Part shown: one piece after another, positions 1-35,654 of the stretch
Layout: every line of letters starts with the position of its first letter
How positions within the stretch are numbered: position 1 is the first letter of the stretch
Source of the DNA: a virus
Reading direction: 5' to 3' (one strand)
Virus genome (UHGV): UHGV-0232315
Length of the DNA: 35,654 nucleotides
Notes under the pieces: generated by a model
Databases searched by the model: none
What the model was told of the DNA's origin: nothing
What the model saw: only the letters and a program-made list of their open reading frames with translations
Translations under genes and position numbers: made by a program

Positions 1-60
1 CAAAAATCAGAACCCACGAATACAACCGCTCAATGGATGTCATCAGTTGAGGTGACTTTT

Positions 61-294
61 ATGCGCATTGAAATAATGATCGATAAAGAGCAGAAGATTA
101 GCCAGTCTACCCTGGACGCCCTTGAATCCGAGCTTTACCGCAATCTGCGCCCCCTGTATCCCAAAACGGTAATTCGTATCCGAAAAGGTAGCTCTAACGG
201 TGTGGAACTGACCGGACTGCAACTGGACGAAGAAAGAAAACAAGTGATGAAAATTATGCAGAAGGTGTGGGAAGACGACAGCTGGCTGCATTAA
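61..294 (+). CDS. dinI: DinI-family protein (DNA-damage-inducible protein I-like)
   Basis: Translation MRIEIMIDKEQ...QKVWEDDSWLH resembles DinI over its whole length; GAGGTG RBS 5 nt upstream of ATG 61; reading frame is also open upstream to window position 1 (alternative ATG 37). Confidence 0.7.
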   Translation: MRIEIMIDKEQKISQSTLDALESELYRNLRPLYPKTVIRIRKGSSNGVELTGLQLDEERKQVMKIMQKVWEDDSWLH

Positions 295-383
295 GAAACG
301 TTGCTGGCATCAGTATTTGATTCTGAAGCCAGCAAGGTTGAACAACGAGCAGGGCGAGGCGTTAGTGTTATCATCAAAGAATT

Positions 384-941
384 TCACATAAACATCTGGA
401 TTTGCTCGTTTTTTAGTTGGTTGATTTTTTCGCGCAATCTGATCTTTTCATCAGCTTTTTCCAAAGAGGCTGGTGACATGCAGTTAATCAAAGCGTCAAG
501 GTGCTCTGGAGATTTGATAATAAAGAACTTTTTGTATTTATTAACAAAAACGACAGAGCATTTTTTACGTTTAAGAAGCTCAATCACGTTACTCAGAGTA
601 CCCGTGCTCTTCGTATCCCAAACCATTAATCCATAATCGGCTTCTTCTGCCATTTTGAGATCTTTCGCAGTGAAAAACGCGCGAGTGCCGGCTGCATGGC
701 TAGTACTTACTACATGTACAGGCCATGAGCCAAGATTATTGCGCGGTTTTTCTGAGCTACTGAATACTGTGGCTTTTTCACATCCAAGTTCTAGCAATAC
801 GCGTTGAACAGATGCATCAACACCATTGGCATCACCAACTACAATACGAAAACGCGAGTTAACAATTTTTTTCAGACGATCCACGATGAGTGTGTCAAGG
901 TTTTTGATGGTTATTGAACCAGCAACAAATACCGTAGTCAT
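384..941 (-). CDS. DprA/SLOG-like Rossmann-fold protein (ShosA-like candidate)
   Basis: ORF-track protein with VFVAGS, IVVGDANGVD (DprA-type GxARGID-like) and STGTLSNVIE (LOG-type PGGxGT-like) motifs; ORF-track start 953 is TTG, I place the start at ATG 941 preceded by GGAG; 2 nt after the upstream gene stop (translational coupling). Confidence 0.6.
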   Translation of the reverse strand: MTTVFVAGSITIKNLDTLIVDRLKKIVNSRFRIVVGDANGVDASVQRVLLELGCEKATVFSSSEKPRNNLGSWPVHVVSTSHAAGTRAFFTAKDLKMAEEADYGLMVWDTKSTGTLSNVIELLKRKKCSVVFVNKYKKFFIIKSPEHLDALINCMSPASLEKADEKIRLREKINQLKNEQIQMFM

Positions 942-943
942 CA

Positions 944-1525
944 CTATCTCCAAGTCAAAGCTGCAACATAAATGCTTCTAACCTTAGTATAATCGTTTAG
1001 CACAGCACAAGCAGCCTCCATAGATGCGCCTGTATGGTAAAGGTCGTCAATGATAAGGACATTCCAGTTGCCATTATTCTCAATACTGTCATTAACAGAG
1101 AACGAATTACCCAGCGCCGTGATTTTCTCTTCTTTTGTATTCAGGTTCTTTAGCGAAGCCCCGCCGGGGGCTTTCAACAAGAGGTCATCGAAGCATGGTT
1201 TGCCAACTAGTTTGGCTAGTTCCTGAGCTATTTCGGTCACTGGCTGGCGTGCACGCTGATTAGATGCAGCCATTGGAACGATAAACCCGACATTGCTGAA
1301 ATGAGGAAAGGCATGCTCTGCTAGGCATTGGGCTAAAGGCTTAACTTGTGACCAATCGTTACGGTATTTAAGCTGGAAAAGAGATTCGCCTACCTCAGTA
1401 CGCTCAGTCTCAAACCGCATATGTCCCCACTCATCGTAACCAATGGGAATGCTGCGGATGCTGTGTTTATCCATCGCAAGACCTAATTCCCAATTTCCAA
1501 CAATCTGTTTTATGTTGACTTTCAT
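944..1525 (-). CDS. Phosphoribosyltransferase (PRTase)-fold protein (ShosT-like candidate)
   Basis: Classic type I PRTase PRPP-binding motif VLIIDDLYHTGASM near the C-terminus; ATG start 1525; first gene of a two-gene minus-strand operon. Confidence 0.65.
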   Translation of the reverse strand: MKVNIKQIVGNWELGLAMDKHSIRSIPIGYDEWGHMRFETERTEVGESLFQLKYRNDWSQVKPLAQCLAEHAFPHFSNVGFIVPMAASNQRARQPVTEIAQELAKLVGKPCFDDLLLKAPGGASLKNLNTKEEKITALGNSFSVNDSIENNGNWNVLIIDDLYHTGASMEAACAVLNDYTKVRSIYVAALTWR

Positions 1526-1796
1526 GGCTCACCGTTTGCTGTGTAAAACACCAAAGATTACCTCTTGTTATATTTGGTGAAAGCGAAAGTTTCATTTTTT
1601 GCAGTGGAGATCAAATGTTACTCCGTGAACATTTTTAGCAGGTGGCCTCGCTACACGGTTTGGTGTAACTACTGCATGTCTATACTGCATAAATCCGCAT
1701 GATCGTTTAAGGATCGCTCTAGTTGGGGACTGCTAGGTATGGCGGGCTTTTGCTTATGTCATGCAGGTGCATGAAAACCACTATATAAAGCGGGCA

Positions 1797-1815
1797 GGCG
1801 TGGCGGGGATACGAG
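1797..1815. other. Possible cos (cohesive end) site
   Basis: GGCGTGGCGGGGATACGAG: first 13 nt match the P2/186 19-nt cohesive-end sequence as I recall it (GGCG[A/T]GGCGGGGAAAGCA..); lies in a 423-bp intergenic region next to a CATGCA-gg-TGCATG dyad (about 1758-1771). Confidence 0.35.
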
Positions 1816-1948
1816 CGCGCGTTATGACAAATAGATGATTAGCCTGATTTATTTACAGCTGTATAAATGATCACCTTGTAATTAGGTAAGTAATGTCTTC
1901 TATTATCATTGATTTGATAGGATTAATCTGTTTTTTGAGGATTAGAGG

Positions 1949-4285
1949 ATGATTGAAGAGGTAGTTATTGACAAGGTAGGCTCATATAATGGCCCTACGC
2001 AGCTTTTACATGGACTTTCTAAATTTAACTATTTATATGGAGCTAATGGTGCAGGTAAAACAACTATAAGTAAAATTATTAATGACCCTGAACAATATCC
2101 AACATGTCCGATTAAATGGAAAAATAATATATCTTTAATAAGCTACGTATATAATAAAGATTTTGTTGAAAGAAATTTTAGTCAAGATAAAATTAAAGGT
2201 GTATTTACCCTTGGTAGCGATCTTAAGGAGGATGAAGAGAAACTAATATCTCTTAAAGAAGAAAAAAATAAGCTAATGGAATCTATTATAGCAAAGGGAA
2301 AGTTAATAGATGGTGGTGATAATGAATTAGGCGTTATTAAAAAAATCGAAGACCATGAAAAATCTTTTAAAGATTCATGTTGGAAGCAAAAAGTAAAACA
2401 TGACAATGTGTTCTCAAAGGCTTTTGAGGGATTAAGGAATAGTAGTGAAAAATTTAAAGCCAGAGTGTTGGCTGAGTATGAAAATAATACATCAGAAGTT
2501 TGCTCAATAGCAGAGTTAATTGAGAAAGCAAAAATTGTTTTTTCTACTGAATTGACATCACATGTATCAATTACAATTCCATCCTTCAATGGGATAGATG
2601 ATATTTTGAGTAGGGAAATTTGGAGTGAGCGTATTCTAGGGAAAAAAGACGTTAGTGTTTCAGACTTAATTACAATGCTCAATAACAGTGATTGGGTTAA
2701 GGAGGGTTTAACATATTTCAGTAAATCTAATCCCAAGTGCCCATTCTGCCAGCAGGATGTAAATGATAATATATTTGATAATCTTTCATCATATTTTGAT
2801 AAAACATATGAGTTAAAAAAAAGAGAAATCGATGCATTGGTTTTACAATATGAATATCAACTTAATAATATCTTGAAGGCGATAGATGATATAAGGGCGA
2901 TTAAATCTCCATTCATAAATTATGAAGTGTTTGAGGATAAGGCTAAGATAGTATTATCTGAATTAAACAAGAATTTTGAATTGGCAAAAAATAAACGCAA
3001 TTTTTTAAGTGAATCAGTTCATTTTAGTGACTTAAGTGAAGTTGTTGATGATTTTATTTCTTTTTTGAATGATTCAAATCTATTGATAGATAATAATAAC
3101 AAAATATATAGTAATAGAAAGGTAGAGGCTAGTAATCTTTCTAAGCAGATATGGGCATATATCGTAAAGGTGGAGTTAAAGTCTGAAATAACTTCTTACC
3201 GTAGCAAATCTGATAAATTTAATAGGACGTTACAAGGACTTAAATCTGGGATAGAAGAAGACAAAAAGAAGTTAATGTTAAATACTTCGGCTATTGAGGC
3301 AATTGAGTCTAATAAAACCAGTACTCTTCCAACTATTACAAAAATTAACAAGATTCTGGACTCTTATGGCTTCAAAAATTTTTACTTAAAACCCTCCGAA
3401 GATAAAAAGCATTATATGATAGTAAGAGATAGTGGAGATAATGCTCGTACAACCCTTAGTGAGGGAGAAAAGACATTTATCACTTTTTTGTACTTTTATA
3501 GCCTTGTTAGAGGGAGTGATAATGCATCAGGTGTTTTAGATGATCGTGTTGTAGTATTTGATGATCCAATTTCAAGTTTAGATAGTGATATTCTGTTTAT
3601 TGTAAGTTCGTTGATTAAAGATTTAATGGAGGATGTTCGTAAGGATGAAGGAAATATTAAGCAAATTATATTCCTTACTCATAATATTTATTTTCATAAA
3701 GAGTTGACTTTTAATACCAAAAGATCCGGTAATCAAGCAATGAAAGAGGAGACTTTTTGGATTGTAAGGAAAAAAGGGAAGGTTTCATATCTTGAAAAGT
3801 GCGAATCAAACCCAATAAAAACGTCTTATGATTTGCTCTGGTGCGAATTGAGAAGAACAGACATTAATAATAATACTATACAAAATACAATGCGAAGGAT
3901 TTTGGAGAATTACTTTAAGATATTAGGTGGGATGGATATTAGGAAGCTTGAGTGTCATTTTTATGGTGATGAAAAAATCATATTTAAATCTTTAGTGTCA
4001 TGGATTAATGATGGTTCCCATTTTGCAGGTGATGATCTTTATATGAATTTAGATACGGAGTCTGTGCAAAAATATTTAATTGTTTTTCAGAAGATATTTG
4101 AATGTAGTGAGCATACTGCCCATTACAAAATGATGATGGGTGAGTTTTATAAACCGTTAAATGAGTCACTTCATCTACAAGATGAGTTTGATATAGATGA
4201 TAGTGCGAATGATGAGTATGCTTCGTCAAAAATTGAGATAAAAGATGGAATAAACACATCTCTACATAGCAACACATATTTGTAA
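1949..4285 (+). CDS. ABC-type (AAA_13-like) ATPase with coiled-coil CxxC hook; RloC/PrrC-like candidate anticodon nuclease
   Basis: Walker A GANGAGKT (aa 32-39), Walker B/D-loop VVVFDDPISSLD, internal CPFC motif between Walker motifs, C-terminal R-x3-E..H arrangement (RRILEN ... H); very AT-rich relative to phage backbone; GAGG RBS. Confidence 0.55.
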   Translation: MIEEVVIDKVGSYNGPTQLLHGLSKFNYLYGANGAGKTTISKIINDPEQYPTCPIKWKNNISLISYVYNKDFVERNFSQDKIKGVFTLGSDLKEDEEKLISLKEEKNKLMESIIAKGKLIDGGDNELGVIKKIEDHEKSFKDSCWKQKVKHDNVFSKAFEGLRNSSEKFKARVLAEYENNTSEVCSIAELIEKAKIVFSTELTSHVSITIPSFNGIDDILSREIWSERILGKKDVSVSDLITMLNNSDWVKEGLTYFSKSNPKCPFCQQDVNDNIFDNLSSYFDKTYELKKREIDALVLQYEYQLNNILKAIDDIRAIKSPFINYEVFEDKAKIVLSELNKNFELAKNKRNFLSESVHFSDLSEVVDDFISFLNDSNLLIDNNNKIYSNRKVEASNLSKQIWAYIVKVELKSEITSYRSKSDKFNRTLQGLKSGIEEDKKKLMLNTSAIEAIESNKTSTLPTITKINKILDSYGFKNFYLKPSEDKKHYMIVRDSGDNARTTLSEGEKTFITFLYFYSLVRGSDNASGVLDDRVVVFDDPISSLDSDILFIVSSLIKDLMEDVRKDEGNIKQIIFLTHNIYFHKELTFNTKRSGNQAMKEETFWIVRKKGKVSYLEKCESNPIKTSYDLLWCELRRTDINNNTIQNTMRRILENYFKILGGMDIRKLECHFYGDEKIIFKSLVSWINDGSHFAGDDLYMNLDTESVQKYLIVFQKIFECSEHTAHYKMMMGEFYKPLNESLHLQDEFDIDDSANDEYASSKIEIKDGINTSLHSNTYL

Positions 4286-4296
4286 TTTTATTACAA

Positions 4297-4326
4297 TTGC
4301 CAGTAGCAACAATACGGTACTGGCAA
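4297..4326. terminator. Hairpin between convergent genes (possible bidirectional terminator)
   Basis: TTGCCAGTA-(12 nt loop)-TACTGGCAA perfect 9-bp inverted repeat between the ATPase gene stop (4285) and Q stop (4335); followed on + strand by ctaatatttt. Confidence 0.4.
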
Positions 4327-4334
4327 CTAATATT

Positions 4335-5363
4335 TTAGTTAAGCTCATATGGAGAAAATTCTATAAGTTTTTCCCCGAGCCATGCATTAATTTCTCTAAA
4401 TCGTTTTTGCAAAGGAATTAATTCATTTATCACAAAAACCTTACTAGCCTTCTCCACATCCCCAAATCCCCCGACATTATTAGGCATAATCCCCATCATT
4501 TGCGGTGGAACGCGGTGTGCCGCCATCATGTCATCGCGACTAACATTTTTGATATTCAGAAACTCATCCTTCGCTGCGACTTCTGATAACGGGATAATCT
4601 GAAGCCCGTCCTTTTTGCCGTTAGGTGAGTACATAAACAGGTTGCGGAAGTTGCCCGGCCCTTTGGCGCTTTTCATCGCATTGCGGAGGTTGTTCACATC
4701 CTCCTGGTTTTGCGCGGCATCGGTCATGTACATGATAAAGCCCGCATGACTGCCGTTAATGTAATACTTGCGACGGAACAGCGTGGCGGACTCGTTGAGC
4801 AGGGCTGACGGAATGGCAGAAAGATAACCGGGCAGGCCGTAGATCTCCTGATTAATATCCGGTTCCATCAGATGAAAAATGCTGCCTTTCGTGAACTGAT
4901 ACGGCTGGGTTGTCATACCGTATTGCACAAACCAGTAGGTATCCAGGTCTAATCCGCGTCGGGTGTATTTTGCCAGCGCAGGTTCAAGGGCGATCACTTC
5001 ACCGAAGCGGTTCGTGCGTTTCTCCAGATAGGCGTTGCCAAATACCAGATAGTCCTGCACAAAACGCGAAAAAGCTTGCTGGCTGAGCAGAGGATGAGGG
5101 ATATAGGTACTGGTCAGAATGTTGCACTTTACTGCAATCGGGGAACTGTGATGCACGGCAGCGCGGAAGGTGCGCGCCAGTCCGTCAAAGCTGACGGGCG
5201 GCTCATACCAACGGTCCATCTGTACGCATTCCACATAGTCCAGTAATTCTCGGCGGTCCAGAACAGGAACGGGATCGCCGAAGCTGAATGCTTCGGCTGT
5301 AGTCTGGTTTTTATGCTGGATCTGATTCGTCGCCGCAGTGCGGTTTTTCTTACTCTTTCCCAT
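4335..5363 (-). CDS. Q: Portal protein (P2 gpQ-like)
   Basis: Protein MGKSKKNRTAA... with P2 Q-like length and position; ORF-track start 5366 is TTG, ATG at 5363 overlaps the stop of P (TGATG). Confidence 0.9.
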   Translation of the reverse strand: MGKSKKNRTAATNQIQHKNQTTAEAFSFGDPVPVLDRRELLDYVECVQMDRWYEPPVSFDGLARTFRAAVHHSSPIAVKCNILTSTYIPHPLLSQQAFSRFVQDYLVFGNAYLEKRTNRFGEVIALEPALAKYTRRGLDLDTYWFVQYGMTTQPYQFTKGSIFHLMEPDINQEIYGLPGYLSAIPSALLNESATLFRRKYYINGSHAGFIMYMTDAAQNQEDVNNLRNAMKSAKGPGNFRNLFMYSPNGKKDGLQIIPLSEVAAKDEFLNIKNVSRDDMMAAHRVPPQMMGIMPNNVGGFGDVEKASKVFVINELIPLQKRFREINAWLGEKLIEFSPYELN

Positions 5364-7129
5364 CAAAAAATCTCCACAATATTGCTGGTATTGGCGGACT
5401 CGCCCTGCAGCGGTTCGTTAAACAGTGCGTGCATCGTTGCCCAGGCCAGATCGGCGTGGCTGGCTTCTTCGCTGCGGCTGGCTTCATAGGTTGGGCGGTT
5501 GCCACTGGCGGTGGTTGCGCGACGGATTGCCATAAATGACTGCGCAATGTCGGTGTGCCCGGCGTCAAACTCCAGACGGCGGTGGCTGATAATGTCGTAG
5601 GCCTTGAGTACCAGGGCGTTTTTAACGTTGGGGTTGTAGACAAACTCCCGGACGGCAGGAAAGAACGCTTTCACGTTCTCGTAAACCCCGTGACCAACGC
5701 CGGTTGAGTCGATACCGATATAAGTCACGTTGTACTGCTCGGTAAGTTTTTTGATGGCGTCAGCCTGGGCGCGGAAGTCCATCCCGCGCCACTGGTGACG
5801 CTCAAGAATGCGGAACTTACCACCCGGCACGGCTGGCGGTGCCACCACCACGCATCCGGCGCTGTCGCCGTTTTGCGTACCTTTTGCCGGGTCATAACCG
5901 ATCCACACTTCGCGCCAGCCAAACGGGCGCAGCGCCAGTGCATGAAAGTCGGTCCAGATTTCCCAGCTGTCTACCATGCACGCCTGCAGCTCGCTGAGAG
6001 GGAACACGGACGCGAGATCGTCCACAAACTCGCACATCAGCAGGTTCTGGTATTCGTCCGGGCTGTACTCCATGCGCAACTGGTCAAGGTCGAACAGGTT
6101 ACAGCCGCCGCGCACCGCATCTTCCACGGTGACTATCTGGCGGTATTGCCCGTCTGCGCACAGCAGGCCGGGGGCCAGATTTCTGTGGGACAGGTCGATG
6201 TCCACCTTATCGGCTTTGTTGCGCCCACGGTTGAACAGCGCACCGGACCAGAACGGATAAGCACTGTGTGTCAGACTGGATGGCGTGGAAAAATAGGTTT
6301 GTCGCCATTTTTTGTGAATAGCCATACCGGAAGCCACTTTGCGCAGCTCCTGGAATTTCGGTATCCAGAAATATTCATCCAGATACAGGTTGCCGTGGTA
6401 ACTCTGGGCCGTGCGGGCATTGGTGCCGAGGAAGTAAAGCGTGGCCCCGTTAGGAAGCACCATCGGATCGCCTTTCAGCTCCACCTCGACTTCTTTGGCG
6501 AAGTCGATGATGTACTGCTTAAAGACGTGGGCCTGTGCCTTACTGGCGGAAAGGAAAATCTGGTTACGTCCGGTAAGCAGAGCGTCAATCAGGGCTTCAC
6601 GGGCAAAGTAAAAGGTCGCGCCGATCTGGCGTGATTTCAGCAGGTTGCGGATGCGGTTGGTTTTTCCGGCTTCCCACCAGTGGCGCTGGTAGTTGAACAT
6701 GGAGGAATGGAAGATTTCTTCCAGCTTCTCAATCTGTTCATCGGTGAAAACATTCTTTTCCGGCTGACGGCGCGGGCCTTTGTTGCGGTTGGCGACGTTA
6801 GGGTTTAAGTCGGCTTCGTTGCCGCCATTGTTAAACTTGCCGATGCGCGCGTGGCGCTCCGACTGGCGCGCCAGCAGGTCAATCTCTTTGAAATCTTTCC
6901 CTTCTTTGTGCTCCTTCATAATGAGCTGGCAGTAGCGTGCGGCGGTGGTGAGCTGCATCTGATCCAGCGGCCCATAGTCACCCCACTTGTCGCGTTTTTT
7001 CCAGCTATGAACGGTTGCAACTTTCTCGCCCAGCATTTCAGCAATGCGGGCGACGCGGTATCCCTGAAAGTACAGCAGCATGGCCTGCCGACGGGGATCG
7101 AGATCTGCGGGTGTCAGTGTGGTGTTCAT
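5363..7129 (-). CDS. P: Terminase large (ATPase) subunit (P2 gpP-like)
   Basis: 588-aa product upstream of Q in the divergent P2 arrangement; ATG 7129. Confidence 0.9.
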   Translation of the reverse strand: MNTTLTPADLDPRRQAMLLYFQGYRVARIAEMLGEKVATVHSWKKRDKWGDYGPLDQMQLTTAARYCQLIMKEHKEGKDFKEIDLLARQSERHARIGKFNNGGNEADLNPNVANRNKGPRRQPEKNVFTDEQIEKLEEIFHSSMFNYQRHWWEAGKTNRIRNLLKSRQIGATFYFAREALIDALLTGRNQIFLSASKAQAHVFKQYIIDFAKEVEVELKGDPMVLPNGATLYFLGTNARTAQSYHGNLYLDEYFWIPKFQELRKVASGMAIHKKWRQTYFSTPSSLTHSAYPFWSGALFNRGRNKADKVDIDLSHRNLAPGLLCADGQYRQIVTVEDAVRGGCNLFDLDQLRMEYSPDEYQNLLMCEFVDDLASVFPLSELQACMVDSWEIWTDFHALALRPFGWREVWIGYDPAKGTQNGDSAGCVVVAPPAVPGGKFRILERHQWRGMDFRAQADAIKKLTEQYNVTYIGIDSTGVGHGVYENVKAFFPAVREFVYNPNVKNALVLKAYDIISHRRLEFDAGHTDIAQSFMAIRRATTASGNRPTYEASRSEEASHADLAWATMHALFNEPLQGESANTSNIVEIF

Positions 7130-7175
7130 GGCACAAACCTACAGCCTTGAATGAAGGCTTTCCCCGCCTGCGGTT

Positions 7176-7193
7176 TGTGTGGTTGTCGGTACA
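7176..7193. promoter_or_regulatory. Ogr/B-type late-promoter activator site (TGT-N12-ACA) in the P/O divergent promoter region
   Basis: TGTgtggttgtcggtACA; centre is 87 bp from the O ATG and 55 bp from the P ATG; an imperfect second dyad TGTttcactgcccccATC lies at 7206-7223. Confidence 0.55.
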
Positions 7194-7271
7194 AATACCG
7201 CGCATTGTTTCACTGCCCCCATCACCGCAACCATAAGGCTCCAGTAAGTTTTTTCTAACGGAGCACGGCTC

Positions 7272-8105
7272 ATGACAGTGAAAGCAAAGCGTTTTCGCAT
7301 CGGGGTGGAAGGTGCCACCACCGATGGACGCGAAATCCAGCGTGAATGGCTGGAACAGATGGCAGCCAGCTACAACCCGGCGGTGTATACCGCGCTGATT
7401 AACCTTGAGCACATCAAGTCTTATCTGCCGGACAGCACCTTTAACCGCTACGGCAAGGTGACGGCGCTGTTTGCTGAAGAAATTACGGAAGGTCCGCTGG
7501 CAGGCAAGATGGCATTGTATGCCGACGTTGAGCCAACGGAGTCCCTGGTGGAACTGGTGAAAAAAGGCCAGAAATTATTCACCTCTATGGAAGTCAGCCC
7601 GAAGTTTGCTGATACGGGCAAAGCCTACCTGGTCGGCCTGGCTGCCACTGATGATCCAGCCAGTCTGGGTACGGAAATGCTGACATTCAGCGCCAGTGCA
7701 GCCCATAACCCGCTGGCAAACCGCAAACAGAATCCTGCCAATCTCTTTACCGCTGCAGAGGAAACGGTGATCGAACTGGAAGAAATCCAGGATGACAAAC
7801 CGTCCCTGTTTGCCCGTGTCACGGCGCTGTTCACCAAAAAAGAGCAGTCCGATGATGCCCGGTTCTCTGATGTGCATAAGGCCGTGGAACTGGTCGCTAC
7901 CGAGCAGCAGAACCTGAGTACGCGCACCGAAAAATCCCTGTCTGAGCAGGAAGAACGCCTGTCTGAGCTGGAGACTGCCCTGCAGGCACAGCAGACCGCC
8001 TTTAATGAACTGGTGGACAAGCTGAGCCATGAAGACAGGCGCCAGGACTACCGCCAGCGTGCAACAGGCGGCAACGCCCCCGCTGACACTCTGACCAATT
8101 GCTGA
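7272..8105 (+). CDS. O: Capsid scaffolding protein (P2 gpO-like)
   Basis: 277 aa, position and sequence consistent with P2 O; ATG 7272. Confidence 0.9.
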   Translation: MTVKAKRFRIGVEGATTDGREIQREWLEQMAASYNPAVYTALINLEHIKSYLPDSTFNRYGKVTALFAEEITEGPLAGKMALYADVEPTESLVELVKKGQKLFTSMEVSPKFADTGKAYLVGLAATDDPASLGTEMLTFSASAAHNPLANRKQNPANLFTAAEETVIELEEIQDDKPSLFARVTALFTKKEQSDDARFSDVHKAVELVATEQQNLSTRTEKSLSEQEERLSELETALQAQQTAFNELVDKLSHEDRRQDYRQRATGGNAPADTLTNC

Positions 8106-8121
8106 TGGAGCACAAAACCTG

Positions 8122-9180
8122 ATGAAGAAGAATACCCGCTTTGCTTTTAACGCTTACCTGCAGCAGCTGGCGCGTCTGAACGGTGTGGCAGTTGAAGAAC
8201 TGTCCAGCAAGTTCACCGTGGAGCCGTCTGTACAGCAGACGCTGGAAGACCAGATCCAGCAGTCCGCCGCTTTCCTGACGCTGATTAACGTCGCGCCAGT
8301 GACTGAGCAGTCCGGTCAGCTGCTGGGGTTGGGAGTTGGCAGCACCATTGCCGGAACCACTGATACCACCGCGAAAGAGCGTGAACCTGTCGATCCGACG
8401 CTGATGGTCGATGTGGAATACAAATGCGAGCAGACCAACTTTGACACGGTACTGACCTACGCGAAGCTGGACCTGTGGGCGAAGTTTCAGGATTTCCAGG
8501 TGCGTATCCGTGACGCCATCGTGAAACGTCAGGCACTGGACCGCATCATGATCGGCTTTAACGGCGTGAAGCGTGCGAAAACCTCCAACCGTAGCGAAAA
8601 CCCGCTGTTGCAAGATGTGAACAAAGGCTGGCTGCAGAAAATCCGTGAAGATGCACCGGATCACGTCATGGGTAGCACCACCACGGGCGGTGAAACCACA
8701 CCGGGTGCGGTGAAAGTCGGGAAAGGTGGCGAATATGCCAACCTGGACGCCGTGGTGATGGATGCCGTCAATGAGCTTATCGACGTGGTCTACCAGGACG
8801 ATGACGATCTGGTGGTGATTTGCGGTCGTGAACTGCTGTCTGACAAGTATTTCCCGCTGGTCAACAAAGAGCAGGAAAACAGTGAAAAACTGGCTGCCGA
8901 TATGATCATCAGTCAGAAACGCATGGGTGGCCTGCAGGCCGTGCGTGCGCCGTTCTTCCCGCCGAATGCACTGCTGATCACCCGTCTGGATAACCTGTCC
9001 ATCTACTGGCAGGAAGACACCCGCCGCCGCTCAGTTATCGACAACCCGAAACGTGACCGGATTGAAAACTTTGAATCCGTTAATGAAGCCTATGTGGTTG
9101 AGGACTACCGCTGCGCCGCACTGGTGGAAAACATCCAGATTGGCGATTTCAGCGCCGCTGCAGCAGAAGCCGGAGCGTAA
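8122..9180 (+). CDS. N: Major capsid protein (P2 gpN-like)
   Basis: 352 aa following O; ATG 8122. Confidence 0.9.
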   Translation: MKKNTRFAFNAYLQQLARLNGVAVEELSSKFTVEPSVQQTLEDQIQQSAAFLTLINVAPVTEQSGQLLGLGVGSTIAGTTDTTAKEREPVDPTLMVDVEYKCEQTNFDTVLTYAKLDLWAKFQDFQVRIRDAIVKRQALDRIMIGFNGVKRAKTSNRSENPLLQDVNKGWLQKIREDAPDHVMGSTTTGGETTPGAVKVGKGGEYANLDAVVMDAVNELIDVVYQDDDDLVVICGRELLSDKYFPLVNKEQENSEKLAADMIISQKRMGGLQAVRAPFFPPNALLITRLDNLSIYWQEDTRRRSVIDNPKRDRIENFESVNEAYVVEDYRCAALVENIQIGDFSAAAAEAGA

Positions 9181-9183
9181 CCC

Positions 9184-9834
9184 ATGAGCCTGAGTCCCGC
9201 ACGGCAGCATCGCCTGCGCGTTCAGGCTGAACAGGCCGCCCGCGAGGGCGGCAGTGTTCGCCACGCGTCGGGCTATGACCTGATGCTGCTGCAACTGGCG
9301 GAAGACCGCCGCCGTCTCAAGGGCGTTCAGTCCACGGTGAAAAAAGCGGAAATAAAGGTGGAGCTGCTGCCGAAGTACGCCGCTTGGGCAGAGGGCGTCC
9401 TGGCTGCCGGAGGCACTCAACAGGATGACGTACTGATGTACGTGATGCTGTGGCGCATTGATGCCGGAGATTATGCCGGGGCGCTGGAGATCGGGCGTCA
9501 TGCCCTGCGTCATGGCTGGGTGATGCCACTGGGTAACCGCAATGTGCAGACCGTGCTGGCAGAGGAAATGGCAGACGCCGCGCAGAGCGCAATGCTTGCC
9601 GCCACCGGCTTTGATGCCGATCTGTTGTTGCAGACGCTGGAGCTGATAGACGGTCTGGATATGCCGGACCAGTCACGGGCGCGTCTGCATAAAGCGATTG
9701 GCGCTGTCCTGAGTGAAAGCAATCCGGCTTCCGCCCTTAATCATCTCAACCATGCGTTACAGCTCGATCCCCGCTGTGGCGTGAAAAAAGACAAACAGCA
9801 GCTGGAGCGCAGACTGCGCAATGACAGCCGCTGA
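9184..9834 (+). CDS. M: Terminase small/endonuclease subunit (P2 gpM-like)
   Basis: 216 aa following N in conserved order; ATG 9184. Confidence 0.85.
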   Translation: MSLSPARQHRLRVQAEQAAREGGSVRHASGYDLMLLQLAEDRRRLKGVQSTVKKAEIKVELLPKYAAWAEGVLAAGGTQQDDVLMYVMLWRIDAGDYAGALEIGRHALRHGWVMPLGNRNVQTVLAEEMADAAQSAMLAATGFDADLLLQTLELIDGLDMPDQSRARLHKAIGAVLSESNPASALNHLNHALQLDPRCGVKKDKQQLERRLRNDSR

Positions 9835-9929
9835 CAGAACGTGCCCCCGCGCACGGGCGGCACGGGGTGGCGAAAGGCACTGCCACATCAAAACCCCGTC
9901 CACCGCCCTCTATTTCAGGAGAAAGCAGC

Positions 9930-10394
9930 ATGAAGTTTGTTGCGCCAGAACAGGCACCGGAACAGGCGGAAATCATCAGAAATACGCCGTTCTGGCCTGA
10001 TGTGGACCTGTCGGAGTTTCGCAGTGTCATGCGCACTGACGGCACGGTGACGCAGCCGCGTTTAAAGCAGGTTGCGCTGTCGGCAATTTCGGAGGTCAAC
10101 GCAGAGCTGTATGAGTTTCGCAGACGTCAGCAGATGCTGGGGTATGTGTCGCTGGCTGAGGTTCCGGCGGAACAGTTGGACGGCAAAAGTGAGCGCATTC
10201 AGCACTATTTCAACGCGGTTTACTGCTGGGCACGCGCCATGCTCAACGAACGATACCAGGACTATGACGCCACGGCATCCGGTGTGAAGCGAGGCGAGGA
10301 ACTGGCGGAATCCAGCGGTGATTTGTGGCGTGACGCACGCTGGGCCATCAGCCGGGTACAGGATGCGCCGCACTGCACAGTGGAGCTTATCTGA
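9930..10394 (+). CDS. L: Head completion/stabilisation protein (P2 gpL-like)
   Basis: ORF 9867-10394; start placed at ATG 9930 preceded by GGAGAAAG RBS. Confidence 0.85.
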   Translation: MKFVAPEQAPEQAEIIRNTPFWPDVDLSEFRSVMRTDGTVTQPRLKQVALSAISEVNAELYEFRRRQQMLGYVSLAEVPAEQLDGKSERIQHYFNAVYCWARAMLNERYQDYDATASGVKRGEELAESSGDLWRDARWAISRVQDAPHCTVELI

Positions 10395-10597
10395 TGAAAG
10401 TGCGTGCGCATCAGTATGACACGGTGGACGCGCTTTGCTGGCGTCATTACGGGCGCACGCAGGGTGTCACGGAGCAGGTACTGAAGGCAAATCCGGGGCT
10501 TGCCGAATACGGCCCCTTTTTACCTCACGGGCTGCAGGTGGAGCTGCCGGACATTCCGACCACCACCACCGTGCAGACCGTCCAGCTATGGGACTGA
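10394..10597 (+). CDS. X: Tail protein X (P2 gpX-like)
   Basis: 67 aa; ATGA overlap with L stop. Confidence 0.85.
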   Translation: MKVRAHQYDTVDALCWRHYGRTQGVTEQVLKANPGLAEYGPFLPHGLQVELPDIPTTTTVQTVQLWD

Positions 10598-10600
10598 ATT

Positions 10601-10816
10601 ATGACGCTTGAGCGAATCAGCACCTTTATCACGTATTGCATCGCCGTCGTGCTGGCCTGGCTGGGCGATTTGTCCATCAAGGATGCCTCAACGCTGGGCG
10701 GCCTGATGATTGGTGTGCTGATGCTGGCTATCAACTGGTACTACAAGCACAAAGCCTACCAGCTTCTGCGCGACGGGCAGATCTCGCGGGAGGGCTATGA
10801 ATCCATCAATCGTTAA
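10601..10816 (+). CDS. Holin (two predicted TM segments)
   Basis: 71 aa with hydrophobic stretches ISTFITYCIAVVLAWLG and LGGLMIGVLMLAINWYY, immediately upstream of the endolysin. Confidence 0.8.
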   Translation: MTLERISTFITYCIAVVLAWLGDLSIKDASTLGGLMIGVLMLAINWYYKHKAYQLLRDGQISREGYESINR

Positions 10817-11309
10817 ACGCTGCCTTGTCGGGGCCGTGCTGGCTATTGCTGCCACGCTGCCGGGTTTTCAGCAGCTTCACACCTCCGTGGAGGGGCTGAA
10901 ACTGATTGCCGATTACGAAGGCTGTCGTCTGCAGCCGTATCAGTGCAGCGCGGGTGTCTGGACCGACGGCATTGGTAATACATCGGGCGTCATTCCCGGC
11001 AAAACAATCACGGAACGACAGGCAGCAGAAGGGCTGATCTCCAACGTGCTGCGTGTGGAGCGGGCACTGGAAAGGTGTGTGAAGCAACAGCCACCACAGA
11101 AGGTGTATGACGCTACGGTGTCGTTTGCCTTCAACGTGGGGACGGGCAATGCCTGTAGTTCCACGCTGGTGAAATTGCTCAATCAGCGGCGCTGGGCGGA
11201 TGCGTGCCGACAGTTGCCGCGCTGGGTTTATGTAAAAGGTGTGTTTAATCAGGGGCTGGATAATCGCCGTGCGCGGGAGATGGCCTGGTGTTTACAGGGA
11301 GCAAACTGA
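10797..11309 (+). CDS. Endolysin, GH24 lysozyme with N-terminal signal-anchor-release (SAR) segment (P1 Lyz-like)
   Basis: YEGCRLQPYQCSAGVWTDGIGNT lysozyme catalytic region preceded by hydrophobic CLVGAVLAIAATLPGF; occupies the P2 K position. Confidence 0.85.
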   Translation: MNPSIVKRCLVGAVLAIAATLPGFQQLHTSVEGLKLIADYEGCRLQPYQCSAGVWTDGIGNTSGVIPGKTITERQAAEGLISNVLRVERALERCVKQQPPQKVYDATVSFAFNVGTGNACSSTLVKLLNQRRWADACRQLPRWVYVKGVFNQGLDNRRAREMAWCLQGAN

Positions 11310-11310
11310 A

Positions 11311-11688
11311 ATGAAAAAGAAATTAATCAGCGGACTATTTCTGATGTTATGGATGGCGCTGTTAATCGCAGCAATGGTGTATCCGCAGGGGATTTTTCCG
11401 GTACTGTCAGCGTCCGGCGTTTGGGTAGCCTGTTTGCTGACATGGGCGGTAATTCCGGTAGCACTGGCTGCGTTAATTAAGAATGGCCCGCTCTGGCAGG
11501 AGTTAAGGGCATCTTTGCTGAAGACAATTACCCGAAAAGAAAACGTATTTACCAGTTGGGTGATGCGATTGCTGATTGTTGTAAGTCTCGCCTGGACGGG
11601 GTGGGCTATTACCCTGGTCTTTTATCTGCTGACCGTTATTGCCTTCTGGATGACCCGTAATCAGATGGCGCAACAGGTATCAGCATGA
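11311..11688 (+). CDS. lysA: LysA-like membrane protein (lysis timing)
   Basis: ORF 11239-11688; start placed at ATG 11311 (MKKKLISGLF...) 1 nt after the lysozyme stop; multiple hydrophobic segments. Confidence 0.7.
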   Translation: MKKKLISGLFLMLWMALLIAAMVYPQGIFPVLSASGVWVACLLTWAVIPVALAALIKNGPLWQELRASLLKTITRKENVFTSWVMRLLIVVSLAWTGWAITLVFYLLTVIAFWMTRNQMAQQVSA

Positions 11689-12113
11689 ACCGGTTGCTGC
11701 TGGTTGTGCTGGCGTTATTACTGGCGGCGCTGGGCTGGCAGACGTGGCGGCTGGCTGATGCCAGCCAGACCATCAGCACGCAGGCAAACAAGCTGCAGAG
11801 CAAAAGCCAGGCACTGGCAAAGAGCAACAGCCAGCTTATCAGCCTGTCCATTCTGACTGAAACCAATAACCGGGAGCAGGCGCGGCTCTATGCCGAAGCA
11901 GAACAGACCAGCGTACAGCTGAGACAACGACAACGCCGGATCGAGGAACTGAAACGTGAGAACGAGGATTTACGCCACTGGGCTGATACTCCTTTGCCTG
12001 CTGACATTATCCGGCTGCGGGAACGTCCGGCACTCACCGGAGGTGCAGCTTACCGTCAGTGGTTGTCCGCGAGTGACGCCGTGTCGGCTGGAGCAGGCAG
12101 CACCACGCACTAA
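11685..12113 (+). CDS. lysB: LysB, Rz-like inner-membrane spanin
   Basis: N-terminal TM segment LLLVVLALLLAALGW followed by coiled-coil-like region; P2 lysB position. Confidence 0.8.
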   Translation: MNRLLLVVLALLLAALGWQTWRLADASQTISTQANKLQSKSQALAKSNSQLISLSILTETNNREQARLYAEAEQTSVQLRQRQRRIEELKRENEDLRHWADTPLPADIIRLRERPALTGGAAYRQWLSASDAVSAGAGSTTH

Positions 12114-12246
12114 CGGTGATCTGAATGCGTTGCTGGATGAAACGGAGGCCGCCTGGGCGGTCTGTGCAGACAAAGTGGACATGATTATTGCGTGTCAGGA
12201 GCGAAACAGTGAACAAACCACAATCCCTGCGCCACGCCCTCAATAA
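11956..12246 (+). CDS. lysC: LysC, Rz1-like outer-membrane lipoprotein spanin
   Basis: GTG start inside lysB in another frame; signal peptide with lipobox LTLSGC; extends past the lysB stop. Confidence 0.7.
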   Translation: MRTRIYATGLILLCLLTLSGCGNVRHSPEVQLTVSGCPRVTPCRLEQAAPRTNGDLNALLDETEAAWAVCADKVDMIIACQERNSEQTTIPAPRPQ

Positions 12247-12640
12247 AGCGGTGCCTTATGTCCGCAATAACCCGGACAAACTGCATCTGTTTGTGGATAA
12301 CGGTTCGCTGGTTGCCACGGGGGCCAGCTCCATGTCGTGGGAGTACCGTTACACACTGAACGCGGTGATTGAGGATTTCAGCGGCGACCAGAATCTGCTG
12401 ATGGCCCCGGTTTTGCTGTGGCTGAGGGATAACCAGCCCGATGCCATCAATAACCCGGCGTTACGGGAAAAACTATTCACCTTTGAGGTGGATATTCTGC
12501 GCAACGATGTCTGTGATATCAGCCTTAACCTGCAACTGACGGAACGTGTGCTGGTCAGCACTGACGGCAGTGTGTCGAGCGTTGAAGCTGTAGCGGAACC
12601 CGATGAACCTGAAGAAATGTGGACGGTGAAACGTGGCTGA
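12209..12640 (+). CDS. R: Tail completion protein R (P2 gpR-like)
   Basis: ORF 12188-12640 (TTG); start placed at GTG 12209 after AGGAG RBS. Confidence 0.8.
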   Translation: MNKPQSLRHALNKAVPYVRNNPDKLHLFVDNGSLVATGASSMSWEYRYTLNAVIEDFSGDQNLLMAPVLLWLRDNQPDAINNPALREKLFTFEVDILRNDVCDISLNLQLTERVLVSTDGSVSSVEAVAEPDEPEEMWTVKRG

Positions 12641-13085
12641 ACTGCAGAAAGTGGACGACTGGCTGAGTGCCTTGCTGGCGAATCTGGAACCAGCCGCCAG
12701 AAGCCGCATGATGCGCCAGCTGGCGCAGGAACTGCGCCGGACACAGCAGCAGAATATCAGGATGCAGCGCAACCCTGACGGCAGCAGCTATGAACCGCGA
12801 CGGGTAACAGCACGAAGTAAAAAAGGGCGCATCAAACGTCAGATGTTTGCAAAGCTGCGCACCACAAAATACCTGAAAACCGCCGCCAGCGCGGATTCTG
12901 CCAGCGTACAGTTTGAAGGTAAGGTGCAGCGCATTGCCCGCGTTCATCATTACGGCCTGCGCGATCGCGTCAGTCCAAAGGGGGGAGTCATTAAGTATCC
13001 ATCCCGAAAATTGCTGGGTTTAAATGAACATACTGAAAATGAAGTAAGAGATTTACTTTTAAAGTATTTTTTGATGAAAAATTAG
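12633..13085 (+). CDS. S: Tail completion protein S (P2 gpS-like), 3' end AT-rich
   Basis: 150 aa; GTG start overlapping the R stop; last ~25 codons shift to AT-rich composition. Confidence 0.8.
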   Translation: MAELQKVDDWLSALLANLEPAARSRMMRQLAQELRRTQQQNIRMQRNPDGSSYEPRRVTARSKKGRIKRQMFAKLRTTKYLKTAASADSASVQFEGKVQRIARVHHYGLRDRVSPKGGVIKYPSRKLLGLNEHTENEVRDLLLKYFLMKN

Positions 13086-13090
13086 AATGT

Positions 13091-13621
13091 TTACGCACTT
13101 AATAAACTTAAATAACTTTTTATGCTTTGGCAAAAAGGGAAAAGGTCTATTTTAATTTTCCAGTTTTTTTTGTTTTGAACCCCAGAAGCAATAATAGAAC
13201 CATCCCAATATTTTATTCCATTTTTGCCGGTCTTTTTTGTTAACTCAAAACTTAATGCGTGAATAATTTTATTGCAGCATTCGCGTATAGAACCTTTAAC
13301 ATGACCATCTATAACAAAAAGTATATTTTCATGTTCTTCAAATGCTTCTTTCTCAGGTGAGTAATCTGGGTTCCACTCATGTTCATTAGTGTCTTGGAGA
13401 ATTCGTAGTTTTGTACAAAGGCTAATAAGATTGTTGCTAATGGTATATTCCAACCATCCGTTGTACGATAACTCCTCCATTTCAAATTCAGTTACTATAG
13501 AACCATCATATACTTTCTGTGTGGAATATATACGCTGTAAATAAAATTCAGATGAACAGCATAATTGCTCAATTATTCTTGCGTGTTCTTCTATAGCGTA
13601 ATAATCAATTGGATGGCTCAT
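13091..13621 (-). CDS. Hypothetical protein encoded by an AT-rich island between S and V (P2 orf30 position)
   Basis: ORF 13091-13660 on the strand opposite to the tail operon; likely start ATG 13621 (MSHPIDYY...) with GAAAGG RBS; no motif I recognise. Confidence 0.6.
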   Translation of the reverse strand: MSHPIDYYAIEEHARIIEQLCCSSEFYLQRIYSTQKVYDGSIVTEFEMEELSYNGWLEYTISNNLISLCTKLRILQDTNEHEWNPDYSPEKEAFEEHENILFVIDGHVKGSIRECCNKIIHALSFELTKKTGKNGIKYWDGSIIASGVQNKKNWKIKIDLFPFCQSIKSYLSLLSA

Positions 13622-13652
13622 TCTTTTACCTTTCTTCGATTGGAATTGTATT

Positions 13653-13670
13653 TGTGTCATTTACCACACA
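13653..13670. promoter_or_regulatory. TGT-N12-ACA dyad upstream of V (candidate late promoter element)
   Basis: TGTgtcatttaccacACA; centre is only 55 bp from the V ATG and overlaps the 5' end of the antisense island ORF. Confidence 0.4.
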
Positions 13671-13716
13671 AGGACGTATTGATGCCATAGATTCAAGGTC
13701 CGTGCAACCTAACCCT

Positions 13717-14295
13717 ATGAACGCACAACTAACCGAAATCATGCGCCTTATCACCAACCTGATCCGCACTGGGGTAGTCACCGAAGTGGACCGGGAGAAC
13801 TGGCTTTGCCGGGTGAAAACGGGCGAGCTTGAAACCAACTGGATCAGCTGGCTGACGCTGCGTGCCGGGAATGCCCGCACATGGTGGCGACCATCGGAAG
13901 GTGAGCAGGTGGTGCTGCTTAGTCTGGGCGGCAATCTGGAAACAGCCTTTGCGTTACCCGCCATCTATTCGAATCAGTTCGCGCCACCGTCGACGTCGGC
14001 GGACGCCTGCGTGACAGAACATCCTGACGGTGGCTGGTTTGAATACGAACCCGCCACCGGGCGCTGGTATGTCAGGGGCATCAAATCAATGGTCATTGAG
14101 GCCGCTGGCAACATCACCCTGAAAACCAGTGAGTTTGTTCTGGAGGCTGACCGCACGCGCATTAACAGCGAAGTGGTGATCAATGGTGGCGTTACCCAGG
14201 GCGGCGGAGCGATGAGTTCTAACGGGATCGTGGTTGATGCGCATCAGCATACTGGCGTCCTGAAAGGCGGCGACACAACCGGAGGCCCGGTATGA
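13717..14295 (+). CDS. V: Baseplate spike/assembly protein V (P2 gpV-like)
   Basis: ORF 13609-14295; start placed at ATG 13717 (MNAQLTEIMRLITNLIRTG...), which aligns with the P2 V N-terminus. Confidence 0.85.
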   Translation: MNAQLTEIMRLITNLIRTGVVTEVDRENWLCRVKTGELETNWISWLTLRAGNARTWWRPSEGEQVVLLSLGGNLETAFALPAIYSNQFAPPSTSADACVTEHPDGGWFEYEPATGRWYVRGIKSMVIEAAGNITLKTSEFVLEADRTRINSEVVINGGVTQGGGAMSSNGIVVDAHQHTGVLKGGDTTGGPV

Positions 14296-14651
14296 CGCTT
14301 TATAGCGGGATGAACAATACCAGCGGTAAAGCCATTACTGATATTGACCACCTGCGCCAGTCGGTGCGGGACATTCTGCTGACGCCGCAGGGTAGCCGCA
14401 TTGCCCGTCGGGAATATGGTTCCCTGCTGTCGGCACTGATAGATCAGCCACAAAATCCGGCGTTACGCCTGCAGGTTATGTCGGCTGTGTATGTGGCACT
14501 GAGTCGCTGGGAGCCACGGCTGACGCTGGATTCCATCACTATTAACAGCAATTTTGACGGTTCAATGGTGGTGGAGCTGACCGGGCGGCGGAATAACGGT
14601 GTGCCTGTGTCCCTTTCAGTATCAACAGGAGCAGAGAATGGCAGTGATTGA
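14292..14651 (+). CDS. W: Baseplate wedge protein W (GPW/gp25-like)
   Basis: 119 aa; ATGA overlap with V stop. Confidence 0.85.
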   Translation: MTLYSGMNNTSGKAITDIDHLRQSVRDILLTPQGSRIARREYGSLLSALIDQPQNPALRLQVMSAVYVALSRWEPRLTLDSITINSNFDGSMVVELTGRRNNGVPVSLSVSTGAENGSD

Positions 14652-15546
14652 CCTTTCGCAGTTGCCTGCACCGCAGATTGTGGATGTGCCGGACTTTGAG
14701 ACGCTGCTTGCCGAACGCAAGGCAGAATTTGTGGCGCTTCATCCGAAAGATGAGCAGGAAGCAGTGATCCGCACGCTGGAACTGGAATCTGAACCCGTCA
14801 CCAAATTGTTGCAGGAGAACGCTTACCGTGAGTTGCTTCTGCGCCAGCGCATTAACGAAGCCGCGCAGGCGGTAATGGTGGCTTACGCGATGGGCGGCGA
14901 TCTTGACCAGATCGCTGCCAACTACAACGTGAAACGCCTGACGGTGACGCCTGCTGATAATAACGCTGTGCCGCCCGTTGCAGCAGTGATGGAAAGCGAT
15001 GAAGCGTTACGCCTGCGTGTGCCTGCAGCCTTTGAGGGGCTTTCAGTTGCGGGACCAACTGCCGCTTATGAATTTCATGCCCGAAGCGCCGACGGTCGGG
15101 TGGCGGATGCCAGTGCAACCAGTCCGGCACCTGCAGAGGTGGTACTGACTATCCTGAGCCGTGAAGGCGACGGAACAGCAGAAAAAGATTTGCTGGATGT
15201 GGTGGAGAAAGCCCTGAACAGTGAGAACGTCCGCCCAGTGGCTGACCGTCTGACGGTTCGCAGCGCAGAAATCATCCCGTACCGTGTGGAAGCCACCATT
15301 TTTCTTTATCCGGGACCGGAAGCAGAGCCGGTAATGGCAGCGGCAAAAGTCAGCCTGCAGAGGTACATCGCCAGTCAGACGCGGCTCGGTCGGGATATTC
15401 GCCGTAGTGCCATCTTTGCCGCGCTGCATGTTGAGGGTGTTCAACGTGTGGAACTGGCTTCTCCGCTGGCGGATGTGGTTCTGAACAAAACGCAGGCGGC
15501 ATCATGTACGCAGTGGAGCGTGACCAACGGAGGAACGGATGAATAG
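14638..15546 (+). CDS. J: Baseplate assembly protein J (P2 gpJ-like)
   Basis: ORF 14599-15546 (GTG); start placed at ATG 14638 (MAVIDLSQLP...). Confidence 0.85.
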   Translation: MAVIDLSQLPAPQIVDVPDFETLLAERKAEFVALHPKDEQEAVIRTLELESEPVTKLLQENAYRELLLRQRINEAAQAVMVAYAMGGDLDQIAANYNVKRLTVTPADNNAVPPVAAVMESDEALRLRVPAAFEGLSVAGPTAAYEFHARSADGRVADASATSPAPAEVVLTILSREGDGTAEKDLLDVVEKALNSENVRPVADRLTVRSAEIIPYRVEATIFLYPGPEAEPVMAAAKVSLQRYIASQTRLGRDIRRSAIFAALHVEGVQRVELASPLADVVLNKTQAASCTQWSVTNGGTDE

Positions 15547-16144
15547 TCTGCTACCACCGGGTTCAACTTCACTGGAGCGACGACTGGCGCAAACCTGCAG
15601 TGGGATTTCTGATCTGCAGGTGCTGCTGCGTGACTTGTGGAATCCGGCTACCTGTCCGGTCAGCTTCCTGCCTTATCTCGCCTGGGCGTTCTCTGTGGAT
15701 CGCTGGGACGAGGGCTGGACAGAAAGCGTCAAACGCCAGGTAGTGAAGGATGCTTTTTATATTCATCAGCATAAAGGGACCACCAGTGCCGTGCGGCGGG
15801 TGGTGGAGCCGTTCGGCTTTCTGATCCGCATTATTGAGTGGTGGCAGACCGGAGAGGCACCGGGCACGTTTCGTCTGGATATCGGCGTGCAGGACCAGGG
15901 CATCACTGAAGATACCTATCTGGAACTTGAGCGACTGATAAGCGATGCCAAACCATGTAGCCGTCACATGAGCGGCATGTCCATCAACCTGCAGACCAGC
16001 GGCCCGCATTGGGTGGGAGCCGCCAGCTATCTTGGCGAAGAAATCACGATCTATCCGTATATCAACGAAACAATTATTTCCGGCGGCACCGCGCATGAAG
16101 GCGGGGCGGTCCATGTTATTGACACAATGAGAGTGAATCCATGA
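15539..16144 (+). CDS. I: Baseplate/tail protein I (P2 gpI-like)
   Basis: 201 aa; GGAGGAA RBS; overlaps the J stop. Confidence 0.85.
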   Translation: MNSLLPPGSTSLERRLAQTCSGISDLQVLLRDLWNPATCPVSFLPYLAWAFSVDRWDEGWTESVKRQVVKDAFYIHQHKGTTSAVRRVVEPFGFLIRIIEWWQTGEAPGTFRLDIGVQDQGITEDTYLELERLISDAKPCSRHMSGMSINLQTSGPHWVGAASYLGEEITIYPYINETIISGGTAHEGGAVHVIDTMRVNP

Positions 16145-18060
16145 GCACAAAATTTTATACCCTGCTGACGGATATTGGCGCGGCGAAACTTGCCAGCGCC
16201 GCCGCGCTTGGTGTGCCGCTAAAAATAACCCATATGGCGGTGGGCGATGGCGGCGGAGCATTGCCGACGCCGGACGCAAAGCAGACTGCACTGGTAAATG
16301 AGAAACGCCGGGCTGCGCTGAATATGCTCTATATCGACCCGCAGAACAGCAGCCAGATTATTGCTGAACAGGTGATCCCTGAAAACGAGGGCGGTTGGTG
16401 GATACGTGAAGTGGGCCTGTTTGATGAGTCAGGGGCATTGATTGCCGTGGGGAACTGCCCGGAAAGTTATAAACCGCAACTGGCTGAAGGCAGCGGGCGC
16501 ACCCAGACCGTGCGCATGGTGCTGATTACCAGCAGTACGGACAATATCACCCTGAAAATCGACCATGCTGTAGTACTGGCAACTCGCAAGTATGTGGATG
16601 ACAAAATATCAGAGCACGAACAGTCACGACGTCACCCGGACGCCTCGCTGACCGCAAAAGGTTTTACTCAGTTAAGCAGTGCGACCAACAGTGAATCCGA
16701 AATACTGGCCGCAACACCGAAGGCTGTGAAGGCTGCATATGATCTTGCAGCAGGTAAAGCATCCGCCAGTCACACACACCCGTGGAATCAGATAACAGGT
16801 GTACCTGCAGCCTCGCTGACGGTAAAAGGCACTGTGCAACTCAGCAGCGCCACTAACAGCACATCAGAAACGCAGGCCGCCACTCCAAAGGCAGTGAAGG
16901 CGGCATATGACCTTGCAGCAGGTAAGGCACCTGTCAGTCACACACACCCGTGGAATCAGATAACGGATGTGCCTGCAGCTTCACTGACGGTAAAAGGCAC
17001 CGTGCAACTCAGCAGTGCCACTAACAGCACGTCAGAAACGCAGGCTGCCACACCAAAGGCAGTGAAGGCGGCATATGACCTTGCAGCAGGTAAGGCACCT
17101 GTCAGTCACACGCACCCGTGGAGCCAGATAACGGATGTGCCTGCAGCTTCACTGACGGTAAAAGGCACCGTGCAACTCAGCAGCGCCACTAACAGCACGT
17201 CAGAAACGCAGGCTGCCACACCAAAAGCTGTGAAGGCTGTATATGACCTTGCCAATGGAAAACAACCTGCCGACGCCACACTGACCGCACTGGCAGGCCT
17301 TGCCACTGCGGCAGACAAACTTCCGTATTTTACGGGGAATGATACAGCCAGCCTGACAACCCTGACTAACGTTGGACGGAATATTCTGGATAAAGCAAGT
17401 ACACAGGCGGTTATTCAATATCTTGGTCTGAGCGATGCAAGTGGATACGTTGGACGCTGGCTGAATACCCGGGTTTTCACCTCATCAGGTACGTACACCC
17501 CGACGCCAGGAACAAAACGGATCAGGGTCACAATAACGGGCGGCGGTGGCGGAGGGGGCGGCTGCAAGGCTACATCCAATAATGAAACGTTTTTCGGTGC
17601 TGGCGGCGGGGCAGGTGGGACAGTAATCACCACGCTGATCCTGACGAAGGATAGTTATCCTGTCACTATCGGTGCAGGTGGGGCCGGCGGCGTTAGTGCG
17701 ACGAACGGCCTCAAGGGCGGTGATAGCTCGTTCGGATCGGTAATAGCCCCTGGTGGTGAAGGTGGTGGAAAATCAGGAGTCACAAACACGAACGGTGGTA
17801 ACGGCGGCGTGCCAAGTACTGGCGGTATCAACATCATTGGTGGAAATGGAGGCGACGGTCAGTCCGGAAATATCGGCGTCAGCGGTGAAGGCGGAACATC
17901 GTACTGGGGGGGCGGTGGACGCGCAGGCGCTGGCGGTGGTGTTAGTGGTAAGGCATATGGTTCAGGTGGCGGTGGCGCATACGATGCCGGTTATAGCGGA
18001 ACCAGTATGACAGGCGGGAAAGGTGCTGCTGGGATTTGTATTATCGAGGAGTTTGCATAA
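16141..18060 (+). CDS. H: Tail fibre protein H: P2 H-like N-terminus, four tail-fibre repeats, glycine-rich C-terminal module
   Basis: N-terminal ~170 aa P2 H-like (MSTKFYTLLTDIGAAKLA...DASLTAKGF); 4 x 56-aa repeats; C-terminus dominated by Gly runs (GGGGGGGGCK..., GAGGGAGG...). Confidence 0.9.
   Translation: MSTKFYTLLTDIGAAKLASAAALGVPLKITHMAVGDGGGALPTPDAKQTALVNEKRRAALNMLYIDPQNSSQIIAEQVIPENEGGWWIREVGLFDESGALIAVGNCPESYKPQLAEGSGRTQTVRMVLITSSTDNITLKIDHAVVLATRKYVDDKISEHEQSRRHPDASLTAKGFTQLSSATNSESEILAATPKAVKAAYDLAAGKASASHTHPWNQITGVPAASLTVKGTVQLSSATNSTSETQAATPKAVKAAYDLAAGKAPVSHTHPWNQITDVPAASLTVKGTVQLSSATNSTSETQAATPKAVKAAYDLAAGKAPVSHTHPWSQITDVPAASLTVKGTVQLSSATNSTSETQAATPKAVKAVYDLANGKQPADATLTALAGLATAADKLPYFTGNDTASLTTLTNVGRNILDKASTQAVIQYLGLSDASGYVGRWLNTRVFTSSGTYTPTPGTKRIRVTITGGGGGGGGCKATSNNETFFGAGGGAGGTVITTLILTKDSYPVTIGAGGAGGVSATNGLKGGDSSFGSVIAPGGEGGGKSGVTNTNGGNGGVPSTGGINIIGGNGGDGQSGNIGVSGEGGTSYWGGGGRAGAGGGVSGKAYGSGGGGAYDAGYSGTSMTGGKGAAGICIIEEFA
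16648..17319 (+). repeat. Four tandem 168-bp (56-codon) in-frame repeats inside H
   Basis: Units begin at 16648, 16816, 16984 and 17152 (each starts ctgac[cg]g[ct]aaaagg); units 2 and 3 differ at only a few bases, unit 4 diverges at its 3' end. Confidence 0.9.
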
Positions 18061-18473
18061 TGAATGCGTCATATGCAGTTATTGAAAATGGGATGGTTGT
18101 GAATGTCATTGTCTGGGATGGCGAGGCTGAATTCACAGTGCCGGATAATCAGCAGCTCATTGATATTTCTGATATCAGTGAGCATCCCGGAATCGGCTGG
18201 GGGTATTCAGACGGGGTATTTACTGCGCCGCTCCCTCCGGAACGTTCTCATGATGAACTGGTAGCTGACGCTGAACAGAAAAAACAGTCGCTGATAGACG
18301 CAGCAATGGCCAATATCAGCGTGATTCAGTTAAAGCTGCAGGCCGGGCGCAAACTGACGCAAGAAGAAACTACCCGACTTAACGTTGTGCTGGATTATAT
18401 CGAGGCTGTGACGGCAACAGATACCAGCACCGCACCTGATATCATTTGGCCTGTTTTCCCTGCAAGCAGATAA
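18060..18473 (+). CDS. G: Tail fibre assembly protein (gpG/Tfa-like)
   Basis: ORF 18036-18473; ATG 18060 overlaps the H stop (TAATG); C-terminal ...DTSTAPDIIWPVFP is Tfa-like. Confidence 0.85.
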   Translation: MNASYAVIENGMVVNVIVWDGEAEFTVPDNQQLIDISDISEHPGIGWGYSDGVFTAPLPPERSHDELVADAEQKKQSLIDAAMANISVIQLKLQAGRKLTQEETTRLNVVLDYIEAVTATDTSTAPDIIWPVFPASR

Positions 18474-18485
18474 ATACCGTCATTT

Positions 18486-18503
18486 TGTGTGAATAACGGT
18501 ACA
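18486..18503. promoter_or_regulatory. Ogr/B-type late-promoter activator site (TGT-N12-ACA) upstream of FI
   Basis: TGTgtgaataacggtACA centred 85 bp upstream of the FI ATG in the 106-bp G-FI intergenic region. Confidence 0.55.
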
Positions 18504-18579
18504 ACTGCGCTTAGCTGCTTGTCAGACACAATCACTTCAACATAGGGCGAAGCCTAATCCAATCAGGAGGTTCGCCACT

Positions 18580-19752
18580 ATGGCTCAGGATTACCACCAC
18601 GGAGTGCGCGTTGTTGAAGTCAACGAAGGCACTCGATCCATTACTACGGTGAGCACCGCCATCGTGGGCATGGTCTGCACGGGCGATGATGCCGATGCAA
18701 AAATGTTCCCTCTTAATAAACCCGTGCTGATCACTGATGTGCTTACTGCCAGCGGTAAAGCGGGTGAGTCAGGTACGCTGGCCCGTTCGCTGGATGCCAT
18801 CGCTGACCAGGCAAAACCCGTGACCGTTGTTGTGCGTGTGCCGCAGGGTGAAACGGAAGAAGAAACCACGACCAATATCATCGGCGCAGTGACTGCTGAA
18901 GGTAAAAAAACTGGTATGAAAGCCCTGTTATCTGCCCAGTCACAGCTCGGTGTTAAACCGCGCATTCTCGGCGTGCCGGGGCACGATAACAAAGCCGTTG
19001 CTACTGAGTTGCTGGGCGTGGCGCAAAGCCTGCGTGGGTTTGCTTACCTGTCAGCGTATGGTTGCAAGACGGTGCAGGAAGCAATCACTTACCGTAAAAA
19101 CTTCAGCCAGCGTGAAGGGATGCTGATCTGGCCCGACTTTACTGGCTGGGACACGGTGCTGAATGCCGAAGCAACGGCATATGCCACCGCCCGTGCGCTT
19201 GGTCTGCGCGCCAAAATTGATGAGCAGACCGGATGGCACAAAAGCCTGTCCAACGTGGGCGTGAACGGTGTCACCGGAATTTCTGCTGATGTATTCTGGG
19301 ATCTGCAGGACCCGGCAACTGATGCGGGACTGCTTAACCAGAACGATGTTACCACACTTATCCGCAAAGACGGCTTTCGCTTCTGGGGTTCCCGCTGTCT
19401 GAGTGCTGACCCACTCTTTGCCTTTGAAAACTACACCCGCACGGCGCAGGTGCTGATGGACACGATGGCAGAAGCGCCAATGTGGGCGGTCGACAAACCG
19501 CTGAATCCGTCGCTGGCCCGCGACATTATCGAAGGTATCCGCGCCAAAATGCGCAGCCTGATCAGTCAGGGCTATCTCATTGGTGGCGATTGCTGGCTGG
19601 ATGAGTCGGTGAACGACAAAGACACTCTGAAAGCTGGAAAACTCACCATCGACTACGACTACACACCAGTGCCGCCACTTGAAAACCTGATGCTGCGTCA
19701 GCGCATCACCGATCAGTACCTGGTGAATTTCGCCAGCCAGGTCAGCGCGTAA
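18580..19752 (+). CDS. FI: Tail sheath protein (P2 gpFI-like)
   Basis: 390 aa; AGGAGG RBS; position after G. Confidence 0.9.
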
Positions 19753-19761
19753 GGGGACAAC

Positions 19762-20277
19762 ATGGCTTTACCACGCAAATTAAAACATCTGAACCTGTTT
19801 AACGACGGGAACAACTGGCAGGGAATCGTTGAGTCGCTGACGCTGCCGAAATTCACCCGCAAATATGAGAAGTATCGCGGCGGCGGTATGCCGGGGGCGG
19901 TGGATGTGGATCTGGGACTGGATGACAGTGCACTGGATACAGAATTTTCCATTGGTGGTACCGAACTGCTGCTGTTTAAGCAGATGGGCAAATCCACGGT
20001 GGATGGCATCCAGTTGCGCTTTACCGGCTCTATCCAGCGTGACGATACCGGGGAAGTGCAGGCCGTGGAGCTTGTGGTGCGTGGACGTCACAAAGAAGTG
20101 GATTCCGGTGAGTGGAAGACGGGCGAAAGCAACACCACCAAAGTGACCAGTACCAACAGCTACGCGAAGCTGACCATCAATGGTGAGGTGCTCTATGAAG
20201 TGGACCTTATCAACATGGTGGAAATTGTGGACGGTGTGGACCTGATGGAAGCGCACCGCAACGCCCTCGGCCTCTGA
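19762..20277 (+). CDS. FII: Tail tube protein (P2 gpFII-like)
   Basis: 171 aa immediately after the sheath gene. Confidence 0.9.
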   Translation: MALPRKLKHLNLFNDGNNWQGIVESLTLPKFTRKYEKYRGGGMPGAVDVDLGLDDSALDTEFSIGGTELLLFKQMGKSTVDGIQLRFTGSIQRDDTGEVQAVELVVRGRHKEVDSGEWKTGESNTTKVTSTNSYAKLTINGEVLYEVDLINMVEIVDGVDLMEAHRNALGL

Positions 20278-20331
20278 TGTATCTGAACGGCGCGGGATAC
20301 CGCGCCAGAACCCAATTTACAGGACAACAAA

Positions 20332-20634
20332 ATGAGCGATAAGCAGACTGAAAAGACCATTCAACTGGATACCCCTATCAAGCGCGGTAAAACGGAAATC
20401 ACCGAAATTGTGCTGCGTAAGCCGCAGTCCGGTGCGCTGCGCGGCACGCGCCTGCAGGCCATTATGGATATGGATGTGAACGCGATGATGACCGTGATCC
20501 CCCGCATCTCCAGTCCGGTACTGACTGCACAGGAAATCGCAGAGATGGATCCGGCAGATCTCACCGCTATGTCGGTTGAGGTTGTCACTTTTTTGTTGAA
20601 GAAGTCGGTGCTTGCCGGTTTACCGACAGCCTGA
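20332..20634 (+). CDS. E: Tail assembly chaperone E (zero-frame product)
   Basis: 100 aa upstream of the tape measure gene; contains the slippery heptamer T_TTT_TTG at 20589-20595. Confidence 0.85.
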   Translation: MSDKQTEKTIQLDTPIKRGKTEITEIVLRKPQSGALRGTRLQAIMDMDVNAMMTVIPRISSPVLTAQEIAEMDPADLTAMSVEVVTFLLKKSVLAGLPTA

Positions 20635-20768
20635 CGGTTGACGATCTGGTGGCAGACATCGCCACCATTTTTCACTGGCCGCCATCCGTTACTGACGTTA
20701 TGCCGCTGACCGAAGTGCTGGAATGGCGGTATAAAGCGATTCAGAGAAGCGGGGCCAACGATGAGTGA
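20332..20768 (+). CDS. Tail assembly chaperone E+E' (predicted -1 programmed frameshift product)
   Basis: The -1 frame is open from the slippery site to TGA 20766-20768 (..VEEVGACRFTDSLTVDDLVADIATIFHWPPSVTDVMPLTEVLEWRYKAIQRSGANDE), ending just inside the start of T. Confidence 0.6.
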
Positions 20769-23700
20769 TAACAACTTGCGGCTGCAGGTCATTCTTAATG
20801 CGGTTGACAAACTCACCCGCCCATTCCGTGTTGCACAGGCCAGTTCGGAAGAGCTGGCTGGCGCAATCAGAAACTCCCGTGACGCATTAAAGCAACTTAA
20901 TCAGGCGGGTAATAGCCTGGAAAAATTTCGCAAGCTGCAGGCTGATAACAAGAAGTTAGGCGACAGGCTGAACTATGCCAGACAGAAGGCTAATTTGCTT
21001 AGCTCTGAGCTGGAGGCGATGGAACAACCATCACAACGGCACCTTGTGGCTTTAGGTCGGCAAACGCTGGCAGTCCAACGCCTGGAAGAACAGCAAAAAT
21101 ATTTGCAGAAGCAAACGGCGCTTGTGCGTGCAGAACTGTACCGGGCGGGAATTTCTGCGAAAGATGATGCGGGAGCAACTGCCCGTTTAGCCCGTGAAAC
21201 ATCACGTTATAACCAGGAATTGTCGAAACAGGAGGCGCGGCTGAAGCGACTGGGTGAAGCTCAGCGCAGGATGAATGCGGCGCGTGCCAGTTATGCCCGT
21301 TCGCTGGAGGTGCGCGATCGTATTGCAGGAGCCGGAGCCACTACCACGGCTGCAGGGCTGGCAATGGGGACGCCAGTGATGGCGGCAGTAAAAAGCTATA
21401 CCAGCATGGAAGATGCCATGAAAGGTGTGGCAAAGCAGGTCAATGGTCTGCGTGACGATAATGGAAACCGTACTGCACGTTTTTATGAAATGCAGGATGC
21501 CATCAAGGCTGCCAGCGAACAGTTGCCGATGGAAAACGGTGCGGTGGACTTCGCTGCACTGGTTGAAGGTGGTGCGCGCATGAACGTCGCAAACCCTGAC
21601 GACAGCTGGGAAGACCAGAAACGTGACCTGCTGGCCTTCGCCAGTACGGCAGCAAAGGCGGCAACAGCCTTTGAGCTGCCAGCGGATGAACTGTCAGAAA
21701 GTCTGGGGAAAATCGCCCAGCTCTACAAAATACCTACCCGCAATATTGAACAGCTCGGCGATGCGCTGAACTATCTGGATGATAACGCCATGTCGAAAGG
21801 GGCGGACATCATTGATGTGATGCAACGTCTGGGCGGTGTGGCTGACCGTCTGGATTATCGTAAAGCGGCGGCACTGGGTTCCACCTTTCTGACACTGGGC
21901 GCTGCGCCGGAGGTTGCAGCCAGTGCAGCAAACGCGATGGTGCGTGAATTGTCCATTGCCACCATGCAAAGCAAGAGTTTCTTTGAAGGGATGAATCTGC
22001 TGAAACTCAATCCTGAAGTGATTGAAAAGCAGATGACGAAGGATGCTATGGGAACTATCCAGCGTGTGCTGGAGAAGGTGAACGCACTGCCGCAGGACAA
22101 GCGTCTGTCTGCCATGACCATGTTGTTTGGTAAAGAGTTTGGCGATGACGCGGCGAAACTGGCAAACAACCTGCCGGAACTACAGCGCCAGCTAAAACTG
22201 ACAGCGGGCAATGATGCGCTCGGTTCCATGCAGAAAGAATCCGACATCAACAAGGACTCACTTTCTGCTCAGTGGTTGCTGGTTAAAACCGGAGCGCAGA
22301 ATACCTTCAGCAGCCTGGGCGAAACGCTGCGCCAGCCGCTGATGGATATTCTGTACACGGTGAAAAGAGTTACGGGAGCGTTGCGTCGCTGGGTGGAAGC
22401 TAACCCGGAACTGACGGGCACACTGATGAAAGTAGCCGCTATTGTGGCTGCGGTTACCGTAGGCCTCGGCACCTTGGCTGTGGCGCTGGCTGCAGTGCTG
22501 GGGCCGCTGGCAGTCATCCGTCTGGGATTCTCTGTGCTGGGCATCAAAACGTTACCTTCCGTTACGGCAGCAGTAACACGAACCAGCAGCGCGTTGTCCT
22601 GGCTGGCTGGCGCTCCACTGGCAGTGCTGCGACGCGGGCTTGCTTCATCGGGTAACGCAGCGGGTTTACTTACTGCGCCGTTGTCGTCTTTGCGCCGTAC
22701 GGCATCACTGACGGGAAATGTCATGAAAACTGTAGCAGGTGCGCCAGTTGCACTGTTGCGGTCTGGATTATCCGGTTTACGTGCGGTTGCTGTGATGTTT
22801 ATGAATCCACTGGCGGTACTGCGCGGTGGACTGACCGCCGCAGGCGCGGTGCTGCGAGTGCTGGCATCCGGTCCGCTGGCGATGCTGCGCGTTGCTCTGT
22901 ATGCCGTATCTGGTCTGTTAGGTGCTCTGCTCAGTCCGATAGGTCTTGTGGTTACTGCACTGGCGGGCGTGGCGCTGGTTGTCTGGAAATACTGGCAACC
23001 CATCACCGCATTTCTCGGTGGCGTGGTGGAAGGATTCAAAGCGGCGGCAGGTCCCGTCAGTGCAGCGTTCGAACCGCTTAAGCCCGTGTTCCAGTGGATT
23101 GGCGACAAAGTGCAGGCGCTGTGGGGCTGGTTTATTGATCTGCTGACGCCTGTTAAGTCGACCTCTGCCGAACTGCAGAGCGCAGCGGCAATGGGGCGAC
23201 GATTCGGGGAGGCACTGGCGGAAGGGCTGAATATGGTTATGCATCCGCTGGACTCCCTGAAATCCGGTGTTTCATGGTTGCTGGATAAACTCGGCATTGT
23301 CAGTAAAGAGGCTGCAAAGGCGAAACTGCCGGAAAGCGTGACGCGCCAGCAACCTGCGACGGTGAATGCTGACGGTAAAGTGATGATGCCATCGGGTGGT
23401 TTTCCGTCATGGGGATATGGCTTTGCGGGGATGTATGACAGCGGCGGCTATATCCCGCGCGGGCAGTTTGGCATCGTCGGTGAAAACGGGCCAGAAATTG
23501 TTAACGGCCCGGCAAATGTGACCAGCCGGAGAAATACAGCTGAACTGGCTGCCGTTGTTGCCGGAATGATGGGCGTTGCTACCGCGCCTGCAGAGCTTCC
23601 ACCGTTACATCCTTTGGCACTTCCCGCGAAAGGCGGCGAAGCGATGGTGAGTCGTGCAGCCACTGTGCCGCCCGTTCAACGGCTTGAGGCACCGACGCAG

Positions 23701-23838
23701 ATCATCATTCAGACGCAGCCAGGACAAAGTGCGCAGGATATTGCGCGGGAGGTGGCCCGCCAGCTTGATGAACGTGAACGCAGGCTGAAGGCAAAGGCCA
23801 GGAGTAACTACAGCGATCAGGGGGGATACGACGCATGA
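20761..23838 (+). CDS. T: Tail tape measure protein (P2 gpT-like)
   Basis: 1025 aa, coiled-coil-rich N-terminus, Gly/Ala-rich hydrophobic middle, conserved position. Confidence 0.9.
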   Translation: MSDNNLRLQVILNAVDKLTRPFRVAQASSEELAGAIRNSRDALKQLNQAGNSLEKFRKLQADNKKLGDRLNYARQKANLLSSELEAMEQPSQRHLVALGRQTLAVQRLEEQQKYLQKQTALVRAELYRAGISAKDDAGATARLARETSRYNQELSKQEARLKRLGEAQRRMNAARASYARSLEVRDRIAGAGATTTAAGLAMGTPVMAAVKSYTSMEDAMKGVAKQVNGLRDDNGNRTARFYEMQDAIKAASEQLPMENGAVDFAALVEGGARMNVANPDDSWEDQKRDLLAFASTAAKAATAFELPADELSESLGKIAQLYKIPTRNIEQLGDALNYLDDNAMSKGADIIDVMQRLGGVADRLDYRKAAALGSTFLTLGAAPEVAASAANAMVRELSIATMQSKSFFEGMNLLKLNPEVIEKQMTKDAMGTIQRVLEKVNALPQDKRLSAMTMLFGKEFGDDAAKLANNLPELQRQLKLTAGNDALGSMQKESDINKDSLSAQWLLVKTGAQNTFSSLGETLRQPLMDILYTVKRVTGALRRWVEANPELTGTLMKVAAIVAAVTVGLGTLAVALAAVLGPLAVIRLGFSVLGIKTLPSVTAAVTRTSSALSWLAGAPLAVLRRGLASSGNAAGLLTAPLSSLRRTASLTGNVMKTVAGAPVALLRSGLSGLRAVAVMFMNPLAVLRGGLTAAGAVLRVLASGPLAMLRVALYAVSGLLGALLSPIGLVVTALAGVALVVWKYWQPITAFLGGVVEGFKAAAGPVSAAFEPLKPVFQWIGDKVQALWGWFIDLLTPVKSTSAELQSAAAMGRRFGEALAEGLNMVMHPLDSLKSGVSWLLDKLGIVSKEAAKAKLPESVTRQQPATVNADGKVMMPSGGFPSWGYGFAGMYDSGGYIPRGQFGIVGENGPEIVNGPANVTSRRNTAELAAVVAGMMGVATAPAELPPLHPLALPAKGGEAMVSRAATVPPVQRLEAPTQIIIQTQPGQSAQDIAREVARQLDERERRLKAKARSNYSDQGGYDA

Positions 23839-24320
23839 TGATGGTGCTGGGATTGTACGTGTTTATGCTTCGCACTGTGCCGTATCAGGAACTGCAGTAT
23901 CAACGCAGCTGGCGACATGCGGCAAACAGCCGGGTAAACCGTCGTCCGTCCACGCAGTTTCTGGGACCGGAAAACGACATGCTGACGCTTTCCGGTGTTC
24001 TTATGCCGGAGATAACAGGCGGCAGGCTGACGTTGCTGGCACTGGAGCAGATGGCAGAACAGGGGAAAGCATGGCCCCTGATTGAAGGCAGCGGCACGAT
24101 TTACGGCATGTATGTGATTGAGGGACTGAATCAGACTAAAACGGAGTTTTTCCGCGACGGTATGCCGCGCAGGATTGAGTTCACCCTTTCGCTAAAACGG
24201 GTGGATGAATCCCTGTCCGATATGTTCGGTGATCTCAGAACTCAACTGAATAATCTGCAGGACACGGCAACGTCTGCCTTAAGCGATATCAGTAAAACGG
24301 TGGGAGGGCTGCTGTCGTGA
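23835..24320 (+). CDS. U: Tail protein U (P2 gpU-like)
   Basis: 161 aa; ATGA overlap with T stop. Confidence 0.85.
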   Translation: MMMVLGLYVFMLRTVPYQELQYQRSWRHAANSRVNRRPSTQFLGPENDMLTLSGVLMPEITGGRLTLLALEQMAEQGKAWPLIEGSGTIYGMYVIEGLNQTKTEFFRDGMPRRIEFTLSLKRVDESLSDMFGDLRTQLNNLQDTATSALSDISKTVGGLLS

Positions 24321-25417
24321 ATTTCAGCTCTGAACTGCTTAACAAAGGCAACAAAACTCCGGCATTCAGCATCAGTATTGAAGGCAGGGATATCACTACT
24401 GTGCTGGACAACCGCCTGATGGGGCTTACGCTGACGGATAACCGGGGCTTTGAAGCGGACCAGCTTGATCTGGAGCTGGACGACGCCGATGGCAAAATCG
24501 TGCTGCCGCGCCGTGGTGCGGTCATTACGCTGGCGCTGGGCTGGAAGGGGCAGCCGCTTTTCCCGAAAGGGGCATTCACGGTGGACGAGATTGAACACAC
24601 TGGCGCACCGGACCGCCTGACTATCCGGGCGCGAAGTGCTGATTTTCGTGAAACACTGAATACCCGCCGTGAAAAGTCGTGGCACAAGACCACCGTTGGG
24701 GAAGTGGTGAAGGAAATAGCTGCGCGGCACAAACTGAAGATGGCATTGGGTAAAGACCTGTCAGATAAACCCGTGGAACATATAGACCAGACCAATGAGA
24801 GTGACGGCAGTTTTCTGATGCGGCTGGCGCGCCAGCACGGTGCTATTGCGTCGGTGAAAAATGGCAATCTGTTATTCATCCGACAGGGGCAGGGTAAAAG
24901 CGCCAGTGGTAAACCACTACCGGTTATCACTATCACACGTGAGGACGGCGACAGTCACCGCTTTACCCTGGCAGATCGCGGAGCTTACACGGGCGTAATT
25001 GCCAGCTGGTTGCATACCCGCGAACCCGCGAAGAAAGAAAGCACCGCGGTGAAGCGTAAGCGCAGGACTAAGAAGCAGAAGAAAGAGCCGGAAGCGAAGC
25101 AGGGCGATTACCTGGTGGGTACGGATGAAAACGTGCTGGTACTTAATCGCACCTATGCTAATCGGAGTAACGCCGAACGGGCAGCGAAAATGCAGTGGGA
25201 ACGCCTGCAACGCGGCGTTGCGTCATTCTCGCTACAACTGGCGGAAGGGCGGGCAGATCTCTACACGGAAATGCCAGTGAAAGTCAGTGGCTTTAAACAG
25301 CTGATAGATGATGCGGAATGGACCATTACGACTCTGACACATACCGTCAGCCCGGATAACGGTTTTACGACCAGTCTGGAGCTTGAAGTGAGGATTGATG
25401 ATTTCGAAATGGAATGA
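24317..25417 (+). CDS. D: Tail protein D (late control gene D-like)
   Basis: 366 aa; GTG start overlapping the U stop; GGGAGGG RBS. Confidence 0.85.
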   Translation: MNFSSELLNKGNKTPAFSISIEGRDITTVLDNRLMGLTLTDNRGFEADQLDLELDDADGKIVLPRRGAVITLALGWKGQPLFPKGAFTVDEIEHTGAPDRLTIRARSADFRETLNTRREKSWHKTTVGEVVKEIAARHKLKMALGKDLSDKPVEHIDQTNESDGSFLMRLARQHGAIASVKNGNLLFIRQGQGKSASGKPLPVITITREDGDSHRFTLADRGAYTGVIASWLHTREPAKKESTAVKRKRRTKKQKKEPEAKQGDYLVGTDENVLVLNRTYANRSNAERAAKMQWERLQRGVASFSLQLAEGRADLYTEMPVKVSGFKQLIDDAEWTITTLTHTVSPDNGFTTSLELEVRIDDFEME

Positions 25418-25507
25418 TTCTTCGCAATGGAGAACTTTTAAGTTTGCAAAATGGAATAATGCGGTATCATTATTGTGAATTTAGCAAAAATGGGGAGAAC
25501 TCGAAAA

Positions 25508-25726
25508 ATGATGATTTGCCCACTGTGTGGAAGTGCCGCCCATACTCGCAGCAGTTTTCAGGTATCTTCATTGACCAAAGAGCGTTACAACCAGTGCCAG
25601 AACATTAACTGCAGCCATACTTTTGTTACCCATGAAACTTTTGTTCGTTCGATTGCAACGCCAAAAGAGTCAAATCCGGTTCAGCCGCATCCAATGAAAT
25701 CAGGACAGGTAGCGCTCTCTCTTTGA
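25508..25726 (+). CDS. ogr: Ogr/B-family zinc-finger late transcription activator
   Basis: ORF 25475-25726; start placed at ATG 25508 (MMICPLCGSAAHTRSS...ERYNQCQNINCSHTF), Cys4 pattern and length (72 aa) as in P2 Ogr. Confidence 0.85.
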   Translation: MMICPLCGSAAHTRSSFQVSSLTKERYNQCQNINCSHTFVTHETFVRSIATPKESNPVQPHPMKSGQVALSL

Positions 25727-25804
25727 CGCTGCCGCCATTTTGTCGCCATCGTTAAAAAACAGTGCTTCTAACATCATGATCTTAAACAGCTTAAATTTCA
25801 GGCA

Positions 25805-25830
25805 ACAAAAAACCCATTTATGTAAACGGG
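25805..25830 (-). terminator. Weak hairpin plus T-run downstream of int (minus strand)
   Basis: On the minus strand cccgttt-acat-aaatggg is followed by TTTTTT; the stem is short with one mismatch. Confidence 0.3.
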
Positions 25831-25836
25831 TTAATG

Positions 25837-25870
25837 AAAACAATAAGTTAGATTAAAAACAATAAGTTAG
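25837..25870. repeat. Two 15-bp direct repeats (AAAACAATAAGTTAG) spaced 19 bp apart in the ogr-int intergenic (att-like) region
   Basis: Exact copies at 25837-25851 and 25856-25870; candidate integrase arm-type or accessory-factor binding sites. Confidence 0.5.
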
Positions 25871-25891
25871 GTTGGTGGTCAGTGGTGGTTA

Positions 25892-26944
25892 TTACGGGGT
25901 AATGCCAACCGCTGCCGCCACTTTGCCGCCACTTGGCAGCGTTGCCAGAGGATTGAAACGGAGCGCCGTTTCCAGATGATCCGGTGCCAGATGAGCGTAA
26001 CGCATAGTCATTTTTATATCGTGATGTCCGAGGATTTTTTGCAAAGCAAGGATATTTCCACCCGACATCATGAAATGTGCCGCAAACGTATGGCGCAGAA
26101 CGTGTGTCAGTTGACCGCGAGGGAGCACGATTGACGTTTTTTCCATCACGGATAAAAATTGAAAATAGCAGTCTGTGAAGAAATTGAACCCATCAAGCGC
26201 CATGATCTCTTCATAAAGCTCTTTACTGATAGGGATGCTTCTGTTTTTCTTCCCCTTCGTTCTTACAAAGGTAATTCGGTATTTAGTCACCTGTGATCGG
26301 GTAAGGTTTATTGCTTCTCGCCAGCGTGCGCCTGTGCTTAAGCATATCTTGACTACCAGTGCCAGAATTGGGTCCTGACGTTTGCAATCAGCCAGCAGTT
26401 CAACAATCTGCTCATGGGTAAGCCATGCCATCTCTTTTTCTGCGATGGTGAATTTTCGCATGTTCTCCAGTGGGTTTGGATACGACCATTCGCCCAGGCG
26501 GGATAGTTCGCTAAAAACACTACTTAGATAGCTTTGCTCCAGGTTAATGGTGACCGGGCTGGCTCCTTTCTTCCATTTCTCGCTGAAGTAGATCTCACCT
26601 GTCAGGCGTTTATCTCGATAGTGGGCAAACATTTTAGAGGTGAGATCGGTTGCAAGAGGATTGCCCAGAGCGTCAACCATCAGCAGCAATTTGTCATAGA
26701 CATGCTGCCCAGCAGTCAGAGATTTACCATGTAATTTGAACCATAGCTCAACCACGTCTTTCAGTGTTCGACGATCCACTGATTCACCTAGCCAAGGCTT
26801 TGCTTCGGTTTCTTCCATCGTGTGACGCTCAAAAGCCAGAGCTTCGCCTTTGGTGGCGAATTGTTTACGCACACGACGTCCACTACGTCCGGCGGGATAA
26901 CATTCGCACAGCCATTTTCCTGTGGTGAGTTTTCGTACTGCCAT
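25892..26944 (-). CDS. int: Tyrosine integrase
   Basis: 350 aa MAVRKLTTGKWLCECYPAGRSGRRVRKQF... with C-terminal ...HVLRHTFAAHFMMSGGNILALQKILGHHDIKMTMRYAHL catalytic region (R..H-x-x-R..Y). Confidence 0.9.
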   Translation of the reverse strand: MAVRKLTTGKWLCECYPAGRSGRRVRKQFATKGEALAFERHTMEETEAKPWLGESVDRRTLKDVVELWFKLHGKSLTAGQHVYDKLLLMVDALGNPLATDLTSKMFAHYRDKRLTGEIYFSEKWKKGASPVTINLEQSYLSSVFSELSRLGEWSYPNPLENMRKFTIAEKEMAWLTHEQIVELLADCKRQDPILALVVKICLSTGARWREAINLTRSQVTKYRITFVRTKGKKNRSIPISKELYEEIMALDGFNFFTDCYFQFLSVMEKTSIVLPRGQLTHVLRHTFAAHFMMSGGNILALQKILGHHDIKMTMRYAHLAPDHLETALRFNPLATLPSGGKVAAAVGITP

Positions 26945-26969
26945 AAAAAAGTCCTCATGTCTGAGGACT
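26945..26969 (-). terminator. Perfect 8-bp hairpin plus T-run immediately upstream of the int start codon (terminator and/or RBS-sequestering structure)
   Basis: Minus strand: AGTCCTCA-gaca-TGAGGACT-TTTTT-ATG; the 3' arm contains the int GAGGA Shine-Dalgarno. Confidence 0.45.
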
Positions 26970-27026
26970 AAATTTAACTGTATGTTTGAACAGTGGTCAA
27001 TGTTTAAAGATCTTCAATCAAACATT

Positions 27027-28358
27027 TCATTGGAGCAAGAAAACTTTTAAGGTGTTTTTGAATATTCTAACAGGGTCTTCTACACCTGCATTTCCTTTTA
27101 AAATATGATAATCACTTATTTCAGCCCATCTGTTTTTTTCATCGTTTTCAGAAGGAAGTAAAGGAGAACCTTCTGGCATATATTTATAAGTTATACCAAA
27201 TAATGCATAATAGTAGATGTTGATGTTATATTGATCTGTCTGATATGGGAGTCTATTAACACCGAAGAAATTAATTATTAATTGTGCATCTATTTTATCT
27301 TCTACGTAGTTAAGGGCCAGTTCACGACCAAACGAATAAAGAATTACTGCAAGGGTTCGATAACAGCAATAGCCTGGTATAAATTTATTGCTGATTTCAT
27401 TTTGAGATAAAATTTGATAAATTTCTAGATATCTTGATAAGGTTTCAACTTCCCGTAGCGACAAGCCTTTTAGTTCGATAAATTTTTGAACTATATGAAT
27501 ACTACTTTCTCCAATTTCTTTTAGTCTTTCAGACTCGTTACATAGCATTCTAAAATGAGAGTTCGAAGCCAAAATTTTATCGTAATTGTTTTCAGTGAAA
27601 GTCACTGGCAGGCTGTAAGTGAATTTTATAAATTTATCAAGATATCTTTCTGAGTCAACACCTGCACCGTAAATATGATTTATTGATGCTTTCAATTGTG
27701 AGATGTTAGCAACTAACAAGAAGTTAAGATTTTCAGTGTCAAAAACATGTTTTATATTTTCGATGATAGAGATGGCAAAGCTTGGTTTACAACGGTCAAG
27801 TTCGTCAATGATAATTGTTATTTTATTTTCGCTAGTTAGTTCAGCAAGTACTTCCTTGAGAGCAAGCAAATGTTTCTTTGCTTCAATATGATCATCAAGC
27901 AGTGCTTCTACAGTACCATCTATAGCTGAGTTAGCCGCATCTTTAATAGCATCTTCGAATTCATCCGCAATATCATCTGCATTTTGTTTTAAAATCCACC
28001 CAGCGCCAGCTTTGAGTACAGTTTTAAGTCCAAATCTCAATGCTGGTAATGCCTTTGATATTAATTCCTTCTTTTCACTCTCTGGATATAATGCAACTAT
28101 TGCAGCCATTATAGTAAGTATGGGAGCATCATTATGATCTTCAGTAAATGCATCAATATATACTACTTTATGCCCAGATTCATTTTTTTCAATCAATGCC
28201 GCTAATTTTTTTGAAAATTCGGTTTTACCGGTACCCCAGTCCCCATCGATAACAATAGGGGATATTTTTAAGGGGGACTCGAGTAAGCTTATTATTTTTT
28301 CAGCAATGATTTTTCTATTATACTCATCTCTGTTTTCAAAAGTCATATCATTATTCAT
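27027..28358 (-). CDS. KAP-family P-loop NTPase
   Basis: Walker A GDWGTGKT (GxWGxGKT KAP signature) and Walker B IIIDELDRC; ORF-track start 28367 is TTG, I place the start at ATG 28358 after AAGG; AT-rich. Confidence 0.65.
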   Translation of the reverse strand: MNNDMTFENRDEYNRKIIAEKIISLLESPLKISPIVIDGDWGTGKTEFSKKLAALIEKNESGHKVVYIDAFTEDHNDAPILTIMAAIVALYPESEKKELISKALPALRFGLKTVLKAGAGWILKQNADDIADEFEDAIKDAANSAIDGTVEALLDDHIEAKKHLLALKEVLAELTSENKITIIIDELDRCKPSFAISIIENIKHVFDTENLNFLLVANISQLKASINHIYGAGVDSERYLDKFIKFTYSLPVTFTENNYDKILASNSHFRMLCNESERLKEIGESSIHIVQKFIELKGLSLREVETLSRYLEIYQILSQNEISNKFIPGYCCYRTLAVILYSFGRELALNYVEDKIDAQLIINFFGVNRLPYQTDQYNINIYYYALFGITYKYMPEGSPLLPSENDEKNRWAEISDYHILKGNAGVEDPVRIFKNTLKVFLLQ

Positions 28359-28369
28359 ATGAAGCAACC

Positions 28370-28555
28370 TTAGTTTTTAGAACATATTTTCTTTGACTTG
28401 CTTTGCGTTCCATCATTGCAAACGAACTTCCCATCAGATGTACAATGTGAAACTCCCCCTTTCTTACCAGAACATGGATAATTTTTTGCAAAACTTGTAA
28501 TAGGTAAAGTAATAAATAAACAAATAAGTAGGATATGTATAGATTTATAAAACAT
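28370..28555 (-). CDS. Small secreted Cys-rich, Lys-rich peptide (predicted signal peptide)
   Basis: ORF 28370-28573; start placed at ATG 28555 after AAGGA; [23 protein letters not shown] then a 38-aa mature part with 4 Cys and 8 Lys; stop lies 11 nt upstream of the NTPase ATG (28358). Confidence 0.5.
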
Positions 28556-28578
28556 ATTTATTTCCTTATACATTAATT

Positions 28579-29142
28579 TTAATAATTGACGATCGCGCTT
28601 CTAATTTTTCCTATGATATCAATTTCATCTATTTTGCATTCAAAGGAACTGCTGCCACCATCGACATTTAGACGACGTCCCGGCAGTCTTGTCAGATTCC
28701 TGATAGCAACCTCGCCATCAATATCAACGATCCACTTACCATCACGTACATCCTCATAATCCGAATCACAGATAAACTCTGATGCGCCATCGATCACAAC
28801 AAAAGGTTTTTTTAGTTTTTCAGGCAAAAAGTTGTTGTCGAAAATGTAGTAACCATCAGGAAGTAGTTTTCCGCTTGATAAAATCTTCCTTTCGATCTCT
28901 TTTGTGTTTTCTTTTTGTGAACTTTCTTTTGAACCTTGCCCAGTAGTTAGCCACTCTAGCGACGTGCCGGTTTCAAGTGCACATTGGATTACCCATTCTG
29001 CCGGGAATGAATCACGCATATAGCGCGTGGCTAAGGTGCTTTTAGAAATGCCCAAATGATCACACAAAGCTTGTCTTGTCTTGAAACCATAGGCTTCAAC
29101 CATGCGCTCTATGGCCCCACGACCGCCTTTTTCCAAATTCAT
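28579..29142 (-). CDS. cI: Immunity repressor CI (phage 186 CI-like)
   Basis: ORF 28579-29148 (GTG); ATG 29142 after GGAG; N-terminal HTH region and C-terminal ...[27 protein letters not shown]... resembling 186 CI. Confidence 0.8.
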
Positions 29143-29267
29143 GGTCACTCCAAGTGAACTTTTACCTTGACGATTTCATGATGTGATCGTATGTTTGCAG
29201 TGTTCACATAATACAAACGATCAGTATTCATCCTGATTAATCATTGCTAAAAGAGGAATGTTGCATC
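29143..29267. promoter_or_regulatory. Lysis-lysogeny switch region (divergent pL/pR-type promoters and operators)
   Basis: Intergenic region between divergent cI and apl; dyads GTGAAC(29155-29160)/GTTCAC(29212-29217) and TGATCGT(29184-29190)/ACGATCA(29217-29223); two GATC sites. Confidence 0.5.
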
Positions 29268-29489
29268 ATGAGACCTAACATTTCAATCACTCTCATCACC
29301 CCCCACGTTACTATAGAAAGATATAGTGAACTCACTGGCTTATCTATCGACACAATTAACGACATGCTTGCAGATGGGCGTTTGCCTCGTCATCGCCTAC
29401 GTAAGGATAAAAAGCGTGAAAAAGTGATGATTAACATTGCTGCGATGACGATCGATGCCCTCTCTGATTGCAACGTGACTATCAACTAG
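29268..29489 (+). CDS. apl: Apl/Cox-type excisionase-repressor
   Basis: ORF 29244-29489; start placed at ATG 29268 after AGAGGA; small basic protein as the first gene of the rightward early operon. Confidence 0.65.
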   Translation: MRPNISITLITPHVTIERYSELTGLSIDTINDMLADGRLPRHRLRKDKKREKVMINIAAMTIDALSDCNVTIN

Positions 29490-29521
29490 TTCCATTTTGA
29501 GACTTCACGGAGCAACTGACT

Positions 29522-30031
29522 ATGTTTGACTATCGCATTTCAAAACATCCCCATTTCAATGAAGCCTGCCGGGCCTTCGCCCTACGACACAACATGGCGA
29601 AGCTGGCAGAGCGCGCAGGTATGAACGTTCAAACCTTGCGTAACAAGCTCAACCCGGAACAACCACACCAACTTACTGCGTCAGATATCTGGCAGTTAAC
29701 CGATCTCACTGAAGACCCAACACTGGTTGATGGATTTCTGGCTCAGATTCACTGCCTGCCATGTATACCGGTAAATGAGGTGGCAAAAGAGAGACTGCCA
29801 CATTACGTCATGAGTGCAACCGCAGAGATCGGGCGTGTTGCTGCAGGTGCGGTGTCTGGCGATGTAAAAACCTGTGCCGGTCGTCGTGATGCTATCAGCA
29901 GCATTAATTCTGTAACACGACTGATGGCGCTGGCGGCTGTTTCATTGCAGGCCCGTTTACAGGCTAATCCTGCGATGGCGAGTGCAGTTGATACCGTGAC
30001 TGGCCTCGGTGCTTCATTTGGTTTGCTGTGA
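29522..30031 (+). CDS. cII: CII-like lysogeny-establishment activator (186 CII-like)
   Basis: 169 aa MFDYRISKHPHFNEACRAFALRHNMAKLAERAGMNVQTLRNKLNPEQPH... resembling 186 CII. Confidence 0.75.
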   Translation: MFDYRISKHPHFNEACRAFALRHNMAKLAERAGMNVQTLRNKLNPEQPHQLTASDIWQLTDLTEDPTLVDGFLAQIHCLPCIPVNEVAKERLPHYVMSATAEIGRVAAGAVSGDVKTCAGRRDAISSINSVTRLMALAAVSLQARLQANPAMASAVDTVTGLGASFGLL

Positions 30032-30038
30032 GGTGCTT

Positions 30039-30239
30039 ATGCTGACGAAAGAACCATCATTTGCATCGCTGCTGGTTAAACAAAGCCCGGCAATGCATTA
30101 CGGTCACGGCTGGATCATGGGGGAGGATGGTAAACGCTGGCATCCGTGCCGTTCACAAGATGAATTGCTGGCAGAACTATCTACGAAAAAACGGGGGAAC
30201 AAATGGCTATTGAAGGCACTGCGGCGACTGTTCCATTAA
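30039..30239 (+). CDS. Hypothetical early protein (186 fil position)
   Basis: ORF 30009-30239; ATG 30039 after GAGGTG. Confidence 0.5.
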   Translation: MLTKEPSFASLLVKQSPAMHYGHGWIMGEDGKRWHPCRSQDELLAELSTKKRGNKWLLKALRRLFH

Positions 30240-30544
30240 GCCCCGGTGAACGCCTGAATGGACTTAATCACATTGCGGAGTTAAGGGCGAAAGTTTTTGG
30301 CCTGAATATTGAGTCAGAGCTTGAGCGGTTTATTAAAGATATGCGTGATTCACGGGATATTAATAGCGAACAAAATAAACGGGCACTGGCTGCCATATTC
30401 TTTATGGCAAAAATTCCAGCTGAACGTCATAGCATCAGCATTAATGAGCTGACCACTGACGAAAAGCGGGAGTTGATTAAAGCAATGAATCATTTTCGTG
30501 CAGTGGTGAGCTTATTTCCCAGACGGCTAACCATGCCGAATTAA
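30203..30544 (+). CDS. Hypothetical early protein (186 dhr position)
   Basis: 113-aa ORF overlapping the previous gene by 37 nt. Confidence 0.5.
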   Translation: MAIEGTAATVPLSPGERLNGLNHIAELRAKVFGLNIESELERFIKDMRDSRDINSEQNKRALAAIFFMAKIPAERHSISINELTTDEKRELIKAMNHFRAVVSLFPRRLTMPN

Positions 30545-30611
30545 CCAACTAATGAAATTAATGGCGTAAACCCGCCGGGCATCCCTTTATCTAAATTCAG
30601 GAGAATTGATT

Positions 30612-30845
30612 ATGCGTAATATTGAAACCCTCTCGACCAAAACCGGACCGGATGACGCAGGGCTTAATATTTTACTGACAGAGGCTCGTCTGGAAGAACG
30701 CCGGGCAAGGGCTGAAGCAATGGCAGCTCGCCTTGATAGTCTGGCGTGTCATATTACATCCCGCCAGCTAAACCACGTCGAAGCGGCAGAACTGCTGCGT
30801 GTGACTGCTGAAGCAATCCAGAACGAAGCGCAGGAGATCCACTAA
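30612..30845 (+). CDS. Hypothetical early protein
   Basis: ORF 30606-30845 (TTG); ATG 30612 after AGGAGA. Confidence 0.55.
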   Translation: MRNIETLSTKTGPDDAGLNILLTEARLEERRARAEAMAARLDSLACHITSRQLNHVEAAELLRVTAEAIQNEAQEIH

Positions 30846-31072
30846 TGGCTGATGCAATGGATCTCGTACAGCAGCGCGTTGAAGAAGAACGCCAGCGCCA
30901 TATCCGTGCTGCCCGTGCCAAAACACCGGGCGTGTCACGCGTACTTTGCATTGAATGTGAAGCGCCAATTCCGCCAGCACGACGCCGCGCCATTCCGGGA
31001 GTGCAGCTTTGCATTACCTGTCAGGAAATCGCAGAACTGAAAGGCAAACATTACAACGGAGGTGCTGTATGA
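30845..31072 (+). CDS. TraR/DksA-family C4 zinc-finger protein
   Basis: CIECEAPIP...CITCQ four-Cys motif at the C-terminus of a 75-aa protein; TAATG overlap upstream and ATGA overlap downstream. Confidence 0.7.
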   Translation: MADAMDLVQQRVEEERQRHIRAARAKTPGVSRVLCIECEAPIPPARRRAIPGVQLCITCQEIAELKGKHYNGGAV

Positions 31073-31917
31073 GCACCATCCTGAAATGGGCGGGAAATAA
31101 AACGGCCATTATGGCAGAACTGAAAAAATACCTTCCTGCTGGCCCGCGACTGGTTGAACCTTTCGCGGGTTCCTGTGCAGTGATGATGGAGACGGATTAC
31201 CCCAGCTATCTGGTTGCGGATATTAATCCTGATTTAATCAACCTCTATAAAAAGGTTGCCGCTGATTGTGAATCGTTTATATCTCGCGCCAGAGTTTTAT
31301 TTGAGAACGCAAACAGGGAGATGGCTTATTACAACATAAGGCAGGAGTTTAATTACTCAACTGAAATTACTGATTTCATGAAAGCAGTATATTTCCTGTA
31401 TCTCAATCGTCACGGTTACCGTGGTTTATGTCGCTATAACAAGAGCGGGCATTTCAACATTCCCTACGGTAATTATAAAAATCCGTATTTCCCTGAAAAA
31501 GAAATTCGTGCATTTGCAGAAAAAGCCCAGCGGGCAACATTTATCTGCGCCAGCTTCGATGAAACGCTGGCAATGTTGCACGCGGGGGATGTTGTGTATT
31601 GCGATCCGCCTTATGACGGTACGTTTTCCGGCTATCACACTGACGGCTTCACTGAAGATGACCAGTATCACCTGGCATCCGTTCTTGAACATCGGTCATC
31701 AGAAGGACATCCGGTCATTGTTTCTAACAGTGACACATCCCTGATCCGTTCGCTGTATCGCAATTTCACTCACCACTACATCAAGGCAAAACGCAGCATT
31801 GGCGTGTCAGCTGGCGAGAGTAAATCTGCAACAGAAATCATTGCCACCAAATCAGCTGGGTGGTTTGGTGTCGATTTTGCCAGCGGCTCTGACCGTACCG
31901 TTGAGGTACGCGCATGA
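31069..31917 (+). CDS. dam: DNA N6-adenine methyltransferase (Dam/D12 class)
   Basis: ORF 31009-31917; ATG 31069 after GGAGGTG; N-terminal KWAGNK and catalytic DPPY ([10 protein letters not shown]) motifs. Confidence 0.85.
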
Positions 31918-32924
31918 ATGCTATCGATCCGCGTTGCTTTGCCTCAGGCACCATTAACGTCATCACTACTTCTGGTGGCAAAGATAGTCTCGCTCAATGG
32001 CTAAGAGCCATTGAAAACGATGTTCCGCATATTTCTGTATTTGCCGATACGGGTCATGAACATCCACAGACAATAGAATATCTGGATTATCTGGAATCAA
32101 AGCTGGGCAAGATTATTCGCGTCAAAGCGGATTTCACACGCCAGATAGAAGGGAAACGTAAATTCATTGCGGAAAAGTGGCCCATTTCTCTCGTTGAGGA
32201 ATGTGGTATGTCGACAGATGAGGCTGAGGAACGTATTTACCGGGCACTGGAAATCCTTAAACCAACCGGCGTTCCGTTTCTTGATTTGTGCATGTGGAAA
32301 GGTCGCTTCCCTTCAACAAAAGCTCGTTTCTGCACTTTTGAACTGAAACATGAACCAATACGTACACAGGTAATCGATCCAGCTCTGGATGAATACGATG
32401 AGGTAATCAGCTGGCAAGGAGTCCGGGGGCAGGAATCACCGGAACGTGCATTGTTGCCTGAGTGGGAGGACGATGCAGACAATACTCTGGGGCTGCATGT
32501 TTATCGTCCGATCCTTAATTGGCTGCATGAGGATGTGTTTGCTATTGCCAAACGTCATGGCATTAAGCCTAACCCCCTTTATATGCAGGGATGCAGTCGT
32601 GTCGGTTGTATGCCATGCATTCATGCTCGCAAGTCAGAACTTGGAGAGATTTTCCAACGCTGGCCAGAAGAAATCCGCCGAGTGGCTGAGTGGGAAAGAC
32701 TGGTTGCGGAATGTTCAAGACGTGGCAATTCAACGTTCTTTCCATCCACGCATGATCCGCGCCGTGCTGAAAAACGGATCGAAGTCATAACTGTTGATGC
32801 TTATGGTATTGAAACTTATCGGGACTGGGCCTTAACGACTCGGGGCGGTATGCAGTTTGACCTGCTGGCAGGCATGAATGATAAAGCGGTGTGCAGCAGT
32901 GTATATGCAGGAGTCTGTGAGTGA
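31914..32924 (+). CDS. PAPS-reductase/DndC-like PP-loop ATP pyrophosphatase family protein
   Basis: PP-loop TSGGKDS near the N-terminus, C-terminal Cys cluster [10 protein letters not shown]; ATGA overlap with the dam stop. Confidence 0.7.
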
Positions 32925-35362
32925 CAGAGATCAGCACAGGCCGTCTTGCCGATCCATTTGTCAGTGTAACTTCCGGTAGCATTGAGAATTCTGCCGGGGG
33001 TTATTCGTGGAATTTACCTAAGAAAGCCATTAACCCTTATCTGGACCCGGCGGAAGTTGCGCCGGTTTCTGCGCTTTCAAACCTGATCACTCTGTACGCT
33101 ACCGATAACGAGCAGGAACAACTGCGCCGCGAGGCACTGAGTGATCAGGTCTGGGAGCGTTATTTCTTTAATGAATCCCGTGATCCTGTCCAGCGCGAAA
33201 TGGAGCAGGATAAGCTCATTAGCCGGGCAAAGTTGGCGCATGAGCAGCAGCGTTTTAACCCGGACATGGTCATTCTGGCAGACGTCAGCGCCCAGCCCTC
33301 CCATATCAGCAAGCCGCTGATGCAACGTATTGAATACTTCAGCAGCCTGGGCAGGCCAAAGGCTTATTCCCGCTATTTACGTGAGACGATTAAGCCATGT
33401 CTGGAACGACTGGAGCATGTACGCGACAGCCAGCTATCTGCATCTTTTCGTTTTATGGCAAGCCATGTAGGGCTGGACGGCCTGCTGATTCTGCCTGAAA
33501 TGAGTCAGGATCAGGTGAAACGCCTGTCTACCCTTGTCGCTGCGCATATGAGCATGTGCCTTGATGCAGCTTGTGGTGATTTGTATGCCACCGATGACGT
33601 TAAGCCAGAAGAAATCCGCAATACATGGGAAAAGGTGGCAGCGGAAACCCTGCGTCTGGATGTCATCCCGCCTGCGTTTGAGCAACTCCGTCGGAAAAGA
33701 AACCGCCGTAAACCCGTGCCCTATGAACTCATTCCGGGTTCGCTGGCGCGTATGTTGTGCGCCGACTGGTGGTACCGGAAATTATGGAAAATGCGTTGCG
33801 AATGGCGGGAAGAGCAGTTGCGTGCTGTCTGCCTGGTCAGCAAAAAAGCATCTCCCTATGTCAGCTATGAAGCCGTGATGCATAAACGTGAGCAGCGCCG
33901 CAAGTCACTGGAGTTTTTCCGTTCTCATGAACTGGTGAACGAAGAGGGCGACACGCTGGATATGGAAGACGTGGTAAACGCCAGCAGCAGCAACCCGGCG
34001 CACCGCCGCAATGAGATGATGGCCTGTGTTAAAGGTCTGGAGCTTATCGCGGAAATGCGCGGTGACTGCGCCGTTTTCTACACCATTACCTGTCCGTCAC
34101 GTTTCCATTCTACGCTCAATAACGGCAGACCAAACCCAACCTGGACAAATGCGACGGTAAGACAAAGCAGCGATTATCTGGTCGGCATGTTTGCTGCATT
34201 TCGTAAGGCGATGCACAAAGCCGGGTTGCGCTGGTATGGCGTGCGGGTGGCTGAGCCGCATCATGACGGTACAGTTCACTGGCACCTGTTGTGTTTCATG
34301 CGCAAAAAAGACCGCCGCGCCATTACTGCATTGTTGCGTAAGTTTGCCATCCGTGAAGACCGCGAGGAACTGGGTAATAACACTGGTCCACGCTTTAAAT
34401 CTGAGCTGATAAACCCGCGCAAAGGAACGCCGACAAGCTACATCGCGAAATACATCAGTAAGAACATTGACGGGCGTGGTCTGGCTGGCGAGATCAGCAA
34501 GGAAACGGGTAAATCCCTGCGTGATAACGCTGAATACGTTAATGCCTGGGCGTCTCTGCATCGTGTACAGCAATTCCGCTTCTTTGGTATTCCGGGACGT
34601 CAGGCTTACCGTGAACTTCGCTTGCTGGCTGGTCAGGCGGCAAGGCAACAGGGTGACAAAAAAGCAGGTGCGCCGGTACTGGATAACCCGCGTCTTGATG
34701 CCATTCTGGCTGCTGCTGATGCTGGTTGTTTTGCCACCTACATCATGAAGCAGGGCGGCGTACTGGTTCCCCGCAAATATCACCTCATCAGAACCGCTTA
34801 TGAAATCAACGAAGAGCCAACCGCCTATGGCGATCACGGTATTCGTATTTATGGCATCTGGTCACCCATTGCAGAGGGCAAGATCTGCACTCATGCAGTG
34901 AAGTGGAAAATGGTTCGTAAGGCCGTTGACGTTCAGGAGGCGGCAGCCGACCAGGGCGCTTGCGCCCCTTGGACTCGTGGCAATAATTGTCCCCTTGCTG
35001 AAAATTTGCACCAACAAGGGAAAGACAAATCAGCTGATGGGGATACCAGGACGGACATTACCCACATGGATGACAATGAGTTGCACGATTACCTGCACAG
35101 TATGAGCAAAAAAGAGCGCCGGGAACTGGCTGCAAGGTTACGCCTGGTGAAACCGAAACGGCGTAAAGACTACAAACAGCGAATTACAGACCATCAGCGA
35201 CAGCAGCTCGTCTATGAACTGAAGTCCAGAGGATTTGATGGTAGCGAGAAAGAGGTCGATTTACTCCTTCGCGGCGGCAGTATTCCGTCAGGAGCAGGCC
35301 TGCGTATCTTCTATCGGAACCAGCGTTTGCGGGAAGATGATAAGTGGCGGAACCTGTATTAA
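32921..35362 (+). CDS. A: Replication initiation endonuclease (P2/186 gene A-like, rolling-circle HUH type)
   Basis: 813 aa; GTG start overlapping the upstream stop; HWHLLCF (HUH-type motif) and tyrosine pair YIAKYISK. Confidence 0.85.
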
Positions 35363-35515
35363 TTACGCGGGTTAACAATTCGTGCTCTTAATAATACCCG
35401 GTATATCAGGCTGATGAACGTAAAAAAACGTTTTACATCAGTAAGATTATTGTATACTGTGAATATAAACAGTGGTTATATATACAGTATTGCGTGTGGT
35501 GTCATAGGAGGAAAA

Positions 35516-35654
35516 ATGCAGGACTATTTTTTGGAGTCTTTGAAGCTCCAGCGCATTGATTTTTTTCTTAAGCTTGTCGCGGCTAGTGAGTGTAGTGATG
35601 AAGAGAAGGGGCTGGCTCTGCAGTGGGTTTCTGAACTAACAGATGAACTCATGG
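35516..35654 (+). CDS. Hypothetical protein, 3'-truncated by the window end
   Basis: AGGAGG RBS, ATG 35516, frame open to the last base (MQDYFLESLKLQRIDFFLKLVAASECSDEEKGLALQWVSELTDELM...). Confidence 0.5.
   Translation, partial: MQDYFLESLKLQRIDFFLKLVAASECSDEEKGLALQWVSELTDELM

Follow-up and report, generated by a model that had tools for sequence, protein, structure and literature searches.

The gene pair and its genomic slot

The window analysed here is the whole 35,654-nucleotide stretch of UHGV virus genome UHGV-0232315. Two minus-strand genes, encoding a phosphoribosyltransferase (PRTase) and a SLOG-superfamily partner, lie in it between a DinI-like gene and a conserved element of the cos region. 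The features are as follows:

32921–35362: replication gene A (Phage_GPA, 2.7e-127)
37–294, plus strand: DinI-like gene (PF06183, 8.4e-23), downstream of gene A and one boundary of the cargo slot
384–941, minus strand: partner gene, SLOG-superfamily (DprA/ShosA-like) Rossmann protein, ATG at 941–939, 185 aa, putative antitoxin
942–952, minus strand: coupling junction, ...TGG AGA TAG tg ATG, read directly in the sequence
944–1525, minus strand: PRTase gene, ATG at 1525, stop TAG at 946–944, 193 aa, putative toxin
1670–1824, no strand: cos-region element of ~150 nt, conserved in P2-like phages, bounding the cargo slot on its other side

An earlier note on this DNA had the downstream gene starting 2 nt after the upstream stop and called the two genes translationally coupled, and both statements hold. 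Both open reading frames are present at the coordinates given there, on the minus strand, which the note had left unstated, and the partner ATG sits exactly 2 nt past the PRTase stop, with its GGAG Shine-Dalgarno at 951–948 encoded by the last W-R codons of the PRTase. A mechanical ORF list extended the partner to a TTG at 953; however, because the GGAG lies upstream of ATG 941 and all homologues share this start, we place the start at ATG 941. Of 81 homologous loci from different phyla, 78 retain TGGAG/TGGAA at the junction together with a spacing of −4 to +5 nt, and all 81 have the order PRTase then partner (spacing range −4 to +10 nt). The pair shows conserved translational coupling. Both families are also uniform in length (at least 750 PRTase and at least 1792 partner clusters at 90% identity), which together with the same-order co-occurrence in 81 loci indicates that the pairing is not due to chance. 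Scans for a promoter and a terminator found neither a sigma-70 consensus ahead of the PRTase nor a terminator behind the partner.

Between positions 300 and 1950, sharing is confined to 1670–1824, which recurs at 84–92% identity in 41 phage records and in over 1200 genomes of E. coli. This element contains the cos-like sequence GGCGTGGCGGGGATACGAG, which we take to resemble the P2 cohesive end. The pair has a GC content of 40–47%, compared to 52–60% in the phage core. Its location between DinI and the cos-region element is the cos-proximal A–Q hotspot of P2-like phages described by Rousset et al. 2022, in agreement with the earlier proposal that the genes occupy a variable, defence-carrying region between gene A/DinI and cos. 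This slot is enriched in validated defence systems, and ShosTA located there protects against T7 and lambda.

The pair moves as a unit among prophages, plasmids and chromosomal islands. Plasmids and prophages carry the PRTase-partner family, as do at least 371 species genomes, with many copies on Klebsiella and Enterobacter plasmids; the pair is frequent on conjugative plasmids (63–100 records). It occupies two different P2 cargo slots, stands as an island of just two genes in Neisseria and Morganella, and adjoins a type III retron in Yersinia. Its neighbours in other genomes include retrons, RloB-like genes and integrases. DNA and protein searches of deposited phage genomes did not find the pair. 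The earlier note had set against its own reading a housekeeping ComF enzyme with conserved chromosomal synteny; what we find in E. coli is 16 copies plus 8 of a second variant among 5426 genomes (<0.5%), always in prophages or plasmids, which contradicts that alternative.

Features of the two proteins

Gene 1 encodes a ComF-like type I PRTase which, judging by its loops, is competent to bind PRPP. The protein carries NVLIIDDLYHTGASM at residues 155–169, and its PRPP loop (158-IIDDLYHTGAS-168), PPi loop (N89-QRARQP-95) and flexible loop (~116–143) make up the full set of three PRPP-binding loops. Within the family, the PPi and flexible loops are present and invariant, as are residues R91, R93, Q94, P95, D160, D161, T165, G166 and A167 and the TGAS of the PRPP loop. 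Searched against 5027 PADLOC defence models, the window PRTase matched only ShosT (9.3e-9) and PsyrT (1.2e-7); at the level of the family these two were again the only consistent matches, each found by 29 of 29 members (best 6e-11 and 5e-12, respectively). The AF2 model (pLDDT 89.3) is closest in fold to H. pylori ComFC (Foldseek, 7p0h, 2e-6), with which it shares N-terminal beta-strands extending the sheet, and ShosT is recovered at rank 20 (8zvd, E 9e-5, TMq 0.53). These model and fold matches bear out the earlier identification of a type I PRTase with a PRPP loop.

Scores against general models are low. The match to Pfam Pribosyltran reaches only 0.01, under the gathering threshold, with TIGR00201 comF the score is 24.8 bits (cutoff 233.55), all other NCBIfam equivalog scores are likewise far under their cutoffs, and there are weak matches to the PRPP loops of APRT, HGPRT and PyrR. 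RefSeq names the protein a 'ComF family protein'. The N-terminal beta-domain (~residues 1–42) is free of cysteine, as are the first 60 residues as a whole, and no HAD or Hydrolase Pfam match was obtained for the PRTase.

Gene 2 encodes a basic SLOG-fold protein. It begins at beta1 of the Rossmann fold and ends in a C-terminal helical tail (145–184), and its core has a pI of 9.8, which fits nucleic-acid binding. Foldseek against the PDB ranked ShosA best and DprA next. The earlier note had recognised a DprA-like and a LOG-like Rossmann motif in IVVGDANGVD (33–42) and STGTLSNVIE (112–121). Both strings are present and the fold is that of the SLOG superfamily, but the LOG signature PGGxGTxxE is unmatched: the partner reads K-S-T-G-T-L-S-N-V-I-E, with the Glu six residues past the Thr and not three. 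The motifs GDAxGxD, PRNNxGxW and KSTGTLxN..E are invariant and pocket-like.

Neither window protein scored above threshold with any Pfam or NCBIfam model, and the partner did not match Pfam DNA_processg_A. Against PADLOC it gave no match to ShosA at E values up to 10 and only 0.019 with PsyrA. Over the partner family, ShosA and PsyrA were the only recurrent PADLOC matches (10–11 of 31 members, best ~6e-4), and about a third of the family shows sub-threshold matches, which fall on DNA_processg_A, ShosA and PsyrA and never on LOG. A PHROGs match to phrog_289 'GTP-binding domain' (1.2e-9) was uninformative. Solitary matches on Mesorhizobium and Planktothrix plasmids, ~37% identical and with no PRTase, were treated as a different SLOG family.

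The two genes do not decay alike. Of the 80 species genomes located through the partner, 61 carry a complete PRTase gene immediately upstream of it. Another 17–19 (about 20%, many from related Pseudomonas genomes) retain a full-length partner, but the neighbouring PRTase is deleted, truncated, frameshifted or split by an IS; this asymmetry is partly an ascertainment effect, since these loci were found through the partner. In the small sample of 12 viral loci found via the PRTase, the partner is intact in all 12 and no intact PRTase accompanies a decayed partner. All 16 and 8 E. coli copies are complete and therefore carry no information on decay. The plasmids pXAM48 of Xanthomonas and pMl2 of Sinorhizobium encode the partner as a fusion with HTH domains of the HigA antidote type (PF21716, 7.5e-23; HTH_37, 1.8e-19).

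Proposed function and rival explanations

Taken together, we consider with moderate confidence that the pair is a toxin–antitoxin-type abortive-infection module, carried as cos-proximal cargo of a P2/186-like prophage and related, in minimal form, to ShosTA and PsyrTA. It is probably a defence module of PRTase toxin and SLOG antitoxin that forms a variant distinct from ShosTA. In favour of this reading are the concordant PADLOC and Foldseek matches, the PRPP-binding loops, the motifs common to the partner and ShosA, the P2 slot, the PRTase decay, the antidote-HTH fusions, the mobile distribution and the GC content; against it stand the non-significant sequence similarity of the partner to ShosA, the missing ShosTA domains and arginines and the lack of a consensus promoter. 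By analogy to ShosT, the PRTase would be the toxic effector and might turn PRPP into aberrant phosphoribosyl products or use it to drain purine metabolism, which would damage replication and kill or arrest the cell. The partner, made in step with the PRTase from the same mRNA, would neutralise it in uninfected cells. Phage infection could then remove or overwhelm the partner, either because host expression is shut off and the antitoxin is labile or because a phage product titrates it, and the freed PRTase would abort the infection. The ShosA mode of neutralisation (ssDNA binding plus RecA recruitment) is doubtful here because the key arginines are absent in the partner, and we consider it at least as likely that the partner binds the PRTase directly or acts on what the PRTase produces.

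It could instead be that the architecture is the same and the partner works by small-molecule chemistry and not DNA repair, either through a LOG-like phosphoribohydrolase reversal, comparable to DarG and DarT, or as a sensor of a nucleotide ligand, which would then gate the PRTase. The LOG reaction is formally the reverse of the PRTase reaction, which suits such a role, as do the replacement of the DprA/ShosA ssDNA-binding arginines and the invariant GDAxGxD, PRNNxGxW and KSTGTLxN..E motifs, which are typical of SLOG ligand sites. We nevertheless judge this rather unlikely: PGGxGTxxE is unmatched and the Glu spacing differs, ShosA and DprA head the Foldseek ranking, the sub-threshold sequence matches are to DNA_processg_A, ShosA and PsyrA rather than LOG, and the basic core suits nucleic-acid binding. 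Somewhat less probable still is a more specific hypothesis, in which the pair is the minimal core of the PRTase–SLOG conflict systems and differs from ShosTA in that the partner, having lost the DprA DNA-binding arginines, either neutralises chemically, removing phosphoribosyl adducts in a LOG-like, DarT/DarG-style writer–eraser arrangement, or senses a nucleotide ligand, with the Cys-free N-terminal domain and its invariant DKH...GH selecting the acceptor substrate.

The toxin-like decay, the partner variants fused to classical antidote HTH domains and the frequency on conjugative plasmids (63–100 records) would also suit a plain addiction module, which stabilises its prophage or plasmid by post-segregational killing and has no anti-phage role; the pair would then be of routine interest. 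We regard this as improbable given that the P2 slot is rich in validated defence systems, ShosTA included, and that retrons, RloB-like genes and integrases are neighbours elsewhere; moreover, stabilisation and defence can coexist. The resemblance of the PRTase to the competence protein ComFC, its nearest structure, raises a different idea, namely a DNA-handling pair of the mobile element that, for example, protects or recombines incoming ssDNA and is not a toxin–antitoxin system. ComFC is known to bind ssDNA and interact with DprA in several species, and the partner is DprA-like and basic. Against this, E. coli lacks natural competence as usually understood. The PRTase is also without the ComFC 4-Cys zinc finger, its TIGR00201 score is 24.8 against 233.6, the partner has lost the DprA DNA-binding arginines, and the repeated selective PRTase decay and antidote-HTH fusions suit a toxin–antitoxin system better, so that we give this idea very little weight. 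Finally, the RefSeq name and the weak PRPP-loop matches to APRT, HGPRT and PyrR could be taken to indicate a housekeeping or auxiliary nucleotide-salvage PRTase (ComF/GntX or a purine PRTase) present in the prophage by accident. We find this scarcely credible, and rejected the housekeeping ComF reading on distribution and model scores: the gene occurs in <0.5% of E. coli genomes and on mobile elements only, all equivalog scores are far under cutoffs, the coupled partner is obligate and, by its GC content, the gene is foreign to the phage core.

Relation to known systems

The exact pair has been recorded before, as "system 98" in Table S5B of Rousset et al. 2022, with domain labels of the HHpred type; it is not among the systems cloned there, and the window proteins differ from the listed sequences by 1 aa each. 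The same domain call for this pair is already published in that supplementary table.

The closest comparison is with ShosTA, known from E. coli APEC O1 and P2-like phages (Millman 2022, Rousset 2022) and characterised mechanistically in PMC11961720 and PMC12961424. Both are tightly coupled two-gene operons, though in opposite gene order, of a DD-loop PRTase effector and a DprA/SLOG-fold partner, and both lie in the same cos-proximal P2 hotspot, where transcription of either runs from the cos side in the direction of gene A. D160/D161 of the PRTase are equivalent to ShosT D331/D332, mutation of which abolishes toxicity. Four colinear motifs contain residues that do not vary in either family, that of the partner or that of ShosA: GDAxGxD (GLAxGxDQ in ShosA), PRN (PK(G/N)), F-x-T-A-K-D (F-V-R-R-N-R) and W-x-x-K-S-x-G-T (W-x-x-K-S-G-T). 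In this alignment, P199-K200-N201 of the ShosA YPKN loop, in which K200 is the basic residue contacting RecA, corresponds to the invariant P66-R67-N68 of the partner family.

The differences are substantial. The PRTase has 193 aa and no HAD domain, compared to 424 aa in ShosT with its N-terminal HAD-like pyrophosphatase domain (residues 1–164), and the partner has 185 aa, compared to ~330 aa in ShosA, and is without the N-terminal SAM domain. It also lacks the C-terminal alpha14 helix, or labile tail, of ShosA and has a different helical tail instead. ShosA R139 and R234 bind ssDNA and each is essential for antitoxin activity, whereas both are absent from the partner in a motif alignment of family invariants, in which G137-T-R139 faces G8-S9-(I/M)10 and F-V-R233-R234-N-R236 faces F-(F/Y)-T91-A92-K93-D94. 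The gene order is inverted as well, with ShosA preceding ShosT at a 1-nt gap in Peduovirus P24C9. Profile comparisons by hhalign, made with shallow alignments (Neff about 2), were not significant for the partner family against ShosA alone (E 0.032) or a 30-sequence ShosA-family alignment (E 0.038), nor for the PRTase family, which aligned with ShosT across 23 residues at E 0.018. Searching PDB sequences, whether with one query sequence or with a profile of the family, brought up only the generic PRPP loop of APRT/HGPRT (E 0.012 or weaker) and missed both ShosT and ShosA. The earlier note had matched the domain pairing to that of ShosTA and called the pair ShosTA-like. The ShosT model match, the ShosA-like fold and the P2 slot sustain this; with no ShosA HMM match by the window protein, no HAD or SAM domain, the arginines absent and the order inverted, the pair is ShosTA-like and not ShosTA. 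As the PADLOC ShosA model misses the window partner, a PADLOC call of ShosTA is unlikely, and defence inventories probably undercount the family.

Other relatives share parts of this arrangement. The type III retron PRTase effectors, Ophion OpnC and DS-32 likewise employ a defence PRTase of the ComF-like clade as effector, and DS-32 also pairs it with a candidate product-reversing partner. In contrast to these systems, the pair has no adjacent reverse transcriptase, ncRNA, radical SAM/PHP or NADAR gene; no reverse transcriptase ORF lies between DinI and the cos region, and only 1 of 29 PRTase family members matched the PRTase_III-A model. We set aside DefensePredictor DS-32 (a retron-III-like 343-aa PRTase plus NADAR) and Ophion OpnC (a three-gene system) as different from the pair. 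Compared to the SLOG ligand binders YpsA, LOG, MCP and ThsA-SLOG, the partner has no SIR2, TIR or other effector fusion, and its motifs are closer to those of DprA (YP(K/R)N, WxxKSGT). The similarity to ComFC–DprA, in which ComFC physically partners with DprA, is limited by the missing 4-Cys zinc finger and a score far under the comF cutoff, and the pair is mobile, sporadic, subject to toxin-like decay and unlinked to competence genes.

PsyrTA/RqlHI follows the same logic of a PRTase with a DprA-like protein, and the PsyrT model is matched by the PRTase (positions 538–681 of 689) and PsyrA, weakly, by the partner; PsyrT/RqlH, however, is a ~690-aa fusion of a RecQ-like helicase and a PRTase, and the PRTase described here has no helicase. 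The acceptor substrates of ShosT, PsyrT and the retron PRTase effectors are still being sought and the action of DprA-like antitoxins is debated. With 193 and 185 aa, the pair consists of the catalytic PRTase and the SLOG core only, which would make it the simplest system in which to find the toxic product and the neutralisation step, and it suggests that the HAD, helicase and SAM domains of its larger relatives are accessories.

A PRTase-partner gene pair beside the cos-like element

The two genes lie on the minus strand of a P2/186-like phage genome that encodes portal Q, terminase P, gpD, an integrase, a CI-type repressor, Dam, gene A and DinI.

The pair and its surroundings
1525 (ATG) to 946-944 (TAG), minus strand: phosphoribosyltransferase (PRTase) ORF, 193 aa
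941-939 (ATG) to 384, minus strand: partner ORF, 185 aa
1670-1824: conserved 150-nt element between the pair and Q, containing the cos-like GGCGTGGCGGGGATACGAG
4335-7129, minus strand: portal Q and terminase P
32921-35362: gene A, replication gene
37-294: DinI

Of this region, only the 1670-1824 element recurs in dozens of P2-like phages and in >1200 E. coli genomes; identity is 84-92% in those genomes and in 41 phage records, which are P2-like and come from Klebsiella, Salmonella and Yersinia. Its GGCGTGGCGGGGATACGAG resembles the P2 cohesive end. The element is probably the cos site, and the window is permuted, placing cos internally. Because this element separates the pair from Q, the pair occupies the cos-proximal A-Q slot, in line with the earlier note, which had located it in the P2-like cargo region near cos; Rousset et al. 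2022 defined this slot as a P2 defence hotspot. The GC content of the pair is 40-47%, compared with 52-60% for the phage core and ~30% for the neighbouring AAA_13 gene. This gene, at 1949-4285 (plus strand) between the cos-like element and Q, encodes a 778-aa ATPase (Pfam, 9.9e-164; PADLOC candidate PDC-S06, 1e-266) weakly similar to PrrC and LmuB, and is separate cargo, because it is present in only 2 of the 16 E. coli genomes carrying the PRTase pair.

Elsewhere in the prophage, a KAP-family P-loop NTPase gene (3.8e-51; 27027-28367, minus strand) interrupts the stretch from the integrase (25892-26944) to the CI repressor (28579-29148) and adds a further gene of accessory or defence type. A Dam-type N6-adenine methyltransferase gene followed by one for a PAPS-reductase-domain protein (31009-32924, plus strand) lies directly upstream of gene A. 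Inside the late (tail/baseplate) block, an ORF of 189 aa on the other strand (13091-13660, minus) has no Pfam match and is perhaps spurious, perhaps a small moron.

The PRTase stop and the partner ATG are separated by 2 nt, exactly the gap previously claimed. Because the junction reads ...ACT TGG AGA TAG tg ATG (942-952, minus strand), the partner's GGAG ribosome-binding site falls within the last PRTase codons, those of the terminal Trp-Arg. In the PRTase family, the Thr-Trp-Arg/Lys conserved at the C-terminus doubles in the same way as the partner Shine-Dalgarno (TGGAG/TGGAA), a dual coding seen across phyla (window and homologous loci L002-L103). The PRTase-then-partner order holds in 81/81 two-gene loci, with a spacing of -4 to +10 nt (-4 to +5 in 78 of the 81), and TGGAG or TGGAA before the partner start is retained in nearly all of them.

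Folds of the PRTase and its partner

The PRTase scored below threshold against Pfam Pribosyltran (E 0.01) and far under the cutoff for NCBIfam comF (24.8 bits, cutoff 233.6). Among 5027 PADLOC defence models it matched only ShosT (9.3e-9) and PsyrT (1.2e-7), as did 29/29 sampled family members. Its AlphaFold model is a type I PRTase (pLDDT 89), with H. pylori ComFC as the closest solved structure (E 2e-6, TMq 0.58) and ShosT at rank 20 (E 9e-5, TMq 0.53). The three PRPP-binding loops of ComFC and ShosT are present and family-invariant, and the motif NVLIIDDLYHTGASM singled out in the earlier note is found at residues 155-169.

PRPP-binding loops of the PRTase
PPi loop: R91, R93, Q94, P95, invariant
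Flexible loop: ~116-143, low-confidence in the model
PRPP loop: D160, D161, T165, G166, A167, invariant

The PRTase lacks the ComFC zinc finger, with zero Cys among its first 60 residues, and the HAD pyrophosphatase domain (164 residues in ShosT). At the zinc-finger position it has a small, Cys-free N-terminal beta-domain (residues 1-42; 1400-1525, minus strand) with invariant D19-K20-H21, G34-H35 and R42.

The partner of the window matched none of the curated sequence models. Its structure model (pLDDT 94.7) consists of a Rossmann core (1-143) and a helical tail, and in Foldseek searches of the PDB the first match was the ShosA crystal structure 8zva (E 1.5e-5), followed by H. pylori and S. 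pneumoniae DprA, then type II LOG and the ThsA SLOG domain, bearing out the DprA/SLOG-like fold proposed for the downstream gene. The motifs IVVGDANGVD and STGTLSNVIE, also picked out then, lie at residues 33-42 and 112-121. Sub-threshold DNA_processg_A matches occurred in 13/31 partner family members and weak ShosA or PsyrA matches in 10-11/31; profile-profile comparison with the ShosA-family alignment was not significant (E 0.038). Comparison of invariant residues gave four colinear motif correspondences between the two families.

Colinear motifs, partner family and ShosA family
Motif 1: partner G36-D-A-x-G-x-D42; ShosA G166-L-A-x-G-x-D172-Q
Motif 2: partner P66-R67-N68; ShosA P199-K200-(G/N)
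Motif 3: partner F-(F/Y)-T91-A-K93-D94; ShosA F231-V-R-R-N-R236
Motif 4: partner W108-x-x-K111-S112-x-G114-T115; ShosA W250-x-x-K253-S254-G255-T256

The RecA-contact residue K200 of ShosA aligns with the invariant partner R67. ShosA R139 and R234 align with I/M10 and T91/A92; each of these two arginines is required in ShosA for binding ssDNA and for acting as antitoxin (PMC11961720, PMC12961424). The partner, which is basic (pI 9.5), lacks the ShosA SAM domain and alpha14 helix.

Distribution and asymmetric decay

Both families are length-uniform and widespread. With one genome scanned per species, the partner turned up in 371 genomes spanning Enterobacterales, Pseudomonas, Betaproteobacteria, Acidobacteria, Deltaproteobacteria, Alphaproteobacteria and one Peptococcaceae MAG. 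Plasmid records, mostly of conjugative plasmids, contain the PRTase in 63 cases and the partner in 100. The window allele is present in 16/5426 complete E. coli genomes and a second allele in 8; a second E. coli P2-like prophage carries a 57/62% identical copy between gpD and ogr. No deposited phage genome encodes the pair, and 12 IMG/VR contigs do. The surroundings of the pair vary between genomes. Neisseria dentiae and Morganella carry it as two-gene islands between housekeeping genes, and a betaproteobacterial copy has transposase, integrase and reverse transcriptase genes around it. The Yersinia enterocolitica copy directly adjoins a type III retron (PRTase-CE + wHTH effector, RVT_1; loci L106/L107, 6912-9468), and thus two different PRTase-based systems stand side by side. 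Solitary partner-like proteins (~37% identical) without a PRTase are encoded on Mesorhizobium (locus L104, 3001-3534), Planktothrix and Shinella plasmids, near DUF2493, DUF736 and ParA genes; they may belong to a related family of SLOG proteins whose role differs.

A full-length PRTase lies directly upstream in 61 of the 80 genome loci ascertained through the partner, and a damaged one accompanies a full-length partner ORF in 17-19 of them, from at least 8 genera. The PRTase is wholly missing, cut back to the final 20-77 residues, shortened by an in-frame internal deletion (L037), frameshifted (L043, L061) or split by a 2.6-kb insertion (L012), with at least 5 different truncation end points in Pseudomonas (fluorescens group).

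Orphan-partner loci (partner at ~6001-6555)
L012, L019, L037, L043, L050, L052, L057, L059, L061, L069, L073, L076, L077, L080, L082, L084, L088

The partner is intact in 12/12 viral loci, a comparison biased by ascertainment, the viral loci having been found via the PRTase and the genome loci via the partner. Read with that bias, the decay pattern is that expected if the upstream gene were harmful without the downstream gene. On Xanthomonas pXAM48 and Sinorhizobium pMl2, the same PRTase precedes a partner whose C-terminal tail is swapped for an HTH, either the HigA-type 'addiction module antidote' PF21716 (7.5e-23) or HTH_37 (1.8e-19). Such plasmid fusions, of two HTH families, occur in Xanthomonas, Agrobacterium and Sinorhizobium (L102, 3001-3846; L103, 3001-3840). 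Autoregulating antitoxins are classically built in this way. The fusions on two plasmids independently support the partner as the antitoxin.

Proposed function and relation to ShosTA

Established features of the pair are its two folds, an intact PRPP site, conserved coupling, mobility, asymmetric decay and fusions to antidote HTH domains. Its best-supported reading, which we favour with some reserve, is a PRTase-toxin/SLOG-antitoxin module carried as cargo for abortive infection, with addiction as a possible further role. On the analogy of ShosT, the PRTase would exert its toxicity, and the pair would be triggered, in a way similar to that system. Because the DprA arginines are lost in the partner, neutralisation in the ShosA manner through ssDNA and RecA is doubtful; plausibly, the partner instead inhibits the toxin directly or reverses its product in a LOG-like reaction.

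Canonical ShosTA, validated under the label 'DprA + PRTase', came from this P2 slot too and protects against T7 and lambda (Rousset et al. 2022). ShosT is a 424-aa HAD-PRTase whose toxicity depends on the PRPP loop; ShosA, an intrinsically unstable, dimeric SAM-DprA protein, binds ssDNA and RecA, not ShosT, and the system is triggered by T7 Gp0.7 via host-expression shut-off (PMC11961720, PMC12961424). PsyrT is a RecQ-helicase-PRTase fusion. DefensePredictor DS-32 and Ophion use other PRTases and are distinct from this pair. The pair is catalogued as system 98 in Table S5B of Rousset et al. 2022, with 1 aa difference in each protein, and is absent from the list of cloned systems there; we found no later paper testing it. 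Like ShosTA, it combines a PRTase with a SLOG protein, occupies that genomic niche and has tightly coupled genes, and the ShosTA-like interpretation of the earlier note holds for a real finding. It lacks several defining ShosTA features (HAD domain, SAM domain, alpha14 helix, R139/R234), and its gene order is the opposite of ShosTA, where ShosA precedes ShosT with a 1-nt gap in Peduovirus P24C9. The pair is a catalogued variant of a known system, not a categorically new one.

What the first reader, a model, noticed from the sequence alone, without database searches (positions are those of the whole stretch)
1797..1815. cos-like sequence places the accessory islands on both sides of the genome ends
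GGCGTGGCGGGGATACGAG resembles the 19-nt cohesive ends of P2/186 as I recall them (first 13 nt identical to my memory of the 186 sequence). If this is cos, the ShosTA-like pair lies at the right genome end and the RloC-like gene lies between cos and the portal gene. A CATGCA-gg-TGCATG dyad sits about 25 bp upstream.
Basis: partly seen in the sequence, partly recalled or inferred. Interest (0 to 1): 0.35.

Follow-up and report, generated by a model that had tools for sequence, protein, structure and literature searches.

The report
Ordinary P2-family phage cos site
The 19-base sequence is the packaging cut site (cos) of a P2-like temperate phage, identical to one already mapped by sequencing in a near-identical E. 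coli prophage, and the defence-gene islands on both sides of it are the usual, already described arrangement.

Summary
It is already known biology.

- **The site.** Window 1797-1815 reads GGCGTGGCGGGGATACGAG. It matches the 186 cohesive end at 15 of 19 positions (the first 13 are identical) and the P2 end at 14 of 19.
- **Published precedent.** The same 19-mer is annotated as a putative cos site in Salmonella phage SEN8. It was also located by read start-site analysis and PhageTerm as the cos of the inducible E. coli HS prophage. That prophage's large terminase is 99.7% identical to the window's.
- **The conserved block.** The 19-mer sits in a block of about 150 bp (1673-1821). This includes the 55-bp P2/P4 core and GCAT motifs at -123, -110, -100 and -28, placed as in P2, 186 and P4 (first motif one base off in P2). 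Similarity falls to background on both sides of the block.
- **Genome context.** The window is a closed 35,654-bp P2-like genome. A ComF/ShosT-like pair lies to the left of cos, at the virion right end. An AAA_13/RloC-like ATPase lies between cos and the portal gene.
- **How common this is.** Cargo on both sides is the commonest arrangement among relatives carrying this 19-mer. The region is the published gpA-gpQ defence hotspot.

Interest is low.

The parts
1797..1815 (+). 19-nt cohesive-end sequence (cosN equivalent). The inferred cuts are between 1796/1797 on the top strand and 1815/1816 on the bottom strand, giving 5' overhangs.
   Evidence: Identical to the cos given for the E. coli HS prophage (PMC8008629 Table S4) and to the SEN8 'putative cos site'. 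15/19 to 186 and 14/19 to P2. Cut polarity is taken from the U32222 annotation.
1673..1821 (+). The whole conserved cos block, about 150 bp, running from -125 to +25 relative to the first base of the 19-mer.
   Evidence: BLAST matches to 78 phage records cover only this stretch. An anchored conservation profile over 121 IMG/VR sites drops to background outside it. It is present in 1,249 of 5,426 complete E. coli genomes.
1767..1821 (+). 55-bp core shared by P2-family phages and P4: 30 nt to the left, the 19-mer, then CGCGCG.
   Evidence: 41/55 to P2, 42/55 to 186, 41/55 to P4 and 54/55 to the E. coli HS prophage. The 55-bp core concept of Ziermann and Calendar 1990 is taken as cited in PMC5694545. 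Cartapus NC_070909 5-57 is annotated 'putative cos site'.
1759..1774 (.). Dyad TCATGCA-gg-TGCATGA. Its right half carries the GCAT motif at -28.
   Evidence: I3. It is nearly invariant in the 121 IMG/VR sites. The left half is present in 186, partly in P4, and absent in P2.
1674..1700 (+). Distal cluster of three GCAT motifs at -123, -110 and -100 (1674-1677, 1687-1690, 1697-1700). Inferred terminase small-subunit recognition array.
   Evidence: The offsets are the same in the window, 186 and P4; P2 has -122, -110 and -100. The same layout appears in six P4-like satellites from other genera. Protein binding is inferred, not shown.
1730..1755 (+). Terminator-like hairpin plus T-run inside the cos block. 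Its left arm is degenerate in this window.
   Evidence: The consensus in relatives is GGCCCGCCAG..CTGGCGGGCTTTT; the window has GGACTGCTAG..ATGGCGGGCTTTT.
295..1672 (-). Left accessory island, which lies at the virion right end. It holds a ComF/ShosT-like PRTase (944-1525) and a 189-aa partner (384-953).
   Evidence: ShosT E = 9e-9, PsyrT 1e-7, ComF 2e-5; the partner hits PsyrA at 0.019 only. GC is 42.8% against 49.8% for the genome, and there is no homology to the HS prophage.
1822..4334 (+). Right accessory island, which lies at the virion left end between cos and the portal gene. It holds a 778-aa AAA_13 / PDC-S06, RloC/PrrC-like ATPase (1949-4285).
   Evidence: AAA_13 1e-163, PDC-S06 1e-266, PrrC 5.5e-11. 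A CPFC motif is present in the middle region. GC is 30.4%.
4335..5366 (-). Portal gene (P2 gpQ homologue).
   Evidence: PF04860. 93.8% identical to the HS prophage portal.
5363..7129 (-). Large terminase (P2 gpP homologue), the enzyme expected to cut at cos.
   Evidence: Terminase_6N, Terminase_6C and Terminase_5. 99.7% identical to the HS prophage protein.
9184..9834 (+). Small terminase (P2 gpM homologue), the expected cos-recognition subunit.
   Evidence: PF05944 8e-40. 98.5% identical over 202 aa to the HS prophage protein.
37..294 (+). DinI-like gene, the last conserved gene before the left island. Together with gpA (32921-35362) it marks the right arm of the virion map.
   Evidence: PF06183. 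The junction of the window's end and start aligns contiguously with the HS prophage.

Best explanation
Window 1673-1821 is the functional cos site of a complete, circularly permuted P2-like (Peduoviridae) phage genome of 35,654 bp.

During lytic growth, the phage's P2-type terminase recognises this block of about 150 bp. The terminase consists of the small subunit encoded at 9184-9834 and the large subunit encoded at 5363-7129. It makes two nicks 19 nt apart, on the top strand 5' of G1797 and on the bottom strand after 1815. The packaged linear chromosome therefore runs 1797 -> 35654 -> 1 -> 1815 and carries complementary 19-nt 5' overhangs that re-anneal after injection.

Shown here: the sequence is identical to a cos located from sequencing reads in a prophage with the same terminase; the family architecture is conserved; the synteny is as expected. 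Inferred: the exact nick positions and polarity (from the P2 and 186 annotation), and that the phased GCAT motifs at -123, -110, -100 and -28 are the small-subunit binding sites.

Only 6 nt to the right of the 19-mer and about 125 nt to its left are conserved. DNA beyond those limits is free to vary, so foreign low-GC cassettes sit on both sides. The ComF/ShosT-like pair lies at the right genome end. The RloC-like ATPase lies at the left end, ahead of the portal gene.
For: - **Family match.** The 19-mer matches 186 at 15/19 (first 13 identical) and P2 at 14/19. The 55-bp core matches P2, 186 and P4 at 41-42 of 55.
- **Mapped in a relative.** Exactly this 19-mer is reported as the cos of the inducible E. 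coli HS prophage, found by read start-site analysis and PhageTerm at NC_009800 926016-926034. I confirmed the sequence at that coordinate. That prophage's TerL is 99.7% and its TerS 98.5% identical to the window's, and the core is 54/55 identical.
- **Annotated in relatives.** The SEN8 record starts at this 19-mer and calls it a putative cos site. Cartapus annotates the same core as a putative cos site.
- **Sharp conservation footprint.** Conservation runs from -125 to +25 in 121 IMG/VR sites, with background on both sides.
- **Synteny.** In 115 of 120 loci the site has gpA/DinI on its left and portal/TerL on its right.
- **Conserved motif phasing.** GCAT offsets match those in 186 and P4 exactly, and P2 to within one base (-122 for -123), despite otherwise diverged flanks. 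P4-like satellites, which share only cos with their helpers, keep the same layout.
- **Intact genome.** It is closed and carries portal, terminase, capsid, integrase and gpA genes.
Against: - No virion-end or read data exist for this particular genome.
- The SEN8 and Cartapus annotations say 'putative' and rest on homology.
- The E. coli HS table gives the 19-mer and its coordinates but not the strand polarity of the overhang.
- The distal part of the block (-130..-31) is only 73% identical to the HS prophage.
- The hairpin inside the block is degenerate in this window.
- A role for the GCAT motifs in terminase binding is inferred from conservation alone. I could not read Ziermann and Calendar 1990 to see what was mapped.
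Confidence: 0.95

Rival explanations
1. The block is a cos relic. It is homologous to a real cos but no longer cut, because the element is a defective prophage or because the changes in the distal part and the hairpin have inactivated it.
For: The left arm of the hairpin and several distal positions differ from the consensus. No activity data exist for this genome.
Against: The 55-bp core differs at one position from the mapped HS cos, and all four GCAT motifs are in place. The genome is closed and has full-length terminase, portal, capsid, tail, integrase and gpA genes. The same island arrangement occurs at 98.4% identity in two E. coli chromosomes, which fits recent mobility.
Confidence: 0.03
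2. The block is conserved mainly for another role, such as a transcription terminator for the gpA-DinI operon, a promoter for the cargo, or a recombination anchor for cassette exchange. On this reading the resemblance to cos is secondary and the true cut site lies elsewhere.
For: A terminator-like hairpin lies inside the block. The left and right cassettes assort independently around it.
Against: The most invariant part is the 19-mer and its immediate flanks, not the hairpin. The same sequence was found as read start and end pile-ups in the HS prophage. No other cos-like site exists in the window. P4-like satellites keep the same block next to psu, where no gpA operon ends. These other roles may co-exist with cos, but they do not replace it.
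Confidence: 0.015
3. The resemblance is chance similarity of a GC-rich 19-mer to the P2 and 186 ends.
For: Only 14-15 of the 19 positions match the two classical sequences.
Against: None of 100 shuffles gave a match even with 3 mismatches. The flanks also align with P2, 186 and P4, with the GCAT motifs in the same phase. The site is in the syntenic position in 115 of 120 loci.
Confidence: 0.005

Closest known systems
cos of the inducible P2-like prophage of E. coli HS (Zünd et al. 2021, Microbiome 9:77, Table S4), together with the putative cos sites of Salmonella phage SEN8, Fels-2, SopEPhi and Escherichia phage Cartapus
   Same: The 19-mer is identical and the 55-bp core is 54/55 identical. 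The position between DinI and the portal gene is the same. The terminase is essentially the same (TerL 99.7%). Cargo genes lie on both sides.
   Different: Only the cargo genes and some positions in the distal part of the block differ (73% identity over -130..-31).
cos of coliphage 186 (U32222) and of P2 (AF063097)
   Same: Both have a 19-nt end starting GGCG(A/T)GGCGGGGA, followed by (T/C)GCGCG and preceded by TGCAT(T/G)AAAACC...AAG(C/T)GGGC(A/G). 186 has GCAT motifs at -123, -110, -100 and -28; in P2 the first is at -122. The site lies between the right-arm accessory genes and the portal gene.
   Different: Positions 14-19 differ (TACGAG against AAGCAT or AAGCAC), so the overhangs would not be fully complementary to those of P2 or 186. 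P2 and 186 have no gene between cos and the portal gene (187-196 bp). P2 carries old and tin only on the other side.
cos of satellite P4 and P4-like satellites
   Same: The architecture is the same, with the 55-bp core and the GCAT phasing. Variable defence cargo lies adjacent (Rousset et al. 2022).
   Different: The satellites encode no terminase. None of the six satellite loci sampled carries the ATACGAG variant; they have AAAGCAC, AGAGCAT or ATAGCAT.
gpA-gpQ cos-proximal defence hotspot of P2-like phages (Rousset et al. 2022; earlier Dodd and Egan 1996 and Nakayama 1999, as cited in PMC5694545)
   Same: The region between gpA and gpQ has variable, low-GC content and holds homologues of defence systems, here a ComF/ShosT-like PRTase pair and a PDC-S06/PrrC-like ATPase.
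   Different: Nothing essential differs. This window is one more combination of cassettes.
lambda cos (cosN plus cosB)
   Same: In both, a staggered-nick site sits next to a one-sided array of short repeats presumed to bind the small terminase subunit.
   Different: There is no sequence similarity. The overhang is 12 nt in lambda against 19 nt here. Subsite roles are established in lambda and are only inferred here.

Membership tests
P2-family cos site | A 19-nt cohesive-end sequence with the conserved 5' part GGCG(A/T)GGCGGGGA. | tested here: met
   13/13 identical to 186 and 12/13 to P2.
P2-family cos site | A 55-bp core shared by P2, 186 and P4 (Ziermann and Calendar 1990, as cited in PMC5694545). 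| tested here: met
   41-42 of 55 identical to P2, 186 and P4, with no gaps needed.
P2-family cos site | Position between the right-arm genes (gpA side) and the portal gene, which reads towards cos. | tested here: met
   gpA/DinI lie on the left and portal/TerL on the right on the minus strand, in the window and in 115 of 120 related loci.
P2-family cos site | A cognate P2-type terminase (gpM and gpP homologues) encoded in the same genome. | tested here: met
   PF05944; PF03237, PF17289 and PF06056.
P2-family cos site | Virion DNA ends at this sequence with 19-nt 5' overhangs. | not testable with these tools
   There are no reads or virion DNA for this genome. For the HS prophage, which has the identical 19-mer and a 99.7% identical TerL, the site was found by read start-site analysis and PhageTerm.
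P2-like cos-proximal defence hotspot (gpA-gpQ) | Variable gene content between gpA and gpQ among otherwise collinear phages. | tested here: met
   Gap sizes are 156-3531 bp on the right and 205-3211 bp on the left. The left cassette differs while the right ATPase is the same.
ShosTA / PsyrTA toxin-antitoxin defence pair | A toxin with a phosphoribosyltransferase-like domain. | tested here: met
   ShosT 9e-9, PsyrT 1e-7, ComF 2e-5. The Pfam Pribosyltran hit is only 0.01, below the cut-off.
ShosTA / PsyrTA toxin-antitoxin defence pair | A DprA-like antitoxin partner. | tested here: inconclusive
   The 189-aa ORF gives only PsyrA E = 0.019. There is no Pfam, NCBIfam or PDB match. No structure was predicted.
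RloC / PrrC anticodon nucleases | An ABC/Rad50-like ATPase head with an inserted coiled coil bearing CxxC, plus a C-terminal PrrC-like nuclease region. | tested here: inconclusive
   Full-length AAA_13 hit 1e-163. The PrrC model matches residues 460-704 at 5.5e-11. CPFC is present in the middle region, and an RRILENYF...GSH stretch lies near the C-terminus. That these are the catalytic residues rests on my recollection of PrrC, not on a test. There is no NCBIfam or PDB match.

The most novel reading that the evidence does not exclude
Two readings are not excluded. First, the four phased GCAT motifs (-123, -110, -100, -28) could be the so far undefined small-terminase (gpM) binding array of the whole P2/P4 family. 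Second, the variable 3' third of the overhang (positions 14-19: TACGAG, AAGCAC/T, GAGCAT, TAGCAT) could define cohesive-end classes. Such classes might track terminase lineages and limit which satellites a helper can package, or which co-infecting genomes can join end to end. I could not check whether either point is already in the older P2 literature.
Probability: 0.2. Interest if true: 0.3.

Novelty: already known. Interest (0 to 1): 0.1.

Why it matters
It fixes the physical map of this phage. The virion left end is at 1797 and the right end at 1815. Both islands next to cos are therefore terminal cargo in the known gpA-gpQ hotspot; the third island, between the integrase and repressor genes, is not terminal. 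This helps annotation: the cos block is not annotated in any RefSeq row shown, although 1,249 of 5,426 complete E. coli genomes contain it. It also helps in delimiting defence cassettes. It does not change what is understood about P2-like phages.

Tried and rejected
- **Satellites with the same end.** I looked for P4-like satellites carrying the identical 19-mer, as independent evidence of function. The IMG/VR scan returned no locus with P4 psu, sid, delta or alpha homologues: 115 were P2-like and 5 could not be classified. A Psu-based scan of genomes gave six satellites, all with other end variants. The idea is neither supported nor refuted.
- **Island proteins.** PDB sequence searches gave no matches for the ATPase and only chance-level hits (E > 0.5) for the two left-island proteins. 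NCBIfam added only 'ComF'.
- **Literature that was unavailable or unhelpful.** The Christie and Calendar P2 review was not held under the PMC id I recalled. Ziermann and Calendar 1990 was not among the papers found in the library, so the 55-bp core is cited second-hand. The 2026 P2-like diversity paper says nothing about cos. The P4 cosmid paper gave no minimal-cos data.
- **Promoter scan.** It found no more sites than the shuffled controls, so I made no promoter claims for the islands.
- **Chance resemblance.** I considered and rejected this.
- **Searches not run.** I ran no large protein homology searches or structure predictions for the island proteins. They would not change the verdict on cos.

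Full report
**Observation**

Window 1797-1815 on the plus strand reads GGCGTGGCGGGGATACGAG. It is unique in the window even when three mismatches are allowed, and none of 100 shuffled sequences gave a match.

The deposited ends of the two classical phages are GGCGAGGCGGGGAAAGCAC (P2, AF063097 1-19, annotated cosL) and GGCGTGGCGGGGAAAGCAT (186, U32222 1-19, annotated cos). The first 13 nt equal 186, with 15/19 identity to 186 and 14/19 to P2 overall.

The dyad is also real, and its arms are 7 nt rather than 6: TCATGCA-gg-TGCATGA at 1759-1765 and 1768-1774. It ends 22 nt before the 19-mer.

**What the window is**

The window is a complete P2-like genome. The relevant genes are listed below.

| Gene | Coordinates | Strand |
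|---|---|---|
| DinI-like | 37-294 | + |
| Portal | 4335-5366 | - |
| Large terminase | 5363-7129 | - |
| Small terminase | 9184-9834 | + |
| Integrase | 25892-26944 | - |
| gpA replication protein | 32921-35362 | + |

- The closest phage records are Klebsiella phages Kp48xx-2 and KP12, and Escherichia phage Cartapus, at about 96% identity.
- The same left end of the window occurs at 98.4% identity in two E. coli chromosomes.
- Joining the window's end to its start gives a sequence that aligns without a break to the E. coli HS prophage (693 bp, 96.8%). The window is therefore a closed circle cut inside the small ORF between gpA and DinI.

**The site in relatives**

A 391-bp query around the finding matches 78 phage records, but only over window positions about 1673-1821.

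In an alignment with Fels-2, SopEPhi, Yersinia phage MLG42 and a Klebsiella prophage, the 19-mer and the following CGCGCG are invariant. Similarity stops 6 nt after the 19-mer.

An exact-match scan of IMG/VR found at least 120 contigs with the 19-mer.
- Anchoring all 121 sites on the motif shows high conservation from about -125 to +25. Composition is at background level on both sides.
- In 115 of the 120 loci, gpA and/or DinI lie to the left on the plus strand, or portal and terminase lie to the right on the minus strand.

**Comparison with P2, 186 and P4**

The flanks align as well as the 19-mer does.
- To the left, the window has TGCATGAAAACC...AAAGCGGGCA. 186 has TGCATTAAAACC...AAAGTGGGCA, and P2 and P4 have TGCATTAAAACC...AAGCGGGCG.
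- To the right, all four have (T/C)GCGCG.
- The stretch from -30 to +25 (window 1767-1821) is 55 bp long and 41-42 of 55 identical to P2, 186 and P4. It corresponds to the 55-bp core attributed to Ziermann and Calendar 1990 in PMC5694545.
- GCAT motifs lie at -123, -110, -100 and -28 in the window, 186 and P4. In P2 they lie at -122, -110, -100 and -28. The DNA between them is otherwise poorly conserved.
- Six P4-like satellites from Enterobacter, Tatumella, Citrobacter, Kluyvera and Photorhabdus, plus one P4 copy, show the same layout with other variants of positions 14-19.

**Published evidence for this exact sequence**

- The SEN8 genome announcement names ggcgtggcggggatacgag as its cos site (PMC5427200). 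The record KT630647.2 begins with it, annotated 'putative cos site'.
- Cartapus NC_070909 annotates positions 5-57, the same core, as 'putative cos site, homologous to the cos of P2 phage'.
- Most important, Zünd et al. 2021 (PMC8008629, Supplementary Table 4) list 5'-GGCGTGGCGGGGATACGAG-3' at NC_009800 926016-926034 as the cos of the mitomycin-inducible E. coli HS prophage. The stated source is 'StartSite analysis/phageTerm'.
- I confirmed that the sequence is at that coordinate.
- That prophage is close to the window: large terminase 99.7%, small terminase 98.5% (over the 202 aa available), major capsid protein 99.1%, portal 93.8%, and the 55-bp core 54/55 identical.

**Mechanism**

From established knowledge of P2 and 186, and from the U32222 annotation ('top strand cut at 5' end and bottom strand cut at 3' end'), terminase nicks the two strands 19 nt apart and leaves 5' overhangs.

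Applied here, the mature chromosome starts at 1797 and ends at 1815 after running once round the circle. The identity of the site is shown. The nick positions and polarity are inferred by homology. The idea that the phased GCAT motifs bind the small terminase subunit is my inference from their conservation.

**The islands**

Against the HS prophage, homology ends at 292 (the end of DinI), reappears only at 1674-1821, and resumes at 4418 inside the 3' end of the portal gene.

| Region | GC content |
|---|---|
| Whole genome | 49.8% |
| Left island, 295-1672 | 42.8% |
| Right island, 1822-4334 | 30.4% |

- **Left island.** It carries two overlapping minus-strand ORFs. ORF 944-1525 matches ShosT (9e-9), PsyrT (1e-7) and ComF (2e-5). 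ORF 384-953 gives only a marginal PsyrA hit (0.019) and nothing in Pfam, NCBIfam or PDB. 'ShosTA-like' is thus plausible but only half supported.
- **Right island.** It carries one 778-aa protein with a full-length AAA_13 match (1e-163), a PADLOC PDC-S06 match (1e-266) and a PrrC match over residues 460-704 (5.5e-11). It also has a CPFC motif in the middle region. 'RloC-like' is a fair description, not a proven membership.

**How usual this is**

- Among IMG/VR loci with the identical 19-mer, the gap from cos to the portal gene is at least 500 bp in 77 of 86. The gap from DinI to cos is at least 500 bp in 42 of 78. Both are occupied in 29 of 53.
- SopEPhi, Fels-2, SEN8, the HS prophage and a Klebsiella prophage all have genes on both sides.
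- The two sides assort independently. E. coli strain 2018-11-3CC has the same ATPase (WP_061357951.1) on the right but DarT plus a macro-domain protein on the left.
- The cos block occurs in 1,249 of 5,426 complete E. coli genomes, with no annotated feature under it in the rows shown.
- The literature already describes this. Rousset et al. 2022 define the cos-proximal gpA-gpQ hotspot. A 2026 NAR paper confirms it on thousands of elements. PMC5694545 cites Dodd and Egan 1996 and Nakayama 1999 for the cosL-gpQ position as a place where foreign genes are picked up.

**Verdict**

The feature is an ordinary, already-described P2-family cos site in the known defence hotspot. Its value is for annotation only.

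Noticed in passing
window 27027-28573 (-): There is a third low-GC island (32.4%) between the integrase and the repressor. It holds a KAP-family P-loop NTPase (PF07693 4e-51; PADLOC PDC-S20 1e-171; weak QatA/PifA hits) and a 67-aa ORF of the PRK10040 family. This matches the minor integrase-to-primase hotspot mentioned in the 2026 NAR paper.
   Followed up: partly
window 35255-35654 joined to 1-400: The window is a circular permutation. Its end and start join without a gap or repeat inside the small ORF between gpA and DinI, as shown by contiguous alignment to the E. coli HS prophage.
   Followed up: yes
window 1725-1755: The GC-rich terminator-like hairpin inside the cos block is GGCCCGCCAG..CTGGCGGGCTTTT in most relatives. 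Here it has a degenerate left arm (GGACTGCTAG..ATGGCGGGC). In this window the adjacent island is transcribed away from cos on the minus strand, so a plus-strand terminator may be under less constraint.
   Followed up: no
L138 (E. coli 2018-11-3CC) and L139 (E. coli D2), compared with window 1-4500: The right-hand ATPase cassette is the same protein accession in strains whose left-hand cassette differs: DarT plus macro domain plus an IS remnant in one, the ComF-like pair in the other. The two sides of cos are therefore exchanged independently.
   Followed up: partly
window 4335-4417: Nucleotide homology to the HS prophage resumes only at 4418, about 28 codons inside the 3' end of the portal gene. 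The right island's breakpoint therefore appears to include the portal C-terminus.
   Followed up: no
L133-L137 (P4-like satellites of Enterobacter, Tatumella, Citrobacter, Kluyvera, Photorhabdus): About 165 bp downstream of psu these satellites carry a cos with the same architecture but other end variants: GGCGTGGCGGGGAGAGCAT and, in Photorhabdus, GGCGTGGCGGGGATAGCAT. Variation is concentrated in positions 14-19 of the overhang.
   Followed up: partly
L083 3439-4374 and 5791-6730: One metagenomic IMG/VR contig has two copies of the cos block in inverted orientation within a 940-bp inverted repeat (92% identity). It is either two related prophages lying head to head or an assembly artefact.
   Followed up: partly
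window 1735-1746, 1788-1795, 1796-1807: The motif (T/A)GGCGGG(C/G) recurs three times in the block: in the right arm of the hairpin, just before the nick, and inside the 19-mer (D1 and D2). Its significance is unknown.
   Followed up: no

What the first reader, a model, noticed from the sequence alone, without database searches (positions are those of the whole stretch)
1949..4285. AT-rich 778-aa ABC ATPase with internal CxxC hook and PrrC-like C-terminus (RloC-like candidate) between cos and the portal gene
Walker A (GANGAGKT) and Walker B/D-loop (VVVFDDPISSLD) are separated by ~500 aa of predicted coiled coil carrying a CPFC motif, the Rad50-like zinc-hook architecture described for the anticodon nuclease RloC. 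The C-terminal ~200 aa contain an R-x3-E...H arrangement like the PrrC/RloC nuclease triad. Composition is far more AT-rich than the phage backbone, indicating horizontal acquisition. It occupies the slot that holds tin/old in P2.
Basis: partly seen in the sequence, partly recalled or inferred. Interest (0 to 1): 0.6.

Follow-up and report, generated by a model that had tools for sequence, protein, structure and literature searches.

The report
RloC-like tRNA nuclease on P2-like phage

Summary
ORF 1949-4285 (+) encodes a 778-aa protein at 30.5% GC, against about 55% for the backbone. It has Walker A (K37), one CxxC (CPFC 264-267), ABC signature (503-508), Walker B/D-loop (534-545), H-loop (H578) and R649-X3-E653-X37-S690-H691. 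It lies between cos (1797-1815) and the portal gene.

- Pfam AAA_13 matches end to end (1e-163), and a PADLOC PrrC model matches residues 460-704.
- The protein aligns full-length with E. coli APEC O1 YP_852004, an RloC orthologue listed by the family's discoverers and also carried on a P2-like prophage.
- It meets every sequence criterion of the 2008 RloC definition.
- Across 111 homologues, both cysteines and R649 are invariant, and E653/S690/H691 are at least 90% conserved.
- The AF2 model is confident and its best structural match is Rad50.
- There is no TOPRIM domain, partner gene or R-M linkage.

One correction: P2's tin and old lie on the other side of cos.

This is a new member of a known kind. 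Rousset et al. 2022 already list "AAA_13, RloC-like" as a common P2-hotspot system, and a 97% allele appears in their table. Activity, tRNA target and trigger remain untested. The HEPN fold could not be confirmed structurally.

The parts
1797..1815 (+). cos cohesive-end sequence GGCGTGGCGGGGATACGAG (186/Fels-2 type); left boundary of the cargo slot
   Evidence: Exact pattern found. The P2 cosR flank aligns to 1765-1809 at 80% identity. Conserved P2-like DNA ends at about 1823.
1816..1948 (+). AT-rich leader of the gene. It holds no ORF and has a Shine-Dalgarno-like GAGG at 1937-1940, 8 nt before the ATG. No promoter was identified.
   Evidence: Sequence read. The consensus scan found no sigma-70-like site here.
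1949..4285 (+). RloC-like gene, 778 aa: ABC ATPase with helical/CxxC insert and C-terminal PrrC/RloC-type nuclease domain
   Evidence: dN/dS is 0.14 against the strain D2 allele.
2039..2062 (+). Walker A GANGAGKT (aa 31-38, K37)
   Evidence: G31, N33, G36 and K37 are invariant in 111 sequences.
2225..3364 (+). Helical insert (aa 93-472) between the two halves of the ATPase head; carries the CxxC near its midpoint
2738..2749 (+). CPFC (aa 264-267), putative zinc hook
   Evidence: It is the only CxxC in the protein. C264, P265 and C267 are invariant; F266 and Q268 are at least 97% conserved. It aligns with CPFC of APEC O1 RloC and CPYC of the Javan105 RloC-annotated protein.
3455..3472 (+). ABC signature LSEGEK (aa 503-508)
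   Evidence: L503, S504, G506 and E507 are invariant.
3548..3583 (+). Walker B and D-loop VVVFDDPISSLD (aa 534-545)
   Evidence: D538, D539, P540 and S543 are invariant.
3680..3682 (+). H-loop (linchpin) His578
   Evidence: H578 and N579 are invariant.
3806..4153 (+). C-terminal helical domain (aa ~620-735), the predicted anticodon-nuclease domain. It holds N646, R649-R650, E653 (nt 3893-3907), S690-H691 (nt 4016-4021) and an invariant H725 in the motif H-x-x-H-Y-x-M-M-M.
   Evidence: The PADLOC PrrC model covers aa 460-704. Conservation is shown. E-to-H spacing is 36-39 residues in 110 of 111 sequences, within the X36-52 of the RloC definition. The loop at 691-696 has pLDDT below 50.
4154..4282 (+). 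Acidic, predicted-disordered C-terminal tail (aa 736-778); most homologues lack it
   Evidence: pLDDT is below 50 for 745-778. Tail lengths across the alignment are; a tail of similar length is seen in the 64% P2-borne relative P0004 and a few others.
4298..4325 (.). Hairpin TTGCCAGTA...TACTGGCAA between the convergent RloC-like and portal genes; likely a bidirectional terminator
   Evidence: Folding energy is -16.7 kcal/mol (z -4.8) on the + strand and -16.3 kcal/mol (z -3.3) on the - strand. P2 has the tQ terminator at the equivalent place.
4335..5366 (-). Portal gene (gpQ homologue); right boundary of the cargo slot
   Evidence: Its 3' end (4335-4500) is AT-rich, GC 0.34-0.38.

Best explanation
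The gene encodes a stand-alone RloC-family anticodon nuclease carried as lysogenic-conversion cargo by a 186/Fels-2-type P2-like phage. The proposed mechanism comes from Geobacillus kaustophilus RloC by homology. Two ABC-ATPase heads dimerise. The long helical insert folds back and presents the invariant CPFC, and two protomers are thought to share a zinc ion there, which keeps the C-terminal nuclease silent. When a competing phage infects, DNA ends or DNA damage bound by the head stimulate ATP hydrolysis and release this brake. The nuclease (R649, E653, H691) then cuts tRNA anticodon loops, possibly excising the wobble base so that phage tRNA-repair enzymes cannot reseal it. Translation stops and the infection aborts. 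Shown here: the gene is intact and under purifying selection, all ATPase, hook and nuclease motifs are present and conserved, it is homologous to recognised RloC orthologues, it has a Rad50-like head fold, it has no partner gene, and it sits at phage and satellite defence hotspots. Inferred only: zinc binding, DNA-end sensing, tRNA as the substrate, wobble excision and anti-phage activity.
For: - Pfam AAA_13 matches residues 10-718 to model positions 2-713 of 713, E 1e-163.
- PADLOC PDC-S06 scores 1e-266 and the PrrC model 5.5e-11 over aa 460-704.
- Homologues at 42-45% identity are named 'wobble nucleotide-excising tRNase' by JGI and NCBI.
- Streptococcus phage homologues are annotated 'translation-disabling ACNase RloC'.
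- The protein aligns full-length at 27% identity (E 4e-45) with APEC O1 WP_000423308, 738 aa, in a P2-like prophage. That protein matches YP_852004, RloC orthologue no. 51 in Davidov & Kaufmann's Table S1.
- It fits the RloC definition: Arg-X3-Glu-X36-52-His with Ser before His, a CXXC insert, PrrC-like ABC motifs and 658-897 aa (PMC2610378). The window protein has R649-X3-E653-X37-S690-H691 and is 778 aa.
- Conservation in 111 sequences is shown.
- dN/dS is 0.14, with all replacements outside the catalytic modules.
- Relatives sit in the same cos-to-portal slot of another P2-like prophage, in the cos-int hotspot of a P4-like satellite, and in defence islands next to CBASS or RT genes.
- Experimental basis for the mechanism: GkaRloC R692A, E696A and H737A abolish nuclease activity, C291G hyperactivates it, and K44 and D572 are needed for activation (PMC2610378 and PMC3458546).
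Against: - Identity to recognised RloC orthologues is only 26-27%. I could not obtain the full GkaRloC sequence for a direct alignment.
- No experiment exists on this clade. Rousset et al. do not list it among validated P2 systems, and PADLOC treats it only as a candidate (PDC-S06).
- The AF2 monomer does not show one long two-stranded coiled coil. The N-terminal arm is a series of short helices and the CxxC sits in a small beta-hairpin with lower confidence.
- DSBs alone did not activate the native Acinetobacter RloC (PMC3458546), so the trigger is uncertain even for the family.
- The Javan105 RloC-annotated homologue has Asp at the E653 position and no aligned His.
Confidence: 0.75

Rival explanations
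1. It is an ABC-ATPase-RNase of the PrrC/RloC superfamily but functionally distinct from GkaRloC. It would have a different RNA target (another tRNA set, or rRNA/mRNA), simple incision rather than wobble excision, or a trigger other than DNA ends, such as a phage protein.
For: Identity to recognised RloCs is only 26-27%. PADLOC gives it its own candidate family, PDC-S06, rather than a named system. The clade has extra invariant features that the 2008 definition does not mention (H725 in H-x-x-H-Y-x-M-M-M) and, in P2-borne members, an acidic disordered tail. Other ABC-ATPase defence proteins at this hotspot, PARIS and OLD, sense phage proteins or DNA structures and cut specific tRNAs.
Against: All RloC-defining sequence features are present with the same order and spacing. 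Nothing in the sequence points to a different substrate.
Confidence: 0.17
2. It is a Rad50/SbcC/LmuB-like DNA-end-binding SMC protein. Its C-terminal domain is regulatory rather than catalytic, and it acts on DNA, alone or with an unlinked nuclease.
Against: There is no Mre11/SbcD, LmuA or LmuC gene next to it, and the gene stands alone in every context examined. The LmuB match is far weaker than AAA_13 or PDC-S06. The C-terminal R/E/S-H residues are as conserved as the ATPase motifs, which fits a catalytic role. Rad50 and SbcC lack this C-terminal region (PMC2610378).
Confidence: 0.05
3. It is an OLD/Gabija-type ATPase-TOPRIM nuclease, like the old gene that P2 carries at this hotspot.
Against: No TOPRIM, OLD or GajA model matches in Pfam, NCBIfam or PADLOC. 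The C-terminal domain is all-helical.
Confidence: 0.01
4. The gene serves the phage itself, for example in packaging at the adjacent cos site or as a counter-defence, rather than defending the lysogen.
For: It starts 134 bp downstream of cos. The 64%-identity relative in another P2-like prophage and the 52%-identity relative in a P4-like satellite start 146 and 255 bp downstream of cos.
Against: Only 23 of 5,426 complete E. coli genomes carry it, although about 1,270 have a related portal region. 77 of 86 related viral contigs carry other DNA of 0.5-3.5 kb in this interval, so the slot is a general cargo site. Relatives occur across many phyla outside phages.
Confidence: 0.02

Closest known systems
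RloC (Geobacillus kaustophilus RloC, YP_146738; Davidov & Kaufmann 2008; Klaiman et al. 2012)
   Same: Single polypeptide of similar size (778 vs 804 aa). The order and spacing of functional residues match: K37/C267/D538/E653/H691 here, K44/C291/D572/E696/H737 in GkaRloC. It has the Arg-X3-Glu-X37-Ser-His motif, a CxFC hook followed by L..[HY]F, and no linked R-M system.
   Different: No direct full-length alignment with GkaRloC was possible here. The hook reads CPFCQ rather than the H-x5-C-x-F-C-G form printed for GkaRloC and most orthologues in that paper's Fig. S1. This protein has an extra acidic tail. Activity is untested.
E. coli APEC O1 RloC (YP_852004 / WP_000423308; 'APECO1_4465' ABC-HEPN group of Anantharaman et al. 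2013)
   Same: Also carried by a P2-like prophage in the gpA-to-portal hotspot. The two align collinearly end to end, with CPFC, RxILExYF and GSH all aligned.
   Different: Only 27% identical. The APEC O1 gene lies on the gpA side of cos (the old/tin side) and is transcribed in the opposite direction.
P2-hotspot system #5 'AAA_13, RloC-like' of Rousset et al. 2022 (Table S5B, 420 occurrences)
   Same: Same Pfam family, same hotspot, same published label. A 97% allele of the window protein (WP_061357951) is listed as AAA_13 in their Table S5A.
   Different: Their printed representative is only 25% identical to the window protein over the N-terminal 400 aa. They do not report it as experimentally validated.
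PrrC anticodon nuclease (E. coli EcoPrrC)
   Same: It shares the ABC motifs and the Arg-X3-Glu...His nuclease triad. The PADLOC PrrC model matches aa 460-704.
   Different: PrrC is 341-416 aa, lacks the helical/CxxC insert, and is always embedded in a type Ic R-M locus that silences it. None of that applies here.
P2 Old (ABC ATPase-TOPRIM, recently reported as an abortive tRNase)
   Same: Prophage-borne, single-protein ABC-ATPase defence at the P2 cos-proximal hotspot, reported to kill by tRNA cleavage (bioRxiv 10.64898/2026.07.10.737580).
   Different: The effector domain is unrelated (TOPRIM vs PrrC/RloC-type helical nuclease). Old has no CxxC insert and lies on the other side of cos.

Membership tests
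RloC (Davidov & Kaufmann 2008) | [quoted passage not shown] | tested here: met
   K37, LSEGEK 503-508, VVVFDD/SSLD 534-545 and H578 are all invariant or nearly so in 111 homologues.
RloC (Davidov & Kaufmann 2008) | Long helical (coiled-coil) insert in the ATPase domain carrying a CXXC zinc-hook motif | tested here: met
   The helical insert spans aa 93-472, with the single CPFC at 264-267 within about 10 residues of its midpoint. C264 and C267 are invariant. The top structural match is Rad50.
RloC (Davidov & Kaufmann 2008) | C-proximal Arg-X3-Glu-X36-52-His motif, Ser often preceding His | tested here: met
   R649-X3-E653-X37-S690-H691. Counts in 111 sequences: R649 111, E653 107 (the rest Asp), S690 109, H691 109.
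RloC (Davidov & Kaufmann 2008) | Size 658-897 aa, single gene, usually not linked to a type I/III R-M locus | tested here: met
   778 aa. The neighbours are cos, the portal gene and a PRTase/DprA-like pair, with no hsd genes.
RloC (Davidov & Kaufmann 2008) | Sequence homology to a recognised orthologue | tested here: met
   27% identity, full length, E 4e-45 to APEC O1 YP_852004-equivalent WP_000423308. Pfam AAA_13 matches end to end. GkaRloC itself was not available for alignment.
RloC (Davidov & Kaufmann 2008) | Anticodon nuclease activity that excises the wobble nucleotide; zinc-responsive; activated by a DNA-dependent ATPase | not testable with these tools
   Biochemical properties. Known only for GkaRloC (PMC2610378, PMC3458546).
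PrrC | 341-416 aa, no coiled-coil/CXXC insert | tested here: not met
   778 aa with an insert of about 380 aa. The PrrC HMM covers only aa 460-704.
PrrC | Embedded in a type Ic R-M (hsd) locus that silences it | tested here: not met
   No R-M genes flank the gene here or in the other E. coli loci.
OLD / Gabija GajA (ABC ATPase-TOPRIM) | C-terminal TOPRIM nuclease domain | tested here: not met
   There is no TOPRIM, OLD or GajA hit in Pfam, NCBIfam or PADLOC. The C-terminal domain is all-alpha.
Rad50/SbcC and Lamassu LmuB | Works with a partner encoded alongside (Mre11/SbcD, or LmuA +/- LmuC); no C-terminal nuclease domain of its own | tested here: not met
   No partner gene is present in any context examined. 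A conserved C-terminal domain is present. The LmuB model scores 4e-13 against 1e-266 for PDC-S06.
HEPN superfamily (assignment of PrrC/RloC/APECO1_4465 by Anantharaman et al. 2013) | Four-helix HEPN fold with an Rx4-6H catalytic motif | tested here: inconclusive
PADLOC candidate system PDC-S06 | Match to the PDC-S06 HMMs | tested here: met
   PDLC04890 scores E 1e-266, with aa 1-734 on model positions 1-726 of 732.

The most novel reading that the evidence does not exclude
The PDC-S06 clade may be a functionally separate branch of the PrrC/RloC superfamily. Its marks are a CPFCQ hook, an additional invariant His725 in an H-x-x-H-Y-x-M-M-M motif and, in the P2- and P4-borne members, an acidic disordered tail. 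Its trigger or RNA target could differ from GkaRloC. For example, it might sense the free cos ends or replication intermediates of incoming phages rather than damage-induced breaks. Allelic variation is concentrated in the helical insert, which would fit an arms race at a sensing surface.
Probability: 0.17. Interest if true: 0.45.

Novelty: new member of a known kind. Interest (0 to 1): 0.25.

Why it matters
This gene adds a clean, intact example of an RloC-type anticodon nuclease on a P2-like phage. [quoted passage not shown] RloC is listed in defence-system catalogues, yet its biochemistry rests on one thermophile orthologue. Neither sequence searches of PDB chains nor the papers searched turned up a solved structure of the family. 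An E. coli-native, prophage-borne member would be a convenient model for asking what triggers RloC during infection and which tRNAs it cuts. The finding does not change how the family or the P2 hotspot is understood.

Tried and rejected
- Sequence and profile searches of PDB chains found no solved relative, only weak Walker-A-region hits to AriA, Rad50 and SMC.
- A tblastn search of plasmids with the C-terminal half returned only 'AAA family ATPase' annotations, so it gave no named PrrC for direct alignment.
- The full GkaRloC sequence could not be retrieved. Only an OCR fragment of its hook region in the paper's supplement was seen.
- The exact P2 cos sequence has no match within 3 mismatches. 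cos was found through its 186-type variant and flank homology.
- I tested whether cargo on the portal side of cos is unusual. It is not: 77 of 86 IMG/VR contigs with this cos type have 0.5-3.5 kb there.
- The consensus scan gave no convincing promoter upstream of the gene.
- The main texts of Rousset 2022, Vassallo 2022 and the 2026 NAR P2/P4 paper do not discuss RloC. Only Rousset's supplementary tables do.
Full report
**Observation**

The ORF listing finds an ATG-initiated ORF at 1949..4285 on the + strand encoding 778 aa.
- GANGAGKT at residues 31-38
- a single CxxC, CPFC, at 264-267
- the ABC signature LSEGEK at 503-508
- VVVFDDPISSLD at 534-545
- an H-loop His at 578
- RRILENYF at 649-656
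- NDGSH at 687-691

The gene is 30.5% G+C (GC3 25%), against 54-60% for the structural genes and GC3 of 57-70% for portal and terminase.

**Position**

The exact P2 cos sequence is absent. The 186/Fels-2-type variant GGCGTGGCGGGGATACGAG lies at 1797-1815, and the DNA to its left aligns with the cosR flank of P2. Homology to other P2-like phages stops at about 1823. The portal gene runs 4335..5366 on the minus strand. A strong hairpin at 4298-4325 separates the two convergent genes.

The gene thus fills the cos-to-portal interval, which is only 167 bp in P2. P2's tin and old lie on the other side of cos. In this window that side holds a PRTase plus DprA-like pair.

I asked whether cargo on the portal side is unusual, and it is not. 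Of 86 IMG/VR contigs with this cos type and a downstream portal gene, 77 have 0.5-3.5 kb in the interval, and two carry this same gene.

**Family assignment**

- Pfam AAA_13 matches residues 10-718 against model positions 2-713 of 713, at E 1e-163.
- PADLOC's candidate single-gene system PDC-S06 matches at 1e-266. Its PrrC model matches residues 460-704 at 5.5e-11, and an LmuB model matches more weakly at 4e-13.
- No TOPRIM, OLD or Gabija model matches in any library.
- Homologues at 42-45% identity are named 'wobble nucleotide-excising tRNase' by JGI and NCBI.
- Streptococcus prophage homologues at 26% identity are annotated 'translation-disabling ACNase RloC'.

The paper that defined RloC gives explicit criteria (PMC2610378):
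- PrrC-like ABC motifs
- a coiled-coil insert with CXXC
- a C-proximal Arg-X3-Glu-X36-52-His motif, with Ser often before the His
- 658-897 aa
- rare R-M linkage

The window protein has R649-X3-E653-X37-S690-H691 and meets every sequence criterion.

That paper's Table S1 lists E. coli APEC O1 YP_852004 (738 aa, neighbours 'phage replication initiation, capsid') as an RloC orthologue. I located a 738-aa AAA ATPase between gpA and portal in the APEC O1 P2-like prophage. The window protein aligns with it end to end (27% identity, E 4e-45), with CPFC, RxILExYF and GSH in register.

**Conservation**

An exhaustive HMMER search of 1.84 billion cluster representatives finds 3,672 relatives at E ≤ 0.001 and 1,122 at E ≤ 1e-30. 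Nearly all are collinear over residues 1 to about 731. In an alignment of 111 sequences at 26-64% identity to the query:
- K37, C264, P265, C267, S504, G506, E507, D538, D539, H578, N646, R649 and H725 are invariant.
- E653 is Glu in 107 sequences and Asp in 4.
- S690 and H691 are each conserved in 109.
- The Glu-to-His spacing is 36-39 residues in 110 of the 111.

Between the window allele and the 97.7% strain D2 allele, dN/dS is 0.14. All 18 replacements fall in the helical insert or the tail, and none falls in the ATPase or nuclease modules.

**Structure**

AF2 with the 109-sequence alignment gives mean pLDDT 88.8 and pTM 0.68.
- The head is a split ABC fold.
- Residues 93-472 are helical, with long helices on the C-terminal arm and shorter, interrupted ones on the N-terminal arm.
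- The CPFC lies in a small beta-hairpin near the midpoint of the insert.
- The C-terminal 620-735 region is a helical bundle.
- The H691 loop and the tail (745-778) have low confidence.

**Context elsewhere**

- The gene is present in 23 of 5,426 complete E. coli genomes, always beside the portal gene, while the cargo on the gpA side of cos varies: ComF+hypothetical, KAP NTPase, DarTG, DUF2971.
- Its 90% cluster has 626 members.
- A 64% relative occupies the same cos-to-portal position in another P2-like prophage.
- A 52% relative lies between cos and int of a P4-like satellite, which is the P4 hotspot.
- More distant relatives stand alone in defence-island-like settings, next to CBASS or reverse-transcriptase genes, and occur across many phyla.
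- No conserved partner gene was seen anywhere.

**Mechanism**

The proposed mechanism comes from G. kaustophilus RloC by homology. ABC heads dimerise. The CxxC hooks of two protomers are thought to share a zinc ion and hold the nuclease off. DNA binding stimulates ATP hydrolysis, which switches the nuclease on. The nuclease then cuts anticodon loops and can excise the wobble nucleotide, defeating phage tRNA repair (PMC2610378, PMC3458546).

For the window protein, only the sequence and fold prerequisites are shown. Zinc binding, the trigger, the substrate and any anti-phage effect are inferred. Even for the family the physiological trigger is unsettled, because DSBs alone did not activate the native Acinetobacter enzyme.

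**Novelty**

RloC orthologues in a P2-like prophage were recorded in 2008. Prophage-borne ABC-HEPN proteins of this group were discussed in 2013. Rousset et al. 2022 list 'AAA_13, RloC-like' as the fifth most common P2-hotspot system, with 420 occurrences, and list a 97% allele of this very protein (WP_061357951) as AAA_13. Their printed representative is only 25% identical to the window protein, and they do not report validating it.

The window protein is thus a divergent but recognisable new member of a known kind, at a known hotspot.

Noticed in passing
window 384-1525 (- strand): 944..1525 and 384..953: A ComF/phosphoribosyltransferase-like gene (PADLOC ShosT 9e-9, PsyrT 1e-7; NCBIfam ComF) overlaps a downstream 189-aa gene with a weak PsyrA/DprA-like match. 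This looks like the DprA + PRTase two-gene system that Rousset et al. 2022 validated at the P2 hotspot. It lies on the gpA side of cos, where P2 has tin/old.
   Followed up: partly
window 27027-28367 (- strand): An AT-rich (GC 0.33) KAP-family P-loop NTPase gene sits between the integrase (25892..26944) and the CI repressor (28579..29148). PADLOC candidate PDC-S20 matches at 1e-171, with weaker PifA and QatA matches. It may be a second defence cargo at a different site of the same phage.
   Followed up: partly
window 13091-13660 (- strand): A 189-aa ORF in a sharp AT-rich island (GC 0.32, GC3 0.26) inside the late-gene region has no Pfam or PADLOC match. It is possibly a third cargo gene.
   Followed up: partly
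window 31009-32924 (+ strand): A Dam-like N6-adenine methyltransferase (Pfam MethyltransfD12, 6e-76) is followed by a PAPS-reductase-like protein (PADLOC SspD 5e-23; weaker BrxP and DndC), just upstream of replication gene A.
   Followed up: partly
whole window (1-35654): The gene order is DinI, cargo, cos, cargo, portal, then the intervening late-gene region (not annotated here), integrase, CI, then gpA at the very end. This suggests the window is a circularly permuted complete genome of a 186/Fels-2-type P2-like phage rather than a chromosomal slice.
   Followed up: partly
IMG/VR loci L070-L189; window 1816-4334: Among 86 viral contigs with the same 19-nt cos and a downstream portal gene, only 9 have the short (100-200 bp) cos-to-portal spacer seen in P2. 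The other 77 carry 0.5-3.5 kb there. The portal side of cos is therefore a widely used cargo slot in this lineage.
   Followed up: yes
L010 1030-3569 (P4-like satellite, E. coli GCA_012710875.1): A 52%-identical relative (P0017, 761 aa) lies directly after cos, between psu and int of a P4-like satellite. The same clade therefore occupies the cos-adjacent hotspots of both helper phage and satellite.
   Followed up: partly
window 4335-4500 (3' end of the portal gene): The last ~165 bp of the portal gene are AT-rich (GC 0.34-0.38), like the cargo. The recombination junction of the island may therefore lie inside the portal gene.
   Followed up: no
window 4154-4282 (aa 736-778): An acidic, predicted-disordered C-terminal tail (DEFDIDDSANDEY...) is present in this protein, in its 64% P2-borne relative and in a few others, but most homologues lack it. 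Its function is unknown.
   Followed up: partly
window 2255-2395 and 2855-3286 (aa 103-149 and 303-446): 17 of the 18 amino-acid differences between the window allele and the strain D2 allele cluster in two stretches of the helical insert. The 18th, K765E, is in the C-terminal tail (nt 4241-4243). The ATPase head and the nuclease domain are identical.
   Followed up: partly
L004 2423-4684 (Streptococcus phage Javan105): The homologue annotated 'translation-disabling ACNase RloC' has Asp at the position of E653 and no His aligned with H691. That annotation may cover a variant with a shifted or altered active site.
   Followed up: no

What the first reader, a model, noticed from the sequence alone, without database searches (positions are those of the whole stretch)
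10601..12246. Lysis cassette uses a SAR (signal-anchor-release) endolysin plus embedded spanin pair
The lysozyme has an N-terminal hydrophobic segment (CLVGAVLAIAATLPGF) before the catalytic EG..D..T region and resembles P1 Lyz-type SAR endolysins rather than a cytoplasmic lysozyme. It follows a small two-TM holin. lysC (lipobox LTLSGC) starts inside lysB in another frame and runs beyond it.
Basis: partly seen in the sequence, partly recalled or inferred. Interest (0 to 1): 0.25.

Follow-up and report, generated by a model that had tools for sequence, protein, structure and literature searches.

The report
P2-type prophage lysis cassette, SAR endolysin
This is the ordinary host-lysis gene block of a common P2-like E. 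coli prophage, in which the cell-wall enzyme carries a membrane-anchor-and-release N-terminus like phage P1 lysozyme; the same arrangement is already described in the literature and annotated in public genomes.

Summary
Window 10601-12246 encodes five proteins:
- a 71-aa two-TMD class II holin of the HP1 family;
- a 170-aa GH24 lysozyme with an N-terminal hydrophobic segment;
- the LysB i-spanin;
- the LysC o-spanin lipoprotein.

The lysozyme is a P1 Lyz-class SAR endolysin. It is 39% identical to P1 Lyz. It has the caging Cys43, and Cys9 sits at the cytoplasmic edge of the N-terminal segment. This three-Cys pattern recurs in 18 of 20 diverse relatives that have such a segment.

lysC starts inside lysB in the +1 frame and runs 133 nt past its stop. 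That is the "overlapped" P2 architecture, not "embedded" as the title says.

Compared with P2, only the holin and endolysin are non-homologous, so those two genes were swapped as a module.

None of this is new:
- a 98%-identical protein (Klebsiella phage KP12) is published as a SAR endolysin;
- P2-like phage HP1 has an experimentally characterised pinholin/SAR-endolysin pair;
- phage Midge is annotated gene-for-gene the same way;
- the cassette matches in 1058 of 5426 complete E. coli genomes.

Pinholin status and non-cleavage of the N-terminus remain inferred.

The parts
10394..10597 (+). gpX tail/baseplate gene immediately upstream. It marks the P2 late-operon position of the cassette (X-Y-K-lysA-lysB-lysC-R-S).
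   Evidence: PF05489 117 bits. 61% identical to P2 X.
10601..10816 (+). Class II holin of the HP1 family, 71 aa, with two TMDs and a charged C-terminal tail. Probable pinholin.
   Evidence: PF16080 37.3 bits (cutoff 28.8). PF04971 (P21 S) 23.9 bits, below its cutoff of 26. phrog_20 holin, E=9e-27. PGAP name 'HP1 family phage holin'. 30% identity over 57 aa to S21, E=7e-5. Hydropathy.
10797..11309 (+). SAR endolysin, a GH24 muramidase of the P1 Lyz class, 170 aa. The SAR segment is about residues 9-24. Key residues are C9, E41, C43, C50 and T56.
   Evidence: PF00959 137 bits. P1 Lyz 1xjt E=2e-26. Alignment A1 at 39% identity. Foldseek best hit 1xjt, TM 0.74. 98% identical to KP12.peg.319.
11311..11688 (+). 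LysA-like multi-pass membrane protein, 125 aa, about four hydrophobic segments. Probable lysis-timing regulator or antiholin. Not mentioned in the finding.
   Evidence: NF038378 121.8 bits. phrog_162 E=6e-43. 26% identity to P2 LysA, E=7e-7. Precomputed Pfam PF28015 'LysA' on homologues. Hydropathy.
11685..12113 (+). LysB, the Rz-like inner-membrane spanin (i-spanin), 142 aa, with an N-terminal TMD at residues 3-17.
   Evidence: TIGR03495 172 bits (cutoff 92.75). phrog_89 E=1e-45. 32% identity to P2 LysB, E=4e-15.
11956..12246 (+). LysC, the Rz1-like outer-membrane lipoprotein spanin (o-spanin), 96 aa precursor. Lipobox L18-S19-G20-C21, with Gly at +2. It lies in the +1 frame relative to lysB, overlaps lysB by 158 nt, runs 133 nt beyond it, and overlaps gpR by 38 nt.
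   Evidence: NF038368 124 bits, PF23793 57 bits. 41% identity to P2 LysC over residues 1-92 of both, E=5e-26. GAGGAA upstream of the GTG.
12209..12640 (+). gpR tail completion gene immediately downstream. It closes the cassette.
   Evidence: PF06891 157 bits. Start at 12209 in public annotations.

Best explanation
This is the lysis module of a P2-like (Peduoviridae, Wadgaonvirus-like) E. coli prophage. It sits at the P2 position between tail genes X and R and is expressed as part of the late operon.

Inferred mechanism:
1. The 170-aa lysozyme is exported by Sec. It stays tethered to the inner membrane by its weakly hydrophobic N-terminal SAR segment (residues about 9-24, N-in, with K7/R8 in the cytoplasm). 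It is enzymatically inactive because catalytic Cys50 is locked in a disulfide with Cys43.
2. The 71-aa HP1-family class II holin accumulates. At a set time it depolarises the membrane, probably through small 'pinholes'.
3. Loss of proton-motive force lets the SAR segment leave the bilayer. Cys9 attacks the C43-C50 disulfide and frees Cys50. The enzyme refolds into the active E41/C50/T56 muramidase and degrades the murein.
4. The LysB/LysC spanin complex then disrupts the outer membrane.
5. The LysA-like four-TMD protein modulates timing, as P2 lysA does.

Shown here: gene identities, family memberships, conserved residues, gene architecture, and homology to experimentally studied systems.

Inferred by homology: export, tethering, disulfide isomerisation, pinhole size, and the role of LysA.
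For: Families and scores.

P1 Lyz similarity:
- P1 Lyz is the best solved-structure hit, E=2e-26.
- Identity is 39%, with E41/C43/C50/T56 aligned to P1 E42/C44/C51/T57.
- HP1 Lys shares the same residues and has a Cys in its N-terminal segment.
- The AF2 model (pLDDT 70.8) is closest to 1xjt, the active full-length P1 Lyz, with TM 0.74 over 172 columns.

SAR segment:
- Its hydrophobicity and Gly/Ala/Ser/Thr fraction (2.11 and 0.44) match P1 Lyz (2.26 and 0.44), HP1 Lys (2.26 and 0.56) and R21 (2.17 and 0.62).
- Among 26 representatives below 75% identity that have an N-terminal hydrophobic segment, 20 have the C43/C50 pair.
- 18 of those 20 carry a Cys in the segment, usually at its N-terminal edge.
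- Only 2 of the 6 without the pair do (Fisher p=0.013).
- This argues that the segment is retained in the mature enzyme.

Literature:
- In P1 Lyz the catalytic Cys is held in a disulfide until activation (PMC3556154).
- The SAR-endolysin/pinholin paradigm is set out in PMC9025707.
- The P2-like phage HP1 has an experimentally supported pinholin plus a Sec-dependent SAR endolysin (PMC7312051).
- Phage Midge is annotated 'holin class II / SAR endolysin / putative antiholin / i-spanin / o-spanin' in the same order.

P2 comparison: X, lysA, lysB, lysC, R and S are homologous, but the holin and endolysin are not.
Against: - No experiment exists on this allele. Non-cleavage by signal peptidase cannot be tested here: small residues at A16/A18 and G23 could fit a -3/-1 cleavage rule, and SignalP called the HP1 Lys N-terminus a signal peptide.
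- Cys9 does not align column-for-column with P1 Cys13.
- The C43/C50 pair also occurs in 28 relatives without any N-terminal segment, so the pair alone is not diagnostic.
- Holin TMD1 is strongly hydrophobic (mean KD 2.12, against 0.57 for S21 TMD1 and 1.46 for HP1 Hol), so the S21-style TMD1 exit is not supported.
- The match to the P21 S family is below the gathering score.
- Heptamer modelling of the near-identical holin in the KP12 paper gave low confidence (pLDDT 50.8).
- My AF2 model is only moderate, with residues 42-65 below pLDDT 50.
Confidence: 0.85

Rival explanations
1. The N-terminal segment is an ordinary cleavable Sec signal peptide. The lysozyme would then be secreted as a soluble periplasmic enzyme and held inactive by some other means, as with the signal-peptide endolysin of Oenococcus phage fOg44 (that example is from my own knowledge).
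For: The n-region (K7, R8), a short hydrophobic core and small residues (A16-I17-A18, G23) could satisfy a -3/-1 cleavage rule (read directly from the sequence). SignalP and related tools called the homologous HP1 Lys N-terminus a signal peptide (PMC7312051).
Against: A Cys in the N-terminal segment is conserved in 18 of 20 diverse relatives that have the C43/C50 pair. That is hard to explain if the segment is discarded. The segment matches experimentally uncleaved SAR domains in hydrophobicity and composition. The best structural match includes the N-terminal helix of full-length P1 Lyz. The KP12 paper reports the purified protein at about the full-length mass, 18.6 kDa, which is weak evidence.
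Confidence: 0.07
2. The endolysin is a SAR endolysin, but the 71-aa holin is a canonical large-hole holin rather than a pinholin. Alternatively it is a pinholin that works differently from S21, without TMD1 leaving the membrane.
For: TMD1 is as hydrophobic as TMD2 (2.12 and 2.07), unlike S21 TMD1 at 0.57. The match to the P21 holin S family is below threshold. P1 Lyz also works with the canonical holins LydA and LydC (PMC9025707). The cassette keeps a LysA-type regulator and has no dual-start motif.
Against: It is a member of the HP1 holin family. The founding member of that family killed cells without beta-galactosidase leakage or lysis (PMC7312051). It is distantly homologous to S21 (E=7e-5). 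SAR endolysin genes typically adjoin pinholin genes (PMC9025707).
Confidence: 0.3
3. The true endolysin start is the downstream GTG at 10836, as annotated in ON470620. That would give a 157-aa protein without a functional membrane segment, i.e. a cytoplasmic endolysin.
For: One public record annotates that start.
Against: The ATG at 10797 has GGGAGGG just upstream, whereas the GTG at 10836 has no comparable site. PGAP, KP12 and phage 500465-1 all use 10797. Residues 1-13, including K7-R8-C9, are conserved at the protein level in relatives down to 54% identity.
Confidence: 0.02

Closest known systems
Klebsiella phage KP12 lysis cassette (KP12.peg.316-320; PMC9902359). Also Escherichia phage 500465-1 (Wadgaonvirus) and Klebsiella phage 4LV2017.
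   Same: 97% nucleotide identity across X to R. The endolysin is 98% identical. [quoted passage not shown]
   Different: Three amino-acid substitutions in the endolysin. Public records place the lysC start (12073 or 12130) downstream of the lipobox, which I consider mis-annotation.
Bacteriophage P1 Lyz (PDB 1XJT and 1XJU), the prototype SAR endolysin activated by disulfide isomerisation.
   Same: GH24 fold. E-x8-C-x5-T triad. Caging Cys two residues after the Glu. A Cys in the N-terminal SAR segment. Similar SAR hydrophobicity and composition.
   Different: Only 39% identity. The SAR Cys is at the cytoplasmic edge (C9, directly after K7-R8) rather than mid-segment (C13). It lacks P1's 11-residue insertion after the FNVG motif. 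The genomic context is a P2-type cassette, not P1's lyz-lydD-lydE operon. The holin is unrelated to LydD.
Haemophilus phage HP1 hol/lys (PMC7312051), a P2-like phage with an experimentally characterised pinholin and SAR endolysin.
   Same: Peduoviridae. Same holin Pfam family (PF16080). The endolysin has the same E/C/C/T residues and a Cys in its N-terminal segment. The holin and endolysin genes overlap.
   Different: Holin only 21% identical and endolysin 34% identical. HP1 places the cassette after the tail tube gene and lacks a LysA homologue. HP1 Hol TMD1 is less hydrophobic.
Bacteriophage P2 lysis cassette Y-K-lysA-lysB-lysC.
   Same: Same position between X and R. Same gene order. Homologous lysA (weak), lysB and lysC. 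Same overlapped lysB/lysC/R layout. LysC N-termini align from residue 1.
   Different: P2 Y is a 93-aa holin and P2 K is a soluble lambda-R-type endolysin. Neither shows meaningful similarity to the window proteins (E=0.002 over 50 aa and E=0.014 over 24 aa). The holin-endolysin pair has been replaced as a module.
Phage 21 S21/R21, the prototype pinholin and SAR endolysin.
   Same: 71-aa two-TMD class II holin followed by a SAR GH24 endolysin and spanins. Holin 30% identical over 57 aa.
   Different: [quoted passage not shown] S21 has a dual-start antiholin and a weakly hydrophobic TMD1. Phage 21 spanins are embedded, whereas here they are overlapped.

Membership tests
SAR endolysin, P1 Lyz class | GH24 / T4-lysozyme-like muramidase domain | tested here: met
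   PF00959 137 bits. 1xjt E=2e-26. Foldseek TM 0.74 to 1xjt.
SAR endolysin, P1 Lyz class | [quoted passage not shown] | tested here: met
   E41, C50 and T56 align with P1 Lyz E42, C51 and T57. The motif definition is in PMC3556154.
SAR endolysin, P1 Lyz class | N-terminal, weakly hydrophobic, Gly/Ala/Ser/Thr-rich transmembrane segment with a positively charged N-flank and no lipobox | tested here: met
   Residues 9-24 have mean KD 2.11 and a GAST fraction of 0.44, with K7-R8 upstream. This is the same range as P1 Lyz, HP1 Lys and R21.
SAR endolysin, P1 Lyz class | Regulatory cysteines: a Cys in the SAR segment, a caging Cys and the catalytic Cys | tested here: met
   C9, C43 and C50 are present. 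C9 and C50 are invariant and C43 is at least 90% conserved in 20 close homologues. 18 of 20 diverse relatives with the segment and the pair have the SAR Cys.
SAR endolysin, P1 Lyz class | The segment is not cleaved by signal peptidase and leaves the membrane on depolarisation; export depends on Sec | not testable with these tools
   No signal-peptide predictor was available and no experiment exists. This is inferred from the conserved SAR Cys and from experiments on P1 Lyz and HP1 Lys.
Pinholin (S21 / HP1 Hol type) | Small class II holin with two TMDs and a charged cytoplasmic C-terminus, encoded next to a SAR endolysin | tested here: met
   71 aa, hydrophobic segments at 6-21 and 29-44, C-terminal KHK...R...R tail, and a 20-nt overlap with the endolysin gene.
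Pinholin (S21 / HP1 Hol type) | Sequence membership of the HP1 holin or P21 holin S family | tested here: met
   PF16080 37.3 bits, above the 28.8 cutoff. PF04971 23.9 bits, below the 26 cutoff. BLASTP against S21 gives E=7e-5.
Pinholin (S21 / HP1 Hol type) | TMD1 is itself a weakly hydrophobic SAR-like helix that exits the bilayer | tested here: not met
   TMD1 mean KD is 2.12 with GAST 0.31, against 0.57 and 0.62 in S21 and 1.46 and 0.44 in HP1 Hol. This is a hydropathy proxy only.
Pinholin (S21 / HP1 Hol type) | Forms nanometre-scale holes that depolarise the membrane but do not pass a soluble endolysin | not testable with these tools
   This needs co-expression with a soluble endolysin or a leakage assay, as was done for HP1 Hol and P1 LydD.
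Two-component spanin, overlapped architecture (P2 LysB/LysC) | i-spanin: type II inner-membrane protein with an N-terminal TMD and a helical periplasmic domain | tested here: met
   TIGR03495 172 bits. TMD at residues 3-17. 32% identical to P2 LysB.
Two-component spanin, overlapped architecture (P2 LysB/LysC) | o-spanin: small outer-membrane lipoprotein with a lipobox | tested here: met
   NF038368 124 bits. L18-S19-G20-C21 with Gly at +2. 41% identical to P2 LysC from residue 1.
Two-component spanin, overlapped architecture (P2 LysB/LysC) | The o-spanin gene starts inside the i-spanin gene in another frame and extends beyond its stop. An embedded pair would lie wholly inside. | tested here: met
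   lysC 11956-12246 against lysB 11685-12113: +1 frame, 158-nt overlap, 133 nt beyond the stop. The PGAP note reads 'substantially overlapping although not fully embedded'. The 'embedded' label in the title is therefore not met.
P2 LysA-type lysis regulator (putative antiholin) | Multi-pass membrane protein encoded between the endolysin and lysB, homologous to P2 LysA | tested here: met
   NF038378 121.8 bits. PF28015 'LysA' on homologues. 26% identical to P2 LysA, E=7e-7. The regulatory role itself was not tested. The P2 record describes lysA as 'nonessential; affects timing of lysis'.

The most novel reading that the evidence does not exclude
The LysA-like four-TMD protein may be a dedicated membrane partner of the SAR endolysin, for example retaining or timing its release, rather than a holin antagonist.

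Two observations hint at this. The lysA frame is open for 24 codons across the 3' end of the endolysin gene. Naturally occurring 1-nt deletions fuse the two into a 296-aa lysozyme-LysA protein, and that fusion is seen in many independent assemblies of otherwise intact-looking prophages.

Separately, the holin, with its strongly hydrophobic TMD1, may be a pinholin that works without S21-style TMD1 exit.
Probability: 0.1. Interest if true: 0.35.

Novelty: already known. Interest (0 to 1): 0.08.

Why it matters
It matters little for discovery. The cassette is a textbook mosaic: the P2 scaffold (lysA, lysB, lysC) with a holin/SAR-endolysin module of the HP1/Fels-2 type. That module is widespread in Enterobacteriaceae prophages, already described in print and annotated in RefSeq.

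The practical value is annotation hygiene:
- Several public records truncate lysC so that the lipobox is lost.
- One record truncates the endolysin so that the SAR segment is lost.
- PHROG-derived labels call the LysA-like membrane protein an 'endolysin'.

The conserved Cys at the cytoplasmic edge of the SAR segment is a useful sequence marker for P1-Lyz-class, disulfide-caged SAR endolysins.

Tried and rejected
- P2 K as a relative of the endolysin: rejected. BLASTP gave E=0.014 over 24 aa.
- P1 LydD as a relative of the holin: rejected, E=0.59.
- Internal promoters or terminators within the cassette: the scan found no more than shuffled controls (4 against 3.3, and 5 against 5.6).
- A literature search on Cys13/Cys51 returned only unrelated papers.
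- Structure prediction used only close homologues, the only sequences allowed. It gave a moderate model (pLDDT 70.8, with the catalytic hairpin 42-65 poorly modelled). I therefore used it only for overall fold ranking, not for Cys-Cys geometry.
- Search for the GGG-deletion fusion variant in complete RefSeq E. coli genomes found no exact match. A 50-nt query cannot detect variants with flanking SNPs, so this is a weak negative.
- NCBIfam has no holin model that matches the holin.
- A downstream start for the endolysin (10836) and downstream starts for lysC (11998, 12073, 12130) were considered. I rejected them in favour of 10797 and 11956, based on ribosome-binding sites, N-terminal conservation and alignment with P2 LysC from residue 1.
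Full report
**1. What is in the sequence**

The interval 10601-12246 lies in a run of co-oriented genes. They match the P2 late operon order M-L-X-[lysis]-R-S.

| Gene | Coordinates | Product |
|---|---|---|
| gpX | 10394-10597 | tail/baseplate protein |
| holin | 10601-10816 | 71-aa membrane protein |
| endolysin | 10797-11309 | 170-aa lysozyme |
| LysA-like | 11311-11688 | 125-aa multi-pass membrane protein |
| lysB | 11685-12113 | 142 aa |
| lysC | 11956-12246 | 96 aa, +1 frame relative to lysB |
| gpR | starts 12209 | tail completion protein |

CLVGAVLAIAATLPGF is endolysin residues 9-24. LTLSGC is LysC residues 16-21.
- The endolysin ATG has GGGAGGG just upstream. The lysC GTG has GAGGAA upstream.
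- A consensus scan found no more promoter-like or terminator-like sites than shuffled controls. This is consistent with one operon.

**2. Gene identities**

- Holin: Pfam HP1 holin family PF16080 at 37.3 bits (cutoff 28.8). There is a sub-threshold hit to the P21 holin S family at 23.9 bits (cutoff 26). The PHROG holin family scores E=9e-27.
- Endolysin: PF00959 at 137 bits.
- LysB: TIGR03495 at 172 bits.
- LysC: NF038368 at 124 bits and PF23793 at 57 bits.
- The 125-aa protein: NF038378 at 121.8 bits. Its homologues carry the newer Pfam family PF28015 'LysA'.
- RefSeq's pipeline names a 99.9%-identical E. coli copy: 'HP1 family phage holin', 'lysozyme' (same 170-aa start), 'DNZ54_00345 family protein', 'Rz-like lysis system protein LysB' and 'Rz1-like lysis system protein LysC'. 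The LysC note says the gene is 'substantially overlapping although not fully embedded'.

**3. The endolysin**

- *Closest solved structure.* The best match by sequence is P1 Lyz (1xjt, E=2e-26). R21, DLP12 RrrD and several soluble GH24 lysozymes rank below it.
- *Alignment with P1 Lyz.* Identity with the P1 genome's Lyz is 39%. E41, C43, C50 and T56 align to P1 E42, C44, C51 and T57.
PMC3556154 states that in P1 Lyz the triad Cys is critical for regulation because it is held in a disulfide until activation.
- *N-terminal segment.* It has mean Kyte-Doolittle hydropathy 2.11 and 44% Gly/Ala/Ser/Thr.

| Protein | Mean hydropathy | Gly/Ala/Ser/Thr fraction |
|---|---|---|
| window endolysin | 2.11 | 0.44 |
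| P1 Lyz | 2.26 | 0.44 |
| HP1 Lys | 2.26 | 0.56 |
| R21 | 2.17 | 0.62 |

- *Diverse relatives.* I searched 1.84 billion cluster representatives and analysed the best 150.
  - Of 110 proteins below 75% identity that align across the catalytic residues, 26 have an N-terminal hydrophobic segment.
  - 20 of those 26 have the C43/C50 pair, and 18 of the 20 carry a Cys in the segment.
  - That Cys is nearly always at the N-terminal, cytoplasmic edge of the segment. Examples are KRC-, ICS-, GTC- and GGC-.
  - The two exceptions look N-terminally truncated.
  - Only 2 of the 6 without the pair have such a Cys (Fisher p=0.013).
  - This co-occurrence is what the P1-type thiol-disulfide switch predicts. 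It is my best in-silico argument that the segment is kept in the mature enzyme rather than cleaved.
  - The pair also occurs in 28 relatives with no N-terminal segment, so the pair alone is not diagnostic.
- *Structure prediction.* An AF2 model from close homologues was only moderate (pLDDT 70.8). Its best PDB match was 1xjt, the active full-length P1 Lyz, with TM 0.74 over 172 columns including the N-terminal helix.

**4. Start codons**

- One public record (ON470620) starts the endolysin at 10836 and so loses K7-R8-C9. RefSeq, KP12 and phage 500465-1 all use 10797. Residues 1-13 are conserved in relatives down to 54% identity. I accept 10797.
- For lysC, public records use 11998, 12073 or 12130. 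The last two delete the lipobox.
- The GTG at 11956 gives MRTRIYATGLILLCLLTLSGC. This aligns from residue 1 with the annotated 96-aa P2 LysC, MRTKIFAAGTVLTCLMLCAGC (41% identity, E=5e-26). I accept 11956.

**5. Spanin architecture**

- lysC begins 158 nt before the lysB stop and continues 133 nt beyond it.
- It also overlaps gpR by 38 nt. P2 has the same 38-nt lysC/gpR overlap.
- This is the 'overlapped' class. The finding's title says 'embedded', which is wrong, although its text is right.

**6. Comparison with P2**

- X (61%), R (50%), S (39%), LysC (41%), LysB (32%) and LysA (26%, E=7e-7) are homologous.
- The holin against P2 Y and the endolysin against P2 K show only marginal short matches (E=0.002 over 50 aa and E=0.014 over 24 aa).
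- The cassette is therefore the P2 scaffold with the holin-endolysin pair exchanged as a module.
- The same pair occurs in Fels-2, SopEPhi, SEN8 and many Klebsiella P2-like prophages. More distantly it occurs in Yersinia and Erwinia P2-like phages and in phage Midge.

**7. The holin**

- It is a member of the HP1 holin family. The founding member of that family killed cells without lysis or beta-galactosidase leakage, was required for phage release, and was interpreted as a pinholin (PMC7312051).
- It is distantly similar to the prototype pinholin S21 (30% over 57 aa, E=7e-5). I confirmed the S21 sequence against the phage 21 genome.
- Its TMD1 is as hydrophobic as its TMD2 (2.12 and 2.07). 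S21 TMD1 scores 0.57 and HP1 Hol TMD1 scores 1.46.
- I therefore treat 'pinholin' as likely (about 0.6) but inferred. I do not assume the S21 mechanism in which TMD1 leaves the bilayer.
- There is no dual-start motif. The LysA-like protein is the candidate timing regulator. The P2 record describes lysA as 'nonessential; affects timing of lysis', and Midge annotates its homologue as 'putative antiholin'.

**8. Mechanism**

The endolysin is exported by Sec and tethered in the inner membrane in an inactive state, with the C43-C50 disulfide formed. The holin triggers depolarisation. The SAR segment is released, Cys9 attacks the disulfide, and the E41/C50/T56 enzyme becomes active. The murein is degraded, and LysB/LysC then disrupt the outer membrane.

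Gene identities, residues and architecture are shown here. The dynamic steps are inferred from P1 Lyz, phage 21 and HP1.

**9. Novelty**

None.
- The cassette is 97% identical to Escherichia phage 500465-1, Klebsiella phages 4LV2017 and KP12, and others.
- KP12.peg.319 is 98% identical. [quoted passage not shown]
- Phage Midge carries expert annotation of the same five functions in the same order.
- The DNA matches in 1058 of 5426 complete E. coli genomes.

**10. Other things noticed**

- About 45 database proteins are in-frame endolysin-LysA fusions.
- One of them, P0013, results from a real 1-nt deletion in CCTGG at window position about 11287. It is seen in short-read-style metagenome assemblies (MEGAHIT/SPAdes contig names) of otherwise intact-looking prophages.
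- The prophage also carries low-GC cargo genes:
  - PADLOC candidate defence genes PDC-S06 and PDC-S20;
  - a weak ShosT-like hit;
  - an unannotated 189-aa ORF in the S-V slot where P2 has orf30.

Noticed in passing
window 11239-11310 and 11270-11290; L011:3434-3534, L012:3434-3534: The lysA reading frame is open for 24 codons upstream of its ATG, across the 3' end of the endolysin gene. About 45 database proteins of 277-296 aa are in-frame endolysin-LysA fusions with different junctions: NRRAR|RWPG, REMA|CVY and WCLQ|EQTE.

The REMA|CVY form (P0013) comes from a real 1-nt deletion in CCTGG at about 11287. It is found in many assemblies with short-read-style contig names (MEGAHIT/SPAdes), in otherwise intact-looking prophages.

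The GGG-deletion form was not found exactly in complete RefSeq E. coli genomes. Whether the fusion is functional or a decaying prophage is unknown.
   Followed up: partly
window 1949-4285 (+): A low-GC (about 0.30) 778-aa AAA_13 ATPase (PF13166, 547 bits). It matches the PADLOC candidate defence family PDC-S06 at 885 bits. It sits beside the P2 Q-like portal gene (ORF 4335-5366, minus strand; assigned by position only, not scanned), a known cargo position in P2-like phages.
   Followed up: partly
window 27027-28367 (-): A low-GC 446-aa KAP-family P-loop NTPase (PF07693, 174 bits). It matches the PADLOC candidate defence family PDC-S20 at 570 bits. It lies between the integrase (25892-26944, minus strand) and the CI-type repressor (28579-29148, minus strand).
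   Followed up: partly
window 13091-13660 (-): A 189-aa ORF (176 aa in PGAP, 'hypothetical protein') with GC about 0.40 and no Pfam or PADLOC hit. It occupies the gpS-gpV slot where P2 has the non-essential orf30, where vB_EcoM-813R9 has two unrelated genes, and where L011 has a DUF6216 gene. This looks like a variable cargo slot.
   Followed up: partly
window 384-1525 (-): Two overlapping minus-strand ORFs at the window's left end. ORF 944-1525 (193 aa) has weak PADLOC hits to ShosT (33 bits) and PsyrT (28 bits). ORF 384-953 (189 aa) has no hits. This may be a two-gene defence or toxin-antitoxin cargo.
   Followed up: no
L001:3180-3353, L002:1943-2416 and 3180-3350, L003:2418-2795 and 3237-3353; window 11311-11688: There are annotation problems in public relatives.
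- lysC is started downstream of its lipobox in KP12, vB_EcoM-813R9 and 500465-1.
- The endolysin is truncated to 157 aa in ON470620.
- The LysA-like membrane protein, and P2 lysA itself in NC_001895, are labelled 'endolysin' through phrog_162.
   Followed up: yes
P0164, P0182, P0213 and others: Many GH24 relatives have the same E-x-C...C...T cysteine pair but no N-terminal membrane segment. Some instead have a hydrophobic C-terminal extension. The pair is therefore not restricted to SAR endolysins.
   Followed up: no

Follow-up and report, generated by a model that had tools for sequence, protein, structure and literature searches.

The window analysed here is the whole 35,654-nt stretch of the virus genome UHGV-0232315, and in its S-V region it shares 97.4% identity with Escherichia phage Cartapus, a P2-like (Peduoviridae, Elveevirus) prophage of strain LF82. 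Two plus-strand tail genes, both assigned from the Cartapus and LF82 annotation, frame the locus: gene S (12633..13085; tail completion/virion morphogenesis), and gene V (13717..14295, also called as an ORF), which encodes the baseplate spike and is the first gene of the downstream late operon. Between them, on the minus strand, lies the gene studied here (13091..13621), which encodes a 176-aa protein of the PHROG 18838 family and which we refer to as the cargo gene; its assignment draws on the ORF call, homologues, dN/dS, AlphaFold modelling and transcription in LF82. A sequence-only reading of this DNA had described an antisense, AT-rich ORF at the S/V junction, and this description holds: GC content is 0.27-0.35 over approximately 13000-13700 and 0.53-0.61 on either side, and the 734-bp segment 12983-13716 has a GC content of 0.33, compared to about 0.57 in its flanks. 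The same reading placed the stop codon of the ORF 5 bp from that of S. The two genes are indeed convergent, with the S stop (TAG) at 13083-13085, the cargo stop (TTA on the plus strand) at 13091-13093, and a gap of 5 nt (13086..13090) between them. A terminator scan found no intrinsic terminator in 12900-13800, whereas P2 has a terminator after S. Because S and the cargo gene are convergent, 5 nt apart and not separated by a terminator, late transcription should run antisense through the cargo gene.

The minus-strand ORF extends over 13091..13660 (189 aa), with an internal ATG at 13621 that gives the 176-aa protein. Nearly all full-length homologues begin with M-S/P-H-P at the position equivalent to 13621, and RefSeq annotates the 531-nt version in both Cartapus and LF82; the 189-aa reading is an annotation variant that was used in the old LF82 and PHROG annotations. 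On the basis of this comparison, the start codon is assigned to 13621 and the gene to 13091-13621. A Shine-Dalgarno-like AAAGG, read from the sequence, is placed 7 nt before this ATG (13629..13633, minus strand), and the in-frame upstream extension that gives the 189-aa reading (13622..13660, minus strand) is probably an untranslated leader or promoter. No consensus sigma-70 promoter for the cargo gene was found by scanning. The best candidate for a -10 hexamer is TACAAT (13645..13650, minus strand), which was not reported by the consensus scan and is poorly conserved among other carriers of the gene, and its -35 region would lie within the dyad of the V promoter.

This dyad (13652..13671; TTGTGT-N8-ACACAA, i.e., TGT-N12-ACA) is the late-gene activator site of the V promoter, as judged from its conservation and from the P2 record, in which an activator binding site is annotated in the corresponding position. 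The centre of the dyad lies 55 nt ahead of the V ATG, and every Fels-2-type S-V junction in the alignments retains it, whether cargo is present or not, while the surrounding bases vary. The sequence-only reading had the 5' end of the ORF overlapping the dyad, which is incorrect for the coding sequence: with a start at 13621, the coding sequence stops 31 nt short of 13652-13671, and the dyad would be overlapped only by the unused 189-aa reading and, presumably, by the gene's own promoter.

Alignment of the S-V junction across relatives, which had been proposed as a way to define the insertion, gave its boundaries. In phages 500465-1 and KP12 the site is empty, and only 68 bp separate S and V. 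Similarity to these two phages ends after 12982, within S, and resumes just before the V ATG, so that the AT-rich replaced segment (12983..13716, also delimited by its GC content) takes in the 3' end of S and the V promoter region as well as the antisense gene. In S, the replaced part (12983-13085) amounts to the last ∼34 codons; it is AT-rich, and the gpS C-terminus that it specifies is diverged yet homologous. The GC content of the last 100 nt of S is 0.27, versus 0.58 in the empty-site phages. The S ends of the Salmonella, Enterobacter and Pantoea prophages that carry the cargo gene are diverged and AT-rich in the same manner. As read from these alignments, the exchanged unit is 12983-13716, i.e., the S end plus the cargo gene plus the V promoter region, and this span explains why the gene looks "wedged in". 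The tight fit at the junction that was described earlier is thus real, but it does not reflect a clean intergenic insertion, since the S end and the V promoter region have been replaced together with the gene. The exchanged block carries its own S end and late promoter, so that a swap of cargo also alters a tail protein.

The position had also been compared with that of orf30 in P2, and the P2 record does have Orf30 antisense between S and V. P2 Orf30 (NP_046770) is nonessential, and it shares with the cargo gene the slot, the orientation antisense to the late operons, and the arrangement of a single gene directly upstream of the activator-dependent V promoter, so that the cargo gene belongs to the same positional class. 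The two proteins differ in length (261 aa versus 176 aa), and homology between them was rejected (best BLASTP E 0.24 over 26 residues). Three regions of P2-like phages are listed in the literature as holding horizontally acquired genes, and the orf30 locus is among them (PMC3091744). A moron at a variable locus already described for these phages is a known kind of feature; the protein family is undescribed.

Conservation, motif and fold of the protein family

Copies of the cargo protein occur in P2-like prophages of Salmonella, Enterobacter and Pantoea, with 74%, 60% and 51% protein identity, respectively, and all share the antisense S/V position. Between the window and the Salmonella copy, dN is 0.15 and dS is 1.45 (dN/dS 0.10); synonymous sites of the more distant pairs are saturated for dN/dS. 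The cargo ORF is a genuine protein-coding gene under purifying selection, and homologues can be followed down to ∼20% identity, so that the possibility raised by the sequence-only reading, that this could be a random AT-rich ORF not conserved as a protein, does not apply. All 19 of the IMG/VR viral contigs found have the gene in the antisense S/V arrangement, and a tblastn search of 50,697 phage records with the query matched only Cartapus. The segment is present at ≥99% identity in 22 of 5426 complete E. coli genomes, as against 1063 genomes that have the same S..V backbone (identified with an S-side plus V-side flank query of the same 5426). The gene is thus polymorphic for presence and absence among close relatives, and atypical in GC, as is characteristic of prophage morons. 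Because most relatives have an empty site, the cargo gene is dispensable for the phage.

The family is large. A word-indexed search returned 12 clusters of homologues; with an exhaustive profile search the number rose to 433 representative clusters at E≤1e-3, of which 131 are at E≤1e-10. Almost all members are stand-alone, single-domain proteins of 170-210 aa. In an alignment of 128 members, eight residues are at least 90% conserved (M1, R73, R113, N117, K118, H121, G147 and W154), and the signature R-E-x-C-N-K-[IV]-[IV]-H is found in nearly all of 160 members. In the window this signature reads R113-E-C-C-N117-K118-I-I-H121 (codons at 13259..13285, minus strand, located from the alignment), and in the AlphaFold model it coincides with a short helix, residues 112-120. 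R73, R113, N117, K118 and H121 make up a conserved cluster, and there is no invariant acidic residue. A cluster of basic residues and a histidine that has no invariant acidic partner would make a metal-independent, nucleic-acid-directed activity the most plausible chemistry.

The sequence-only reading had recognised no motif in the protein and assigned it no function, and our searches agree. Scans of the cargo protein against Pfam, NCBIfam and PADLOC (v2.0 HMMs) gave no match, which leaves it outside the catalogued defence systems, and in PHROGs it matches only the family of "unknown function" that was constructed from this very protein. When the 128 members were scanned, Pfam and PADLOC gave scattered single matches at chance level, 120 further members are all named "hypothetical" with no domain in the Pfam field, and a profile search against PDB sequences found nothing. 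Structure prediction, which had been suggested as a check, gives a confident model: pLDDT is 88.9 with an alignment of 13 sequences, and 94.4 (pTM 0.89) with 128 sequences, with identical secondary structure in the two. The predicted helices comprise residues 7-34, 45-78 (long), 89-95 (short), 112-120 (the motif) and 160-175 (C-terminal), and the strands comprise residues 101-105, 124-131, 137-149 and 152-159. With the model as query, Foldseek found no match at E below 0.1 in PDB or BFVD, and the sole structural neighbours are helical bundles, several of them of the HEPN clan, at weak scores.

The signature resembles the R-N-x3-H motif of HEPN proteins with three residues inserted after the arginine. 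The N-x3-H part fits, the residue before N is Cys or variable, and the R-to-H spacing is 7, which lies outside the HEPN Rx4-6H rule. In the model, the motif helix is followed by a four-stranded sheet, which is atypical of HEPN. The Pfam matches of the 128 members at E≤1 comprise 25 listed families, none of them HEPN; 20 further weak single-member matches fall outside that list. A profile-profile link was sought with hhalign against a 24-sequence HEPN family with the motif RSAIVHGG, and was rejected at the sensitivity of this comparison (hhalign probability 0.2%). In view of the R-to-H spacing and the hhalign result, we do not file the protein as a HEPN member. Compared to HEPN Abi and toxin proteins (the HepT/HEPN toxins 5yep and 7ae2; AbiU2-type cassettes), the family shares a conserved R...N-K-x-x-H on one helix face, and stand-alone defence-type contexts are common to both, but the spacing is 7 rather than 4-6, and the cargo family has the additional four-stranded sheet and no adjacent MNT antitoxin. 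A HEPN AbiU2 integron cassette from V. mimicus has been reported to protect against T4 and T7. The integron cassette protein Vpc_cass2 of Vibrio metoecus (PDB 3JRT; ∼170 aa, function unassigned) is comparable in size and in its cassette origin. It is a dimeric four-helix bundle related to the KNTase_C/HEPN clan (PMC3548836), and differs from the cargo protein in that it is all-alpha without a sheet, has no detectable sequence relation to it, and has K63, E66 and H109 as conserved residues.

The 24-sequence HEPN family is that of a neighbour of one family member. In an IMG/VR P2-like contig (L066, 3698-5575), the S/V slot holds two cargo genes, one for a 175-aa family member and one for a convergent 420-aa ORF with an invariant R-S-A-I-V-H-G-G (Rx4H), whose homologues are named "HEPN domain-containing protein" by NCBI and UniRef. 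No profile similarity was found between the 420-aa HEPN family and the cargo family.

More distant members were inspected in 28 loci from Vibrionaceae, Pseudoalteromonas, Stutzerimonas, alphaproteobacteria, a Chloroflexia MAG and a Dokdonia (Bacteroidota) MAG; the GC content of the gene is below that of the locus in 27 of these. Across 29 loci, no conserved neighbour that could act as antitoxin or sensor partner was found beyond one five-member island. The conserved adjacent partner typical of a type II toxin-antitoxin system is thus lacking, and the window has no room for one. In three loci, from Aliivibrio (L010), V. fujianensis (L014) and V. mimicus (L022), the family member sits in a chromosomal integron array, with no other ORF between the two successive attC-type repeats that bound it (the repeat is VCR-like in L022). 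These three are integron cassettes, a category that is not applicable to the copy in the window. The remaining neighbourhoods mix mobile-element genes with ordinary genes, and many are ordinary; one metagenomic relative adjoins a type I restriction R subunit and an AAA_21 ATPase. The distribution is that of a self-sufficient one-gene module. The gene moves as a single-gene unit: its transfer between P2-like prophages is by recombination within S and beside V, and it takes the form of an integron cassette in Vibrio and Aliivibrio.

The five-member island is alphaproteobacterial. In all five loci (L023, L024, L027, L028 and L029), the family member overlaps the stop of an AbiEii nucleotidyltransferase gene by 4 nt and a DUF6088 gene precedes, which gives an apparent operon (∼6150-8420) of DUF6088 (AbiEi-like), AbiEii and family member; the island adjoins a UvrD-helicase/PD-(D/E)XK/M78 protein. 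As the association with AbiE derives from one shared island, we count it as a single event.

Transcription in lysogens and other occupants of the slot

The sequence-only reading had named the lack of a minus-strand transcript as a result that would count against a functional gene, and had proposed RNA-seq of lysogens. Published strand-resolved RNA-seq of LF82 (PMC9928086, S1 Table) contains the relevant values, which are given here as log2(fpkm+5) for two replicates per condition, with a floor of 2.32. They refer to LF82_787, the 98%-identical LF82 orthologue, so that expression is measured on the LF82 copy of the gene. LF82_787 is at 3.51/2.71 in LB overnight, 5.06/5.16 and 5.89/5.97 in DMEM at 1 h and 6 h, and 5.11/5.28 and 4.57/4.38 in macrophages at 1 h and 6 h. 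In the same order of conditions, the prophage integrase is at 3.61/3.46, 5.97/6.19, 5.69/6.07, 6.43/6.23 and 5.84/6.17, and the CI repressor is at 5.12/4.96, 8.16/8.35, 8.14/8.02, 9.28/9.25 and 8.14/8.14. The tail genes S, V, W and J remain at 2.3-3.3, except for V at 6 h in macrophages (4.0-4.3). The minus-strand transcript is therefore present in lysogens while the tail genes are silent; LF82_787 is transcribed independently of the surrounding late genes, as expected of a prophage moron, and its profile across conditions tracks those of integrase and CI.

Expression of LF82_787 is modest, and in overnight LB it falls below the 5-fold cut-off of the authors of that study (PMC9928086). Because the cut-off used the LB overnight samples alone, LF82_787 was not scored as a moron. 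The published Cartapus "moron", LF82_789, was considered as a possible counterpart of the cargo gene and rejected, since it sits near the portal gene. As LF82 is Crohn's-associated and the gene is transcribed inside macrophages, its function is directly testable in a studied strain.

The E. coli genomes with the S..V backbone show that the junction accepts diverse cargo. Among 48 sampled records in which both flanks are joined, 29 are empty (2790 bp) and 19 contain 680-1560 extra bp. We examined nine occupants (L039-L047). Each is one AT-rich gene (GC 0.31-0.37), and eight of the nine are antisense, the gene for a TIR protein being the only one in the other orientation. Most occupants bring a diverged S end, so that the last 20-40 codons of S are swapped with the cargo. 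Besides the TIR protein (weak PDC-S66/SpbK matches), the occupants include a SIR2 protein (PADLOC PDC-S25, ThsA-like), an FRG protein (PADLOC PDC-S15), a PDC-S59 protein (PADLOC E 1.7e-197), a DUF6216 protein in E. coli B/BL21, and four proteins without annotation (4/9). These genes share the junction, the AT-richness and the one-gene format with the cargo gene, but belong to unrelated families, and the PDC-S59, FRG, SIR2 and TIR occupants have recognisable defence-type domains or catalogue entries, whereas the cargo family has neither. The E. coli S/V junction serves as a hotspot for single-gene cargo, which includes defence candidates, and the S/V junction of P2-like prophages is a practical place to mine for further one-gene systems. 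In the BL21-type strain E. coli Nico21(DE3) (L042, 834-1640), the DUF6216 gene in the slot overlaps the S end by 59 nt.

Candidate function of the cargo gene

Since related prophages carry anti-phage defence genes in the same slot, the cargo gene is a good candidate for a new single-protein defence gene, with the caveat that the cargo of hotspots and integrons is not always defensive. The reading that we tentatively favour, although we would put it slightly below an even chance, is that of a prophage-expressed, single-protein anti-phage gene in a defence-cargo slot, whose product would become active upon infection, with nucleic acid as the target of its R/N/K/H site. In this mechanism, the product of the accessory ("moron") gene, which is transcribed in lysogens alongside the repressor and integrase genes, would most likely be a self-contained superinfection-exclusion or abortive-infection factor. 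It may stay inactive until an incoming phage is sensed, at which point the R73, R113, N117, K118 and H121 cluster would bind or cleave nucleic acid, most plausibly RNA, without metal and in the manner of HEPN-type Abi proteins, with the outcome that phage growth would be stopped. The protein is possibly a nuclease. A broader proposal, which we regard as possible but doubtful, is that the cargo protein represents an undescribed family of stand-alone anti-phage effectors with a bundle-plus-sheet fold and an R-x3-N-K-x2-H site, which might derive from HEPN by displacement of the arginine or be an independent nuclease that needs no metal. As a single-gene unit, the family would then shuttle among P2-like prophages (at the S/V hotspot), integron cassettes of Vibrionaceae and defence islands of chromosomes. 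If an anti-phage function is correct, this would be a compact (176-aa), widely distributed single-protein system that is absent from current defence catalogues.

Several other functions could be served by a gene of this kind. A lysogenic-conversion gene without a defence role, i.e., a host-fitness or regulatory factor such as a stress- or niche-related RNA- or nucleotide-binding protein, would fit the expression of LF82_787, which is close to background in overnight LB and climbs to 5-6 log2 units in DMEM and macrophages, as well as the heterogeneous neighbourhoods of distant members and the empty defence-catalogue searches, and many integron cassettes and prophage morons do have non-defence functions (PMC9928086). 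However, the rise in DMEM and macrophages is seen also for the repressor and integrase, and so is not specific to the cargo gene; all occupants that could be identified in the S/V slot, and in the prophage's other AT-rich islands, are defence-like; and a niche-specific role fits poorly with a family that extends across marine Vibrionaceae, alphaproteobacteria and enterics. We consider this explanation unlikely. A toxin-like or addiction element, in the form of a growth-arresting nuclease that stabilises its prophage or integron array, appears less probable again. The R/N/K/H cluster without an acidic residue does resemble metal-independent RNase toxins, toxin-antitoxin cassettes are common in chromosomal integrons (PMC12548467), and the 4-nt overlap in the five alphaproteobacterial loci is with the stop of an AbiEii toxin gene, but the 29 loci have no conserved adjacent partner or antitoxin, the P2-like prophages leave no room for one (5 nt to S and 95 nt to V), and the gene is stably carried as a lone gene in the 22 complete E. 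coli genomes.

A role in counter-defence, or as a factor that benefits the P2-like phage or induced lysogen against host immunity or satellites, is improbable in our estimation. The gene is phage-borne, small, fast-evolving and AT-rich, it lies beside late promoters, and slots of this kind can hold anti-defence genes. Against this, it is antisense to the late operons and is transcribed with CI and integrase in lysogeny rather than with the lytic genes, the family also occurs in non-phage integron cassettes and chromosomal islands, and the identifiable occupants of the slot are defence effectors. The idea of a chance ORF in AT-rich spacer DNA might be entertained on account of the missing family annotation and of the missing consensus promoter and terminator, but it is refuted by several results. 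When 12983-13716 was shuffled 3000 times with its dinucleotide composition preserved, the longest run without a stop had a mean of 70 codons and a maximum of 153, and none of the 3000 reached 176; in addition, dN/dS is low, the 433 related clusters have a near-invariant motif, the AlphaFold model is confident, and the gene is transcribed.

The preferred reading, that of an anti-phage gene, has a parallel in the P2 exclusion morons old, tin and fun(Z), which are likewise nonessential, prophage-expressed according to the P2 literature, and located in variable regions of P2-like phages; Z/fun is listed as phage exclusion (PMC3091744). The P2 genes differ in that they occupy other loci, encode unrelated proteins and have demonstrated exclusion phenotypes, whereas the cargo gene is a candidate.

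Other islands in the window

Two further AT-rich islands are found in the window. The first (1801-4285; GC ∼0.30) contains a plus-strand ORF of 778 aa (1949-4285) that matches PADLOC PDC-S06 almost end to end (E 1e-266), with weaker similarity to LmuB and PrrC. This ORF adjoins the portal-side end of the prophage, a known cos-proximal hotspot; Rousset et al. 2022 (PMC9122126) treat the cos-proximal hotspot only and not the S/V locus. The second island (27001-28800; GC 0.31-0.35) contains a minus-strand ORF of 446 aa (27027-28367) that matches PADLOC PDC-S20 (E 1e-171), with weaker similarity to PifA and QatA. At 944-1525, a minus-strand ORF of 193 aa has weak PADLOC matches to ShosT (E 9e-9) and PsyrT (E 1e-7).

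What the first reader, a model, noticed from the sequence alone, without database searches (positions are those of the whole stretch)
16648..17319. Four near-identical tandem 168-bp repeats within tail fibre gene H
Each unit encodes a 56-aa tail-fibre repeat (TVKGTVQLSSATNSTSETQAATPKAVKAAYDLAAGKAPVSHTHPWNQITDVPAASL); units 2 and 3 differ at only a few nucleotides. P2 H, as I recall, carries fewer copies. Such near-identical in-frame DNA repeats are substrates for recombinational expansion or contraction, which would change fibre length without frameshifting.
Basis: seen in the sequence. Interest (0 to 1): 0.4.

Follow-up and report, generated by a model that had tools for sequence, protein, structure and literature searches.

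The report
Variable-copy shaft repeats in tail fibre
The tail-fibre gene of this P2-like E. coli phage has three and a half in-frame copies of a known 56-residue fibre repeat, and related prophages carry two to six copies with hybrid units showing misaligned recombination, which is real but ordinary for phage fibres.

Summary
The repeat is real but overstated. The fibre gene (16141-18060, 639 aa) has a 168-bp in-frame period from about 16640 to 17255. That is three full units plus the first ~102 nt of a fourth, about 3.6 copies.

Only U2, U3 and the partial U4 are close (91-95% nt). U1 is 76-79% identical to them, with dS about 0.9-1.2. Each unit is a Pfam Phage_fiber_2 motif (PF03406, 240 bits). 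Full units also carry a linker with an SHTHPW (HxH) motif.

E. coli prophages with the same N- and C-terminal fibre domains carry 2, 3, 4, 5 or 6 motif copies, and protein lengths (527 to 751 aa) step by exactly 56 aa.

- Hybrid units mark the crossovers, for example strain HS inside a 30-bp identical run.
- ETEC4091 differs from the window by 3 nt in the first 1011 nt of the gene yet has one extra unit.
- The repeats also serve as joints where different N- or C-terminal fibre domains are swapped.
- P2 H has two motifs and no HxH linker.

That copy number sets shaft length, and that each unit adds a metal site, is inferred and not shown. This is a known kind of feature, so interest is low.

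The parts
16141..18060 (+). Tail fibre gene (P2 gpH-type), 639 aa, which contains the repeat array.
   Evidence: ORF. Pfam hits: Phage_tail_fib PF12571 at aa 1-150 (E 2.5e-64), four Phage_fiber_2 PF03406 stretches (E 1.2e-72), and Gly_rich_2 PF21722 at aa 448-636. It is 52.9% identical to P2 H over aa 1-438. It lies between a phage tail protein I gene and a tail fibre assembly gene in relatives.
16648..16815 (+). Repeat unit 1 (56 aa), the divergent and older copy: LTAKGFTQLSSATNSESEILAATPKAVKAAYDLAAGKASASHTHPWNQITGVPAAS.
   Evidence: It is 78.6% and 76.2% nt identical to U2 and U3, with dS 0.92-1.21.
16816..16983 (+). Repeat unit 2 (56 aa).
   Evidence: It is 95.2% nt identical to U3.
16984..17151 (+). 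Repeat unit 3 (56 aa). It differs from U2 by one residue (N to S in HPW[N/S]QIT).
   Evidence: dS 0.19, dN 0.008 against U2.
17152..17253 (+). Terminal partial unit 4. It holds only the Phage_fiber_2 motif (about 34 aa) and has no HxH linker. Homology to the other units ends here, and unique shaft sequence follows (NGKQPADATLTALAGL...).
   Evidence: shift-168 identity collapses after about 17085+168. In E. coli J2 an unrelated C-terminal domain is joined inside this unit.
16771..16779 (+). His-Thr-His (HxH) codons of unit 1. The equivalent sites are 16939-16947 in U2 and 17107-17115 in U3. These are candidate buried metal-binding sites on the trimer axis.
   Evidence: Read directly from the sequence. 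The motif is invariant in the 28-sequence alignment. The analogy to Fe-binding HxH sites in R-pyocin fibres and T4 gp37 comes from PMC6116203. Metal binding was not tested.
16767..16796 (+). A 30-bp run identical between U1 and U2 (partner at 16935-16964). The crossover that produced the U1/U2 hybrid first unit of the 3-copy (HS) and 5-copy (MS 85-1) alleles falls in this interval.
   Evidence: identity runs at shift 168: 30, 17, 59, 59 and 41 bp; marker switch between unit positions 118 and 149.
17482..18048 (+). C-terminal glycine-rich domain, presumed to be the receptor-binding tip. It lies outside the repeat and is constant across the copy-number series.
   Evidence: PF21722, 55 bits against a cut-off of 24.3.
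18036..18473 (+). Tail fibre assembly (chaperone) gene immediately downstream.
   Evidence: Caudo_TAP PF02413, E 2.7e-20; annotations.

Best explanation
The array is a run of structural shaft modules in the trimeric tail fibre of a P2/186-like temperate phage of E. coli. Each 56-aa unit combines a Phage_fiber_2 motif (Pfam PF03406, core SSATNSTSETxAATPKAVKxAYDLA) with a linker carrying an invariant SHTHPW. The last unit holds the motif only. Because the units sit head to tail, stay in frame, and share 30-59-bp runs of perfect identity, misaligned pairing adds or removes whole units without breaking the reading frame. That misalignment could be unequal homologous crossing-over or gene conversion between sister or co-resident genomes, or slipped-strand replication. 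The result is a natural allelic series of 2 to 6 motif copies on otherwise the same fibre. The same conserved motif DNA also acts as a homology joint where different N-terminal (baseplate-attachment) or C-terminal (receptor-binding) domains are exchanged between phages.

Shown here: the repeat, its family membership, the copy-number series, the hybrid units, and the module swaps at the motif.

Inferred: that each unit lengthens the shaft by a fixed increment, that each HxH binds a buried metal ion in the trimer, and which enzymatic pathway makes the changes.
For: - Repeat and frame.
- Family: PF03406 at 239.6 bits against a cut-off of 22, four stretches. One copy of the motif lies in the solved Mu fibre protein S (5yvq/8ju3, residues 107-151, E 4e-6).
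- Copy-number series with exact 56-aa steps: 583/639/695/751 aa among the 120 best homologues, with 3/4/5/6 KAVK motifs, plus 527 aa in strain D5.
- Not an assembly artefact: all four strain-HS assemblies among the hits give the same 3-copy span, and the variants come from complete genomes.
- Hybrid units: the first units of HS and MS 85-1 are U1 at the 5' end and U2-like at the 3' end, switching inside the 30-bp identical run. The terminal unit of D5 is U2-like at the 5' end and U4 at the 3' end. Units 3 and 4 of the 6-copy allele are identical and share a private marker.
- More than 50 distinct array architectures occur among 120 homologues, with markers shuffled between positions.
- Near-isogenic gain: ETEC4091 differs from the window at 3 of the first 1011 nt of the gene but has one more unit.
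- Several copy numbers occur within one C-terminal sequence cluster (at least 97% identical): 3/4/5, 3/5/6 and 5/6.
- Purifying selection on the units: dN/dS about 0.04 for U2-U3.
- Module swaps at the motif: J2 (new C-terminus) and PK-F-10122 (new N-terminus plus a P2-type 44-aa unit).
- The same 56-aa unit recurs up to about 12 times in other fibres with unrelated N-termini.
Against: - No direct evidence here links copy number to fibre length or host range.
- The AlphaFold monomer model was uninformative (mean pLDDT 35). Neither the fold of a unit nor a per-unit rise could be derived.
- The window's own units are not fresh duplicates (U2-U3 dS 0.19), so the rate of change may be low on laboratory time-scales.
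- Recombination and replication slippage cannot be told apart from sequence.
- The homologue list is ranked by bit score, which favours longer arrays, so the frequencies of copy-number classes are only rough.
Confidence: 0.8

Rival explanations
1. The copy-number differences are assembly artefacts. Assemblers collapse or expand a 168-bp repeat of about 95% identity, and the true gene always has one fixed number of units.
For: Many database proteins come from short-read draft assemblies, and a 0.6-kb array of 168-bp units exceeds typical read length.
Against: - All four strain-HS assemblies among the hits give the same 3-copy span.
- The 2-, 3-, 4- and 5-copy alleles all occur in complete genomes.
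- The alleles carry specific hybrid units and private markers that a simple collapse would not create.
- Length classes are exact multiples of 56 aa with intact reading frames.
Confidence: 0.03
2. The array is an old, frozen duplication kept by purifying selection for a fixed shaft architecture. The differences between prophages reflect horizontal replacement of whole fibre genes from different phage lineages, not ongoing expansion or contraction in situ.
For: U1 is anciently diverged (dS 0.9-1.2). U2-U3 dS of 0.19 is as large as the divergence between lineages. Unit types such as 'H' and 'D' are recognisable across many genomes. Fibre genes are clearly mosaic.
Against: - ETEC4091 is almost identical to the window on both sides of the array (3 differences in 1011 nt) yet has one extra unit.
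- Identical adjacent units with a private marker occur in the 6-copy allele.
- Hybrid first and last units show intragenic misalignment.
- Several copy numbers occur on a single C-terminal cluster.
Confidence: 0.1
3. The repeat is a programmed, high-frequency switch (a contingency locus). It would generate fibre-length heterogeneity within a single lysate as bet-hedging against variable host surface layers.
For: Changes are in frame and non-lethal. Identity runs of up to 59 bp would allow frequent misalignment. Array architectures in nature are very diverse.
Against: - No dedicated recombinase, invertase or reverse transcriptase lies next to the fibre gene.
- There is no Chi site in the window.
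- All four HS assemblies among the hits are identical in copy number.
- Synonymous divergence between units shows they are not being homogenised rapidly.
Confidence: 0.05

Closest known systems
Pfam PF03406 Phage_fiber_2 ('phage tail fibre repeat'), as in lambda Stf, E. coli K-12 StfR, P2 H and Mu S
   Same: The core motif matches the family model four times, far above threshold. It was first noted in lambda stf and recurs in many prophage side tail fibres (PMC3368898). One copy is present in the solved Mu fibre S.
   Different: Here the motif is embedded in a regular 56-aa unit with an HxH linker, repeated in tandem at the DNA level. P2 H itself has two motifs at 44-aa spacing and no HxH linker. 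Other fibres mix 44- and 56-aa units into 100-aa super-repeats.
Bacteriophage P2 tail fibre protein H (gpH)
   Same: Same N-terminal collar domain (PF12571). It is 52.9% identical over aa 1-438. The gene position is the same, after gpI and before the fibre-assembly chaperone.
   Different: The window has four motifs against two in P2 H. The C-terminal domain is different (Gly_rich_2 here). The chaperone is a shorter Caudo_TAP protein.
T4 gp37 'His-box' duplications and motif-mediated adhesin swapping (Tetart et al. 1996 J Mol Biol 258:726; 1998 J Mol Biol 282:543)
   Same: In-frame duplication of a small histidine-containing fibre segment by recombination between short homologies, and exchange of adhesin domains at conserved motifs. 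The references were confirmed to exist; their content is from my own knowledge.
   Different: In T4 the duplications lie in the receptor-binding tip and were selected in the laboratory for an expanded host range. Here the units lie in the shaft, the variants are natural alleles, and no phenotype is known.
HxH iron sites of trimeric fibres and spikes (R1/R2 pyocin fibre shaft, T4 gp37, P2 gpV)
   Same: A His-x-His motif recurs at a fixed place in a trimeric fibre. In solved structures six histidines from three chains bind Fe octahedrally and may act as folding registration points (PMC6116203).
   Different: No structure or metal analysis exists for this unit. The surrounding sequence is unrelated to the pyocin shaft.
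[quoted passage not shown]
   Same: The general concept that conserved short motifs in fibre genes of P1, P2, Mu, lambda and T4 are duplicated and used as recombination linkers. The reference was confirmed to exist; its content is from my own knowledge.
   Different: This case adds a within-species allelic series (2-6 copies) with mapped hybrid units.

Membership tests
Pfam PF03406 Phage_fiber_2 repeat | Match to the family HMM above the curated gathering score. | tested here: met
   239.6 bits against a cut-off of 22, E 1.2e-72, four matched stretches.
Pfam PF03406 Phage_fiber_2 repeat | Occurs in a phage or prophage tail fibre protein. | tested here: met
   N-terminal Phage_tail_fib domain. 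The gene lies between the tail protein I gene and the tail fibre assembly gene of a P2-like genome.
P2 gpH-type tail fibre | N-terminal tail-collar/fibre domain homologous to P2 H. | tested here: met
   PF12571 at E 2.5e-64; 52.9% identity to P2 H over aa 1-438.
P2 gpH-type tail fibre | Synteny: J-I-H-G (chaperone)-FI (sheath). | tested here: met
   ORFs, and annotations of relatives 97-99% identical to this gene or region.
P2 gpH-type tail fibre | Same C-terminal receptor-binding domain as P2 H. | tested here: not met
   The tblastn match to P2 H stops at aa 438. The C-terminus here is Gly_rich_2 PF21722.
HxH metal-binding trimeric fibre segment | Conserved His-x-His motif in each unit. | tested here: met
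   SHTHPW is present in U1-U3, is invariant in the 28-sequence alignment, and is present in all 41 full-unit sequence types collected from the 120 homologues (one type reads SHTHAW and one SHTHQW).
HxH metal-binding trimeric fibre segment | Six histidines from three chains coordinate a buried Fe or other metal ion. | not testable with these tools
   Only monomer prediction is available, and the model had pLDDT 35. This needs a trimer structure or metal analysis.
Recombination-prone tandem repeat with natural copy-number polymorphism | Alleles differ by whole units on the same flanks. | tested here: met
   2-6 motif copies with 56-aa steps; a near-isogenic +1 allele.
Recombination-prone tandem repeat with natural copy-number polymorphism | Hybrid units at the junctions, within stretches of identity. 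| tested here: met
   The variable-site matrix and the identity runs.
Contingency locus / phase-variable repeat | High-frequency, reversible change within a clonal population. | not testable with these tools
   This needs population long-read data. All four HS assemblies among the hits show the same copy number, which argues weakly against it.
Diversity-generating retroelement target | A nearby reverse transcriptase and a template repeat with adenine-specific mismatches. | tested here: not met
   No reverse transcriptase appears among the window ORFs that were scanned or in the annotation of the 99.6%-identical prophage. Differences between units are mostly synonymous third-position changes and are not adenine-specific.

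The most novel reading that the evidence does not exclude
The number of 56-aa HxH-containing units may be an evolvable ruler that matches fibre reach to the thickness of the host's O-antigen or capsule layer. On this reading, gain or loss of a unit is a host-range adaptation used repeatedly by P2-like prophages of E. coli, with each unit adding one buried metal site that registers the trimer.
Probability: 0.2. Interest if true: 0.5.

Novelty: already known. Interest (0 to 1): 0.2.

Why it matters
It matters modestly. The repeat family and the idea that fibre repeats duplicate and act as recombination joints are established, and proteins essentially identical to this one are already in public databases (P0106-P0109). 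The useful result is a clean natural allelic series of 2 to 6 units on the same fibre, with mapped crossover intervals. That series is a ready-made set for testing how shaft length affects adsorption, and for designing P2-based or tailocin fibres of adjustable length. For annotation and assembly, it warns that this gene's length varies in 168-bp steps and may be mis-assembled from short reads.

Tried and rejected
- **Structure prediction.** The AlphaFold2 monomer model of the whole fibre, built from a 28-sequence alignment, had mean pLDDT 35 and pTM 0.24, with the repeat region below 35. It was not used beyond noting a predicted short helix at PKAVKAAYDLA. No fold search was run, because a low-confidence model gives meaningless matches.
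- **Phage collection at DNA level.** Only the first 464 nt of the gene match known phages at 95-96%. The repeat array and C-terminus were found only in E. coli chromosomes.
- **Strict-E-value search for an unbiased copy-number census.** The strict cut-off dropped secondary pieces, so spans no longer reported copy number directly. Three '1-803, two places' rows proved to be 5-copy alleles: ETEC4091 and MS14386 by fetching them, and MS 85-1 already known. A fourth fetched row (13C1079T) also carries four full units but is truncated by a deletion in the terminal unit. The census remains approximate.
- **Chi sites as recombination hotspots.** None occur in the window.
- **Diversity-generating retroelement or invertible segment.** Neither a reverse transcriptase nor an invertase lies near the fibre gene.
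- **Literature search for an explicit report of this copy-number polymorphism in P2-like fibres.** Nothing specific turned up.
Full report
**1. What is in the sequence**

The finding lies inside a 639-aa ORF at window 16141-18060 on the + strand. Pfam places three kinds of domain in it:
- an N-terminal P2-type tail-collar/fibre domain (PF12571, aa 1-150, E 2.5e-64);
- four stretches of the 'phage tail fibre repeat' Phage_fiber_2 (PF03406, 239.6 bits against a cut-off of 22);
- a C-terminal glycine-rich domain (PF21722, aa 448-636).

The next ORF (18036-18473) is a Caudo_TAP tail-fibre assembly protein. The window as a whole is a circularly permuted P2/186-like genome. Window 1673-25817 is 99.6% identical to a prophage next to ybjL in E. 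coli 23CRST022. Integrase, CI, CII, Dam methylase and gpA genes lie in the remainder.

**2. Check of the observation**

Tandem Repeats Finder reports period 168, 3.2 copies, 92% matches, no indels and score 903 at 16707-17252. Two statements need correcting.
- The fourth unit shares only its first ~102 nt (34 aa, the Phage_fiber_2 motif) and then runs into unique sequence. Periodic homology therefore ends near 17255 rather than 17319, and the array has about 3.6 copies.
- The units are not all near-identical. U2 and U3 are 95.2% identical (8 nt). U4 is 91-94% identical to U2 and U3 over 102 nt. U1 is only 78.6% and 76.2% identical to U2 and U3.

Nei-Gojobori estimates are dS 0.19 and dN 0.008 for U2-U3, and dS 0.92-1.21 and dN 0.12-0.13 for U1 against U2/U3. 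For comparison, the N-terminal domain of this gene differs from its orthologues in other E. coli prophages by dS 0.03-0.17. The units are therefore under strong purifying selection. The window's own copies are not fresh duplicates.

**3. Anatomy of a unit**

A full unit reads L-T-[A/V]-K-G-x-x-Q-L-S-S-A-T-N-S-x-S-E-x-x-A-A-T-P-K-A-V-K-A-A-Y-D-L-A-A-G-K-A-x-x-S-H-T-H-P-W-x-Q-I-T-x-V-P-A-A-S. The first ~36 residues are the Pfam motif. The last ~20 are a linker with an invariant SHTHPW. The terminal unit has the motif only.

P2 H has two motifs 44 aa apart, joined by a different linker (…NGKYTAQDATTARKG…) with no His-x-His.

By sequence, one copy of the motif is present in the solved Mu fibre protein S (5yvq/8ju3, residues 107-151, E 4e-6).

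In solved trimeric fibres and spikes (R1/R2 pyocin fibre shaft, T4 gp37, P2 gpV), HxH motifs from three chains bind a buried Fe ion octahedrally. They are thought to serve as registration points for folding (PMC6116203). By analogy, each full unit here may add one such site. This is inference. An AlphaFold2 monomer model was useless (mean pLDDT 35), and no trimer prediction was available.

**4. Copy number in relatives**

Among the 120 best homologues in the protein collection, lengths fall into classes of 583, 639, 695 and 751 aa. These carry 3, 4, 5 and 6 KAVK motifs and 2, 3, 4 and 5 SHTH motifs.

Genomic copies, most of them in complete E. coli genomes, confirm the series on the same N- and C-terminal domains:

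| Strain or protein | Fibre length (aa) | Full units + terminal unit |
|---|---|---|
| D5 | 527 | 1 + 1 |
| HS | 583 | 2 + 1 |
| window and ECCTRSRTH03 | 639 | 3 + 1 |
| MS 85-1, ETEC4091, MS14386 | 695 | 4 + 1 |
| P0010 (a 389-kb contig of a draft assembly) | 751 | 5 + 1 |

All four strain-HS assemblies among the hits give the same 3-copy span, which argues against assembly artefact. About 117 of 5,426 complete E. coli genomes carry this array at high identity. In an evenly spaced sample of 60 of them, roughly 23 have four copies. About 23 appear to have five; three of these rows were confirmed as 5-copy alleles (ETEC4091, MS14386, MS 85-1), and a fourth fetched row (13C1079T) is a truncated allele with four full units. 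About 4 have three copies and about 5 have two. This census is approximate.

**5. Evidence for misalignment as the mechanism**

A variable-site matrix of all units from seven alleles shows hybrid units.
- The first unit of HS and of MS 85-1 is U1-like up to unit position 118 and U2-like from position 149. The interval between these positions is exactly the 30-bp run (16767-16796) that is identical between U1 and U2.
- The terminal unit of D5 is U2-like at its 5' end and U4-like after that.
- Units 3 and 4 of the 6-copy allele are identical and share a private marker, the signature of a recent duplication.

ETEC4091 differs from the window at only 3 of the first 1011 nt of the gene. After a 168-nt shift it differs at only 4 positions up to gene position 1466, yet it has one more unit.

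At the protein level the 120 homologues show more than 50 different array architectures. Diagnostic residues (ASASH or APVSH; N, S or G after HPW; G or D after QIT; KAA or KAV) are shuffled between positions.

Within single clusters of C-terminal sequence (at least 97% identical), several copy numbers coexist: 3/4/5, 3/5/6 and 5/6. Gains and losses have therefore happened repeatedly.

Identity runs at a shift of one unit are 30, 17, 59, 59 and 41 bp. The longest are comparable to or longer than the ~25-bp minimum I recall for efficient RecA-dependent recombination in E. coli (own knowledge: Shen and Huang 1986). RecA-independent slipped misalignment is an equally good candidate for tandem repeats of this size (own knowledge: Bzymek and Lovett 2001). 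The sequence cannot tell the two apart. There is no Chi site in the window, and no dedicated recombinase, invertase or reverse transcriptase near the gene.

**6. The repeats are also module-swap joints**

- In E. coli J2 the same N-terminus and the same three full units are joined, inside the terminal motif (…TPKAVK|SAYDNAEKRL…), to an unrelated C-terminal domain. Nucleotide identity collapses between gene positions ~1040 and 1100.
- In PK-F-10122 a divergent N-terminal collar and a P2-type 44-aa unit precede window-type units and the same Gly-rich C-terminus.
- In the 50%-identity representative library, the 56-aa unit recurs up to about 12 times in fibres with quite different N-termini, often alternating with the 44-aa unit as 100-aa super-repeats.

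This matches the long-standing picture of fibre genes as mosaics assembled at conserved motifs. That picture rests on my own knowledge of Haggard-Ljungquist et al. 1992, Sandmeier 1994 and Tetart et al. 1998; the last two references were confirmed to exist. [quoted passage not shown]

**7. Interpretation and rivals**

The best explanation (confidence about 0.8) is that these are structural shaft modules whose number drifts, or is selected, through misaligned recombination or slippage. Assembly artefact is very unlikely. A frozen ancient duplication, with differences due only to whole-gene replacement, is contradicted by the near-isogenic +1 allele and the intragenic chimeras. A programmed high-frequency switch is not supported: no machinery is present, copy number is stable across HS assemblies, and synonymous divergence between units is appreciable. 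That copy number changes fibre length, and that length matters for adsorption, is plausible and echoed in the literature (PMC6116203), but it is untested here.

**8. Novelty and score**

The repeat belongs to a curated Pfam family. Proteins essentially identical to this one are already in NCBI (P0106-P0109, listed at 100% identity and full coverage). Variable repeat number and motif-mediated recombination in fibre genes are textbook phage biology. The within-species allelic series with mapped crossover intervals is a tidy illustration, and I did not find it described explicitly, but a specialist would not be surprised. Novelty is 'already known' and interest is 0.2. The most novel reading not excluded is that unit number is an adaptive ruler matched to host surface-layer thickness, with one metal site per unit (probability about 0.2, interest 0.5 if true).

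Noticed in passing
window 17590-17840 (fibre gene nt ~1450-1700, inside the Gly-rich C-terminal domain): This is a localised divergent patch. Relatives that are at least 99% identical to the window through the N-terminus and repeats (23CRST022, ETEC4091) differ by roughly 20% in this ~250-nt stretch and become near-identical again after it. It looks like a recombined or diversifying segment of the presumed receptor-binding tip.
   Followed up: partly
L012 (E. coli J2) 1193-3466; L013 (E. coli PK-F-10122) 1354-3237: The same repeat array is joined to an unrelated C-terminal domain in J2, with the junction inside the terminal Phage_fiber_2 motif. In PK-F-10122 it is joined to a divergent N-terminal collar plus a P2-type 44-aa unit. 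The motif acts as a joint for swapping fibre modules.
   Followed up: partly
L002 (E. coli FDAARGOS_433) 3001-5316: This 771-aa allele has the same four motifs plus a 132-aa insertion between the shaft and the Gly-rich domain (…GCPASPTGWLKTGNNGESITTAQL…). It is an extra domain of unknown function.
   Followed up: no
L011 (E. coli 13C1079T) 1193-3007: This is a degraded prophage. The fibre ORF runs through four full units, then leaves the normal sequence inside the terminal unit and continues as unrelated sequence (…LSSATTVGLGTLAVALAAV…). The ogr gene follows directly, so a large deletion has one end inside the repeat.
   Followed up: no
window 18036-18473 (+), and the equivalent gene in L002-L005, L008 and L009: The tail-fibre assembly gene is an intact ORF with a clear Caudo_TAP match in the window. 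NCBI's pipeline nevertheless flags the equivalent gene in many relatives as a pseudogene ('incomplete; partial in the middle of a contig'). This is probably an annotation artefact of a short, divergent chaperone.
   Followed up: no
window 27027-28367 (-), next to the integrase at 25892-26944 (-): A 445-aa KAP-family P-loop NTPase (PF07693, E 3.8e-51) sits between the integrase and the CI repressor. This stretch (window 25818-31020) has no counterpart in the part of the otherwise 99.6%-identical 23CRST022 prophage that was fetched. It may be cargo or a defence gene.
   Followed up: no
window 384-953 (-) and 944-1525 (-): Two ORFs of 189 and 193 aa have no Pfam match. They lie in a segment (window 369-1672) that replaces different sequence in the 23CRST022 prophage, so this is a variable cargo slot.
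   Followed up: no
window 31914-32924 (+): A PAPS-reductase-domain protein (PF01507, E 5.7e-34) lies between the Dam methylase and the replication gene A. Its function in the phage is unknown.
   Followed up: no

What the first reader, a model, noticed from the sequence alone, without database searches (positions are those of the whole stretch)
17500..18060. Glycine-rich C-terminal module on the tail fibre (mosaic receptor-binding region)
After the conserved H N-terminus and repeats, the last ~185 aa are dominated by Gly runs (GGGGGGGGCK, GAGGGAGG, GGNGGDGQSG, GGGGRAGAGGG), ending ...AAGICIIEEFA. This is unlike the P2 H C-terminus as I recall it and suggests a swapped host-range module.
Basis: partly seen in the sequence, partly recalled or inferred. 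Interest (0 to 1): 0.35.

Follow-up and report, generated by a model that had tools for sequence, protein, structure and literature searches.

The report
Swapped glycine-rich tail-fibre tip module
The glycine-rich end of this P2-like phage's tail fibre is real: it is a known, well-folded receptor-binding tip that phages trade as a cassette with the matching half of its assembly chaperone, so it is a tidy but ordinary case of host-range module swapping.

Summary
Observation confirmed. The last 185 aa of the 639-aa H-like tail fibre (16141-18060, +) are 35.7% Gly, against 6.4% upstream, and every quoted run sits where stated. The region is not low-complexity filler. It is a Pfam PF21722 (Gly_rich_2) domain (aa 448-636). 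A family profile matches the solved cyanophage Pam3 fibre gp24 (E 1.2e-19). AlphaFold2 gives pLDDT 95.3, and Foldseek's best PDB match is Pam3 gp24 (TM 0.72), then Bxb1 gp33 and, weakly, ALK/LTK. The downstream 137-aa Tfa (18060-18473) has one significant PDB fold match: Pam3 gp25, the chaperone bound to gp24 in the same entry.

Interpretation supported. Homology to P2 H ends after "...AVIQYLGL" (nt 17421/17422), at a degenerate relic of a Gin/Cin/Pin crossover site. From there to nt ~18453 the tip plus Tfa recurs in e14/Mu-like prophages (98%), P1-like plasmids (89%) and jumbo phage Goslar (67%). About 148 of 1029 E. coli genomes with this H N-terminus carry this junction; no P2-like record in the phage collection does.

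The tip is 211/214 identical to that of prophage DuoHS of E. coli HS, whose adsorption needs O9 O-antigen. An O9/LPS receptor is therefore the best inference. New member of a known kind; low-to-moderate interest.

The parts
16141..18060 (+). H-like tail fibre gene, 639 aa
   Evidence: ORF. Pfam Phage_tail_fib aa 1-150 (E 2.5e-64), Phage_fiber_2 x4, Gly_rich_2 aa 448-636. phrog_6202 'tail fiber protein' matched end to end, 879 bits.
16141..16604 (+). Backbone-type N-terminal (baseplate-attachment) part of H
   Evidence: 96.7% nt identity to Peduoviridae phage Cartapus and 96.2% to Kp4845-2, ending exactly at 16604. Present in 1029/5426 E. coli genomes.
16605..17421 (+). Shaft with P2-H-like fibre repeats, including a 168-bp x 3.2 tandem array (16707-17252)
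   Evidence: 74-82% nt matches to P2 H. Tandem Repeats Finder period 168, 92% matches. Pfam Phage_fiber_2 repeats.
17411..17436 (+). Constant/variable junction: degenerate relic of a Gin/Cin/Pin-type crossover site, coding VIQYLGLSD
   Evidence: It aligns with the near-palindromic site CTCTCGAAAACCTTGGTTTGGGAGAT of the e14-like locus L002 and with P2 H GTTATCGAATATCTCGGTTTACAGGAA. All foreign-context matches start at 17417-17422. It does not pass a consensus scan at <=3 mismatches.
17422..18057 (+). Exchangeable tip: short linker plus TNF-like beta-sandwich / polyglycine-lattice domain (Pfam domain nt 17482-18048)
   Evidence: PF21722 at 55 bits against a 24.3 cutoff. Profile hit to Pam3 gp24, E 1.2e-19. 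AF2 pLDDT 95.3, pTM 0.90. Foldseek 7ypx_A E 6.6e-9, TM 0.72. 211/214 aa identical to the DuoHS tip.
18060..18473 (+). Tail fibre assembly chaperone (Tfa), 137 aa; its ATG overlaps the H stop (TAATG)
   Evidence: Sequence. Pfam Caudo_TAP E 2.3e-20. The exact protein is in NCBI as 'tail fiber assembly protein'. AF2 pLDDT 89.7. The only significant PDB fold match is 7ypx_a, the 162-residue second chain of the Pam3 fibre entry, taken to be chaperone gp25 (E 8.3e-5).
18060..18284 (+). Tfa N-terminal beta domain, which travels with the glycine-rich tip
   Evidence: Co-linear with the tip in L002 (98%), L006 (89%) and Goslar (67% nt; 66% aa). Strands at aa 3-55 in the model. Absent from the Tfa genes of P2-like phages with other tips.
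18285..18453 (+). Tfa C-terminal helical domain, shared among many Tfa genes
   Evidence: About 82% nt identity to Tfa genes of HK106, SfIV, Kp4845-2, pro483 and others, over this stretch only. Helices at aa 64-118.
18454..18473 (+). Last 6 Tfa codons plus stop, supplied by backbone DNA (3' junction of the cassette)
   Evidence: Cartapus homology (96.3%) resumes at 18454, 17 bp after the stop of Cartapus's Gin-like invertase gene.

Best explanation
The glycine-rich C-terminus is the receptor-binding tip of the phage's only tail fibre. It is a compact domain of the Pam3-gp24 / Pfam Gly_rich_2 type: a TNF-like beta-sandwich from which glycine-rich strands run out and back, packing as a hydrogen-bonded polyglycine-II-type lattice. 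The Gly motifs form the invariant scaffold. The short non-Gly segments between paired motifs (about aa 475-485, 518-525, 544-551, 574-581, 613-624) form the variable distal surface that contacts the host. Folding and trimerisation are assisted by the Tfa chaperone encoded immediately downstream. By analogy with Pam3 gp25, its N-terminal beta domain is specific for this tip and its C-terminal helices are generic. The unit 'tip + Tfa up to nt ~18453' (17422-18453) is a horizontally exchanged host-range cassette. Its 5' edge lies at a fossil DNA-invertase crossover site inside the fibre gene. Its 3' edge lies at the very end of tfa. The likely receptor is LPS O-antigen, specifically O9 polymannan. 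Shown here: domain identity, predicted fold, chaperone pairing, junctions and distribution. Inferred: polyglycine-II geometry, trimer, loop-receptor contacts and receptor identity.
For: Composition and motifs. PF21722 above its cutoff. A profile of 118 family members hits Pam3 gp24 across the whole domain, E 1.2e-19. AF2 gives pLDDT 95.3 and pTM 0.90, with only about 9 short strands and the rest non-helix, non-strand yet confident. Foldseek PDB ranks Pam3 gp24 first (E 6.6e-9, TM 0.72, 32% id), then Bxb1 gp33 (E 3.6e-8), then ALK/LTK. 280 viral models match in BFVD; Goslar's fibre gives TM 0.96. The domain ends within 3 aa of the C-terminus in 141/149 representative homologues of 85-1405 aa. 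Glycine motifs are conserved and the inter-motif segments are the variable and indel-prone parts, both across the family and within the close E. coli clade. Tfa is Caudo_TAP; its model has an N-terminal beta domain plus 3 helices, and its single significant PDB match is the second chain of the Pam3 fibre entry, taken to be gp25. The Pam3 paper describes exactly this architecture and chaperone mechanism (PMC9608196). In a Klebsiella phage gp24 homologue, host-range mutations map to the Gly-rich domain and the protein blocks LPS-triggered DNA ejection (PMC12671077). Mosaic junctions. Functionality and receptor: the tip is 211/214 aa identical to that of the inducible P2-like prophage DuoHS of E. 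coli HS, whose adsorption and infection require O9 O-antigen (bioRxiv 10.64898/2026.09.09.750276). The lytic phage Goslar carries the same tip with a 138-aa Tfa.
Against: No experiment links this domain itself to receptor binding in any P2-like phage, and the DuoHS study does not mention the fibre tip. The HMM hits carry a heavy compositional bias (about 53 bits); single-sequence phmmer against PDB gave only E about 1. TM to the Pam3 chaperone is only 0.43. The 3 substitutions relative to DuoHS (R444Q, T478I, Y589H) could alter specificity; T478 lies in a predicted variable segment.
Confidence: 0.85

Rival explanations
1. The tip binds an outer-membrane protein or LPS core rather than O9 O-antigen. 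It has the same fold and mechanism but a different ligand, as with T-even gp38 adhesins that bind OmpC/OmpF/Tsx.
For: gp38-type polyglycine adhesins bind porins (papers listed, e.g. PMC12892980, PMC12032242). P2 itself uses LPS core (general knowledge). The O9 dependence of DuoHS could reflect a first reversible step or another virion protein. The same tip clade sits in prophages of many E. coli strains whose serotypes were not checked.
Against: The only receptor data for a phage with a 99%-identical tip point to O9 O-antigen: four independent resistant mutants in manB, manC and wzt, and a wzt deletion abolishes attachment. Closer structural relatives (gp24 homologues) are linked to LPS. Pfam GP38 was not hit.
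Confidence: 0.25
2. The arrangement is a decayed invertible segment. An ancestor had H-const | Hv-tfa / tfa'-Hv' | invertase, as in Cartapus, and a deletion removed tfa'-Hv'-invertase, freezing the Gly-rich orientation. On this view the cassette was not imported directly by recombination into a non-invertible P2-type locus.
For: Cartapus, whose flanks are 96-97% identical, has the full invertible set-up with a Gin-like invertase at this locus. Window homology resumes 17 bp after that invertase gene. The cassette's 3' limit (18453) coincides with the point where convergent tfa/tfa' genes meet in L002. A crossover-site relic sits at the 5' junction.
Against: The shaft (16605-17421) also differs from Cartapus, so more than one exchange is needed. 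The window's site is too degenerate to be recognisable as functional. P2 itself lacks an invertase. This rival concerns history only, and both routes give the same present-day function.
Confidence: 0.4
3. The Gly-rich stretch is unstructured low-complexity sequence: a flexible or collagen-like spacer, or a translated repeat artefact with no specific fold or function.
For: 35.7% Gly with runs of up to 8 Gly. BLAST's low-complexity filter masks most of it. Several BFVD relatives are named 'collagen-like'.
Against: pLDDT is 95.3 with no segment below 50 after the first 10 residues. There is a full-length profile and fold match to an experimentally solved domain. Non-Gly motifs are conserved, e.g. 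FTSSGTYTP and the terminal beta-strand. No Gly-X-Y periodicity is visible in the sequence, and Tandem Repeats Finder reports no array in the tip. A 99%-identical copy sits in an infective phage.
Confidence: 0.02
4. The Gly-rich module is the ancestral C-terminus of H in this phage group, and P2 is the odd one out.
For: phrog_6202 shows that the same whole-fibre architecture recurs. 148 E. coli genomes carry it.
Against: That is only about 14% of genomes with this H N-terminus. It is absent from all 84 related phage records. The same tip at 89-98% nt identity is attached to unrelated fibre shafts, with sharp breakpoints.
Confidence: 0.03
5. The C-terminal domain is an intramolecular chaperone that is cleaved off after assembly, as in T5 pb1 or K1F endosialidase, and not the receptor-binding tip.
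For: Many fibres end in auto-cleaved chaperone domains (discussed in PMC9608196).
Against: There is no fold or sequence match to such domains. A separate Tfa chaperone is encoded downstream. In Pam3 the homologous domain is in the mature fibre and the chaperone is the separate gp25.
Confidence: 0.02

Closest known systems
Cyanophage Pam3 tail fibre gp24 with chaperone gp25 (PDB 7YPX/7YFW); Pfam PF21722 Gly_rich_2
   Same: The TNF-like plus glycine-rich tip matches by profile (E 1.2e-19) and by predicted fold (TM 0.72, 32% id). It has the same terminal beta-strand ending (GIxIIEEF vs GIIIVQYF). A Tfa-type chaperone with an N-terminal beta domain and C-terminal helices is encoded just downstream, and it matches the second chain of the same PDB entry.
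   Different: Pam3 gp24 is a minimal 280-aa fibre with a helical N-terminal shaft. Here the domain caps a 430-aa P2-type fibre (collar domain plus repeats). Sequence identity is low, and the number and length of inter-motif loops differ (insertion hot spots). The Tfa is 137 aa against 162 aa.
P2-like prophage DuoHS of E. coli HS (fibre WP_000104758.1)
   Same: Same phage type, same gene order, a tip 211/214 aa identical, and the same Tfa. It is an active phage whose adsorption needs O9 O-antigen.
   Different: DuoHS H is 583 aa, exactly 56 aa shorter, which equals one 168-bp shaft repeat unit (inference). There are three tip substitutions (R444Q, T478I, Y589H).
Bacteriophage P2 gpH / gpG
   Same: N-terminal collar domain and fibre repeats (53% identity over aa 1-438). 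Homology runs up to the same ...YLGL junction, and the gene order I-H-G-FI is the same.
   Different: The C-terminal ~285 aa of P2 H are unrelated (Gp34_trimer-type, no Gly_rich_2). P2 G is 175 aa and only 26% identical to the window Tfa (E 0.003). P2 has fun(Z) between G and FI; the window has nothing there.
Invertible tail-fibre segments of Mu (G/Gin), P1 (C/Cin), e14 (P/Pin) and Peduoviridae phage Cartapus
   Same: The cassette starts at the position of the crossover site inside the fibre gene. The very same tip+Tfa is the variable segment next to StfP and a recombinase pseudogene in e14/Mu-like prophages and occurs in IncY P1-like plasmids. Cartapus has a Gin-like invertase at this locus.
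   Different: The window has no invertase (tblastn E>2), no alternative tfa'-Hv' segment, and only a degenerate site. The tip is therefore fixed, not switchable.
T-even gp38 adhesins (Salmonella phage S16 gp38, PDB 6F45)
   Different: gp38 is a separate monomeric protein docked on gp37, with a beta-helix rather than a TNF-like domain. Pfam GP38 was not hit, and 6F45 is not among the 50 best Foldseek matches.
ALK/LTK extracellular TNF-like + glycine-rich ('TG') domain (PDB 7NX1, 7LS0, 7N00)
   Same: The same combination of a TNF-like sandwich and a polyglycine lattice. Weak Foldseek matches (E 2e-3 to 7e-2, prob 0.57-0.98). The Pam3 paper reports RMSD 2.6 A over 125 C-alpha atoms to C. elegans ALK.
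   Different: TM is only about 0.3 and identity 13-17%. Pfam Gly_rich PF12810 was not hit. ALK/LTK are animal cytokine receptors, not fibre tips.

Membership tests
Pfam PF21722 Gly_rich_2 / Pam3-gp24-type fibre tip | Sequence matches the family profile above the curated threshold | tested here: met
   55.0 bits against a 24.3 cutoff, aa 448-636 covering profile 2-224/226.
Pfam PF21722 Gly_rich_2 / Pam3-gp24-type fibre tip | Homology to the structurally solved member over the whole TNF-like + Gly-rich region | tested here: met
   Profile of 118 homologues against PDB: 7ypx_A E 1.2e-19, chain residues 63-284. Single-sequence phmmer gave only E about 1.
Pfam PF21722 Gly_rich_2 / Pam3-gp24-type fibre tip | Fold: beta-sandwich plus extended glycine strands | tested here: met
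   AF2 pLDDT 95.3. Foldseek top hit 7ypx_A, E 6.6e-9, TM 0.72.
Pfam PF21722 Gly_rich_2 / Pam3-gp24-type fibre tip | Located at the extreme C-terminus (distal end) of a fibre protein | tested here: met
   The domain ends at the last residue here, and within 3 aa of the C-terminus in 141/149 representatives.
Pfam PF21722 Gly_rich_2 / Pam3-gp24-type fibre tip | Cognate Tfa-type chaperone encoded immediately downstream | tested here: met
   Caudo_TAP E 2.3e-20. TAATG overlap with the H stop. The fold matches the second chain of the Pam3 fibre entry, E 8.3e-5.
Pfam PF21722 Gly_rich_2 / Pam3-gp24-type fibre tip | Trimeric assembly and receptor contact through the distal inter-motif loops | not testable with these tools
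   Only a monomer prediction was possible. Indirect support: variability concentrates in the inter-motif segments, and there are LPS-linked mutations in a Klebsiella phage homologue.
P2 gpH (whole-protein orthologue) | N-terminal collar domain and fibre repeats | tested here: met
   PF12571 E 2.5e-64, PF03406 x4. 53% identity to P2 H over aa 1-438.
P2 gpH (whole-protein orthologue) | P2-type C-terminal receptor-binding region (P2 aa ~385-669) | tested here: not met
   No alignment beyond aa 438. P2 H has Gp34_trimer and no Gly_rich_2.
Din-invertase (Gin/Cin/Pin) switchable tail-fibre segment | Serine invertase gene adjacent to the segment | tested here: not met
   tblastn of the Cartapus Gin-like invertase against the window gave a best E of 2.8. 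FI follows tfa after 106 bp.
Din-invertase (Gin/Cin/Pin) switchable tail-fibre segment | Two inverted crossover sites flanking alternative Hv-tfa / tfa'-Hv' sets | tested here: not met
   Only a degenerate site remains at 17411-17436. The consensus scan found no site there at <=3 mismatches. There is no second tfa.
T-even gp38 adhesin (Pfam GP38; S16 gp38) | Profile match, and a separate monomeric adhesin docking on gp37 | tested here: not met
   No GP38 hit at E<=0.1. The domain is fused to the fibre. 6F45 is not in the 50 best Foldseek hits.
ALK/LTK glycine-rich domain (Pfam PF12810 Gly_rich) | Profile match, or close structural superposition | tested here: not met
   No PF12810 hit. Foldseek E 2e-3 to 7e-2, TM about 0.3: an analogue or very distant relative only.

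The most novel reading that the evidence does not exclude
This PF21722 tip is a portable O-antigen-specific (O9 polymannan) glycan-binding module. It is passed, together with its chaperone's N-terminal domain, between P2-like prophages, e14/Mu-like invertible segments, P1-like phage-plasmids and a lytic jumbo phage, through the invertase crossover site inside fibre genes. Because the window's tip is 99% identical to DuoHS's, the published O9 dependence could be assigned to this domain. As far as I could find, that would be the first ligand assignment for a Gly_rich_2 tip in E. coli, and a handle for reading O-serotype tropism from the inter-glycine loops.
Probability: 0.4. Interest if true: 0.4.

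Novelty: new member of a known kind. Interest (0 to 1): 0.25.

Why it matters
It shows how a string of glycines that looks like junk can be read as a defined, confidently modelled receptor-binding domain with a matched chaperone. It gives exact cassette boundaries (17422 to ~18453), which are useful for engineering P2-type phages or tailocins with new host ranges. It links a structurally solved cyanophage fibre-chaperone pair to a common E. coli prophage module found in about 7% of complete genomes. It also points to O9 O-antigen as a testable ligand. It does not reveal a new kind of system: tail-fibre mosaicism at invertase sites and the Gly-rich tip fold are both already described.

Tried and rejected
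1. tblastn of the tip against the phage collection found only Goslar, and only the first half of the query. BLAST's low-complexity filter hides the rest, so it cannot be used to count occurrences.
2. Single-sequence phmmer against PDB gave only E about 1 to Pam3. A family profile was needed.
3. phmmer of Tfa against PDB gave only spurious RAD52 hits. The relationship to Pam3 gp25 appeared only at fold level.
4. NCBIfam has no model for the tip or for this Tfa.
5. A Din-type crossover consensus scan (<=3 mismatches) did not recover the junction site, so I call it a relic and not a functional site.
6. I considered a disulfide between C475 and C633. The two Cys do not co-vary across the family (7 both, 43 first only, 19 second only), so I dropped it.
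7. RefSeq flags the Tfa as a pseudogene ('incomplete') in related prophages. I rejected this as a sign of decay. The lytic phage Goslar has a 138-aa Tfa 66% identical over its full length. The exact 137-aa protein is widespread. Its model is confident.
8. A literature search for PF21722/Gly_rich_2 returned nothing. Haggard-Ljungquist et al. 1992 (PMC206541) is not held, so its content is cited from memory only.
9. I did not attempt to correlate tip alleles with host O-serotype, because the listing limits of the genome search make the intersection unreliable.
Full report
**Observation**

The window is a P2-like (Peduoviridae) phage genome. Its tail gene block reads V-W-J-I-H-tfa-FI-FII-E-T-U-D.

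The ORF at 16141-18060 (+) encodes a 639-aa fibre. Pfam finds the P2-type N-terminal collar domain (aa 1-150, E 2.5e-64), four Phage_fiber_2 repeats, and a Gly_rich_2 domain (PF21722) at aa 448-636 (55 bits against a 24.3 cutoff).

- Residues 455-639 are 35.7% Gly, against 6.4% upstream (P about 1e-31).
- The GGN codons explain the GC-skew peak, and I read the poly-Pro ORFs on the opposite strand as their by-product.

The true domain begins slightly earlier (nt 17482), and the module junction is at nt 17421/17422.

**What the domain is**

An exhaustive search of 1.84 billion cluster representatives found 7,912 relatives at E<=1e-3. In 141 of the 149 best, the domain ends within 3 residues of the C-terminus, although the proteins range from 85 to 1405 aa. 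It is therefore a terminal tip domain placed on many different shafts.

- A profile of 118 members matches the solved fibre gp24 of cyanophage Pam3 across the whole domain (E 1.2e-19). A single-sequence search gave only E about 1.
- AlphaFold2 with this alignment gives pLDDT 95.3 and pTM 0.90. About nine short strands are assigned, and the rest is confident but neither helix nor strand. This is what a polyglycine-II lattice would look like to DSSP.
- Foldseek against PDB ranks Pam3 gp24 first (E 6.6e-9, TM 0.72, 32% identity). Next come the gp33 'tail wing brush' of mycobacteriophage Bxb1, then, weakly, the TNF-like/glycine-rich domains of ALK and LTK.
- In BFVD, 280 viral models match, from coliphage Goslar (TM 0.96) to cyanophages, mycobacteriophages and giant viruses.
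- The Pam3 paper describes a TNF-like sandwich. Six loops extend from it, each with two glycine-rich motifs, and they stack into a four-layer lattice. The stem is conserved and the distal tips are variable and proposed to bind the receptor (PMC9608196).

The same pattern is seen here. Gly motifs are nearly invariant. The segments between them carry the substitutions and indels, both family-wide and within the close E. coli clade.

**The chaperone**

The next gene (ATG 18060, overlapping the H stop as TAATG; 137 aa) is a Caudo_TAP tail-fibre assembly protein. Its model (pLDDT 89.7) has an N-terminal beta domain (aa 3-55) and three helices (aa 64-118).

Its only significant PDB fold match is chain a of 7YPX (162 residues), which I take to be the Pam3 chaperone gp25 bound to gp24 in that entry (E 8.3e-5). 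Both partners of a solved fibre-chaperone complex are thus recovered side by side.

RefSeq marks this Tfa as 'incomplete' in related prophages. I do not read this as decay, for three reasons:

- The lytic jumbo phage Goslar has a 138-aa Tfa that is 66% identical over its full length.
- The exact 137-aa protein is widespread in E. coli.
- The predicted structure is confident.

**Mosaic structure**

P2 H aligns with the window protein only up to '...AVIQYLGL' (P2 '...AVIEYLGL'). Beyond that there is no similarity, and P2 H carries a Gp34_trimer-type C-terminus instead. P2 G is only 26% identical to the window Tfa.

Local BLASTN gives sharp junctions:

| Comparison | Window region matched | Identity |
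|---|---|---|
| Peduoviridae phage Cartapus | 15500-16604 | 96.7% |
| Cartapus | 16605-18453 | no match |
| Cartapus | 18454 onward | 96.3% |
| e14/Mu-like prophage (L002) | 17422-18453 | 98.2% |
| IncY P1-like plasmid (L006) | 17422-18460 | 88.9% |
| Jumbo phage Goslar (L005) | 17417-18463 | 67% (tip 71% aa, Tfa 66% aa) |
| P2-like phages with other tips (e.g. Kp4845-2) | 18285-18453 (Tfa helical C-domain only) | ~82% |

The exchangeable unit is therefore the tip plus Tfa up to nt ~18453. Only the Tfa N-domain is specific to this tip. The last six Tfa codons come from backbone DNA.

The 5' junction coincides with a Gin/Cin/Pin-type crossover site. In the e14-like locus the sequence there is the near-palindromic CTCTCGAAAACCTTGGTTTGGGAGAT, next to StfP and a recombinase pseudogene. 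P2 H has GTTATCGAATATCTCGGTTTACAGGAA at the same position.

The window's version (GTTATTCAATATCTTGGTCTGAGCGAT) is degenerate and fails a consensus scan. The window has no invertase. Cartapus does have Hv-tfa-tfa'-Hv'-invertase at this locus, and window homology resumes 17 bp after its invertase gene. Whether the window's fixed arrangement arose by decay of such a switch or by direct recombination is unresolved.

That tail-fibre genes of P2, P1, Mu and lambda exchange parts at these sites was described by Haggard-Ljungquist et al. 1992 (J Bacteriol 174:1462) and Sandmeier 1994. I cite both from memory, because the 1992 paper is not held in the library.

**Distribution**

- 1029 of 5426 complete E. 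coli genomes have this H N-terminus.
- 148 have the P2-shaft-to-Gly-tip junction.
- 365 have the tip+Tfa module in any context, including 78 places on plasmids.
- None of the 84 phage records sharing the H gene's 5' DNA has the tip.

**Function and receptor**

The homologous gp24-type fibres of Klebsiella phages are tied to LPS. Host-range mutations map to the Gly-rich domain, and the protein blocks LPS-triggered DNA ejection (PMC12671077).

More directly, the P2-like prophage DuoHS of E. coli HS has the same gene order and a tip 211/214 aa identical to the window's.

- DuoHS is inducible and infective.
- Its adsorption and infection require the O9 polymannan O-antigen. Resistant mutants map to manB, manC and wzt, and a wzt deletion abolishes attachment.
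- That study does not mention the fibre tip.

Since H is, as far as I know, the only fibre of P2-type virions, the simplest inference is that this Gly-rich tip binds O9 O-antigen, or needs it for the first adsorption step. I rate this about 0.4-0.5. An outer-membrane protein or LPS-core ligand remains possible.

**Comparison with known families and verdict**

The domain passes every testable criterion for the PF21722 / Pam3-gp24 family. It is an analogue but not a member of the T-even gp38 adhesins or the ALK/LTK glycine-rich domain. The protein is a P2 gpH orthologue only in its N-terminal two-thirds. The locus is not a functional invertible segment.

This is a new member of a known kind. It is well explained, useful for fibre engineering and for assigning a ligand, but not surprising to a phage specialist. 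Interest 0.25.

Noticed in passing
window 17411-17436: The sequence coding VIQYLGLSD at the shaft/tip junction is a degenerate relic of a Gin/Cin/Pin-type invertase crossover site. It lines up with a near-palindromic site in an e14/Mu-like prophage and with the corresponding stretch of P2 H.
   Followed up: yes
window 18454-18579; L009 (Cartapus) 4465-7231: Compared with the closely related phage Cartapus, the window lacks the alternative tfa'-Hv' segment and the Gin-like invertase. Backbone homology resumes 17 bp after Cartapus's invertase stop and supplies the last six codons of the window's Tfa.
   Followed up: yes
window 16707-17252: A 168-bp (56-aa) tandem repeat, 3.2 copies at 92% identity, lies in the fibre shaft. 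The DuoHS fibre is exactly 56 aa shorter (583 vs 639 aa), so repeat number, and hence fibre length, seems to vary between near-identical prophages.
   Followed up: partly
window 18486-18503: A TGT-N12-ACA dyad lies about 90 bp upstream of the sheath gene FI. It has the form I recall for P2 late-promoter (Ogr) activator sites. It is conserved in Cartapus but aligns poorly with P2's annotated pF region.
   Followed up: partly
window 1949-4285 (+) and 27027-28367 (-): Two large cargo-like genes sit at the variable positions of P2-type genomes. One is a 778-aa AAA_13 ATPase (E 1e-163). The other is a 446-aa KAP-family P-loop NTPase (E 4e-51) next to the integrase (25892-26944). Both are candidate anti-phage defence or moron genes.
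   Followed up: partly
window 384-1525 (-): Two adjacent ORFs (189 and 193 aa) beside the AAA_13 gene have no Pfam match.
   Followed up: no
proteins P0006-P0120: Hundreds of 308-aa E. coli proteins consisting largely of this tip domain are named 'carbohydrate kinase' in NCBI records. This looks like a propagated misannotation of a phage fibre variable segment.
   Followed up: no
window 17415-17633 (-), 17655-17837 (-), 17753-18010 (+): ORFs overlapping the Gly-rich region (poly-Pro on the minus strand) look like mirror images of the GGN codon runs rather than genes.
   Followed up: partly
L005 (Goslar) 673-5063: The lytic jumbo phage Goslar carries the same tip (71% aa) and Tfa (66% aa) at the end of a 1324-aa P1-S-like fibre. 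The cassette therefore crosses between temperate P2-like phages and a jumbo phage.
   Followed up: partly
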